Part shown: in pieces, positions 1 to 40,083 of the stretch
Layout: the number at the start of each line of letters is the position of its first letter
How positions within the stretch are numbered: position 1 is the first letter of the stretch
Source: Pseudomonadota bacterium
GTDB taxonomy: Bacteria; Myxococcota_A; UBA9042
Assembly: GCA_005777155.1 (NCBI GenBank)
Contig: SXNM01000103.1
Span: forward strand, 1 to 40,083
DNA: 40,083 nt
Direction: 5' to 3'
Program-made: the position numbers and the translations under genes
The notes under the pieces: generated by a model
What the model saw: the letters and a program-made list of their open reading frames with translations, nothing else
Told to the model about the DNA's origin: nothing
The model's database searches: none

Positions 1-486
1 GCGCGGCTGAATCGCGTCAGCGCCGCCGCGCCGGAGTCGGCCAGCGATGCCCTGCAGCTGGCGCTCGACCACCTGCGCCTCCGCGCTGACACGGCCGTCG
101 CCGGCGGGCCGACGCCCGAGGCGCGGGCAGCGGTGGCCGGCGTCGCCCACGACGTCGCGGCCCTGCTGGCGATGGCTTCGGCGCCCATTCCGCCCGCACG
201 GCGCCTCGACGCTGCCCTGTTGCGGATCGAGTGTTTGGCCCGCAGCAGACCGCCCGCTGAAGGACTGGCGGAGGCCCTCACGGTAGAGGCGTTGGCGCGG
301 GCGCGCGGCGGACAGGCCCTTGGCGCTTGGCTCTTGCTGGTCGCCCAACTGGAGCCACGAGCGACGCCCGACGACGCCGAGGCTGGCGCCCGCGCAGGCG
401 CTCGGCTGGCCGAGGCGCTGGCGATCGCCGGCCGCAGCGGCGGGTCGGCGATCGACATGGTTCGCCGCGTAATCCACGGGTTCTGA
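1..486 (+). CDS. 3' part of an Ala/Leu-rich hypothetical protein (truncated by window start)
   Basis: Frame 1 is open from base 1 (ARLNRVSAAAPESASDALQLALDHLRLR...) through the track ORF 133..486 to TGA at 484-486. No recognisable motif. Confidence 0.6.
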   Translation, partial: ARLNRVSAAAPESASDALQLALDHLRLRADTAVAGGPTPEARAAVAGVAHDVAALLAMASAPIPPARRLDAALLRIECLARSRPPAEGLAEALTVEALARARGGQALGAWLLLVAQLEPRATPDDAEAGARAGARLAEALAIAGRSGGSAIDMVRRVIHGF

Positions 487-618
487 GCCTGACCGTGGTG
501 AGAGGCGACGTGCCTACGCCGCCGCCGAGAGCGAATTCAGCGAGGAAGCTGGCGTCGACCTGCGAGATCGTTATGATTGACTGTGGCTGTGTGTGCAAAC
601 ACGGCGGGGGGACGGCAG

Positions 619-3324
619 ATGATGAAAGCTCGCACTTTGAATTTCGTCGAAGGGACCCACACTCGCCCGCCCACAGTCGACCTGGTCCGCGGCGTGCGGG
701 CGCCGTCGCGGGCGAAGCCAGCCGCCATGGCCTTTGCGCTGGCGATCGCGTCGGCGTGCCTGAGCCTAGGATGTGGCAATGTCAAAGTGGTCGAAGACCC
801 CATCGACGACGCGACGGCGCAAGACAGCGGCGGCGGCGATGTGACCGGCGGTGGTGACGCGACCGGTGGTGACGCGACCGGTGGTGACGCGACCGGTGGT
901 GACGCGACCGGCGGCGACGCTGGGGGCAGCGACGGCGGTGGCAAGCTACAGTGCATCACCGACTACGACTGCAATGGCGTGCTCCTGGGCACGACGCCCT
1001 GCCGCCTGCCGATGTGCCAGGCTGGCACCTGCGCCTTGGTCGACACCGCAAAGGGCACCGCCTGCCAAAACCCTGGCGAATTGGTCGGCGAATGTGCGAC
1101 CTGCGGAGACGCCGGGCAGTGCGTCAAGGCGCCGGTTGATGACGGCAACCCATGCACCAAGGACTACTGCGACCAAGGCAAGGCCGTCGTGCACGAGCCA
1201 GTGACCGACCTGACGATCGCCTGCGAGGACGACGACGTCTGCTACGACAACGGCACCTGCGTCGAGGGCGAGTGCGCTGGCAAGCCCATCGACTGTAGCG
1301 ATGGCGTCGCCTGCACCTTCGACACCTGCGAGAAGGGGAGCGGCTGCAAGCACACGGCTGACGTCGGCGGCTGTGACGACGGCGATCCCTGCACCAAGGA
1401 CGCTTGTGACCTGAAGGCCGGATGCAAGGCCTCTGGCACCAACACAGGCGCCAACTGCGACGACGGGAACTCCTGCACCGAAAAGGACGCTTGCCTCGCC
1501 GACGGCAGCTGCGTCGGCACCTCGACCTGCGCCTGCAAGCTCGACACCGACTGCAAGAACGCCAACCTATGCCTCGGCACCATGGCGTGCGAGAAAGGGA
1601 TCTGCGTCACCAAGGGCACGGGCCCGGTCGCCTGTGACCAGAAGGGCAACACCGCCTGCGCCAAGCTGGAGTGCCAGCCCGCGACAGGCAAGTGCGAGCC
1701 GACGGCGGTCTCTGATGGCCTCGCCTGCGACGACGGCGACGCCTGTACGACCGAAAGCGGCTGCAAGTCGGGCGTCTGTGCCGGCAGCAAGCCGCCGCCA
1801 TGCAACGACAGCAACGACTGCACCAACGACAGCTGCGATCCGAAGAGCGGCTGCAAGCAGGTCGCCACCACGAAGCCCTGCCTCGATGACAACGCCTGCA
1901 CCGAAAAGGATAGCTGCGCCAATGGCGCCTGCGTCGGCGTGACCAAGGCCTGCGACGACGGGCTCGCCTGCACGGTCGACAGCTGCAACAAGACCACTGG
2001 CGCGTGCAGCAACACGCCGCAGGACGCGACCTGTGACGACAAGAACCTCTGCACCAAAGACAGCTGTGTGGCCGGCAAGGGCTGCAGCCTGACCGCCGAC
2101 GACAGCGCCAAGTGCACCGACGGCGACGAGTGCACCAACGACGCCTGCAAGGGCGGCGTCTGCGCCAGCGTCAACACCTGCCCGTGCAAGGCCGACACGG
2201 CGGCAAAGGACTGCGACGACAAGAACCCTTGCACCACCGACAGCTGCGATACCGCCGCCAAGAAGTGCGTCAACAGCCCCAACGGCGCCGATGGCAAGCC
2301 GTGCGACACCGGCGACAAGTGCCAGCAGCCCGGCAGCGGCGCCTGCGGCGGCGGGACGTGCAAGTCCAGCAACACGCACCTCGATTGCTCCAGCAAGTCG
2401 GGCCCCTGCGCCACCGGCACCTGCGTCGCGGCCACCGGCGCCTGTGTCGCCGCGCCCAAGGCCGACGGACTTGGCTGCAACGCCGATAGCTCAGCCTGCA
2501 CGGCCAACGACGCCTGCAAGTCGGGCACTTGCACGCCCGGCGTCGCGCTGTATTGCAACGACAGCAACCCATGCACCGCCGACAGCTGCAACAAGACGTC
2601 GGGCTGCGTCAGCATCGGGACCACCAGCAACCAACCCTGCGACGACGGCGACGCCTGCTCGGCTGGGGACACCTGTCAGACGGGCAAGTGCACCCCTGGC
2701 AAGCAGATTCCGTGCAGCGACGGCAGCAACTGCACCAACGATTACTGCAAGAACGGCGCATGCGTCGCCGAGCCCATCGCCAACTGCTGCGTAAAGACCT
2801 TTTTGCAGCACAAGTTCGACGTCAAGGCGCCGACCGACTGGGTCCTGACGCAGAGCAACGACCTCGTGCGCTGGCGCTTCCGCCTCGACACCGGCTTCGC
2901 CTACAGCGGGGCGGGCTCCCTGCACTACGGTTCGCTGGAGATGAAGGACATCATAGCCAAAGACGCAGCCGGCAGCCTGGTGCAAAACTCGGGGTCGGCC
3001 TACATGCCGCAGTTCCCGACAGGGACCGCCAGCAGCGTGACGCTGCGCTTCTGGCTGCTCTGGGACGCCGAGGTCAATGACGGCTACGACAAGCTGTCGG
3101 TCGTCACCAAGGTCGCCGGTAGCGACCTGCCGGCGATTCAGACCCACTGGACGTTGCCGAAGTTCCAGCTCGGCCCGAACTCGTGGCACCAGGTCACCGT
3201 CAAGATTCCGATTGGCAAAGGCACTCAAATCGGCTTCCTCTTTGACACCGTCGACGGCGCTGCCAACGAAAACTGGAAGGGCGTGTTCATCGACGACGTC
3301 GTGGTGGAAGGCCCTTGCGACTGA
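619..3324 (+). CDS. Cys-rich repeat lipoprotein with C-terminal MAM/jelly-roll-like domain
   Basis: Track ORF 577..3324. ATG 619/622 follows GGGGGGA; ATG 727 is an alternative start. Hydrophobic stretch plus lipobox (AFALAIASACLSLG-C), GGDAT linker, many CDDGxxCTxDxC repeats (Dicty_CTDC-like). C-terminal ~180 aa are nearly Cys-free and end FDTVDG..NENWKGVFIDDVVV. Confidence 0.85.
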   Translation: MMKARTLNFVEGTHTRPPTVDLVRGVRAPSRAKPAAMAFALAIASACLSLGCGNVKVVEDPIDDATAQDSGGGDVTGGGDATGGDATGGDATGGDATGGDAGGSDGGGKLQCITDYDCNGVLLGTTPCRLPMCQAGTCALVDTAKGTACQNPGELVGECATCGDAGQCVKAPVDDGNPCTKDYCDQGKAVVHEPVTDLTIACEDDDVCYDNGTCVEGECAGKPIDCSDGVACTFDTCEKGSGCKHTADVGGCDDGDPCTKDACDLKAGCKASGTNTGANCDDGNSCTEKDACLADGSCVGTSTCACKLDTDCKNANLCLGTMACEKGICVTKGTGPVACDQKGNTACAKLECQPATGKCEPTAVSDGLACDDGDACTTESGCKSGVCAGSKPPPCNDSNDCTNDSCDPKSGCKQVATTKPCLDDNACTEKDSCANGACVGVTKACDDGLACTVDSCNKTTGACSNTPQDATCDDKNLCTKDSCVAGKGCSLTADDSAKCTDGDECTNDACKGGVCASVNTCPCKADTAAKDCDDKNPCTTDSCDTAAKKCVNSPNGADGKPCDTGDKCQQPGSGACGGGTCKSSNTHLDCSSKSGPCATGTCVAATGACVAAPKADGLGCNADSSACTANDACKSGTCTPGVALYCNDSNPCTADSCNKTSGCVSIGTTSNQPCDDGDACSAGDTCQTGKCTPGKQIPCSDGSNCTNDYCKNGACVAEPIANCCVKTFLQHKFDVKAPTDWVLTQSNDLVRWRFRLDTGFAYSGAGSLHYGSLEMKDIIAKDAAGSLVQNSGSAYMPQFPTGTASSVTLRFWLLWDAEVNDGYDKLSVVTKVAGSDLPAIQTHWTLPKFQLGPNSWHQVTVKIPIGKGTQIGFLFDTVDGAANENWKGVFIDDVVVEGPCD
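850..909 (+). repeat. 15-bp coding tandem repeat (GGTGGTGACGCGACC x4), encodes GGDAT linker
   Basis: Four exact copies at 850, 865, 880 and 895, with degenerate flanking copies. In frame. Confidence 0.95.
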
Positions 3325-4844
3325 GGACGATCCCAGACCGCACCGGGCTGATGCGCGACGAGACCGGGACGCTCACCCGTCGCGGCCGCACAGAGCTGTT
3401 GCTCTGCTATCCCAACAGCTACCGCGTCGCCGGCGCCAGCCTCGGCCTGCAGGTGATGTACCGCCTGCTCAACGCCCGCGACGCCATCAGCTGCCAGCGC
3501 GCGGTGCTGCCGGAAGACGCGCTCAGCGACCCGAACGCCAAGATCCGCAGCCTCGAGCACGGGATGGCACCCGACCAGTTCGACGCCATCCTCTTCTCCA
3601 TCGCCTATGAGCTCGATATCCCCCACCTGCCGATGATGCTGGAGCGCGGCGGGGTGGCGCCTCTGCGCAGCGACCGCGCCGCCGACGCGCCGCCGGTGAT
3701 CGCCGGGGGGCCGCTGACGCAGAGCAACGTGCTGCCTTTGGCGCCCTTCGTCGACGCCGTGGTGTTGGGCGAGGCCGAGGCCGTGGTGCCTACGCTGCTC
3801 GACGCGCTGCAGGATCGCCCCGACCGCGCCACGCTGGTTGCCCGCCTTGACGGCGTTCCGGGCATCTGGCTGCCGGAGCGCCACGGCGACGCGGTGCCCG
3901 ACGTGCTGGTGGCGCGCGGCGACCACATCCCCGCCGTCGGCCAATGGCGCAGTCCGCACGCCGAGTTCGCCGACATGGCCTTGCTGGAGTCGAGCCGCGG
4001 CTGCCCGCGCTATTGCAAGTTCTGCGTCGTGCGGGCGCCGGCCTCGCCCATGCGTAGCCCAGAGCTGGAGCGCGTGCTGGCGGCGCTCGACCTGCCGCTC
4101 TACGCCAACGCGCCGCGCATCGGCCTGGTCGGCGCTGCGGTGAGCGACTGGCCGCCGCTCGTCGACGCGCTCCGCGCCATCGTCGAGCGCGGCAAGGGGG
4201 TCGGTGTGAGCAGTCTGCGCGCCGATCGCCTCGACGAGACCCTGGTCGGGCTGCTCGCCGCCGGTGGCTATCGCACGCTGACCGTGGCCTCCGACGCAGC
4301 CAGCCAGCGCCTGCGCGGCAAGATGATGAAGGGGCTCCGCGAGCGACACTTCCTCGCCGCCGCCGACCTGGCGCGCGGCCTTGGGCTCAAGGGCCTCAAG
4401 CTGTACGTGATCTTGGGCCTGCCAGACGAGACCGAGGCCGACATCGACGAGCTCATCGACTTCTGCCAGCGGCTGCGGGCAAAGGCGCCGCTGACGCTGA
4501 CGCTGTCGCCCTTCGTGCCGAAGCTCCACACGCCGCTGGCCGAGGCGCCTTTCGAGCCCATCGCCAGCCAGCAGGTCAAGCTCGAGCGGGTGCGGCGGGT
4601 GCTTGGCAAGGCGCAGGTCGAGGTCCGCTTCGACGCCCCGCGCTGGGCTTGGGTCGAGTATCGGCTAAGCCAAGGCGGCGCCGAGTCCGGGCTGGCGGCG
4701 TGGCGTGCGCTGCGCGACGGCGGCGGATGGAAGGACTGGCAGCGCGCTTTCGCCGAGATCGACGCCGGAGGCCAGGGCGGCGAGCGCGCGGCCGTCGTCG
4801 CGGCGCAGCGACATGGCCTCTGGGCGCTGGCGGGGGCCCGCTGA
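3315..4844 (+). CDS. Radical SAM protein with N-terminal B12-binding-like domain (uncharacterised, TIGR03960-like)
   Basis: CxxxCxxC motif in ESSRGCPRYCKFC. N-terminal CYPNSYRVAGASLG, FSIAYELD, VIAGGP, VVLGEAE; also SSLRAD, KLYVILGLPDET and PFVPKLHTP. Start is TTG 3315 (overlapping upstream stop) or ATG 3351. Confidence 0.9.
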   Translation: MRLRTIPDRTGLMRDETGTLTRRGRTELLLCYPNSYRVAGASLGLQVMYRLLNARDAISCQRAVLPEDALSDPNAKIRSLEHGMAPDQFDAILFSIAYELDIPHLPMMLERGGVAPLRSDRAADAPPVIAGGPLTQSNVLPLAPFVDAVVLGEAEAVVPTLLDALQDRPDRATLVARLDGVPGIWLPERHGDAVPDVLVARGDHIPAVGQWRSPHAEFADMALLESSRGCPRYCKFCVVRAPASPMRSPELERVLAALDLPLYANAPRIGLVGAAVSDWPPLVDALRAIVERGKGVGVSSLRADRLDETLVGLLAAGGYRTLTVASDAASQRLRGKMMKGLRERHFLAAADLARGLGLKGLKLYVILGLPDETEADIDELIDFCQRLRAKAPLTLTLSPFVPKLHTPLAEAPFEPIASQQVKLERVRRVLGKAQVEVRFDAPRWAWVEYRLSQGGAESGLAAWRALRDGGGWKDWQRAFAEIDAGGQGGERAAVVAAQRHGLWALAGAR

Positions 4845-4910
4845 CCCTGGCCGGCCCTGGGCCCCGTGCTGCGCGATCATAGATCAATCACGCTCTTCCC
4901 GAGGGGTTCC

Positions 4911-4940
4911 TTGACGCTGCCGGTGCCGCACCCCTACGCT
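4911..4940 (+). promoter_or_regulatory. Putative sigma70-type promoter for the 4991 operon
   Basis: TTGACG (4911-4916), 18-nt spacer, TACGCT (4935-4940), 50 nt upstream of ATG 4991 in an intergenic gap. Confidence 0.5.
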
Positions 4941-4990
4941 AGTGAGGCTGCGGACGCGGGCCGCCGCGGCGAGCGGGACGGCGCGCCATC

Positions 4991-7900
4991 ATGACACATA
5001 GGCTACTTCAATTGCCGCGCTCCGTGGCGCGCACGTGCATGGTTCGATGGTCCAGGTGGGCCTCGATCTGGTCGGTGACGTGGTTGGCGACCTCCGCACC
5101 CCTGCTAGCGCTCGCCGCGCCGCCGCAGATCGCCAACGCCTCGCTCGAGGTGGCCGACGCCGCAGATCCGACCCTGCCCGCGGGCTGGTTCGCCGACGCC
5201 TGGGGCAACCTCTTGTATGGGCACGCGTGGTTGCTGAGCGGCGCCTTCGAGGGAAGTCGCGCGATGCGGGTGGCGGTGTCGACGGTGAGCGGCGAAGGCG
5301 ACGCGCGCTGGATGTCGGCGTCGTTCCCGGTCGCTGCGCAGGCAGGGCAGACCTACAGCCTGCACCACCACTACCGATCCGACGTCTCGACCGCGGTCTG
5401 GGCGCAGGCGCAGTCTGTCGGCGGCGCGCAGTCGCAGTGGATCTTGGTCGGCAACGTGGCGGCCAGCGCGACGTGGACGGCGCACGCGGCGAACGTCAAC
5501 CTGCCGAGTTGGGCCGACACGCTGCGCGTCTGCCACGTGCTCGGCCAGCCCGGCTTCCTGGAGACAGACGCCTGGTCCTGGCAAGAGAAGCTACCCGACC
5601 CGCCGCCGCCGATTCAGCCCACCGATCCGCCGCTGGCGCCGGCCTCGCCGAACGCTGGCAACGTGCTGCCGAACCCGTCGTTCGAGGACACCAGCAGCTA
5701 CAGTAGCTCGACGCCCAAGTATTGGTCCTTCGTCGTCTGGGGCGCCGCCAGCGCCACCACCAGCGTCTGGAGCCAGGGGCCCGCCCATCAGGGAGCGTTC
5801 GCGCTGCGCATGAGCCAGCCGACGTTGCCGAAAGATGGCGACGCCAAGTGGTGGAGTGATGCCATTCCACTGCTGAATTTTGGCGGAAAGCTGCGCCTGA
5901 CCTGCTACTACCAGGGCACCGCTGGCGTCTCGCTCTTGCTGCGAGCCGAAGATAAGGCCGGCCAGGGCGGTCAGACGCAGTGGTACAGCGTGGCGTCGGG
6001 GCCGGCGTGGGCGGAGTGGCGCGTGCTGTCGGGCCTCATCGAGCTGCCCAGCTTCACCCATCAGGTGCGCGTCGGGCTGCGGATCGACGGCACCGGCGAC
6101 GCGGCGGTCGACGACTGCAGCTTCGCCGCCGAGGTGGAGACACCGGCCGTGGCGGTGGCGCTTGGCAGCGACAACGTCCTCGTCAACCCCTCGTTTGAGG
6201 TGGCGCACCCCTGGGATCCGGGCCGCCCGGCGAGCTGGGACGGGGTGGTCTACGGCACGGCGCAGGGCAAGGCGACATGGCTAACCGGCGGCTTCGACGG
6301 CGATCGCGCCGTTCGTGTCGAGGTCTTCGTCAAGACCGAGGGCGAAGGAGACGGCCGCTGGCAAAGCGCGCCGATCGCGCTCTTGCCGAAGTCGGCAAAC
6401 CCCTGGCGGGTCTCCATCAGCGATCGCTACCGCACCAACGCCCCGACACGCCTGCGCGCCCGCGTCCGCTCGGCCGACGGCAAGCAGGCGCAGTGGCTCA
6501 CAGGCCCGGAGCTGCCGACCTCGCCCGCCGCTTGGTCGCAGGCGCAGTGGGTCGTCGATCTGCCGGACTGGGCGGCGACGCTGGAGGTGATGCACTCCCT
6601 GGAGGTCGCAGGTCAGCTCGACATCGACGCCGTCGTCGTCGTCGCCGGGCCGCCGGACCCACCGCCGGCGCCGCAAGATCCGCCCCTGTCGCCGGCCTCG
6701 TTGCTCGGCTTCAACGTGCTGCCCAACCCGTCCTTTGAGGTGGCCAGCGTCGGCGATGCCAAGCGGCCCGCCTACTGGCGCATGGAGGCCTGGGACGCCG
6801 CGCTCGGTTTCGCCACCGCCGTCTGGCTCGACGCCGGCGCCAAGCACGGCCAGCGCGCGCTGCGCCTCGCCCAGGCTGCCCTGCCGGCCAGCGGCGACGC
6901 TAAGTGGTGGAGCGATCCAGTGCCCGTGACCGATGTGGCGACCGACCTCCGCGTCACCTGCCACTACCAGGGCACGGCGGGCGCCACGCTGCTTTTGCTG
7001 GCCACCAACGGCAAGGCGCAGGCTGAGGCGCAGGCCAAGTGGTACACCGTCGCCGCCGGACCGGCCTGGCCGTCTTGGCGCCCGCTCTCGGGCACGCTGA
7101 CGGGCGCCGCCCAGCTGCCGGCGTGGACCAGCCACGTCCGCGTCGGCATGCGCATCGAGGGGACCGGCGTCATCGACATCGACAGCTGCAGCGTCGGCGT
7201 CGCGGCGCCGCCGACGCTGCCGCCGCCGCAGGAGCTCGGCGACATCAACCTCGTCGCCAACCCCTCGCTCGAGCTCGCCGATCCGTGGGATCCCAGCATG
7301 CCAGCCAGCTGGGTCGGCTTCACCACCGGCCAGGTCATCGGCAGCGCCAGCTGGCAGCAGGTGGGCGCTGACGGTGGGCGCAGCGGCCGAATCGTCATCC
7401 TGAGCATCGACCCGCAGCTCGGCCCCGAGGGTGACGGCCGCTGGCGCAGCGCCCCCATCGCCCTCAAGGCGCCGGGGCGGGTGGCGCTCCGCACGCAGTA
7501 CCGCTCCAACATCGCCTCGCGGTTGCGGATTCGCGCCAGGTCTGCCGACGGCAAGCTGGTCGAGTGGCGTAGCTCGAAGCCCCTTCCCCCTGCGACCGGC
7601 GCCTGGGCAGAGGCAGAGCTGGTCGTCGACCTGCCGGCCTTTACCGCCACAATCGAGGTAGAGCAGTCCATTGACGCGGTCGGCTACCTGGACATCGACG
7701 ACGTGCGCGTGGTGCGTGGCCCGCCCGGGCCGATCGAGCCCGAGCCAGAGACCGGCGCCCCCAGCGAACCCGAGCCCGCTCCCTCGATCTTGGGCGAGGC
7801 CAACGCCGTGCCGAACCCCTCGATGGAGCAGGCGAGCACGCTGCAGCCGAGCCTGCCCTGGTGGTGGGGCGGTGTCGCCAGCGGCGCGATGAGCGGCACC

Positions 7901-10810
7901 TGGACCTGGGTGCAGCCCGGCATCGACGGCGACCGCTGCCTCAAGTTGGTCGCCAGCCGCGAAGGCGAGCAGCCGGGGAGCGCCAGCATCGCGAGTCGTG
8001 GCTTCCGGCTCGCCAAGTCGGCGCCGTGGGCGAAGGCGCGCGCGATGGTGCGCTCGACGATGCCGGTCGAGCTCTGGCTGGTCGTGCACTCCGAGCAGCT
8101 CGGGGCCGACTGGCGCAAGGTCGCGGAGGGCGGCGGCCAGGGCACCTGGGGACCGCTGGAGGGAGTGGTCCCGGTTGGCGAATTCGCGCACGCCCTGCAG
8201 GTCGTGGTGCTGACGCGCGCAAAGGGAGCCCTCGAGGTGGACGCCGTGTCGCTGACCGCGGCGGCGACCCCGACTGGCATGGAGCCTGGCGCAACTGCCG
8301 GCGGCAACACGCCGCTCGCCGGTTTCGACAGCGGGCCGGTCGGGCCGACGACGACGGCTGATCCGCCGGTGCCAGAGACCGGCGGCTGCAGCGCCCTCCC
8401 CGGCGCTGGGGCGTCGCCGCTGCCCGGCCAAGCGCTGGCGATTCTGGCCCTCGCCGTGGTTGGGCTGGCGCTGCGTCGGCGCGGTGGGCAGGGCAGCGGC
8501 GCGGCGACGCGGCGGACGGTGGCGATGGCGGCGCTCGGGCTGTTCGCCGCGGGCGGCTGCACCGATGACCCCATTCGCGTCGATCCGTGGCATGCCCGCG
8601 CAACGGCGCAGGGTTTTGAGATCTCGCGCGACGGCAAAACCTTCCACAAGTTCTGGCCCATCGGCGTGAACTTTGGGCTCGCCATCCCCGGCACCGATCC
8701 CGGCGAGATGGAGGCGACCGGCACCCAGATTCGCCGTTGGCTCCAGGTGACGGCCTACTCTGGGGCCAACACCATCCGGACCTATACCGTGCAGTCGCCG
8801 GTGTTTTATCGCGAGCTGCGTGAGTACAACCTCGCCAACCCGAGCAATCCGCTCTTCTTGATGCAGGGCGTCTGGATCGATGAGCCGCCGCTGACCGACC
8901 CCGACTACTTCTCGGCAGCGGCGAACGCCTGGGTCGACGACGAGATCGCCAAGGTGGTCGCGGTGATCCACGGCGACATCACCATCCCGCCCGCCAGCAA
9001 GCTGGAGCCGCTCAACTTTGGCCGAGCCAACGGCACCTTCGAGGACGACGTGTCGCCGTGGCTCATCGGCTGGCTCTTCGGCCGCGAGATGGAGCCCTAC
9101 ACGCTAGAGTCGACGCTGGCCCTCCACCCGGAGGCGCCGACCAGCCACAAGGGCTCGCTGCTCTCGATAGACAACGGCAGCGCGATCACGGCCTGGATCG
9201 TCAGCAAGATGGACGACATCCTCCGCTTCGAGCGTGACAAGTACGGCCAGCAGCACCCGATCGGCTTCTCGAACTGGCCGACCCTCGACCCGCTGCTGCA
9301 CCCAACCGAGCCGAAGCTGCCGATCTCGGTCGAGGACACCTTCCAGGTCGATCTAGAGCCCATCGAGACCGCCGCCTCTTATACCGCCGGCGTCTTCATG
9401 AGCTACCACGCCTACCCGTACTACCCGGACTTCATCTTCCACGAGGCGGCGTACCAGAGCTTCGCCGACAGCCAGGGCAAATTCTCCTACATCGGCTACC
9501 TCGCGGCGCTGCGCAAACACCACGCCAGCCACGCGCTGATCATCGCCGAGGTCGGCCACCCCTCCAGCCTCGGCAACGGCCACCAGACGCCGACCGGCCA
9601 AGATCACGGCGACCTCGACGATCAAGAGCAAGGCCCGGCCGTGCTGCGCTCGCTCGCTGCCATCCACCAAGCCGGCCTCGATGGCGCCTATGTGTTTAGC
9701 ATCATTGATGAGTGGTTCAAGCGAGCCTGGGTCGTCGAGCGCGTGGAGTACCCGAGCGACAGGCGCCGCTTCTGGCACAACGTCATGAACCCGGAGCAGA
9801 ACTTCGGCCTCGTCGCGCTGCGGGCCGGCGCGCCGGGCAAGCGCATCGTGCTCGACGGCAAGGACGGCGACTGGGGGCCGCCTCAGGCCGTGGCAGGCCC
9901 CGCCCAGGTCGCGCCCGCCGGCGACGGCGCCGATGCCCAGCGGCGGCTGCGCGACGTGACGCTCAGCTCCGACGCGGCCTACCTGCACGTCCGCGTGCGC
10001 CTGCAGCCTCCACCGGGCGGCGTCTTCGACTGGCAGCGCCTGGACGTCGTCGTCGCCTTCGACACCATCGACCCGGAGCGCGGCGATGGCCGGCTCGATC
10101 CCGCTGGCAAGGTCGAGGTGGGCCGGCGAGTAGAGCACGTGCTGCGCATCGAGTCGCCCGAGGTTGTGCAGCTCTACGTCGATAAGCCCTACGATCTCTA
10201 CGGCATCTGGCACGGATTCCGTGAGCCCTGGCAGCTTTACCGCAGCGTCCGCAACGACGCCGGTGAATTCCGGCCGGTGCGCACCATCACCAACGCCTAC
10301 GACGCCATCGGGCCAGACGGCAACGTCACGACGCTCGGCGGGGTGCAGGTCCAGGAGACCGGCCGCTTCCGCGTCGGCATCGAAGCGCTGACGAGCCACG
10401 CCTTGGTCGCCATTGACCCGGCTGGCGGCGTCATCGAGATCCGCGTGCCCTGGAACTTGTTGCACTTCACCGATCCGTCGGCCGCCCAGATCGTCGACGA
10501 CGACGGCAGCTTGGGGCCGCGCCGAGCGAGCTCCGCCGCCACCCCGGCCGTCGCCGTCGCCGCCGTCGTCCTGGGCGGCAAAGACGAACAGGAGTCGGCG
10601 CTCGTCGACTCGGTGCCAGCCGCAACCGCGACCGCGACCGGCCACGCCGTGCCGGCCAAGGGCTGGGCGGTGCTGCCGATCGCGACGTGGAGCGCCACCC
10701 CGGCCTATCACGAGCAGACCAAGCCCATCGTCCAGGCCATGCAGGCGGGCCTCGGCGGAATCTTGCCGCCGACTATCGCTTGGCCGTCCACGGGCGGAGG
10801 TGCGCCATGA
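4991..10810 (+). CDS. Secreted multidomain protein: six CBM4/9-like domains, internal MYXO-CTERM-like signal, lipoprotein-like signal, clan GH-A-like glycoside hydrolase plus beta-sandwich
   Basis: Signal peptide ending LALA-APP (start 4991 or ATG 5039). Six NxxxNxS[FLM]E...GDx[KR]W domains with Pro linkers. GGC-TM-RRR at aa 1131-1164; AAGG-C at aa 1190. Then GVNFGLAIPG, GANTIRTYT, LMQGVW, GREMEP, NWPTLDPL, SYHAYPYYPDF, IAEVG, DEWFKR, EQNFGL and IEIRVPWNLL motifs, typical of a TIM-barrel family often labelled 'family 2 glycosyl transferase'. Confidence 0.88.
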   Translation: MTHRLLQLPRSVARTCMVRWSRWASIWSVTWLATSAPLLALAAPPQIANASLEVADAADPTLPAGWFADAWGNLLYGHAWLLSGAFEGSRAMRVAVSTVSGEGDARWMSASFPVAAQAGQTYSLHHHYRSDVSTAVWAQAQSVGGAQSQWILVGNVAASATWTAHAANVNLPSWADTLRVCHVLGQPGFLETDAWSWQEKLPDPPPPIQPTDPPLAPASPNAGNVLPNPSFEDTSSYSSSTPKYWSFVVWGAASATTSVWSQGPAHQGAFALRMSQPTLPKDGDAKWWSDAIPLLNFGGKLRLTCYYQGTAGVSLLLRAEDKAGQGGQTQWYSVASGPAWAEWRVLSGLIELPSFTHQVRVGLRIDGTGDAAVDDCSFAAEVETPAVAVALGSDNVLVNPSFEVAHPWDPGRPASWDGVVYGTAQGKATWLTGGFDGDRAVRVEVFVKTEGEGDGRWQSAPIALLPKSANPWRVSISDRYRTNAPTRLRARVRSADGKQAQWLTGPELPTSPAAWSQAQWVVDLPDWAATLEVMHSLEVAGQLDIDAVVVVAGPPDPPPAPQDPPLSPASLLGFNVLPNPSFEVASVGDAKRPAYWRMEAWDAALGFATAVWLDAGAKHGQRALRLAQAALPASGDAKWWSDPVPVTDVATDLRVTCHYQGTAGATLLLLATNGKAQAEAQAKWYTVAAGPAWPSWRPLSGTLTGAAQLPAWTSHVRVGMRIEGTGVIDIDSCSVGVAAPPTLPPPQELGDINLVANPSLELADPWDPSMPASWVGFTTGQVIGSASWQQVGADGGRSGRIVILSIDPQLGPEGDGRWRSAPIALKAPGRVALRTQYRSNIASRLRIRARSADGKLVEWRSSKPLPPATGAWAEAELVVDLPAFTATIEVEQSIDAVGYLDIDDVRVVRGPPGPIEPEPETGAPSEPEPAPSILGEANAVPNPSMEQASTLQPSLPWWWGGVASGAMSGTWTWVQPGIDGDRCLKLVASREGEQPGSASIASRGFRLAKSAPWAKARAMVRSTMPVELWLVVHSEQLGADWRKVAEGGGQGTWGPLEGVVPVGEFAHALQVVVLTRAKGALEVDAVSLTAAATPTGMEPGATAGGNTPLAGFDSGPVGPTTTADPPVPETGGCSALPGAGASPLPGQALAILALAVVGLALRRRGGQGSGAATRRTVAMAALGLFAAGGCTDDPIRVDPWHARATAQGFEISRDGKTFHKFWPIGVNFGLAIPGTDPGEMEATGTQIRRWLQVTAYSGANTIRTYTVQSPVFYRELREYNLANPSNPLFLMQGVWIDEPPLTDPDYFSAAANAWVDDEIAKVVAVIHGDITIPPASKLEPLNFGRANGTFEDDVSPWLIGWLFGREMEPYTLESTLALHPEAPTSHKGSLLSIDNGSAITAWIVSKMDDILRFERDKYGQQHPIGFSNWPTLDPLLHPTEPKLPISVEDTFQVDLEPIETAASYTAGVFMSYHAYPYYPDFIFHEAAYQSFADSQGKFSYIGYLAALRKHHASHALIIAEVGHPSSLGNGHQTPTGQDHGDLDDQEQGPAVLRSLAAIHQAGLDGAYVFSIIDEWFKRAWVVERVEYPSDRRRFWHNVMNPEQNFGLVALRAGAPGKRIVLDGKDGDWGPPQAVAGPAQVAPAGDGADAQRRLRDVTLSSDAAYLHVRVRLQPPPGGVFDWQRLDVVVAFDTIDPERGDGRLDPAGKVEVGRRVEHVLRIESPEVVQLYVDKPYDLYGIWHGFREPWQLYRSVRNDAGEFRPVRTITNAYDAIGPDGNVTTLGGVQVQETGRFRVGIEALTSHALVAIDPAGGVIEIRVPWNLLHFTDPSAAQIVDDDGSLGPRRASSAATPAVAVAAVVLGGKDEQESALVDSVPAATATATGHAVPAKGWAVLPIATWSATPAYHEQTKPIVQAMQAGLGGILPPTIAWPSTGGGAP
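8381..8560 (+). other. Internal tandem sorting signals: MYXO-CTERM-like motif followed by lipoprotein-type signal
   Basis: Translates GGCSALPGAGASPLPGQALAILALAVVGLALRRR (8381-8482), GGQGSGAA, then TRRTVAMAALGLFAAGG-C (Cys codon 8558). No stop between them. Confidence 0.75.
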
Positions 10811-12708
10811 ACCTCGGCTCAGGTGCGATCTCGCGACATGCCGGGCGCGGCCACGGCGTGTGGGCTCGGTCGAGCGCCAGCCGGCTAGCGCTGCTCTCCC
10901 TGCTGCTGCCAGGGCAAGCGCTGGCGCAGAACCTGCTCGGCAATGGCGCCGTCGAGACGCCGAACGCCGACGACCCGACGAAGCCGGCCCTGTGGAGCGC
11001 AGCCGTCTGGGGCACCGCCATTGAGGCGACGACGAGCTGGGCACCGGTGTCGCCGCCCAACGGCCGCTCGCTACGGATCGAGGTCACCTCCATCGTCGGC
11101 GACGGCGACGCGCTTTGGCGCAGCGAGCCGATCGCGGTCGCCGCCGACGGCGCCGTGCGGCTGACCGCCCGTTGCATCGGCGACGCTCCAGCTCGCCTGC
11201 TGCTTGAGGCGCGCAACGGCGGCGGCAAGGCGTCGTGGCTCGGCGCGGCGACGTTGCCCAAGACCTTGGTCTGGCAAGTGACCACCGGCACCGTGCAGCT
11301 GCCGGCTGGCACCAACAGCGTCCGCGTCGCTTTCGCGCTCCAGGCCACAGGCGTGGTGTCGTGCGACGATTTTGAGCTGACCAACCTGCCACCGCCGCCG
11401 CTGGCAGTCGACGGCAGCGCCGAGATCTTGGTCAACGGCGGCTTCGAGGCCGGCCAGCCGCTCGGACCCACGCCGGGCTGGAGCTTCGAAGCCACGCCCG
11501 GCGCGGTCGGCCAGGGGCAGGTCATGGCTGGGGGCGCGGCCGAAGGTGAGGCAGCAGAGGGCAAGCAATTCGCACGCATCCGGGTGGACAGCCTGAAGGG
11601 CAGCGTGGACGTCAAGTGGTGGAGCGACCCCATCCGCGTGGTGCCTGGCAAGCCGTCGTGGCTGCTCCACCTCAAGTGGCGCTCCCTGGCGCGAGCCCAT
11701 CTCTTCCTCTGGGAGTCCCGCATCGACGGCACCGGTGGTTTTCGCCTCCTGCGCCGGCTGCGCCCGGCCTTGCACCCGGACTTTCGGACGGCGCCGCCCT
11801 GGGAGACGGTGCAGGTCGGCTTCTCACTCGCCCCTGACGTGGTCGCTATACACGTCGCCGTCTTGCTCTGGCAGCCGGGCGTAGTCGACCTCGATGACCT
11901 CCGCTGCGCCCGCGCCGACGCCAGCGGCGATGCGAAGGGCGAACTCCGCGTCTCGTTCGCCATCGACTCTCTGACGGGCACTGTCGACGATGTGCTGGCG
12001 TTGTTCGACCTCGCAAAGGTGCGTGGCAGCATCTACCTGCCCTCGGCGCGCATCGAGGCCGAGGGCGCCACGGCGCTTGAGAAGCTGCGCAAGGCCGAGC
12101 TGCGCGGCGTCGAGCTCGGCATCTACGGAGAGGTGCCCTCAGCCTGGCTCAGCGCCGACAGCGCCGCCCGCCGGCAGACCGTCATTCGCGCCTTCGCCCG
12201 CTTGCGCGACGCTGGCCTGCATCCCAGCGGGTTCGCGCCGCCAGACGGCGTCTACGACGAGGCGGTGTCCGACGCGATCGACAGCCGCGAGGGCTATGTC
12301 CGCACGCTCGGCGATGGCGTCAACTATCCGCCGGTCGACTACTTGTCCTTGCAGGTCCGCAATGTCGACGCCTCGACGACTGACCTCGACGTCCTGCGCT
12401 GGGCGCAAGAGGCGCGGCGCCACAAGGGCTGGCTCATCTTGCGCTACAGCGGCATCGGCCCCGCCGGCGGCATCGACCTCGGGCGGATGTTGCGCGACAT
12501 CGAGGCGGTCCAGGCCGAAGGCGCGATCATCGCCCCAGTCGGCGAGGCGCTCGGTGCCTGGCAGACGCCCGTGTTGCCGGCGCCAGAGGCTGAGGGCGGC
12601 TGCAGCGCGCAGCGGACCAGCGGCGGTGGCGGCGGCTTGCCGCTCTTGGCACTGTTGGTCGCTGTCGCGCTGGGCTGGCAGCGCGCCCGCTCGCGCGGCT
12701 TCGCGTAG
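10807..12708 (+). CDS. Secreted protein: two CBM-like domains, degenerate polysaccharide deacetylase (NodB/CE4-like) domain, C-terminal MYXO-CTERM
   Basis: ATG 10807 overlaps upstream TGA (ATGA), with GGAGG at 10796-10800. Signal ...LLLPGQALA-Q. NLLGNGAVE and ILVNGGFE domains. RVSFAIDS / GVELGIYG / GFAPPDG / GYVRT / KGWLIL align to CE4 motif positions. Tail EGGCSAQ...LPLLALLVAVALGWQRARSR. Confidence 0.82.
   Translation: MNLGSGAISRHAGRGHGVWARSSASRLALLSLLLPGQALAQNLLGNGAVETPNADDPTKPALWSAAVWGTAIEATTSWAPVSPPNGRSLRIEVTSIVGDGDALWRSEPIAVAADGAVRLTARCIGDAPARLLLEARNGGGKASWLGAATLPKTLVWQVTTGTVQLPAGTNSVRVAFALQATGVVSCDDFELTNLPPPPLAVDGSAEILVNGGFEAGQPLGPTPGWSFEATPGAVGQGQVMAGGAAEGEAAEGKQFARIRVDSLKGSVDVKWWSDPIRVVPGKPSWLLHLKWRSLARAHLFLWESRIDGTGGFRLLRRLRPALHPDFRTAPPWETVQVGFSLAPDVVAIHVAVLLWQPGVVDLDDLRCARADASGDAKGELRVSFAIDSLTGTVDDVLALFDLAKVRGSIYLPSARIEAEGATALEKLRKAELRGVELGIYGEVPSAWLSADSAARRQTVIRAFARLRDAGLHPSGFAPPDGVYDEAVSDAIDSREGYVRTLGDGVNYPPVDYLSLQVRNVDASTTDLDVLRWAQEARRHKGWLILRYSGIGPAGGIDLGRMLRDIEAVQAEGAIIAPVGEALGAWQTPVLPAPEAEGGCSAQRTSGGGGGLPLLALLVAVALGWQRARSRGFA
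12595..12708 (+). other. C-terminal MYXO-CTERM-like sorting signal
   Basis: GGC, Gly/Ser linker, hydrophobic helix, Arg cluster, stop: the layout of the TIGR03901 motif. Confidence 0.75.
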
Positions 12709-12801
12709 GTCGGAGCTCGGCAGCAGATGTGCGCGGCTAGAGAAGCTCGGTGTACTCGCCGCAGCACAGGTCGCGGAGGGGTCGAAAAGAGGGGGGTTCC
12801 G

Positions 12802-15800
12802 ATGCTCGGATGGTTGAGCTGGAATCTGCGCGGCGGCCTTGTCTTAGCGCGGTGGTGCGTCGTCGCATCTGCGGTCGCCGCTTGGTCCGGCTGCGGCGCC
12901 AAGTCCCCTGAGTCGGTCGACGGCGCGGAGGTACAGGCCGCCGTCGTCGCCGGCGACGACGGCGGGATCGGCTCTGAGGCTGGCCCCGACGGCGGAGTCC
13001 CACCCGACGGCGCCGAACCAGACGGCGCCGAGCTAGACGCTGGCGACGACGTCGCGGATCAAGGCGCCGCCACGGACGTCGAGGCCGCCGACGCCGCAGC
13101 GGACGCTGCCGACGCGCTGCCAGGCGCCTGCAGCACCAGCGCCGATTGTCCGCAGCCAGCCACCGGCTGCCTCGGCAACACCTGCATCGGCGGCGTCTGC
13201 CAGCCGCAGACCCTGCCGGACGCCACGCCGTGCGCCGACGGCGACCCTTGCACCGCCAAGGCAGCTTGCAGCGGTGGCGCCTGCAAGGCGATCGACGACG
13301 TCGACTGCGGCGACGACGACGCCTGCACCGTCGATGGCTGCGACGCCAAGACAGGCGCCTGTACCCACACCCCGGCCGCAGCGGGCGTCGCCTGCGAGGA
13401 CGGCAACCCGTGCACCACCGGCACGACCTGCGATGGCAAGCCCGATGGCTCCTGCCAAGGCGGCAGCAACAGCTGCGGCTGCAGCACGCTGGCCGACTGC
13501 GCCGCCTACGACGACGCCGACCTCTGCAACGGCACGCTCTACTGCAACCTCGGCTTGGCGACGCCGACTTGCCAGGTGCTGCCTTCCAGCGTCGTGGTGT
13601 GCCAGGGCAGCGGCGACGACGCCTGCCAGCAGACGCAGTGCTCCGCCTTCACCGGGCAGTGTGAGGCGCTGCCGGCGAGCGACGGCAAACCCTGCGACGA
13701 TGGCAACCCATGCTCGCTGGCCGAGACCTGCCAGTCCGGCGCCTGCAAGGCCCCAGTCAACACCTGCGCCTGCCAGGTGGCGGCTGACTGCATCGGCTCG
13801 GACGACGGCAACCCCTGCAACGGCACGCTGTACTGCGACACCTCGGCGCTGCCCTACAGCTGCAAGGTGAACCCGGCGAGCGTCGTCGTGTGCAACGCCA
13901 AGGTTGGGCCGTGCCAGACCACCGCCTGCGACTCCAAGTCGGGAGCCTGCGCGCCACTGCCGGCCAAGGACGGCCTCGCCTGCGAAGACGGCGTCGCGAC
14001 CACGGTCGGCGACACCTGCCAAGCCGGCAAGTGCCAACCCGGTGTCTCGACGGCGCAATGCAGCGGGGACGCCGACTGCGCCAAGCTCGAAGACGGCGAC
14101 ATCTGCAACGGCGTGCTGTTCTGCAACAAGCAGACCAGCAAGTGCGAGCTGAATCCGGCGACGGTCGTGAGCTGTCCGAGCGTCGATGACACCCAGTGCG
14201 CCAAGACGCTCTGCCAGCCGAAGACCGGCCTCTGCGCGCTGACGGCGCTGGCAGGCAGCCCCGCTTGTGACGACGGCAACCCATGCACCAAGGGCGACCA
14301 CTGCCAAGATGGCGGCTGCCAGAGCTCGGCCAACACCTGCCAGTGCCAGAAGGACGCCGACTGCGCCGGCAAGGAGGACGGCGACCAGTGCAACGGCACG
14401 CTGTTCTGCGACAAGCCGACCGGGCAGTGCCAGGTCAACCCCGCGACCGTCAAGACGTGCCCGAGCGTCGCCGACACCAGCTGCAGCAAGGCCGTCTGCC
14501 TGCCCAAGACCGGCCAGTGCGAGCAGAAGCCGCTCCCCGACCTCGTCGGCTGTGACGACGGCAGCCCCTGCACCGACGCCGACGCCTGCCAGGCGGGCGC
14601 CTGCGTTGGCACCAAGGTCTGCGCCTGCCAGGTGGACGCCGACTGCGAGGGCCAGGACGACGGCGACCTCTGCAACGGCACGCTCTATTGCAACAAGAAG
14701 TCGAACAGCTGCGAGGTCAATCCGGCGACCGTCAAGGTCTGCCCGAGCGTTGACGACTCCGCCTGCCAGCAGTCGAAGTGCCAGCCCAAGACCGGCCAGT
14801 GCGCGCTCACCGCGACGAGCAACGGCGTGTCGTGCGACGCCGATGGCAACCCCTGTACGCAGAACGACTTTTGCTCGGGCGGCGGCTGCAAGCCCGGAAA
14901 AGTCACCTGCGAGTGCAACGCTGACGCTGACTGCGACGGCAAGCAAGGCGACAACAAGTGCATCCCCGACATGTTCTGCGACAAGCAGAGCCACAGCTGC
15001 AAGCCGGCCCAGCAGGTGCAGTGCGACAGCAGCAAGGACGGCAAATGCGCCGAGACGGCCTGTGATCCCGTCGACGGCACTTGCAAGACCGCGCTGCTGC
15101 CGGTCGGCACCATCTGCGGTGAGAGCGCGATCTGTGCCGGCGCCCAAGTGTGCGACAGCAAGGGCGCCTGCGTGGCTGGCGCGGCCAGCGACTGCGACGA
15201 CGCCGACGCCTGCACCAAGGACACCTGCGACGCCAAGAAGGGTTGTACGTTCAACGCCTTGGATGCCGGTCCGTGCGACGATGGGGACATCTGCAGCGCC
15301 GGCGACCAGTGCGCCAAAGGCCAGTGCGTCGGCACCACCAAGGACTGCACCGACAGCAGCCCATGCACCAACGACGCCTGCGACCCGAAGACGGGTTGCG
15401 TCTACCTGCCGTCGGGCGCCACCAGCTGCGACGACGGCGACCTCTGCACGGTCGGCGACTTCTGCCTGCAGACGCTGTGCCTGCCCGGCTCGAAGGTGCT
15501 CTCCTGCGACGACGGCAACCCGTGCACCCAAGACGCCTGCGACGCCAAACAGGGCTGCGTGCAGAAGGCGCAAGACGGCGGCAAATGCGACGACGGCGAC
15601 GGTTGCACCAAGTTCGACGCCTGCAGCGCTGGCAGCTGCAAGGGGGTTCAGCTGAGCTGCGACGACGGCAGCGGCTGCACCGTCGACAGCTGCGACAAGG
15701 ACGAGGGCTGCCTCCACAAGGCGCAGGTCGGCAAGGCGTGCGACGACGGCAACGCCTGCACGGTCAGCGACGCCTGCATCAGCTCCGGGCTCTGCGCCAG

Positions 15801-18800
15801 CGGTCAGCCGAAGGTCTGCGACGACGCCAACCCGTGCACGGTCGACCTCTGCGACCCGCTGCAGGGCTGCGTCAAGAAGGAGGTCGTCGGCAGCAAGTGC
15901 GACGACGGCAACGCCTGCACTGTCAACGAGAAGTGCGACAAGGGCCTGTGCACCGGCTCGCCGCGCAACTGTGACGACGGGCTGGTGTGCAGCAAGGACA
16001 GCTGCGACAAAGACGCCGGCTGCTTGTACGCGGTGACCGCCGGCAGCAAATGCGATGACGGCAATTCCTGCACCGCTGGCGACCTCTGCGCCAAAGGCGG
16101 CGCCTGCGTGCCGGGGCCAGGGCTCTCCTGCGACGACAACAACGGCTGCACCACCGACGCCTGCGACCCGGCCAGCGGCTGCACCCACAAGGCCCTCGAC
16201 GGCATCGGCTGTAGCGACGGCGACAGCTGCACGCAGACCGACAAGTGCGTCGCAGGCGCTTGCAAGGGCGTCGGAAAGTCGTGCGACGACGGGTTGGTCT
16301 GTACCAGCGACGGCTGCGACCCGGCCGGCGGCTGCAGCCACAAGGTGCAGCAGGGCGCCACCTGCAGCGACAACGACGCCTGCACGCAGGGCGACACCTG
16401 CCTACAGAGCGGCTACTGCAAGCCGGGCGCGACGGTGAGCTGCGACGACAACAACGCCTGCACGGCCGACACCTGCGCCGCCCAGAAGGGTTGCCAGCAG
16501 GAGATCAAGGCTGGCGTCGGCTGCAGCGACGGCACCGCCTGCACGATCAATGACGCCTGCGACGCCAAGGGCGCCTGCATCGGCTCGCCGCTCAGCTGCG
16601 ACGACGGCAAGGCCTGCACCACCGACACATGCGACAAGCTCGGCGGGTGCAAGACGGTCGCCAACACCAACCAGCCATGCAGCGACAGCAACGCCTGCAC
16701 CACCGGCGACGTCTGTCTGTCGTCAGGCACTTGCGCCCCGACCGGCCAGCTGCCCTGCGTCGACGGCAACACCTGCACCACCGACGCCTGCGCCCCGGCG
16801 AGCGGCTGCGTCCATGCGGCGCAGGACAAGGCGAGCTGCAGCGATGGCAGCGCCTGCACTGCCAACGACAGCTGCAACGGCCATCAGTGTGTCGGTAGCC
16901 CTGTGAGCTGCGACGACAGCCAGACCTGCACGAAAGACAGCTGCGACAAGCAAAAAGGCTGTGTGTTCGCGCCGCAGCAGGGCGCGGCCTGCAACGATGG
17001 CAACGCCTGTACCGCCGGCGATCTCTGCAGCGCCGCGGGCACCTGTACGCCCGGCAGCGGCGTCAACTGCGACGACGCCAAGGTCTGCACCGCTGACAGT
17101 TGCGACGCCGCATCTGGATGCAAGAACACGGCTTTGGAGGCCATCTCCTGCAGCGACGGCGACGCTTGCACGGTGGCCGACGCCTGCGCCCAGGGTGCTT
17201 GCAAGGGCACGGTTCAGGTGTGCGACGACGGCAATGCCTGCACGACAGATGCCTGCGACAAGCTCAAGGGCTGCACCGCCACGGCAAAAACCGGCGTCTT
17301 GTGCAGCGACGGCAGCGCTTGCACCGGGCAAGACGCCTGTTCGAGCTTTGGCAAGTGCGTCGGGACCAAGGTCACCTGCAACGACAACAGCGTCTGCACG
17401 CTCGATCTCTGCGACGTCGACCTCGGCTGCGTGTTCACCAAGCTCTCGGGCGCGTCCTGCAGCGACGGCAAGCTCTGCACCGTCACCGACAGCTGCAGCG
17501 ACGGCGTCTGTGCGGGTGCCGCCAAGAACTGTGACGATGGCAACGAGTGCACTGCGGACAGCTGCGACGTGGTCAGCGGGTGCGTGTCGACGGCCACCGC
17601 CGTCAAGCCCTGCAATGATGGCGACGAGTGCACCACCGGCGACTCTTGTGCCGCGAGCAAGTGCGTCGGCGCAGACAAGAACTGCGGCGACGGCAACGGC
17701 TGCACCCTAGAGACCTGTCACAAGACCTTGGGCTGCCAAGTCTCGCTGGCCAAGGTGAATGAGCCCTGCAGCGACGGCGACGCCTGCACCGCCGACTGGT
17801 GCGACGGCCTCGGCGGCTGCGACAGCACGCCCCTGTTGGGCTCCCGCCAGCTCCCGATGGGCTACATCGTCGATGCGCTTGTGGTCGACTCTACCGGCAC
17901 GGCGTGGGCCGTCGGCAAGAGCGATAGCGTGGCCAACGGCGGCTTCATCGCGCGCCTCAAATGGAAGGGCAAGTCGCCTCCTTTGGCCTTGAACAGCAAG
18001 GTTAATCGCTGGACCCACGCGCTCGTCGTACCGCCGGAGGCGAAGCCACATGGCGGCTTTGCCGCAGGTGTCCTGGTCGCGGGTCGCTCCGTCCAGACTG
18101 ACACGCCACCGATGGTATTTGGCGGCTCATCGCCTTTCCTGACTCGTTTTACCGAAGCTGGAACGGTGGTGGTTGCCGGTTTCCTGAAACTTGGCGGCGA
18201 CCCGCAACCCGACGCGGTCGTGGCGCTCGCCGCCGACAGCCACGTGGTCGTTGGCGCCGCGGTTCGCTATGGCGCCGTCGCCAAAGGCGACTATGGATGG
18301 AAGGACAACGGGACGTTCGGAGCCAACCCCAATGGCATTTACCTAAGCACAGCCAAAGCGGACTTCGGGCCGCTTTCGCAGTACTTTTACGCAGTCGCAC
18401 CTGCTGGCATGGAGAGGCTGGCCGTTCACGACCTTGCGGTGCATCTGGACGCCAATGGAAACCGCTTCGTCGTGGGTCTAGCGACGATCGAGCAACAGCA
18501 CAACACCTCGACGTTTATGCTCCGCGCGCCCATCCTGGCGCTCGACAAAGTTGTCGCCACCCAGGTCTGGACGGCGGGTGCCAATGCCGACGACGGCTGG
18601 CGCCTTGCCGGTTACAACCGACTCCTGACGACCATCGAGGGCGGCTTCGACATCGTGCTCGGTAATCGCGAGGTCCGGCGGTACGGCCCACTCGGCACCT
18701 TCGTGTCGACGCATGCGGCGGGCGCCAATCTCCCCAAGCCGCTCCTGCACGTGGCGCAGCGGGGGAGGCAATTCGTTGGTGTCACCGACGAGACGCCGCC

Positions 18801-19848
18801 AAACTTCTACGTCATGCGCCGCAGCCTCAGCGCGCCGATGCACACCACCAAGCTGCTGACCGAGCCCAAGCTGATGGCTTTAGGGCCGGGCCGCGATGTG
18901 TTCTTCGTCGAGCGCTCGCAGGCGTACGGCATCCCGGTCGAGTCCGTCGAGCGCCGCGATCCCTGGGCACAGCAGAGCTGCTCGGAGTGCATGACGGTGC
19001 ACGCGGCAGGCTGCACCAATGGCAACGAGTGCCACCTGGACTCCTGCAACGCGGCCGACGGCAAGTGCGACGGCAGCCCGAAGGACGTCTACTGCGACGA
19101 CGGCAACGCCTGCACGACCGACGTCTGCACCGCGGGCAAGTGCGTCCATACGGCAGCCACGGCGAGTGCCCAGGTCGCTTGCCCGCTGGACCTCTCGAAG
19201 TGCAAGCAGGGCCTCGGCGTCTGCGGCGTGGGCGGCGTCTGCGCCGGTAGTCAGGGCAACGTCACTTGTGTCCCATCGTCTGGGGTCGGCAGCCCAGAGT
19301 GCGCCCTCACGCGCTGCTCGGACGACGTCGGCTGCATCTCGGGGAAGCAACCTGGCGGTTTCATCTGCAAGAAGTTGAAAGAGAGTCCAACGCACGCATG
19401 CACCGCCGACACTGCGACGTGCGTCGGCATGCTGGCGACGCAGGGCTTGCCGTTCAAGGTCGAGGGCGACCAAGAACATGAGACGAAGGCGACTCTGGCG
19501 ATTAGCCCCAAGACGACAGGCAAGTGGGCGCGCCTTACGGTCGACATCGAGATTCTCGCCTGCCAGGAATTCCTCGCATCTGACGCCTTCGGCGGTCTTG
19601 AGCTCGACGTCGGGCAGGGTCAGGTCATCGAGCTGCGAGCGCGCACTTCGCAGTGCGACAAAGACCTCGTGGGACGCAGCTGCTTCCCCGCTCTTTCGCG
19701 AAGGCTCAAGCTGACCTTTCCTGACGACGGCGTGCCCGTCGACTGGTCCTCGAAGCTGGCTGACGCCCAAGGCCCCTTCATCCTCAAAGCAAAGGTCCAA
19801 GCCGGCGTCGTCAAGATCCATAGCGCGGCGCTTACCCTTTCGAAGTGA
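12802..19848 (+). CDS. Giant Cys-rich repeat lipoprotein with beta-propeller-like region and C-terminal P-domain-like module
   Basis: Track ORF 12727..19848. ATG 12802 follows GAGGGGGG. Lipobox-like VAAWSG-C and acidic linker. Five to six ~95-aa CNGxL[YF]C modules, then roughly 17 ~52-aa double CDDG..CT repeats. Cys-free beta-rich region ~17830-18960; tail resembling proprotein convertase P-domain. Confidence 0.88.
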   Translation: MLGWLSWNLRGGLVLARWCVVASAVAAWSGCGAKSPESVDGAEVQAAVVAGDDGGIGSEAGPDGGVPPDGAEPDGAELDAGDDVADQGAATDVEAADAAADAADALPGACSTSADCPQPATGCLGNTCIGGVCQPQTLPDATPCADGDPCTAKAACSGGACKAIDDVDCGDDDACTVDGCDAKTGACTHTPAAAGVACEDGNPCTTGTTCDGKPDGSCQGGSNSCGCSTLADCAAYDDADLCNGTLYCNLGLATPTCQVLPSSVVVCQGSGDDACQQTQCSAFTGQCEALPASDGKPCDDGNPCSLAETCQSGACKAPVNTCACQVAADCIGSDDGNPCNGTLYCDTSALPYSCKVNPASVVVCNAKVGPCQTTACDSKSGACAPLPAKDGLACEDGVATTVGDTCQAGKCQPGVSTAQCSGDADCAKLEDGDICNGVLFCNKQTSKCELNPATVVSCPSVDDTQCAKTLCQPKTGLCALTALAGSPACDDGNPCTKGDHCQDGGCQSSANTCQCQKDADCAGKEDGDQCNGTLFCDKPTGQCQVNPATVKTCPSVADTSCSKAVCLPKTGQCEQKPLPDLVGCDDGSPCTDADACQAGACVGTKVCACQVDADCEGQDDGDLCNGTLYCNKKSNSCEVNPATVKVCPSVDDSACQQSKCQPKTGQCALTATSNGVSCDADGNPCTQNDFCSGGGCKPGKVTCECNADADCDGKQGDNKCIPDMFCDKQSHSCKPAQQVQCDSSKDGKCAETACDPVDGTCKTALLPVGTICGESAICAGAQVCDSKGACVAGAASDCDDADACTKDTCDAKKGCTFNALDAGPCDDGDICSAGDQCAKGQCVGTTKDCTDSSPCTNDACDPKTGCVYLPSGATSCDDGDLCTVGDFCLQTLCLPGSKVLSCDDGNPCTQDACDAKQGCVQKAQDGGKCDDGDGCTKFDACSAGSCKGVQLSCDDGSGCTVDSCDKDEGCLHKAQVGKACDDGNACTVSDACISSGLCASGQPKVCDDANPCTVDLCDPLQGCVKKEVVGSKCDDGNACTVNEKCDKGLCTGSPRNCDDGLVCSKDSCDKDAGCLYAVTAGSKCDDGNSCTAGDLCAKGGACVPGPGLSCDDNNGCTTDACDPASGCTHKALDGIGCSDGDSCTQTDKCVAGACKGVGKSCDDGLVCTSDGCDPAGGCSHKVQQGATCSDNDACTQGDTCLQSGYCKPGATVSCDDNNACTADTCAAQKGCQQEIKAGVGCSDGTACTINDACDAKGACIGSPLSCDDGKACTTDTCDKLGGCKTVANTNQPCSDSNACTTGDVCLSSGTCAPTGQLPCVDGNTCTTDACAPASGCVHAAQDKASCSDGSACTANDSCNGHQCVGSPVSCDDSQTCTKDSCDKQKGCVFAPQQGAACNDGNACTAGDLCSAAGTCTPGSGVNCDDAKVCTADSCDAASGCKNTALEAISCSDGDACTVADACAQGACKGTVQVCDDGNACTTDACDKLKGCTATAKTGVLCSDGSACTGQDACSSFGKCVGTKVTCNDNSVCTLDLCDVDLGCVFTKLSGASCSDGKLCTVTDSCSDGVCAGAAKNCDDGNECTADSCDVVSGCVSTATAVKPCNDGDECTTGDSCAASKCVGADKNCGDGNGCTLETCHKTLGCQVSLAKVNEPCSDGDACTADWCDGLGGCDSTPLLGSRQLPMGYIVDALVVDSTGTAWAVGKSDSVANGGFIARLKWKGKSPPLALNSKVNRWTHALVVPPEAKPHGGFAAGVLVAGRSVQTDTPPMVFGGSSPFLTRFTEAGTVVVAGFLKLGGDPQPDAVVALAADSHVVVGAAVRYGAVAKGDYGWKDNGTFGANPNGIYLSTAKADFGPLSQYFYAVAPAGMERLAVHDLAVHLDANGNRFVVGLATIEQQHNTSTFMLRAPILALDKVVATQVWTAGANADDGWRLAGYNRLLTTIEGGFDIVLGNREVRRYGPLGTFVSTHAAGANLPKPLLHVAQRGRQFVGVTDETPPNFYVMRRSLSAPMHTTKLLTEPKLMALGPGRDVFFVERSQAYGIPVESVERRDPWAQQSCSECMTVHAAGCTNGNECHLDSCNAADGKCDGSPKDVYCDDGNACTTDVCTAGKCVHTAATASAQVACPLDLSKCKQGLGVCGVGGVCAGSQGNVTCVPSSGVGSPECALTRCSDDVGCISGKQPGGFICKKLKESPTHACTADTATCVGMLATQGLPFKVEGDQEHETKATLAISPKTTGKWARLTVDIEILACQEFLASDAFGGLELDVGQGQVIELRARTSQCDKDLVGRSCFPALSRRLKLTFPDDGVPVDWSSKLADAQGPFILKAKVQAGVVKIHSAALTLSK

Positions 19849-21212
19849 GCACGAAGGCGATGGCGGTGCATCCCCCCGAGGCTGGAGCTGCCGCCAAGCC
19901 ACCCGGGGCTGGGCCTGAGCCAGGGCTCCATCGCACGCTCGGTCCGTGGACGATTTGGGGCCTCGGGGTCGGCTACGTCATCAGCGGCGAGTATTTTGGC
20001 TGGAACCTCGGGCTCCCGAGCGCCGGCAGCGTCGGCATGGTCGTGGCCACGCTCGTCGTGACGCTCTTCTACGCGCTCTTTGTCAGCAGCTACGCAGAGA
20101 TCGCCGCTGCGCTGCCGCGGGCTGGCGGCGCCTTTGTCTACGCCGAGCGGGCGCTAGGACGCGACCTCGGCGCCGTCGCCGGCCTCGCCCAGCTCGCCGA
20201 GTTCGTTTTCGCGCCGCCCGCCATCGCCGCCGCGATCGGCGCCTACTTCGCGCTCTTCTTGCCGGGCGTCGACCCGACCTTGATCGCCACCGGCGCCTTC
20301 GTCGTCTTCGTCGGGCTCAACATGTGGGGCGTGAAGCAGTCGGCCATCTTCGAGCTGGTGGTCACGGCGCTGGCTGTCGGCGAGCTGCTGCTCTTTTGCG
20401 GCGTCGCGCTGCCCCACTTCGACGGCGCGGCCTTTCTGCGCGAGCCGCTGCCGATGGGGTGGGCAGGCGTGCTGCCGGCGATTCCCTTTGCGATCTGGTT
20501 CTATCTCGGCATCGAGGGCGTGGCCAACATCGCCGAAGAGGCCCGCGATCCGCAGCGCGACCTCGCCCGCGGCTTTGGCTGGTCGATGCTGACGCTGGGC
20601 GTGCTGGCGCTGCTCGTGCTCTTCGCCGCCGTCGGCGTCGATGGCTGGCGCGCCGTGGTCTACGACGCCGACGGTGTGGCCGTCGATCGGCCCTTGCCGC
20701 TGGCGCTTGGGCGCATCGTCAGTCCCGACCATCCGCTCTTTCATCTGCTGGTGACGGTGGGCCTCTTTGGCCTCTTCGCGTCGTTCCACGGCATCTTGCT
20801 GGTCGCCGGCCGCGCGACCATGGCGCTGGGTCAGAGCGGTCTGTTGCCCCGCGTGCTGGGCCGCTCCCACGCGACGCGACAGACGCCGGTCTCGGCGCTG
20901 CTGGTCGTCCTTGCGATCGGCCTGGTCGCGCTCTGGAGCGGGAAGACCGGCGACATCATTACGTTGGCTGTCCTTGGCGCCTTGACGATGTACGGCCTGT
21001 CGCTGGTCTCGTTCTTGCAACTCCGGTGGCGCGAGCCGGACCTGCACCGTCCGTACCGAGCGCCTGGGCACCCTGTCTTGCCGAGCATCGGCCTGCTGCT
21101 CTGCGTGCTCTGCCTCGCCGCGGTGGTCTACTCGGCGCCTTGGGTGGCCGCGCTGTTCGCGCTTTGGCTGGGCGGTGGCTGGGCGACGCTGCGCGTATTG
21201 CGGCGGCTCTAG
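19845..21212 (+). CDS. eat: Ethanolamine permease (APC family)
   Basis: Signature WGLGVGYVISGEYFGWN, plus IPFAIWFYLGIEG..AEEARDP, GLFASFHGI and PDLHRPYRAPG; ~12 hydrophobic segments. GTG 19845 overlaps the upstream TGA (ATG 19860 is an alternative). Confidence 0.88.
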   Translation: MSTKAMAVHPPEAGAAAKPPGAGPEPGLHRTLGPWTIWGLGVGYVISGEYFGWNLGLPSAGSVGMVVATLVVTLFYALFVSSYAEIAAALPRAGGAFVYAERALGRDLGAVAGLAQLAEFVFAPPAIAAAIGAYFALFLPGVDPTLIATGAFVVFVGLNMWGVKQSAIFELVVTALAVGELLLFCGVALPHFDGAAFLREPLPMGWAGVLPAIPFAIWFYLGIEGVANIAEEARDPQRDLARGFGWSMLTLGVLALLVLFAAVGVDGWRAVVYDADGVAVDRPLPLALGRIVSPDHPLFHLLVTVGLFGLFASFHGILLVAGRATMALGQSGLLPRVLGRSHATRQTPVSALLVVLAIGLVALWSGKTGDIITLAVLGALTMYGLSLVSFLQLRWREPDLHRPYRAPGHPVLPSIGLLLCVLCLAAVVYSAPWVAALFALWLGGGWATLRVLRRL

Positions 21213-21310
21213 GCCCCGCGTGGCCGCTCGGCGCGCGGCGCAGCTGGGCGACGAGGCGCAGGGCTGAGACGACTCGGTCAGCCGCCGGGCCCGCCGTGAC
21301 CCGCCTCGGT

Positions 21311-21339
21311 TTGACGGATGACCGCAGAAGCACTAGGAT
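21311..21339 (+). promoter_or_regulatory. Putative sigma70-type promoter for the 21382/26637 gene pair
   Basis: TTGACG (21311-21316), 17-nt spacer, TAGGAT (21334-21339). Intergenic, followed by GGAGGG (21373-21378) and TTG 21382. Confidence 0.6.
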
Positions 21340-21381
21340 CTTCTGGGGACCGCGTCGCGACCCTCGGCTCCCGGAGGGCCC

Positions 21382-24300
21382 TTGTCGGCAGGAACCCAAG
21401 CGCTGAAGAGCGGCCCATTGGGGGCGGCGCGGCGGGCACGGCGCTTCCCTGCGCTCGCTTGCCTGCTGCTGGTGTCCACGCTCGCCGACTGCAGCGAAGA
21501 CAGCCCCAGCGCCGGACTCGACCCTGCCCTCGGCCCAGACACCAGCGTCGACGCGGCTTCCGGCAGTGACGGCGGCGGCGACCTCGACGGCCTCGACGCC
21601 GAGGACGGCGCCGCTCCCCGCGCCGACGCCGCCGCGCTCGACAGCGACGGCGAGCTGGCTGAGCTACAGGACGACGCCGCCGCTGACGCCGCCGAAGAAG
21701 ACGCCGCGGAGGCCGCGATGGCCGACAGCCAAAGCGCTGATGGCGCGAGCGACGACGACGCCAGCACAACGGACGGCGGCGTCACGCCCGACGCAACCTT
21801 GGACGACGGCGCCGCCACGGCAGATGGCGCCGCCGATGCCGCCTTGGATGCCTCGGAGACCGGCGACGCCACGGGATGCGTCGGCGATGGCTGTCCCTGC
21901 CAGAGCGTCGCCGACTGCGTCGATGACGGCGATCTCTGCAACGGCGTGCCCTACTGCAACCAGCCCGCCGGCACCTGCGCCACCAACCCGGCCTCGGTCG
22001 TCTCCTGCTCCTCGGTCGACGACTCCTCGTGCGGCAAGACCCAATGCCAGCCCGCGACCGGCGCCTGCAAGCTCGTCGCCGCCCCCAATGGACAGACCTG
22101 CAGCCACGCCAACCCATGCGTCGGCACCGCCGCCTGTCAGGCAGGCAATTGCCAAGCGCTCTCGAACACCTGCGCCTGCCAGAGCCACGCCGACTGCGCC
22201 GTCAAGGACGACGACAACCTCTGCAACGGCACGCTGGCCTGCGATCCGAAGAGCAAAGCGTGCGTCATCCAACCGGGTTCGGTCGTCACCTGCCCCGACA
22301 GCCAGGGCGGCTGCATCGCCTCGAGCTGCGCCGCCAAGACCGGAAAATGCGAGACGTTTCTTGTCGCAAGCGGCGCCAGCTGCGACGACGGCCAAGCGTG
22401 CACGGTCGGCGACAGCTGCCAGGGCGGCAAGTGCCAGTCCGGCAGCCTCGCCTGTCCGTGCCTGAAGGACAGCGATTGCGCGCCCTTCGAGGACAAAGAC
22501 CTCTGCAACGGCGGCTTGGTCTGCGACAAGTCGCAGTCGACCATCGAAGGTACGCCGGCTTGCGTCGTCAACCTCAAGAGCGTCGTCTCCTGCCAGGCGC
22601 CGCTCGGCAAACCGTGCCTGCAGGCAGGCTGCAACGCCCTGAACGGAAAGTGCTCGCTGACGCCCAAACCCACTGGCGCCTCCTGCGACGATGGCAGCCC
22701 ATGCACGGTCGCCGACACCTGCGCCGCCGGCGTCTGCGGTGGCGTGCCGTTGGCCTGCGATGACGGCGACGTCTGCACCCAAGACAGCTGCCTGCCAGAC
22801 GCCGGCGGTTGCCTACACGCCCCGCTGCTCTGTGACGACCAGAAGCCCTGCACGCTCGATGAGTGCAAGGGCGGCAAGTGCGTCCACGTCGCCCTCCTTG
22901 GCGGCTGTGACGACGGCGACGCCTGCACCGCGCCCGACCTCTGCGCCAAGGGGGCCTGTGTCAGCAAGCCCAAGGCCTGCATCGACGACGTCGCCTGCAC
23001 CAGCGATGGCTGCGCGCCCGGCAAGGGCTGCGTCTTTCTGCCGCTCGACGCCACGGCCTGCGACGACGGCGTCGGCTGCACCGCCGGCGACGCCTGCCAA
23101 GCCGGCGTCTGCAAAGGCACCGCCAGCGCCGCGCTCTGCGACGACGCCAAGGTCTGCACCCTCGACGCTTGCTTGCCGATCGTCGGCTGCGTGCACTACG
23201 CCCTGCTGGCCACACCCTGCGACGACGGCGACGCCTGCACCACCGGCGACCTCTGCCAAGGCAAGGGCTGCGCCGGTCAACCTCTGCAAGCCAGCGCCTG
23301 CGACGACGCCAAGGTCTGCACCAAAGACAGCTGCCAATCGAAGGGCCCCGGCGCCGGCTGCAAGCACGAGCCCGCCCCCGGGCCCTGCGACGACGGCGAT
23401 GCCTGCACCCTCGGCGACGCTTGCAGCGGCGGCGCCTGCGCGGCCAATACGGTGTTGCCGTGCGCCTGCAAGTCCGACGCCGACTGCGCGAGCAAGCTGG
23501 GCGCCGATGCCTGCCTCGGCGCGCCGGTCTGCGTCAAGGCCGCGCTGCCCTACGTCTGCGGCTTTGCGCCCGGCACCGCCGTCGTCTGCGACACCACCGG
23601 CGATGGCCCTTGCAAGAAGACCACGTGCGCCAAGGGCAAGTGCAGCGCGGCGGTCAGCGCGGACGGCAGCGCCTGCAGCGCCGGCGGCGACGCCTGCAGC
23701 GCCGGGGTCTGCGGCAAGGGGCTCTGCGTCGCCACCGGCGTCGCGCTGGACTGCGACGACGGCGAGCCTTGCACCGTCGACACCTGCGACAACGCCGCCG
23801 GCTGCAAGCACGACGCCACGGCGCTCAGCGGCAAGGCCTGCGACGATGGCGACGCTTGCACCGTCGGCGACGCCTGCAAGGGCGGCGAATGCGGCGCGGG
23901 CGGCGCTGCGCTCTGTGACGACGGCGCGCCTTGCACGGTCGATCTCTGCGACAAGGCCAAGGGCTGCAGCGTCGACGCCGCCGCCTTCGACGGCAAGGCT
24001 TGCGACGACGGCGACGCCTGCCAAGGGCCGGACCTCTGCGTCGGCGGCGTCTGCAAGGGCAAGGCCAAGCTTGTCTGCGATGACGCGTCGCCCTGCACCG
24101 TCGACGACTGCCTGGTGAAGAGCGGCTGCAAGCACGACGCCGCGCCCTTCGCCGGGCTGCCTTGCGACGACAGCGACCCCTGCACCGGCGGCGACGCCTG
24201 CGCCAACGGCCTCTGCAAGGGCGCGGCCCTCGACTGCGACGACGACAACGCATGCACGGTCGATAGCTGCGTTGGCGGCGCCTGCCTCCACCTTGGGGGC

Positions 24301-26640
24301 GCGCTGGAGGGCAAGCCGTGCGCCCACGTCGAGGCCTGCGTGAAGGGCGGCGCTTGCAAGGGCGCGGTCTGCGCCGGCGGTGACGCTACGGCGTGCGGCG
24401 ACACCGGAGACTGCGCCGTGCAGCCCGACGTGCTCGGCCTGCGCACCCTACAGGCGACGGGCCGGATCGACGCCGATCAGCACCCCAAGGGCCTCGGGCG
24501 CGTCGCCGTCCTGGACGACGCGGGAGACGTCCAGATCGGCAAGCTCGATTGGCCGATCGCCGCCGACTGGAAGCCGGCCTTTGTCGTCGATGGCCCGCCG
24601 AGCGTCGCCGTCGCCAGCGCGCTCGCCGTCGTCGCGCTCGACGATGGCGGCGTGGTCGTCGGCGCCAGCAGCGGCACCGGCGACGCCAGCGCGCCTGCCT
24701 GGAGCCCTTGGCTGAAGCGCACCGACGCCGTCGGCAAGGTGGCGTGGACGATCGCCGCCGTCCCTGGCGCGGCGCTGCTGCTGCGCGACATCGCTCTGCA
24801 CGACGACGGCAGCGTCGGCGTCGTTGGCAGCGTCGACGCCCAGGGCCGCGCCTGGCTGGCGCGGGTCAGCGCTGGCGGGGCGCAGGTCTTTGGCGCGCTG
24901 GTCAAGGGGCCGGGCGCGCAGGCGAGCGCCGATCGCTGGGTGCTGCGGCGCGCCATCGGCATGCCCAGCGCCGCGCTGATGGCCGTCGGCAGCGTCTATG
25001 CGCCCAGCACCGGCGCCACAGCCATCGCCCGCGGCCTCGTCGTGCGCTACGGTGGCTCTGGCGCCAAGCAGCTCGAGGCGAGCACCGCCCAGCCAGGCGA
25101 GACCATCCTCTTCGACGCTGCGCTGCTCGGCGACGGCACGATTCGCGCGGTCGGGGCGCTGCGGGCGAGCGCGTCGGCGCCCTGGCGGCCCTGGGCGGCG
25201 CACTTTGCCAGCGGTGGCGCGCTGCTGCAGGAGGGGGAACTCCTCGGGGCGGGCGCCTTTGAGGGAAGCGACGCCGCGGTCCGCGTCTTGGTGTCGGCGG
25301 CGATCGGCGCCGACGGTGGCTTGGTCATCGGCGCCTACAGCCAGGCCAAGGTCGGCAGCCCGGCAGTGACAGAGCTGTTTCGGCTCGGCGCGGCAGACGC
25401 CGTCGTCTATCGCCGGCCTTTCGATGAGGGCGGCCACCTGGTGCCATGCGCCGGTTGTCTACTGCCGGCGGCGCGCGATGGCTGGCAGCTGATCGCCAGC
25501 AGCTACGCCGTCGGCAAGGGCCTGGAGACCGCCAGCGCGCGCCGTCTACGCATCGGCGCCTTTGGCCACGCCGACTGCGGCTCGGCCGGCGCCTGCGGCA
25601 GCCTCGATCTGGGCGACTGTAGCGACGGCGTCGCCTGCACCCTGCACGGCTGCGATCCCGGCAAAGGCTGCATGCTGACGCCGCACCACGCCGCCTGCGA
25701 CGACGGCAACGTCTGCACCGCGCAGGCCTGCGAGCTCGTGCAGGGCTGCGCCTTCAGCCCCAAAACGGGGCCCTGCAGCCTGCTCGGCGCCTGCGAGGTC
25801 ACCGCCTGCGACGCCGGGCAGTGCAAGGTTACGGGGGCGCCCTTCGACTGCGGCGACGCCGATCCCTGCACCCTCGACAGCTGCTCGAGCGCCTCCGGCT
25901 GCCTCCACCTGCCGCTGACCGCCGGTTCACGCTGCCGCGATGACGCGGCGTGCCTGCAGGGCGTCTGCCCAGGCAACGGCAAGGGCTGCGGCAGCGCGAC
26001 GCCGCTTGACTGCAACGATTTTGAGGCCTGCACGCTCGACAGCTGCTTGAAGTCAAAGGGTTGTCTGCACAAGGAGGTGGATGGCGGCGCCTGCAGCGAT
26101 GGCGACAGCTGCACCAGCGGGGAGGTCTGCGTCGCCGGCGCCTGCACTGGCGGCAAGGTGAAGCCCTGCGCCAGCGGCCAGGTCTGCACCGGCGGAACGT
26201 GCCAGAGCGCCAGCTGTGGCAGCGGCAACAAGGGACTTACCTTCACCGTGGTCAGCCGCGACGACACACTGGACGTCATGAGAGTGGTCGCCTACGCCGC
26301 GGCGTACGGCTACCCGCCCGACGACAACGCCTACGTCGGCGCCATCGCCTGCCAAGAGAGCCGGCCCGTGCTCTGTCTGCGCATCCACGGCTACAGCGGG
26401 CCGCTGACGCAAACGGCATGGTCCAAGGGCGAGTTGCGCGCCAGCCAGCCGGTATCGGGCTGCGGCGTCCGCACCAACGCGGCGGGTGACAAGGTCTGCA
26501 GCGACCGCTTCGGCGCCAACTGGTCGATGCACCACTGGCATGTCACAGGCCAGGAGACCTTCGCCCACGGCGCGCTGCCGCTTGGCACCCGCAGCTGGGT
26601 CTGGATCAGCGATGAACCGCAGGGGACGTGCGCCCAATGA
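21382..26640 (+). CDS. Cys-rich repeat surface protein (probable lipoprotein) with beta-propeller-like region and a distinct C-terminal tip domain
   Basis: Basic n-region plus LACLLLVSTLAD-C (Asp at -1 is atypical for a lipobox). Long Asp/Ala linker, CNGxLxC modules, CDDG..CT repeats. Propeller-like region ~24420-25570; tip KGLTF...WVWISDEP. Start codon uncertain. Confidence 0.85.
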   Translation: MSAGTQALKSGPLGAARRARRFPALACLLLVSTLADCSEDSPSAGLDPALGPDTSVDAASGSDGGGDLDGLDAEDGAAPRADAAALDSDGELAELQDDAAADAAEEDAAEAAMADSQSADGASDDDASTTDGGVTPDATLDDGAATADGAADAALDASETGDATGCVGDGCPCQSVADCVDDGDLCNGVPYCNQPAGTCATNPASVVSCSSVDDSSCGKTQCQPATGACKLVAAPNGQTCSHANPCVGTAACQAGNCQALSNTCACQSHADCAVKDDDNLCNGTLACDPKSKACVIQPGSVVTCPDSQGGCIASSCAAKTGKCETFLVASGASCDDGQACTVGDSCQGGKCQSGSLACPCLKDSDCAPFEDKDLCNGGLVCDKSQSTIEGTPACVVNLKSVVSCQAPLGKPCLQAGCNALNGKCSLTPKPTGASCDDGSPCTVADTCAAGVCGGVPLACDDGDVCTQDSCLPDAGGCLHAPLLCDDQKPCTLDECKGGKCVHVALLGGCDDGDACTAPDLCAKGACVSKPKACIDDVACTSDGCAPGKGCVFLPLDATACDDGVGCTAGDACQAGVCKGTASAALCDDAKVCTLDACLPIVGCVHYALLATPCDDGDACTTGDLCQGKGCAGQPLQASACDDAKVCTKDSCQSKGPGAGCKHEPAPGPCDDGDACTLGDACSGGACAANTVLPCACKSDADCASKLGADACLGAPVCVKAALPYVCGFAPGTAVVCDTTGDGPCKKTTCAKGKCSAAVSADGSACSAGGDACSAGVCGKGLCVATGVALDCDDGEPCTVDTCDNAAGCKHDATALSGKACDDGDACTVGDACKGGECGAGGAALCDDGAPCTVDLCDKAKGCSVDAAAFDGKACDDGDACQGPDLCVGGVCKGKAKLVCDDASPCTVDDCLVKSGCKHDAAPFAGLPCDDSDPCTGGDACANGLCKGAALDCDDDNACTVDSCVGGACLHLGGALEGKPCAHVEACVKGGACKGAVCAGGDATACGDTGDCAVQPDVLGLRTLQATGRIDADQHPKGLGRVAVLDDAGDVQIGKLDWPIAADWKPAFVVDGPPSVAVASALAVVALDDGGVVVGASSGTGDASAPAWSPWLKRTDAVGKVAWTIAAVPGAALLLRDIALHDDGSVGVVGSVDAQGRAWLARVSAGGAQVFGALVKGPGAQASADRWVLRRAIGMPSAALMAVGSVYAPSTGATAIARGLVVRYGGSGAKQLEASTAQPGETILFDAALLGDGTIRAVGALRASASAPWRPWAAHFASGGALLQEGELLGAGAFEGSDAAVRVLVSAAIGADGGLVIGAYSQAKVGSPAVTELFRLGAADAVVYRRPFDEGGHLVPCAGCLLPAARDGWQLIASSYAVGKGLETASARRLRIGAFGHADCGSAGACGSLDLGDCSDGVACTLHGCDPGKGCMLTPHHAACDDGNVCTAQACELVQGCAFSPKTGPCSLLGACEVTACDAGQCKVTGAPFDCGDADPCTLDSCSSASGCLHLPLTAGSRCRDDAACLQGVCPGNGKGCGSATPLDCNDFEACTLDSCLKSKGCLHKEVDGGACSDGDSCTSGEVCVAGACTGGKVKPCASGQVCTGGTCQSASCGSGNKGLTFTVVSRDDTLDVMRVVAYAAAYGYPPDDNAYVGAIACQESRPVLCLRIHGYSGPLTQTAWSKGELRASQPVSGCGVRTNAAGDKVCSDRFGANWSMHHWHVTGQETFAHGALPLGTRSWVWISDEPQGTCAQ

Positions 26641-29600
26641 CCGCATCTCGCCCGCACGCAGCGCCGCCATTGGGTCATCGCGCCGGCCGGCCCTGGCGCG
26701 CGCTGTCTCGTGGCGGCGCCACGGCGTGGCTCGCCGTCTGCGGCCTCTGTGCCTTTGGCGTCGTCAGCGCTTGCCGCGACGGTTCGACCGAGGGCCCAGC
26801 CAGCGACGCCAGCGCCGCCGGCGACGCCAACGCCGACGCCGCCGACGCCGCGTGCAGCGGCCCCGCCTGCCTTCCCTGCCACGGCCTCACCGACGGCAGC
26901 CCCTGCGACGACGGCGATGTCTGCACCGCCGCCGACGCCTGCTTGGCGGGCGCCTGCGTCGGCGCAGAGGCCTGCGTCTGCCGGAGCGACGGCGACTGCG
27001 CTGGCCGCGAGGACGGCGACCGCTGCAACGGCACGCTCTACTGCGACACCTCGGCGCCGCCGCGCGCCTGCAAGGTGCTGCCGTCCTCCGTCGTCGTCTG
27101 CGTCAACGCCGGCGCGCCCTGCCTCGCCGACGTCTGCGACCCTGCGACCGGTGGCTGCGGCACCAAGGGGCGGCCCGCTGGCGTCAGCTGCGACGACGGC
27201 GACCCCTGCACCCTGAAAGATCAGTGCGATGGCGCCGGCTCGTGCGTCGGCGCCGCCGGCGGTTGCGCTTGCCAATCGGACGCCGACTGCGCCCTGCGAA
27301 CGCCGCCGAGCAAGTGCAAGGGCGCGCACTACTGCGACATCGAAAGCCACACCTGCAAGCTCAACCCGGCCACCGTGTTGACCTGCCCGGCCAGCGGCCA
27401 GCCCTGCGTCGACCTCATCTGCCAGGAGGCGAGCGGCAGCTGCGAGGCGGTTCCGCGCGCTGACGGCGCCGCTTGCGACGACGGCGACCAATGCACCGCC
27501 GGCGACAGCTGCCAGGGCGCCGTGTGCAACGCCGGCACCTGGATCTGCCCCTGCGCCAAGGACGCCGACTGCAAGGGCAAGGAGGACGGCGACACCTGCA
27601 ACGGGCAGCTCTTCTGCGACGTCGCCACCGGCGCCTGCAAGGTCAACCCGGCGACGGTCATCAGCTGTGCCAGCGTCGACGACACGGCCTGCCTGCAGGC
27701 AAAATGCGTCGCCAAGACAGGCGCCTGCGTCACGGTGGCGGTCAATGCCAGCGGCGGCTGCGACGACGGCGATCCCTGCACCTTCGGAGAGAGCTGCGTC
27801 GACGGCGCCTGCGTAGATGGTGCGTTGACCTGCAGCTGCAAGACCGACATCGACTGCGCGGCAAAGGACGACGCAGATCTCTGCAATGGCACGCTGTACT
27901 GCGACCCGAAGCTCGGCGCCTGCAAGACCAATCCAGGCACCGTCGTCAGCTGCCCGACGCCCTCCGCGCCGTGCACCACGTCCATTTGCCAGCCCGCGAC
28001 CGGCGTCTGCCTCAGCGCCCTCGCCAAGGACGGCGCGTCATGCAGCGACGGCTCGGCCTGCACGGTCGGTGACGCCTGCAGCGACGGCGTCTGCGTCGGC
28101 GGCGACGCCCTCGCCTGCCCCTGCCTCGTCGACGCCCACTGCGGCAAGTTCGAGGACGGCAACCCCTGCAACGGTACGCTGTATTGCGACAAATCCGGGC
28201 CGAGCCCCAAGTGCCTCATCAACCCAGCCAGCGTCGTCGCCTGTCCCGCCGTCGACGCCGGCGCCTGCATCGCCATCGCCTGCGTGCCCAGCAGCGGGGC
28301 CTGCGCCCAGGTGCCGCTGCAGCCTGGCAGCGCCTGCGACGACGGCGACCCCTGCACCGGCCCCGACGTCTGCGGCTCTAAGGGCTGCGTCTCCAGCAAG
28401 CTCGCCTGCAAGGACGCTGACCCCTGCACCATCGACTCCTGCGGCCCGCTGACCGGCGGCTGCAGCCACGTCAAGAAGCCCTGCAGCGACGGCAACCCCT
28501 GCACCCAAGACAGCTGCGTGGCGACGACCGGCGCCTGCCAGCACGTCGCCGCCAGCTTGCCCTGCGACGACGGCGACGCCTGCACCGAAGGCGACACCTG
28601 CAAGGCCGGGGTGTGCCAGGGCGGCGGGCTCGGCGCCCTCGGCCTGCTCTGCGTCGACGGCAACGCCTGCACCAAGGACCAGTGCGACGCCAAGACGGGC
28701 GACTGCAGCTTTCCGACCAAGGCCGCTGGCGCCTGCGACGACGGCGACGCCTGCACCGCCGGCGATGGATGCGTCGGCGGCGTCTGCAAGGGCATCGCGT
28801 TCTCCGACGGCGCCTGCGCCGACGGCGACGGCTGCACCCTCGACGCCTGCCACCCCCTGGCCGGGTGCCTGAACCTGCCGATGGTCGGCGCCGACTGCGA
28901 CGACGGCGATGCCTGCACCCACCCCGACACCTGCGGCAGCGTCGGCTGCAAGGGCGCCGCGCTCGGCCCCGGCGAGGTGACGGGCACCACCTGCGACGAC
29001 AGCAACCCCTGCACCCTCGATGGCTGCAAGACAGGGCAGGGCTGTCAGCACCAGAAGCTGACCCACGGCGCCCCGGGCGTGGCGCTCTGCGACGACGGCG
29101 ATCCTTGCTCTAGCGGCGACGCTTGCAAGGACGGCGCCTGTCTAGGCGAGCCCGTCGGCTGCGCCTGCAAGAAGGACGCCGACTGCGCGCCGCTCAACGA
29201 CGACGACCTCTGCAACGGCAGCCTGCGCTGCGACACCGCCAAGGCGCCCTTCCAATGCGTCATCGACAGCGAGACGGTAGTGACCTGCCAAGCCGCTGAC
29301 GGCGCCTGCAGCAGCGCGACGTGCCAGCCGGCCACTGGCGCCTGTAAGCAGAGCACCTTGGCCGACGGCAGCGGCTGCGCTCCGGGCGGCGACGCCTGCC
29401 AGACGGGGACCTGCGCCGGCGGCGCTTGCAAGGCCCTCGGCGCCAAGATCTGCGCCGACGGCAACCCGTGCACCTGCGACACCTGCGCCAAGGCGAGCGG
29501 CTGCCTGCACGCGCCGACGCCGCTCGATGGCAAGCCGTGCGACGATGGCGACCCCTGCACGGTAGAGCACGCCTGCGCCGCGGGCGTCTGCGCCGGCGCC

Positions 29601-31334
29601 AAGCCCAAGAGCTGCGCCGACGGCAACGCCTGCACCTACGACCTCTGCCTCGCCAGCAAGGGCTGCGTGTCGAGCGCTGGCGTCCTCGACGGCAAGCCCT
29701 GCGAGGACGGCGACGCCTGCACAGTCGGCGAGCTTTGCGCCGGCGACGCCTGCAAGGGCGGCCAGCCGAAGGGCTGCGACGACGGCAACGCCTGCACGGG
29801 CGACTCCTGCACCTCGAAGCTCGTCGGCGGCCAGCCGAGCGGCGGCTGCACACACGCGCCGGCGGCCGGCGCCTGCGACGACGGCGACCTCTGCACCGAG
29901 AAGGACGCTTGCGGCGGCGGCGTCTGCGCCGGAAAGGTCGTCGGCTGCGGCGATGGCAACGCCTGCACCGTCGATGCCTGCAAGGCGGCCATCGGCTGCA
30001 TCCACGACGACAAGCCGCTGGAGGGCAAGCTCTGCAATCACGCGCAGGGCTGCGTCATCGGCGCCATCTGTCAGCAGGGCCTCTGCGGCGGCGGCGACGC
30101 CTCGGCTTGCGGCAACATCGGCGACTGCTCGGTGCAGAAGACGGCGCTCTATGTCGCACACGGCCCCGCGGTCGGCAGCCCGCTCATCCACCACGCCAGC
30201 AGCGGCAACATCTGGATCAGCAGCGCCCAGGCGCAGCCGCCGGTGTGGATGGTGGCGCGGCTGGACGCCTTCGCCGAGCAGCAGGCCTACTTCACACTTT
30301 CGATGCCCGACGCCGTGGCCAGCGTACCGGCGGTGGTCGAGTTGCCCGACGGCACCGCGATCCTCGCCGGCGGCACCAACCCGAAGTCGGGCCTCGATTG
30401 GCAGGACTGGAAGACGCAGATTCGTCGCGTCAGCGCCAGCGGCGCTGTGCTGTGGAGCAACGCGCCTGGGACTTTTGGTGGCGGCGAGTCGCGCCTGCTC
30501 CGGCGCAAGGACGGCTCGATTCTGTGGGCCTCGGCGGTGACCTCGCAGACCGAGACGACGTTCATCGCCTTCGCGCCCACCAACGGCAGCAAGCTGTGGA
30601 GCGTCACCCGCAAGGGACCGCAGGCGACGTACGACCTCGACGGTTGGGTGACGCCGGGCCTCATCGAGGCCAGCAACTTGGACATCGTCGCCGCCGGCTC
30701 GCTGCGCAACCCATCGAGCGAGACGACGACCAAAGGCCAGCTGATGTTGACCCGCATGACGTCCGGCGGTGCGTTGGCGTGGGTGCGGTACCAGCCGGTT
30801 GGGTTCGATGGTTCGCTCTTGTCGGTGCGTGAGCGCCCGAGCGGTGAGCTTGTCGCCGTCGGCTATGCGCGGGCCACCGCCGAGGCGCCTAACCAACCGT
30901 GGCTGCTACGCACCGACGCCAAGGGCAACGTCCTGCAGGCGGCGCTGCTCGGCCAGAGCGCGACGGCCCAGGTCGCCACCAGCGTCGTCGTCGCCGGCCT
31001 GGACCTCGTCATCGCGGGCTACAGGCAGCGCGACGCGCCGGCCACCGGCTACGAGGGCACGCTATGGCTGCGTCGCGGCGACGGCTCGACGGCCTGGAGC
31101 CGTGTTTTTGCGCTCAAAGAGACGTCGGTTCTGACCACGCTCGCCCCGACGGTGCACGGCTACCTGGCCGCTGGCAGCGCCGCCAGCACGACGCCGACCG
31201 GCCCGGCGACGACCACGCTGCTGCTGCGGACAGACCCCTGGGGCCACACGCCGTGCGCCGCCGTCGGCAAGTGCGCCGGCAAGACCGAGGCCGACTGCGC
31301 GGTGTGCGACGCCTCCAAGGGCTGCCTGCCCTGA
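26637..31334 (+). CDS. Cys-rich repeat lipoprotein with C-terminal beta-propeller-like region (paralog of 21382 gene)
   Basis: ATG 26637 overlaps upstream TGA (ATGA), with AGGGGA upstream. Lipobox FGVVSA-C, six CNGxLxC-type modules, CDDG repeats. Propeller-like region ~30135-31245 (LxRxxxxGxxxW-type blades) ending LLRTDPWGH. Confidence 0.87.
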   Translation: MTASRPHAAPPLGHRAGRPWRALSRGGATAWLAVCGLCAFGVVSACRDGSTEGPASDASAAGDANADAADAACSGPACLPCHGLTDGSPCDDGDVCTAADACLAGACVGAEACVCRSDGDCAGREDGDRCNGTLYCDTSAPPRACKVLPSSVVVCVNAGAPCLADVCDPATGGCGTKGRPAGVSCDDGDPCTLKDQCDGAGSCVGAAGGCACQSDADCALRTPPSKCKGAHYCDIESHTCKLNPATVLTCPASGQPCVDLICQEASGSCEAVPRADGAACDDGDQCTAGDSCQGAVCNAGTWICPCAKDADCKGKEDGDTCNGQLFCDVATGACKVNPATVISCASVDDTACLQAKCVAKTGACVTVAVNASGGCDDGDPCTFGESCVDGACVDGALTCSCKTDIDCAAKDDADLCNGTLYCDPKLGACKTNPGTVVSCPTPSAPCTTSICQPATGVCLSALAKDGASCSDGSACTVGDACSDGVCVGGDALACPCLVDAHCGKFEDGNPCNGTLYCDKSGPSPKCLINPASVVACPAVDAGACIAIACVPSSGACAQVPLQPGSACDDGDPCTGPDVCGSKGCVSSKLACKDADPCTIDSCGPLTGGCSHVKKPCSDGNPCTQDSCVATTGACQHVAASLPCDDGDACTEGDTCKAGVCQGGGLGALGLLCVDGNACTKDQCDAKTGDCSFPTKAAGACDDGDACTAGDGCVGGVCKGIAFSDGACADGDGCTLDACHPLAGCLNLPMVGADCDDGDACTHPDTCGSVGCKGAALGPGEVTGTTCDDSNPCTLDGCKTGQGCQHQKLTHGAPGVALCDDGDPCSSGDACKDGACLGEPVGCACKKDADCAPLNDDDLCNGSLRCDTAKAPFQCVIDSETVVTCQAADGACSSATCQPATGACKQSTLADGSGCAPGGDACQTGTCAGGACKALGAKICADGNPCTCDTCAKASGCLHAPTPLDGKPCDDGDPCTVEHACAAGVCAGAKPKSCADGNACTYDLCLASKGCVSSAGVLDGKPCEDGDACTVGELCAGDACKGGQPKGCDDGNACTGDSCTSKLVGGQPSGGCTHAPAAGACDDGDLCTEKDACGGGVCAGKVVGCGDGNACTVDACKAAIGCIHDDKPLEGKLCNHAQGCVIGAICQQGLCGGGDASACGNIGDCSVQKTALYVAHGPAVGSPLIHHASSGNIWISSAQAQPPVWMVARLDAFAEQQAYFTLSMPDAVASVPAVVELPDGTAILAGGTNPKSGLDWQDWKTQIRRVSASGAVLWSNAPGTFGGGESRLLRRKDGSILWASAVTSQTETTFIAFAPTNGSKLWSVTRKGPQATYDLDGWVTPGLIEASNLDIVAAGSLRNPSSETTTKGQLMLTRMTSGGALAWVRYQPVGFDGSLLSVRERPSGELVAVGYARATAEAPNQPWLLRTDAKGNVLQAALLGQSATAQVATSVVVAGLDLVIAGYRQRDAPATGYEGTLWLRRGDGSTAWSRVFALKETSVLTTLAPTVHGYLAAGSAASTTPTGPATTTLLLRTDPWGHTPCAAVGKCAGKTEADCAVCDASKGCLP

Positions 31335-31435
31335 GCGTGAGACGGCGCCGCCGGCGACCCCGCCGCGCTTGCCACCTGCCGCCGAACATCCGACTCTCCG
31401 GCCCAATCGGCCAGGGGCGGGCCGTGGAGGGGGAG

Positions 31436-33262
31436 ATGGAGTGGCAGGCGTGGTTCACTGGCGCCGTCGTCGTCTCGATGCTGGTGGCGATGGCGACCGA
31501 GCGGGTGCGGCCTGAGAGCGGCCTGGGGCTCGCCCTCAGCGCGCTGATGCTGTCTGGCGTCGTCAGCAGCGAGCGGGCGCTTGGCGGCTTCGCCAACGAA
31601 GGCGTCCTGACCGTCGGCCTGCTCTTTGTCGTCGCGGCGGCGGTCCGGCGATCCGGCGCGCTGGCGCCTGTCGTCGGCATGGCGCTCGGCCGCGCCAGCA
31701 ACCCTCAGGTCGCGTTGCTGCGCATGATGGTGCCGGTCGCTGCCATCTCCGGCATCGTCAACAACACTCCGTTGGTGGCGATGCTGATGCCAGAGCTGCG
31801 CAGCTGGGCCCGCCGCCACGGTGTCGCGCCCAGCCGTTTGCTGCTGCCGCTTTCGTACGCGGCGATGCTCGGCGGCCTGCTGACCGTGCTAGGCACCTCC
31901 ACCAACCTCGTGGTCAACGGCCTGCTCGTCGAATGGCAGCTGCCACCGATCGCCTTCGCCGAGATCGGCCGCATCGGGCTGCCGATCGCCGTCGCCGGCA
32001 TCGCGCTGCTGACGCTCGGCTGGCGCTGGCTGCTGGTCGATCGGCCCGATAGCGAGGCCGCGTTCGCCGATCCGCGCGCTTTTACCACCGAGCTGGAGGT
32101 GCTGCGCGGCGGCGGCTTTGACGGCAAGGCCATCTCCGAGTGCCGACTCGCCGACGGTTCGCCGCTGTTGCCCGTGGAGATCTGTCGCGATCTTCACATC
32201 TTGAGCGCGCCGCGGCTCGACGAAGTGCTCGTCGCCGGCGACCGCCTCGTCATCGCCGGCGGCGTCGCCAGCGTGGCGGCGGCGCTGCGGACCGCGGGCC
32301 TGCGCAAGGCCGTCGACTCGTCTTTCGACACCCGGGCCCTCGGCCAGCAGCGGAGCTTCTTTGAGATCGTCGTCGCCGAACGCTGCCCGCTGATCGGCCA
32401 CCGCGTCGGCAACGGCAGCTTCCGCAAGGCCTACGGTGCGGCGGTGCTGGCGTTGTCGCGGCAGGGCCAGCGGGTGCAGCGGGCGGCGGTGACGACGGAG
32501 TCCAACGCCACCGACGAGCTGCCACGCGCTGAAGGCTGGATCCTGCAGGGCGGCGACACCCTGCTGGTCGAGGCCACGCCGGAGTTCATCGTCAACCACC
32601 GCTTTCATCCGCACTTTCACGTCGTCAGCAGCGCCGAGCTCGACACCGCGCCCCACCCGCGCCACGCGGTCCTCGCCATCGGTGCCTTGCTCGGGTTGGT
32701 CGGCCTCGCTGCCCTTGATGTGCTGCCGGTGCTTCACGGCGCCGTTGCCACCGTGGGCCTGCTCATGCTCTTTGGCTCCATCGACCGCAAGGCCCTGCGC
32801 GAGAGCGTCGATCTGGGCGTGCTCTTCGCCATCGCATGCTCTTTTGGCGTCGGCGCCGCCATCGCCGACAGCGGCCTCGCCGACGCCATGGCGCACATGC
32901 TGGTCGGCGCGGCCAGCGCAGATCCGCACGCGGCGTTGGTGGCCGTCCTGCTGGCGACCATGATCGCGACCGAGCTGCTGAGCAACAACGCCGCGGCGGT
33001 CTTGATGCTGCCGATCGCGTTGGCGACCGCCCGCGGCTTGCACGTCGAGCTCCAGCCCTTCGCCATCGCCGTCATGGTCGGCGCCTCGGCCAGCTTCATC
33101 ACGCCGATGGGCTACCAGACCAACCTCATGGTCTTTGGCCCTGGCGGCTACCGCTTCGCCGACTTCGTCCGCGCCGGCGTGCCGATGAGCGCCATGGTCC
33201 TTTGTCTCAGCAGCTGGCTCATCCCCGTGCTCTGGCCGTTGCGGGCGGTGACGGCGCCGTGA
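31436..33262 (+). CDS. SLC13/DASS-like permease with TrkA-C (RCK_C) domains
   Basis: ATG 31436 after GGAGGGGGAG (the track ORF start at 30899 overlaps the upstream gene). Motifs GFANEG, SGIVNNTPLVA, SRLLLPLSYAAMLGG..T..GTSTNLVV, ELLSNNAAA and ASFITPMGYQTNLMVFGPGGYRFADF; central soluble RCK_C-like region. Confidence 0.92.
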   Translation: MEWQAWFTGAVVVSMLVAMATERVRPESGLGLALSALMLSGVVSSERALGGFANEGVLTVGLLFVVAAAVRRSGALAPVVGMALGRASNPQVALLRMMVPVAAISGIVNNTPLVAMLMPELRSWARRHGVAPSRLLLPLSYAAMLGGLLTVLGTSTNLVVNGLLVEWQLPPIAFAEIGRIGLPIAVAGIALLTLGWRWLLVDRPDSEAAFADPRAFTTELEVLRGGGFDGKAISECRLADGSPLLPVEICRDLHILSAPRLDEVLVAGDRLVIAGGVASVAAALRTAGLRKAVDSSFDTRALGQQRSFFEIVVAERCPLIGHRVGNGSFRKAYGAAVLALSRQGQRVQRAAVTTESNATDELPRAEGWILQGGDTLLVEATPEFIVNHRFHPHFHVVSSAELDTAPHPRHAVLAIGALLGLVGLAALDVLPVLHGAVATVGLLMLFGSIDRKALRESVDLGVLFAIACSFGVGAAIADSGLADAMAHMLVGAASADPHAALVAVLLATMIATELLSNNAAAVLMLPIALATARGLHVELQPFAIAVMVGASASFITPMGYQTNLMVFGPGGYRFADFVRAGVPMSAMVLCLSSWLIPVLWPLRAVTAP

Positions 33263-34341
33263 AAGCGCCTGGCCGGTCGTGCCCCGCGGTCTCCGTCGTC
33301 CTCGCCGGCGCCGCGCTCTCGGCCCTGTGCGGCTGCCGAGGACCGTCCGCCGCTCCGCCGCCGCCGGAGCTCTTCGCCCCCGCCCCTGCCGCGCCCGACG
33401 CTGCCGTCGCAGCCCGCCCGGACGCTGCCGCTGCCGTCTCGCCGTCGCGGTCCGGCGCCGACGCCGGAGGCCAGGGCGCAGCCGTCCCCACGGGCGCCAA
33501 GATCGCTGACGCCCTGCGGCCAGGCGAAGACCCCGCTCGCATCGCTACGCCGAGCGCTGTGCCAGACTCCGATGCGGTGTTCGCCTCAATTCTTGTCGCC
33601 TGGCAGGGATCGCTGCCCGACCCGCGGCTCCGGCGTACACCCGAGCAGGCCGCCGACGAGGCCGAGCGAATCTTGCACTTGGCGCGCCAGCGGGGCGCCG
33701 ACTTCTTCGCCCTCATGGCGGCTCACACCGACGATCCGGGCGACGGCGTCTACCGGGTCGATGCCGTCAGCGCCGGCCGCCTGCCGCCCAGCCTCGCCCA
33801 GCTCGCCCTGCGTCTGCGGCCCGGCCAGATCGACCGCGCCCGCAGCCGCTTCGGTTGGCACGTAATGCGCCGCCTCGCCGCCGACGAACGCCCGCCGCCG
33901 CGGCCGCCCATCGACCTCTGCCCCGGCCCTTGCCCGCGCGCCGACGAGGACGCCAACGCCTGCTCCGACTTCGAGGCGGCGTCCGCCGAGTCTGCCGAAG
34001 TCGACGCCATCCTCATCGCCTGGCGCGGCGCAAAGGGCGGCGCTGGCCCGGACCGCAGCATCGCCGAGGCACGCGCCCTCGCCGCCGAGCTCTGCCACAC
34101 CGCCCGCGGTCGCGGCTCCGATTTCGCGGCCTTGCGCGCTGAGCACTCGGACGATCCCAGTCCAGGCCGGCACCGTGTGCAGACCGACTCGCCGCTGGCG
34201 CCGGCGTTCGTCCGCATGGCCCTGCGGCTGCGTGCCGGCGGCGTTGGCCTCGTCGAGACAGGCGTCGGGCTGTGGCTGATGCGGCGGGTCGGCGCCCCCG
34301 CCCCGGCCGCTGGCGCCGCCAAGGCCCCGGCCGGTCGCTGA
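33259..34341 (+). CDS. Lipoprotein with two parvulin (PpiC)-type PPIase-like domains
   Basis: GTG 33259 overlaps upstream TGA. Lipobox-like ALCG-C and Pro/Ala linker. Two repeats of ILxAWxG...RT/RS..EA...DFxAL..xHxDDP...ALRLRxG...[SRFGWHVMRR / TGVGLWLMRR]. Confidence 0.8.
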   Translation: MKAPGRSCPAVSVVLAGAALSALCGCRGPSAAPPPPELFAPAPAAPDAAVAARPDAAAAVSPSRSGADAGGQGAAVPTGAKIADALRPGEDPARIATPSAVPDSDAVFASILVAWQGSLPDPRLRRTPEQAADEAERILHLARQRGADFFALMAAHTDDPGDGVYRVDAVSAGRLPPSLAQLALRLRPGQIDRARSRFGWHVMRRLAADERPPPRPPIDLCPGPCPRADEDANACSDFEAASAESAEVDAILIAWRGAKGGAGPDRSIAEARALAAELCHTARGRGSDFAALRAEHSDDPSPGRHRVQTDSPLAPAFVRMALRLRAGGVGLVETGVGLWLMRRVGAPAPAAGAAKAPAGR

Positions 34342-34521
34342 CGGTCGAGACTGGTGGCTGTTGGGTAGGCTCGTCGCGCGCCGGGTCGGCAACGCTGCGG
34401 CTGCGTCGCTCGGGGTCCACCTCGCGCAGCGAACGCTTCACCTTCGCGCCTTGCCTTGCGCGCTGCCCCCTTGGGGAGAGGTTGAGCCGAGCCAGCAAGA
34501 GCTGGCAAGCGACCGGAAGAT

Positions 34522-36399
34522 TCAGCGCGCCGCCAGCCGTGTCGGCGCCGGTGCCACGCCGCCGAGCGCCACGCGCAGCCCGACCAGGTTGAAGGCGTTG
34601 GCGAGGTCGCGACGGCTCTGGCGGTGCCGCAGCCGCTCGGTCATGGCGGAGACCGCAGGGGCGTCGACCCAGTCGTAGAAGCCGTCGTCGCGGCGGCTGT
34701 CGAGCTCGTCGAGGATCGCCGCGCCGCCGCGCTGCCACGCCCGCAGCGGTGGCTCCAGCTCGGTGGTTGAGCCGCGTACGACGCCGCCCGGCCGCCACTG
34801 GGTGAGCGTCAGGTGGGGCGCCCAGCGCTGCCGGGCGAAGGGCTGGCGCCACAGCCAGTCATCGCAGCGCCGCGTCAGCTCGAAGTGGACGCGGTCGGTC
34901 TGGCGGTCAAGCCAAGGCAGCGCGAGGTAGCGCGCCAGCCCGGTGCGCAAGGCGAGCGGGTGCAGCCACAGGTGCGCCACACCGTCGGCCTGCATCGCCT
35001 GTCCGACCCAGCGCTGCATGCGGCACTCGCGGTGCCAGCGGTCGTGCAGCGCGAGTCCCGGCACTCCGGCGGTCAGCAGCGGCTCGAGCCAAGCCAGCAT
35101 CTCGTCGGCGAGCACCCGGTGGGCGCGCGGACTCAGCAGGCCCCAGCGGTTGAGCCAGCCAGGGCTCGCGTAGAAGCGGCGGGCGGCATCGGCGCTGAGG
35201 CCCAGCCGCAGCTGCGCATGGCCCCGAAAGATCTCGCCATAGTTGCCGCCGATCGTCGAGCCGCGCGCCAGCGTATGCCAGCCCTTGCGGTCGAAGGCGC
35301 CAAAGACCAGCTCGACCTGGGCGTTGTGCAGCGCCAGCGACTCCTGCCAGTCGAGGCTCTCTATCACCGTCTCGCGGTAGCGGACGCCGAGGCCAAAGTG
35401 GCTCGCCAGCTGGACGCAGACGCGGGCGTCAGGGTGCTCGGGGACGCCCTCGAAATAGCAGCCGCGCACGCTCGGCAGCGCGCCCGCAGCGACTAGGCCG
35501 GCCAGCACGAGTCGACTGTCCTTGCCGCCGGTCAGCGTCATCTCGAAGCGCACGTCGGGCAGCCGGGCGATCTGACGGCAGCGCCGCTGCAGCTCCTCGG
35601 CCAGCACCTGCCAGTCGTCGGCGGCGCCTGGCGCTGGCGCGGGCTCGGGCCGGGCGAGCAGACGCAGCGGCGGCTCTGGGTGGGGGGTGGTGGGCGCGTC
35701 GCGCCGAAGCGTGTGGTGCGGCCCGAGCAGCTCCACGTCGGCGAAGGCGCTCTTGGTGCCGATCGGGGCCCGCGGGCCGCTGGCTAGCCACGCCAGCACT
35801 TCAGGGCGCGCCGCGGGCAACGTGCCGCCGTGCAGCGCCGCCGCCGCCATCATCGCCCGGTTGGAGATGGCGGTCCAAGGGCCGCGCCGGCCATAGTAGA
35901 GGTGCGAGGTGCCGAGCAGGTCGTTGCCAGCGGCGAAGGCGCCGTCGCGGCCGTAGTGCAGCACGATGCCGTCGCCCTCGAGTCCGGCGAGCGTCGCCTC
36001 TAGTCCCCGCCGCTGAACCTCGTCGTGCAGCACAGCCGCGACCGAGCGATCGAGGCCTGCGCCCGCAGGCTCGACCCACCAGCCGTGGTAGGCGAGCGCG
36101 TCGCCACTGCTGGCGTCGGGGTTGGGGCCTGGTTCGTCGCCCTCGACGTGCCAGTAGGAGCCGCGGGCCGCCTCGTCGTAGACGCTCCATAGGGCGAGGC
36201 TGCCGCCGTTGCGCTCGATGACGCGGTCGCGCTCTGGCACGAACGGCAGCCACCGCGCGGCCTTGGCCATGAGCGCTGCCCGCTCTGGCTCCGGCCCGAA
36301 CAGCATTAGGAAGCAGGCGCCCAGCGAGACCTCATGGCGGATGCGGTGGGTTGGGTCGCGGCGCTCCTTGGCTGCCTGCGTCGGCTGCGTCGCCGCCAA
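34522..36399 (-). CDS. Asparagine synthase-like (ATP pyrophosphatase) protein
   Basis: PP-loop motif LTGGKDSRLVL; Ntn-like N-terminal remnants (GDG..., NDLLGTSHLYY, AISNR); IGGNYGEIFRG. True start may be ATG at 36306 or nearby. Confidence 0.75.
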   Translation of the reverse strand: MAATQPTQAAKERRDPTHRIRHEVSLGACFLMLFGPEPERAALMAKAARWLPFVPERDRVIERNGGSLALWSVYDEAARGSYWHVEGDEPGPNPDASSGDALAYHGWWVEPAGAGLDRSVAAVLHDEVQRRGLEATLAGLEGDGIVLHYGRDGAFAAGNDLLGTSHLYYGRRGPWTAISNRAMMAAAALHGGTLPAARPEVLAWLASGPRAPIGTKSAFADVELLGPHHTLRRDAPTTPHPEPPLRLLARPEPAPAPGAADDWQVLAEELQRRCRQIARLPDVRFEMTLTGGKDSRLVLAGLVAAGALPSVRGCYFEGVPEHPDARVCVQLASHFGLGVRYRETVIESLDWQESLALHNAQVELVFGAFDRKGWHTLARGSTIGGNYGEIFRGHAQLRLGLSADAARRFYASPGWLNRWGLLSPRAHRVLADEMLAWLEPLLTAGVPGLALHDRWHRECRMQRWVGQAMQADGVAHLWLHPLALRTGLARYLALPWLDRQTDRVHFELTRRCDDWLWRQPFARQRWAPHLTLTQWRPGGVVRGSTTELEPPLRAWQRGGAAILDELDSRRDDGFYDWVDAPAVSAMTERLRHRQSRRDLANAFNLVGLRVALGGVAPAPTRLAAR

Positions 36400-36434
36400 G
36401 CGTCAGTGTGGGCCATGCGCTGGCCGGTGACTAC

Positions 36435-36716
36435 CCTCCGTTGGGTCGGGCCGTCGAATCGTCCGGCACCTACGGAGGCGCACCTACGGAGGCGCACCTA
36501 CGGAGGCGTGCTGGGCCGTCCGTCGAATCGTCCGGCACCTACGGAGGCACCTACGGAGGCGGCACCTACGGAGGCGCGCTGGGCCGTCCGTCGAATCGTC
36601 CGGCACCTACGGAGGCAGCACCTACGGAGGCGCCACCTACGGAGGCGCGCTGGGCCGTCCGTCGAATCGTCCGGCACCTACGGAGGCAGCACCTACGAAC
36701 GCGCACCTACGAACGC
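36435..36716. repeat. Nested non-coding tandem array: four ~70-bp units, each a 24-25-nt head plus three CACCTACG(GAGG) subunits
   Basis: Units start at 36441, 36511, 36579 and 36650. Head CTGGGCCGTCCGTCGAATCGTCCG is identical in units 2-4. Ten CACCTACGGAGG plus two CACCTACGAACG copies. Lies between divergent genes. Confidence 0.93.
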
Positions 36717-36725
36717 CCAAGCCAA

Positions 36726-36754
36726 TCGACGCGCGGTCGCAGCGCTGCTACACT
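36726..36754 (+). promoter_or_regulatory. Putative sigma70-type promoter of pheS
   Basis: TCGACG (36726-36731), 17-nt spacer, TACACT (36749-36754) with extended -10 TG (36746-36747); 41 nt before ATG 36796. Confidence 0.5.
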
Positions 36755-36795
36755 CGCGCGCCCGCGGGCCTTTCGCCGCGGTCTGGAGCGCAGAC

Positions 36796-37899
36796 ATGAC
36801 GCCGCCGCCCTGGAAGGCCGAGATCGACGCCCTCGTCGTTGAGCTGTTGGCCGCGGCCGCCGCCGCGCCAGACGCCGCGGCCCTGCGCGCGATCGAGGTC
36901 GACGCCCTCGGCAAGAAGGGCTCCGTCACCGCGTTGTCCAAGGGCATCGCGGCCTTGCCAGCCGAAGCCCGCCGCGACTATGGGGCCGCCGTCACGGCCG
37001 CACGGGCCAGCGTCGAGGCCGCGCTCGCCGCCCGTGGCGAAGGCATGCGCGCTGACCGCCTCGCCGCAGAGCTGGCTGATCGCAGCTTCGACGAGACCCT
37101 GCCCGGCGCGCCAGCGCCGTCAGGCGCTGTCCATCCGTTGGCGCTGGTCCAGGCACAGCTCGAAGACGTCTTTCGTTCCATGGGCTTCTCCGTGCTCGAC
37201 TACCCAGAAGTGGACAGCGAGTACAGCAATTTCGAGGCCCTCAACATCCCGTCCTGGCACCCGGCCCGCGACATGCAGGACACCTTCTGGCTCGAGCCCT
37301 TCGCCGACGCCGATGGCGCGCCCGGCCGCGCCCACCTGCTGCGCACCCACACCTCAGCCGGTCAGGTGCGGACGATGCACCGCTTCCCCAATCAGCCGAT
37401 TCGCGCCGTCTTTCCGGGCCGCGTCTTTCGCTACGAGGCGGTCGACGCCAGCCACGAGCACACCTTCCATCAGGTCGAGGGCCTGATGATCGACCGCGCA
37501 CCGCCCGAAGGACCCGGCGTCTCGGTCGGCCATCTGCTCTTCGCCATGCGGACTCTGCTCGAGGCGGTCTTCGGCGAGGCGGTTGAGGTGCGGCTGCGGC
37601 CGGGCTATTTCCCCTTCGTCGAGCCGGGGTTCGAGCTCGATATCCGCTGCCGTGTCTGCCGCGGCGCCGGCTGCCAGGTGTGCAAGTACAGCGGCTGGCT
37701 TGAGCTGCTGCCGTGCGGGCTTATCCACCCCAACGTGCTGCGGATGGGAGGGTTCGACCCGGCGCGCTGGCAAGGCTGGGCCTTCGGGCTTGGCTTGTCG
37801 CGCTTGGTCATGATGCGCCATCAAATCCGCGACATCCGACTGTTGCTCGGCGGCGATGCCCGCTTCGTCGCCCCTGTCGCCGCCGGCAGCGCCGGCTGA
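36796..37899 (+). CDS. pheS: Phenylalanine--tRNA ligase alpha subunit
   Basis: LGKKG, NFEALNIPSWHPARDMQDTF, LLRTHTS, PGRVFR...HTFHQVEGL, YFPFVEPG, CxxCxGxGCxxCK and GWAFGLG. ATG 36796 after GGAG (the track's extension to 36334 runs through the repeat array). Confidence 0.97.
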   Translation: MTPPPWKAEIDALVVELLAAAAAAPDAAALRAIEVDALGKKGSVTALSKGIAALPAEARRDYGAAVTAARASVEAALAARGEGMRADRLAAELADRSFDETLPGAPAPSGAVHPLALVQAQLEDVFRSMGFSVLDYPEVDSEYSNFEALNIPSWHPARDMQDTFWLEPFADADGAPGRAHLLRTHTSAGQVRTMHRFPNQPIRAVFPGRVFRYEAVDASHEHTFHQVEGLMIDRAPPEGPGVSVGHLLFAMRTLLEAVFGEAVEVRLRPGYFPFVEPGFELDIRCRVCRGAGCQVCKYSGWLELLPCGLIHPNVLRMGGFDPARWQGWAFGLGLSRLVMMRHQIRDIRLLLGGDARFVAPVAAGSAG

Positions 37900-37999
37900 G
37901 CTCCGACCCGACCCACACCACCTGACGGCGCGCCGCGATGTCGACGCCGACCTGGCCCGGCGCGGCGCCTCCCCGCTGGACTGCCCCTGGAGCCCTCGC

Positions 38000-40083
38000 A
38001 TGTACGTGTCCTGGCGCTGGATCGGCGAGATGGTCGACCTCCGCGGCACCCCCGCCGAGGACCCGCGCGCCTTCGTCGATCGCTTCGTGCTGGCGGTCGC
38101 CGAGATCGATGGCGTCCATGTGCGCGGCGCTGGCCTCGAGGGAGTGCGACTGGGCCGCGTCGTCACCCTTCGGCCGCACCCCAACGCCGACAAGCTGCGC
38201 ATCGTCGGAGTCGATCTCGGCGGCGCCGAGCCGGTCGAGGTGGTCTGCGGCGCCGCCAACGTCGAGGTCGGCGCTGGCGTCGCGTTCGTGCCGCCAGGCG
38301 TCGCGCTGCCGAACGGGCTCACGGTGCGCGACGGCGAGGTGCGAGGCGTCGCCTCGCCGGGGATGCTGGCCTCGGAGCGCGAGCTTGGCCTGTCCGACGA
38401 CCACGAGGGCCTGCTGCGCCTGGACGACTGCGACGCCGCGCCGGGCACGCCGCTGCTGCAGGCGGCGCCGATCGCCGACGTGCTCTACGAGATCGACAAC
38501 AAGAGCGTCACCCATCGCCCCGACCTCTGGGGCCATATCGGCTTCGCCCGCGAGGTGGCGGCTCTCCTCGATCGCCCGCTGCGCCTGCCCGACGACACGG
38601 TGCAGCCGACCGCGACCCCGCCGCTCGCCCATGGCGTGGTCGTGACGTCGAGGGCGTGTCACCGCTACCTCGCCGCCCGCGTCGCCGGCGTCACTGTCGC
38701 GCCGTCGCCCCTCGCGGCGCGCTTGCGGCTGCGCAGCCTCGGCGTGCGGCCGATCAACAACGTCGTCGACGCCACCAACCTCGTGATGCTCGAGACCGGC
38801 AACCCGCTGCACGCCTTTGACGCCGCAGTGCTGCGCGGCGAGCGCGTCGTGGTGCGCCCGGCGACGACGGGCGAGGCGCTGACGACGCTCGACGGCCAGG
38901 TGCGGCGCTTGCAGCCGAGAGACGTCGTGATCGCGGACGGCGAGGGCCCGATCGCGCTCGCCGGCGTCATGGGCGGCGCCGACTCCGAGATTCGCCCGCA
39001 GACGCAGCAGGTCCGGCTGGAGGCGGCCAGCTTTGATGGCGCGACGATTCGCAAGACCAGCGCCCGGCTGGGCCTGCGCAGCGAGAGCAGCGCGCGCTTC
39101 GAGAAGGGCCTGGCGACTGAGATGGCTGCCTACGCAGCCCTCCGCTTCATCCGCACCCTCGGCGCGCTCTGCCCGACCGCCCACCTCGCGTCCGCGATCG
39201 CCGACGAGGGCGCCGCCGCCGGTATGGTCCCGAGTCCGCCGCAGATCGCCACGAGCTACGGCGCGCTACGTCAGCGCCTCGGCCTCGACGCCATCGCGCT
39301 GCCTGACGGGCGCATCGCCGCGATCTTCCAGGCGCTCGGCTGCGTGGTCGCCGCAGACTCAAGGGCCGGCGCCGCAACCGCCGCCATCTCGGTCGGTGTG
39401 CCGTGGTGGCGCGCCGGGCGCGACCTGACGCAGGCAGAAGACCTCGTCGAGGAGATCGGCCGCCAGTACGGCTATGACCGCATCCCTTCGCAGCCGGTCG
39501 CGATCTTGGCGGCGCCGACGCCGCTGCCGGCGATGCGCGGCCTCGAACGCCAGCTGCGCGCCGTGCTGTCCCTGGCGCGCGGCCTCTCCGAGGTCCACCA
39601 GTACTCCTTTGACCATGAGCCGACGCGGGCGCGGCTGCAGCTGCAGAGCAGGGATGGCACCGGCGCTGAGCTGCCTCGCCTGCGCCTGCGGAACACGCTG
39701 TCGAGCGAAAACGTGGCGTTGCGGCGCGACCTCGCCTCCGGGCTGCTGGCGGCGCTCGAGCGCAACCTGAGCCATGGCCTCGTCGGCCAGGCGGCGCAGC
39801 GCGGACTGCGCGTCGGCCTCTTCGAGCTGGGCCGCGCCTACCTGCCCGAGCAGCCGGCGCGCCTCATCGACGACGACACCAGCGTCGACTTCGGACTGCC
39901 ACCGGCGCTGACCGGCGCCAAAGTCGCCTCGGCGCGCGACAGCTACCTCGACCTGCTCGCCGGGGGCGTCGGCGGCGACATCCTGCAGCACGACGCCGTC
40001 ACGGCCGCCGCTGGCCGCTCGCCGCTGCCGCGAGAGCCGCGACGCCTCGCCATCGCGCTCGGTGAGCGCCTCGGCGGCGACGA
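38000..40083 (+). CDS. pheT: Phenylalanine--tRNA ligase beta subunit (3' truncated by window end)
   Basis: Absent from the track because it has no stop. ATG 38000 after GGAG: MYVSWRWIGEMVDL...HPNADKL...VVCGAANV...RPDLWGHIGFARE...VVDATNLVMLETGNPLHAFD...LAGVMGG...RFEKG...DLVEEIGRQYGYD...LFELGR. Confidence 0.96.
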   Translation, partial: MYVSWRWIGEMVDLRGTPAEDPRAFVDRFVLAVAEIDGVHVRGAGLEGVRLGRVVTLRPHPNADKLRIVGVDLGGAEPVEVVCGAANVEVGAGVAFVPPGVALPNGLTVRDGEVRGVASPGMLASERELGLSDDHEGLLRLDDCDAAPGTPLLQAAPIADVLYEIDNKSVTHRPDLWGHIGFAREVAALLDRPLRLPDDTVQPTATPPLAHGVVVTSRACHRYLAARVAGVTVAPSPLAARLRLRSLGVRPINNVVDATNLVMLETGNPLHAFDAAVLRGERVVVRPATTGEALTTLDGQVRRLQPRDVVIADGEGPIALAGVMGGADSEIRPQTQQVRLEAASFDGATIRKTSARLGLRSESSARFEKGLATEMAAYAALRFIRTLGALCPTAHLASAIADEGAAAGMVPSPPQIATSYGALRQRLGLDAIALPDGRIAAIFQALGCVVAADSRAGAATAAISVGVPWWRAGRDLTQAEDLVEEIGRQYGYDRIPSQPVAILAAPTPLPAMRGLERQLRAVLSLARGLSEVHQYSFDHEPTRARLQLQSRDGTGAELPRLRLRNTLSSENVALRRDLASGLLAALERNLSHGLVGQAAQRGLRVGLFELGRAYLPEQPARLIDDDTSVDFGLPPALTGAKVASARDSYLDLLAGGVGGDILQHDAVTAAAGRSPLPREPRRLAIALGERLGGD

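What the first reader, a model, noticed from the sequence alone, without database searches (positions are those of the whole stretch)
8342..8600. Apparent bacterial polyprotein: internal MYXO-CTERM signal followed directly by a second lipoprotein-type signal
Seen: in the 1939-aa ORF a complete motif of a type normally found at the C-terminus (GGC at aa 1131-1133, linker, hydrophobic helix, RRR) lies mid-protein. About 8 residues later comes TRRTVAMAALGLFAAGG-C (Cys1190) and then a ~750-aa hydrolase. The neighbouring gene carries the same first motif at its true C-terminus, which serves as an internal control. Established: MYXO-CTERM (TIGR03901) is a cleaved surface-sorting tag, and lipoboxes are processed by Lgt/Lsp. 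Inference: the two helices form a membrane hairpin with the Arg cluster in the cytoplasm. One translation product could then be cut by a myxosortase and by signal peptidase II into two separately anchored proteins (CBM array and glycoside hydrolase) at 1:1 stoichiometry. TRRTV also resembles a twin-arginine motif. The AGG-C lipobox is non-canonical, and internal MYXO-CTERM motifs may have precedent in other myxobacterial fusions.
Basis: partly seen in the sequence, partly recalled or inferred. Interest (0 to 1): 0.85.

Follow-up and report, generated by a model that had tools for sequence, protein, structure and literature searches.

The report
Two surface proteins fused through their sorting signals
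One long myxobacterial gene joins a sugar-binding surface protein, still carrying its C-terminal sorting tag, to a lipoprotein enzyme that still carries its own export signal, so one chain is probably cut into two separately anchored proteins; related fusions have been reported before.

Summary
ORF 4991-10810 (1939 aa) has no stop. It carries a MYXO-CTERM-like tag (GGC 1131-1133, helix, RRR 1162-1164), an 8-residue loop and a lipoprotein-type signal ending at Cys1190.

It is not an assembly error. Contigs from two samples match the junction exactly. A second species of the genus (G002, dS about 0.6) keeps the fusion, with an in-frame 8-codon indel.

Each half has stand-alone relatives:
- A CBM-like array in G001 ends in a true C-terminal tag plus stop.
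- All ten stand-alone homologues of the enzyme that I read start with lipoprotein signals.

The enzyme half folds as a clan GH-A-like TIM barrel, and the modules fold like CBM4/22.

The architecture recurs:
- 7 of 60 MYXO-CTERM matches in four relatives are internal, and all 7 are followed by a second signal.
- One such fusion is open in 22 of 22 genomes of the family.

Cutting into two proteins is inferred, not shown. Internal MYXO-CTERM (MXAN_5598) and a cleaved archaeal fusion (HVO_0405) are already published. The Tat idea is not supported. Verdict: a real new variant of a known kind, of moderate interest.

The parts
4991..10810 (+). Fused open reading frame, 1939 aa. A public gene call starts at M17 (nt 5039), giving 1923 aa.
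   Evidence: P0004. No stop; same architecture in G002.
5039..5116 (+). Probable N-terminal Sec signal peptide (MVRWSRW..LLALA | AP).
   Evidence: Read by eye; no predictor was run. G002 has an equivalent stretch (P0005).
5123..8293 (+). Six CBM-like beta-sandwich modules of about 164 aa each: 5123-5614, 5660-6151, 6173-6664, 6713-7204, 7247-7738, 7802-8293.
   Evidence: One search gives the boundaries. The model of module 3 has pLDDT 94.4. Foldseek top matches include CBM22, CBM4-2, CBM16 and CBM61, with TM 0.58-0.68. Pfam CBM_4_9 matches 1 of 27 modules.
8381..8482 (+). Internal MYXO-CTERM-like tripartite tag: GGCSA (Cys1133), spacer, helix about 1146-1161, RRR 1162-1164.
   Evidence: Local profile 15.5 bits. 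Homologous to the true C-terminal tag of G001:C7 and to the internal tag of G017:C65, which scores 25.2 bits with TIGR03901. Not reported by TIGR03901 here.
8483..8506 (+). Short Gly-rich loop (GGQGSGAA), inferred to be cytoplasmic together with the flanking Arg residues. G002 carries 8 extra codons just after it.
8507..8560 (+). Internal lipoprotein-type signal: TRR n-region, hydrophobic core VAMAALGLFAA, and A-G-G-C with Cys1190.
   Evidence: It aligns with the N-terminal lipoprotein signals of 10 of the 10 stand-alone homologues read. Its features are kept in G002 (SRR..AAAC).
8558..10807 (+). 750-aa enzyme-like half: a (beta/alpha)8 barrel (about residues 30-420) plus a beta-rich C-terminal domain. 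It belongs to an unnamed family with no Pfam model.
   Evidence: AF2 pLDDT 91.8. Foldseek top matches are GH157, GH2, GH164 and GH5. Glu177 and Glu331 are invariant, counted from Cys1190 = 1. 1684 homologues among 8000 scored candidates. No Pfam or NCBIfam hit.
10807..12708 (+). Downstream gene, coupled by an ATGA overlap, with GGAGG 6 nt upstream of its ATG. It has two CBM-like modules, a weakly deacetylase-like part and a true C-terminal MYXO-CTERM-like tail (12595-12690).
   Evidence: 11.4 bits; HfsH E 0.044. In genus g7 its homologue is fused behind the array.
3315..4844 (+). Upstream B12-binding radical SAM gene. It is context only; a 146-nt spacer separates it from the fused ORF.
   Evidence: Same order in G002, 96.7% identical.

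Best explanation
The ORF is a natural in-frame fusion of two formerly separate genes.
- One encoded a secreted array of six CBM-like modules ending in a MYXO-CTERM tag.
- The other encoded a lipoprotein with a GH-A-like TIM-barrel enzyme domain.

**Shown.**
- The fusion is real and has been kept in two species.
- Both sorting signals keep their defining residues.
- Whenever the array is translated, the ribosome must run on into the enzyme, because there is no stop.

**Inferred pathway.**
1. The N-terminal signal sends the array through Sec.
2. The tag helix stops transfer, leaving the Arg-rich loop in the cytoplasm.
3. The second hydrophobic stretch restarts export, forming a hairpin.
4. Lgt and LspA lipidate Cys1190 and cut in front of it, releasing the enzyme as a lipoprotein.
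5. An Lgt-like step and an MrtX-like CPBP protease lipidate and cut the tag near Cys1133, so the array can go to the cell surface.
6. A hairpin peptide of about 55 aa is left behind.

Either cut alone would separate the two halves. Such junctions are tolerated because both ends are removed anyway, which would explain why they recur in this family.
For: **Real sequence.**
- A contig from a second sample (X2, 963 nt) covers 7900-8614 with 0 differences. The likely source sample (X1) covers all of 7900-9100.
- G002 has the same 1990-aa open frame.
- Between G000 and G002, dS is about 0.6. dN/dS is 0.16 for the array, 0.12 for the enzyme and 0.52 for the 75-codon junction. The only junction indel is 8 codons, in frame.

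**Key residues kept in G002.** Both Cys residues, the RRR, the RR and both hydrophobic cores are kept, although the junction is only 63% identical.

**Origin of the halves.**
- The G001:C7 array ends in tag plus stop.
- 10 of the 10 stand-alone enzyme homologues read begin with lipoprotein signals.
- Among the 1066-3394-aa proteins of a 5.8-billion-protein database, only 2 carry this array-enzyme fusion. Three other long hits at about 30% identity were not read at their N-terminal parts.

**Recurrence.**
- 7 of 60 TIGR03901 matches in G001, G002, G008 and G017 are internal, and all 7 are followed by a signal-like stretch. Two of these are lipoprotein-type.
- The other 53 tails are 25 aa or shorter, and none is a long out-of-frame tail.
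- All 13 internal cases have a hydrophobic 10-aa window of 2.3 or more after the Arg cluster. Only 7.1% of 5939 control RRR sites reach 2.0.
- The same array is fused to a different signal-bearing partner in genus g7.

**Persistence.**
- The C348-type fusion is open across the junction in 22 of 22 genomes of the family. In most genomes of the other families searched, the two halves match as separate adjacent stretches. I read two of those loci (G046, G049) and found separate ORFs in different frames.
- Two fusions in G000 (C261, C347) have no ATG, GTG or TTG ahead of the second hydrophobic core.

**Machinery.**
- Lgt is present in G000.
- LspA is present in G002.
- An MrtX-like CPBP match is present in G000 and G002.

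**Published support for the principle.**
- MrtX cleaves MYXO-CTERM, and processing of an internal tag has been proposed (PMC11980579, passages).
- An internal archaeal tag is cleaved in vivo (PMC7157517, passages).
Against: - There are no protein or RNA data: no RNA run is listed, and only contigs could be laid, not raw reads.
- TIGR03901 does not report the internal tag. The local profile gives only 15.5 bits against a noise level of about 12.
- The MrtX model scores 100 bits, below its 180-bit cut-off, and gave no match in G001, which is 93% complete.
- LspA was not found in G000, which is 59% complete.
- The lipobox has Ala at -3 (A-G-G-C), which is off the textbook consensus. That consensus is recalled, not taken from a call.
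- A possible start codon is kept at one position (ATG 8525 in G000, TTG in G002), so separate initiation is not excluded.
- Other fused orthologues also have in-frame GTGs near the second signal.
- This particular fusion is known from only two species of one genus.
- The junction dN/dS of 0.5 rests on 75 codons.
- The 13 cases are not independent; they represent about 8 architectures.
Confidence: 0.6

Rival explanations
1. A fused but uncleaved, or only half-cleaved, protein. The internal tag has decayed into a plain transmembrane helix. The product is then one of two things:
- one inner-membrane protein with a hairpin anchor and two periplasmic domains; or
- a chain cut only by LspA, which leaves the array held in the inner membrane by the hairpin.
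For: - The tag scores below the TIGR03901 cut-off.
- The MrtX match is below its cut-off.
- The junction evolves faster than the domains, with dN/dS 0.52.
- MYXO-CTERM is defined as lying at the C-terminus (preprint 10.1101/2023.06.07.544157, passage).
Against: - The invariant Cys, the helix and the Arg cluster are kept in G002 and in all 13 internal cases.
- Several internal tags score among the best in their genomes: C348 at 32.5 bits and G001:C12 at 26 bits.
- The true C-terminal tag of the neighbouring gene is also below the cut-off (11.4 bits), so a low score is not a sign of decay in this locus.
- Internal tripartite tags are cleaved in Haloferax (PMC7157517).
Confidence: 0.22
2. Two proteins arise mainly by separate translation. 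The enzyme is started at ATG 8525 or GTG 8519, as it was before the upstream stop was lost. The read-through fusion is a tolerated by-product.
For: - In-frame start codons lie at 8519 and 8525.
- G002 has TTG at the position of ATG 8525.
- Some other fusions keep a Met or GTG at the head of the second signal, for example G017:C39 and G017:C66.
Against: - Starting at 8525 leaves an 11-residue uncharged signal. The stand-alone homologues have signals roughly 17 to 40 residues long, most of them with Arg or Lys.
- GTG 8519 is GTC in G002.
- There is no GGAGG ahead of either codon, whereas the next gene has one 6 nt before its ATG. This is a weak argument, because the ORF's own start lacks one too.
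- C261 and C347 have no start codon ahead of the hydrophobic core.
- With no stop, the fusion is made in any case.
Confidence: 0.12
3. An artefact or a recently broken gene: a lost stop or an indel introduced by metagenome assembly, or a young pseudogene-like read-through.
For: - G000 is a 59%-complete genome in 467 contigs.
- Only contigs, not raw reads, could be laid.
Against: - The junction is identical in contigs from two samples.
- The same fusion occurs in a different species on a 356-kb contig.
- At dS about 0.6, both halves are under purifying selection and the junction indel is in frame.
Confidence: 0.03

Closest known systems
MXAN_5598 of Myxococcus xanthus (internal MYXO-CTERM; Guo, Haft and Wall, mBio 2025, PMC11980579; passages read)
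   Same: [quoted passage not shown]
   Different: - There the partner is an outer-membrane beta-barrel with an OmpA domain, not a lipoprotein enzyme.
- No second signal peptide is mentioned in the passages I read.
- The paper calls such cases rare. Here, 7 of 60 tags in four relatives are internal.
- Table S1 of that paper could not be seen, because supplements are closed. It may list more cases.
HVO_0405 of Haloferax volcanii (archaeosortase ArtA substrate; PMC7157517, passages read; the original 2017 paper, PMC5350275, is not held)
   Same: - It is a strain-specific fusion of two formerly independent genes.
- It has a centrally located tripartite sorting tag.
- Cleavage at the tag in vivo has been shown.
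   Different: - It is archaeal, with a PGF-CTERM-type tag and ArtA rather than MYXO-CTERM and MrtX.
- It is a Tat substrate, according to the title of the 2017 paper in the reference list.
- No lipoprotein signal behind the tag is described in the passages read.
TraA/TraB of M. xanthus (PMC11980579, passage)
   Same: A MYXO-CTERM surface protein is encoded directly ahead of an outer-membrane partner. This is the same gene order as the C348-type and C261-type fusions seen here.
   Different: These are two ORFs that overlap, not one ORF. They are unrelated to the CBM array and to the enzyme.
Polyproteins of enveloped RNA viruses cut by host signal peptidase at internal signal sequences (general knowledge; only titles and abstract openings were seen in the listing)
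   Same: Alternating stop-transfer and restart signals thread one chain back and forth through the membrane. Membrane proteases then cut it into separate proteins.
   Different: That is the eukaryotic ER and viral. There is no lipidation of the new ends. The resemblance is in principle only.
Cytochrome b/c1 precursor FbcH of Bradyrhizobium japonicum (recalled from memory; my search listed no paper holding 'fbcH')
   Same: As I recall, a bacterial membrane polyprotein is split at an internal signal-like sequence.
   Different: It is a respiratory complex and involves no sorting tag and no lipoprotein signal.

Membership tests
MYXO-CTERM (TIGR03901) | Signature with an invariant Cys at the start of the domain | tested here: met
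   GGCSA, with Cys1133. Kept in G002.
MYXO-CTERM (TIGR03901) | Hydrophobic transmembrane stretch followed by a cluster of 2-5 basic residues | tested here: met
   KD windows above 1.8 at 1143-1163, then RRR 1162-1164. The criteria are taken from the preprint passage.
MYXO-CTERM (TIGR03901) | [quoted passage not shown] | tested here: not met
   About 775 residues follow the motif.
MYXO-CTERM (TIGR03901) | Score at or above the model's cut-off of 20 bits | tested here: not met
   No NCBIfam hit at E <= 0.1, and not among the 24 matches at E <= 10 in the genome. The local profile gives 15.5 bits. The homologous internal tag in G017 scores 25.2 bits.
MYXO-CTERM (TIGR03901) | Several tagged proteins and a myxosortase (MrtX, NF040593) in the same genome | tested here: inconclusive
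   5 matches are over the cut-off in G000. The MrtX model scores 100 bits against a 180-bit cut-off and covers positions 132-231 only.
MYXO-CTERM (TIGR03901) | Cleavage and lipid anchoring of the tagged protein | not testable with these tools
   This needs expression and protein chemistry.
Bacterial lipoprotein signal (Lgt/LspA substrate) | Positive n-region, short hydrophobic core, Cys at +1 | tested here: met
   TRR, VAMAALGLFAA, Cys1190. G002 has SRR..AAAC. It is homologous to the signals of 10 of the 10 stand-alone homologues read.
Bacterial lipoprotein signal (Lgt/LspA substrate) | Canonical lipobox [LVI][ASTVI][GAS]C (consensus recalled, not from a call) | tested here: not met
   A-G-G-C, with Ala at -3. 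By my reading, about half of the stand-alone homologues also lack L, V or I at -3.
Bacterial lipoprotein signal (Lgt/LspA substrate) | Position at the N-terminus of the translation product | tested here: not met
   It begins at residue 1173 of the ORF.
Bacterial lipoprotein signal (Lgt/LspA substrate) | Lgt and LspA encoded in the genome | tested here: inconclusive
   Lgt scores 162 bits in G000. LspA was not found in G000, which is 59% complete. It is present in G001, G002, G008 and G017.
Clan GH-A glycoside hydrolases | (beta/alpha)8 barrel fold | tested here: met
   The model has pLDDT 91.8. Top Foldseek matches are GH157, GH2, GH164 and GH5, at E 1e-13 to 1e-7 and 9-13% identity.
Clan GH-A glycoside hydrolases | Two catalytic Glu residues, after strand 4 and on strand 7 (recalled definition) | tested here: inconclusive
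   Glu177 and Glu331 are invariant in 48 sequences. They lie just after strand 169-174 and within strand 326-332. The strands were not numbered against a solved structure.
Clan GH-A glycoside hydrolases | Sequence membership of a described family | tested here: not met
   No Pfam or NCBIfam hit. No meaningful match in a PDB sequence search: the only row is a polymerase at E 0.27.
CBM4/9/22-like carbohydrate-binding modules | Beta-sandwich fold like that of known CBMs | tested here: met
   Module 3 has pLDDT 94.4. It matches CBM22, CBM4-2, CBM16 and CBM61 with TM 0.58-0.68.
CBM4/9/22-like carbohydrate-binding modules | Match to a CBM sequence model | tested here: inconclusive
   PF02018 matches 1 of 27 modules at E 8e-6 and gives no hit on the whole protein.
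Fusion proteins with a central sorting tag (HVO_0405 / MXAN_5598 type) | Two formerly independent genes joined, with the tripartite tag of the first kept between them | tested here: met
   Stand-alone forms of both halves exist in relatives. The fused form occurs in G000 and G002.
Fusion proteins with a central sorting tag (HVO_0405 / MXAN_5598 type) | Cleavage at the central tag | not testable with these tools
   Shown for HVO_0405 (PMC7157517) and only proposed for MXAN_5598 (PMC11980579).

The most novel reading that the evidence does not exclude
In this family of Myxococcota, joining genes through a 'C-terminal sorting tag plus N-terminal signal peptide' junction is a regular, selected way of encoding pairs of envelope proteins.
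- One chain is threaded out, in and out again through the inner membrane. It is then cut at both signals.
- This gives two separately lipid-anchored or membrane-inserted partners in fixed 1:1 amounts. It would be a bacterial counterpart of viral membrane polyproteins.
- The array-enzyme ORF would be the first case in which both new ends are lipidated: a C-terminal lipid on the array and an N-terminal lipid on the enzyme.
Probability: 0.45. Interest if true: 0.7.

Novelty: new variant of a known kind. Interest (0 to 1): 0.55.

Why it matters
**If the chain is cut as proposed.**
- One gene would yield a surface lectin-like array and a glycan-cleaving lipoprotein in equal amounts. The neighbouring gene adds a third CBM-bearing protein.
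- That would show Sec, Lgt/LspA and myxosortase acting together on one precursor.

**Wider point.**
- Sorting signals make gene fusions harmless, because both signals are removed anyway.
- So such junctions can form repeatedly: at least 8 architectures in 5 genomes.
- They can also last: one is open in 22 of 22 genomes of the family.

**Practical consequences.**
- Annotation pipelines call these ORFs single giant proteins and miss the internal tag.
- Counts of MYXO-CTERM proteins and of lipoproteins are therefore too low.

**Experimental use.** The large size difference between precursor and products would make this ORF a convenient reporter for myxosortase activity, as HVO_0405 has been for archaeosortase.

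Tried and rejected
**Twin-arginine export.**
- TRRTV (SRRIV in G002) matches the motif only partly.
- Of the 10 stand-alone homologues read, 1 (P0036) has RR in its signal.
- I rejected this as the main route. It is not excluded.

**Searches on the whole protein.**
- Pfam and NCBIfam gave nothing.
- A PDB sequence search with the enzyme half gave nothing useful: one row at E 0.27.

**Promoters, terminators and Shine-Dalgarno sites.**
- The promoter and terminator scan of 4700-12900 found 0 promoter-like sites. It found 2 terminator-like sites, no more than in shuffled sequence.
- There is no GGAGG before 8519 or 8525, but the ORF's own start lacks one too. The argument is therefore weak.

**RNA evidence.** No RNA holder is listed, so nothing can be said about expression.

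**Reads.** Only Logan contigs could be laid. Rare variants would not show.

**A discrepancy.**
- One search lists an open frame of 1467 aa for G008:C110.
- My own stop-to-stop scan gives 808 aa, and the public protein is 776 aa (P0012). I treated this gene as stand-alone.
- The longer open frames at G041 (1187 aa) and G022 (1201 aa) were not examined.

**Limits of the surveys.**
- My first regular-expression scan for internal tags was very noisy, with 56 'internal' hits that were mostly spurious frames. I replaced it with a profile search.
- That profile was built only from C-terminal tails, so the count of 3 internal among 17 hits of 15 bits or more is biased towards C-terminal ones.
- C261 was found only by the regular expression.
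- In the survey of relatives I fetched 60 of the 75 rows. These were the rows at or near the cut-off. The 15 weaker rows were not fetched.

**Literature.**
- 'fbcH' with 'polyprotein' and 'internal signal': no listed paper holds fbcH.
- 'internal signal peptide' with 'lipoprotein', 'polyprotein' and 'bacterial': 0 papers.
- 'MYXO-CTERM' or 'myxosortase': 26 papers, 20 listed. Of the two I opened, only PMC11980579 mentions internal motifs.
- Supplements are closed, so Table S1 of that paper was not seen.

Full report
**1.
- The window has one open frame, 4991-10810 (+), of 1939 aa with no stop.
- GGC lies at residues 1131-1133 (nt 8381).
- The only strongly hydrophobic 15-residue windows in the middle of the protein lie at 1143-1163.
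- RRR lies at 1162-1164.
- After eight residues (GGQGSGAA) comes TRRTVAMAALGLFAAGG, then Cys1190 (nt 8558-8560), then 750 more residues.
- GTG 8519 and ATG 8525 are in frame.
- The next gene really starts at ATG 10807. That ATG overlaps the TGA of the long ORF (ATGA) and has GGAGG 6 nt upstream.
- The next gene ends in a tripartite Cys/helix/Arg tail followed by a stop. That tail scores 11.4 bits with TIGR03901, below the 20-bit cut-off.

**2. It is not an assembly error.**
- Logan contigs of two samples from one study were laid on 7900-9100.
- The likely source sample covers the whole stretch with 0 differences.
- A second sample has a 963-nt contig over 7900-8614, also with 0 differences. 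These are contigs, so rare variants could be hidden.
- More tellingly, G002 is a different species of the same genus. Its record is titled 'MAG: Myxococcales bacterium'.
- G002 has the same gene order (Cys-rich repeat protein, radical SAM, long ORF, tagged downstream gene) and a 1990-aa open frame of the same build.
- Between the two species dS is about 0.6.

| Segment | dN/dS |
|---|---|
| Array | 0.16 |
| Enzyme half | 0.12 |
| 75-codon junction | 0.52 |

- The junction is only 63% identical.
- It still keeps both Cys residues, the RRR, the RR and both hydrophobic cores.
- Its one indel is 8 codons, in frame.
- Public gene calls treat both ORFs as single proteins of 1923 and 1947 aa. Among proteins of 1066-3394 aa in a 5.8-billion-protein database, these are the only two near-identical full-length hits. 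Three other long hits at about 30% identity were not read at their N-terminal parts.

**3. What the halves are.** Neither Pfam nor NCBIfam names anything in the ORF.

*The N-terminal part.*
- It has six modules of about 164 residues.
- A model of module 3, built from an alignment of 27 modules, has pLDDT 94.4.
- It resembles CBM22, CBM4-2, CBM16 and CBM61 with TM 0.58-0.68.
- Pfam CBM_4_9 matches 1 of the 27 modules.

*The C-terminal 750 residues.*
- They belong to a large unnamed family: 1684 hits among 8000 scored candidates, mostly 750-900 aa and labelled hypothetical.
- The model has pLDDT 91.8.
- It shows a (beta/alpha)8 barrel plus a beta-rich domain.
- It is closest to GH157, GH2, GH164 and GH5 enzymes at 9-13% identity.
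- Glu177 and Glu331, counted from Cys1190, are invariant in 48 sequences. They sit where clan GH-A enzymes have their catalytic pair. That placement rests on my recollection of the clan's definition.

So 'CBM array' and 'glycoside hydrolase' are supported at fold level. Activity is unknown.

**4. Where the fusion came from.** The enzyme has stand-alone relatives in 25 further genomes: 27 of the 61 searched, counting G000, have a match, and only G000 and G002 have the long frame.
- I read ten stand-alone homologues. All ten begin with a lipoprotein-type signal ending in ..AAC..TGC..AGC or similar. The internal TRR..AGG-C stretch is the homologue of those signals.
- The array has a stand-alone relative in G001, of the same genus, on another contig. 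That relative ends in a tag (..SGCSAG.., helix, RRR) followed by 10 residues and a stop.
- The internal motif is therefore the homologue of a true C-terminal tag.
- The ORF is two formerly separate genes joined with both sorting signals intact.
- The fusion predates the split of G000 and G002.

**5. The architecture recurs.** This is the main new evidence for function.
- *Other cases in G000.* G000 holds at least three more open frames in which a MYXO-CTERM-like tag runs straight into a second signal:
  - C348: FN3-like part, tag scoring 32.5 bits (the best TIGR03901 hit in the genome), a signal, then a beta-barrel-like part.
  - C261: tag, signal, then a beta-barrel-like part.
  - C347: metalloprotease, tag, signal, then a second metalloprotease with its own terminal tag.
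- *Another partner for the same array.* In genus g7 (G008, G017) the homologue of this very array is fused through its tag to a different partner. That partner is a signal-bearing homologue of the window's downstream gene.
- *Survey of relatives.* I looked at 60 TIGR03901 matches at or near the cut-off in G001, G002, G008 and G017.
  - 53 are followed by 25 residues or fewer and a stop.
  - 7 continue, and all 7 run into a hydrophobic signal-like stretch. Two of these are lipoprotein-type.
  - None has a long out-of-frame tail.
- *Hydrophobicity control.* All 13 internal cases have a 10-residue hydrophobic window of 2.3 or more within 35 residues of the Arg cluster. Only 7.1% of 5939 control RRR sites reach 2.0. 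The 13 cases represent about 8 architectures and are not independent.
- *C348-type persistence.* This fusion is open across its junction in 22 of 22 other genomes of the family, and in three genomes of two other families.
  - In most genomes of the remaining families the two halves match as separate adjacent stretches.
  - I read two of those loci (G046, G049), and there the halves are separate ORFs in different frames.
- *Other persistent fusions.* The metalloprotease fusion is kept in at least four relatives. The C261 type is kept in two and is split in G049.
- Junctions of this kind therefore arise repeatedly and can persist over family-level divergence. That is hard to reconcile with their being harmful accidents.

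**6. How it most likely works.**

*Shown.*
- There is one reading frame.
- There is an N-terminal signal-like start.
- Both internal signals keep their features.
- With no stop, every ribosome that makes the array must go on into the enzyme.

*Inferred.*
1. Sec exports the array.
2. The tag helix stops transfer.
3. The Arg-rich loop stays in the cytoplasm.
4. The second hydrophobic core restarts export as the second leg of a hairpin.
5. Lgt and LspA process Cys1190.
6. An Lgt-like step and an MrtX-like CPBP protease process the tag near Cys1133.
7. The array then follows the MYXO-CTERM route to the surface, and the enzyme becomes a lipoprotein.

Either cut alone separates the halves.

*Machinery found.*
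- Lgt is present in G000 at 162 bits.
- LspA is present in four relatives but was not found in the 59%-complete G000.
- A CPBP protease matches the catalytic half of the MrtX model at 100 bits, below the 180-bit cut-off. It is present in G000, G002, G008 and G017 but was not found in G001.

*Published basis.*
- MrtX cleaves MYXO-CTERM and is sufficient for this in E. coli.
- An Lgt-like lipidation step is proposed (PMC11980579, abstract and passages).

**7. Rivals.**
- *(a) No cut at the tag, so a hairpin-anchored protein.*
  - For: the sub-threshold scores.
  - Against: conservation of the Cys and Arg residues in all cases; several internal tags score high; and the neighbour's true terminal tag is also sub-threshold.
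- *(b) Separate initiation at 8525 or 8519.*
  - For: G002 keeps TTG at the 8525 position.
  - Against: that start gives an 11-residue uncharged signal, unlike any stand-alone homologue.
  - Against: 8519 is GTC in G002.
  - Against: two other fusions in G000 have no start codon ahead of the hydrophobic core.
  - Caveat: other orthologues do have in-frame GTGs there, so this is not excluded as an addition.
- *(c) Artefact or young pseudogene.* Section 2 argues against this.
- *The Tat reading.* It is not supported: 1 of the 10 homologues read has RR.

**8. Comparison with what is known.**
- Guo, Haft and Wall (PMC11980579; passages read) state that ORFs with internal MYXO-CTERM motifs occur 'in rare cases'.
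  - They describe MXAN_5598: an adhesin, the tag, then a beta-barrel with an OmpA domain.
  - They regard it as a likely fusion of two genes and propose that its N-terminal part is processed and surface-anchored.
- HVO_0405 of Haloferax volcanii is a fusion of two formerly independent genes with a central archaeosortase site. It is cleaved in vivo (PMC7157517, passages).
- So the idea of a central sorting tag in a fused protein is in print, with experimental proof in archaea.
- What I did not find in the papers searched is any of the following:
  - a second signal directly behind the tag treated as part of the design;
  - a lipoprotein signal in that place, which would give two lipidated ends;
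  - the frequency seen here;
  - the family-wide persistence of one such fusion.
- Table S1 of the mBio paper could not be opened and may list more cases.
- Membership:
  - The motif has the anatomy of MYXO-CTERM but fails on position and on model score.
  - The second signal has the anatomy of a lipoprotein signal but is internal, and its lipobox is relaxed.

**9. Verdict.**
- It is a new variant of a known kind rather than a new principle.
- Interest is moderate (0.55).
- The ORF would make a good experimental reporter for myxosortase and for dual lipidation.

Noticed in passing
G000 contigs C348:1518-3338 (+), C261:16711-18324 (+), C347:4530-6506 (+): Three further open frames in the same genome have an internal MYXO-CTERM-like tag followed in frame by a second signal:
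- C348: FN3-like part, then a beta-barrel-like part.
- C261: a domain of about 330 aa, then a beta-barrel-like part.
- C347: two matrixin-like metalloproteases in tandem.

C261 and C347 have no ATG, GTG or TTG ahead of the second hydrophobic core.
   Followed up: partly
Relatives G001-G022 and others; loci L097-L101: The C348-type fusion (tagged FN3-like protein plus beta-barrel) is open across its junction in 22 of 22 other genomes of the family, and in G039, G047 and G050. In most genomes of the other families searched, the two halves match as separate adjacent stretches. I read two of those loci (G046, G049), and there they are separate ORFs in different frames. The gene order resembles TraA/TraB.
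   Followed up: partly
L023 (G008:C225) and L022 (G017:C65): In genus g7 the homologue of this CBM-like array is fused, through its MYXO-CTERM tag and a second signal, to a homologue of the window's downstream gene rather than to the enzyme. This is an independent fusion of the same array.
   Followed up: partly
window 10807-10810: The downstream gene starts with an ATG that overlaps the TGA stop of the long ORF (ATGA). A GGAGG lies 6 nt upstream, which suggests translational coupling. The ORF list gives a longer frame starting at 10687.
   Followed up: yes
window 577-3324, 12727-19848, 21382-26640, 26628-31334 (+): Four very large Cys-rich proteins carry many Dicty_CTDC-type repeats (Pfam E 1e-28 to 1e-55). 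They make up nearly half of the window.
   Followed up: no
window 3315-4844 (+): A B12-binding radical SAM gene gives a partial TIGR03960-like match. It is 96.7% identical to its G002 counterpart, whereas its neighbours are 80-89% identical. It sits between surface-protein genes.
   Followed up: no
G001:C1:177991-179343, G002:C1:277792-279209, G008:C124:3102-4432, G017:C23:89627-90961: In four relatives an lspA gene lies next to a second, sub-threshold lgt-like gene (85-105 bits against a 119-bit cut-off), separate from the main lgt. It could be a candidate for the Lgt-like step proposed for MYXO-CTERM.
   Followed up: no
window 8558-10807 and proteins P0009-P0128: The enzyme half belongs to a large family without any Pfam model: 1684 hits among 8000 scored candidates. 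The family is found in Myxococcota, in Gemmatimonadaceae records where it is fused to TPR repeats, and in KSB1 and Pontibacter records where it carries T9SS sorting domains. It looks like an undescribed GH-A-like family.
   Followed up: partly
G000:C315:6032-8901 (-) and the equivalent places in G009, G014, G015 and others: A paralogue of the enzyme (about 36% identity) is followed directly by a gene with a CBM-like module. The pairing of enzyme and CBM protein is therefore conserved beyond this locus.
   Followed up: no
G008:C110:1748-4060: The genome search lists an open frame of 1467 aa here. My own stop-to-stop scan gives 808 aa, and the public protein is 776 aa. The discrepancy is unexplained.
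   Followed up: partly
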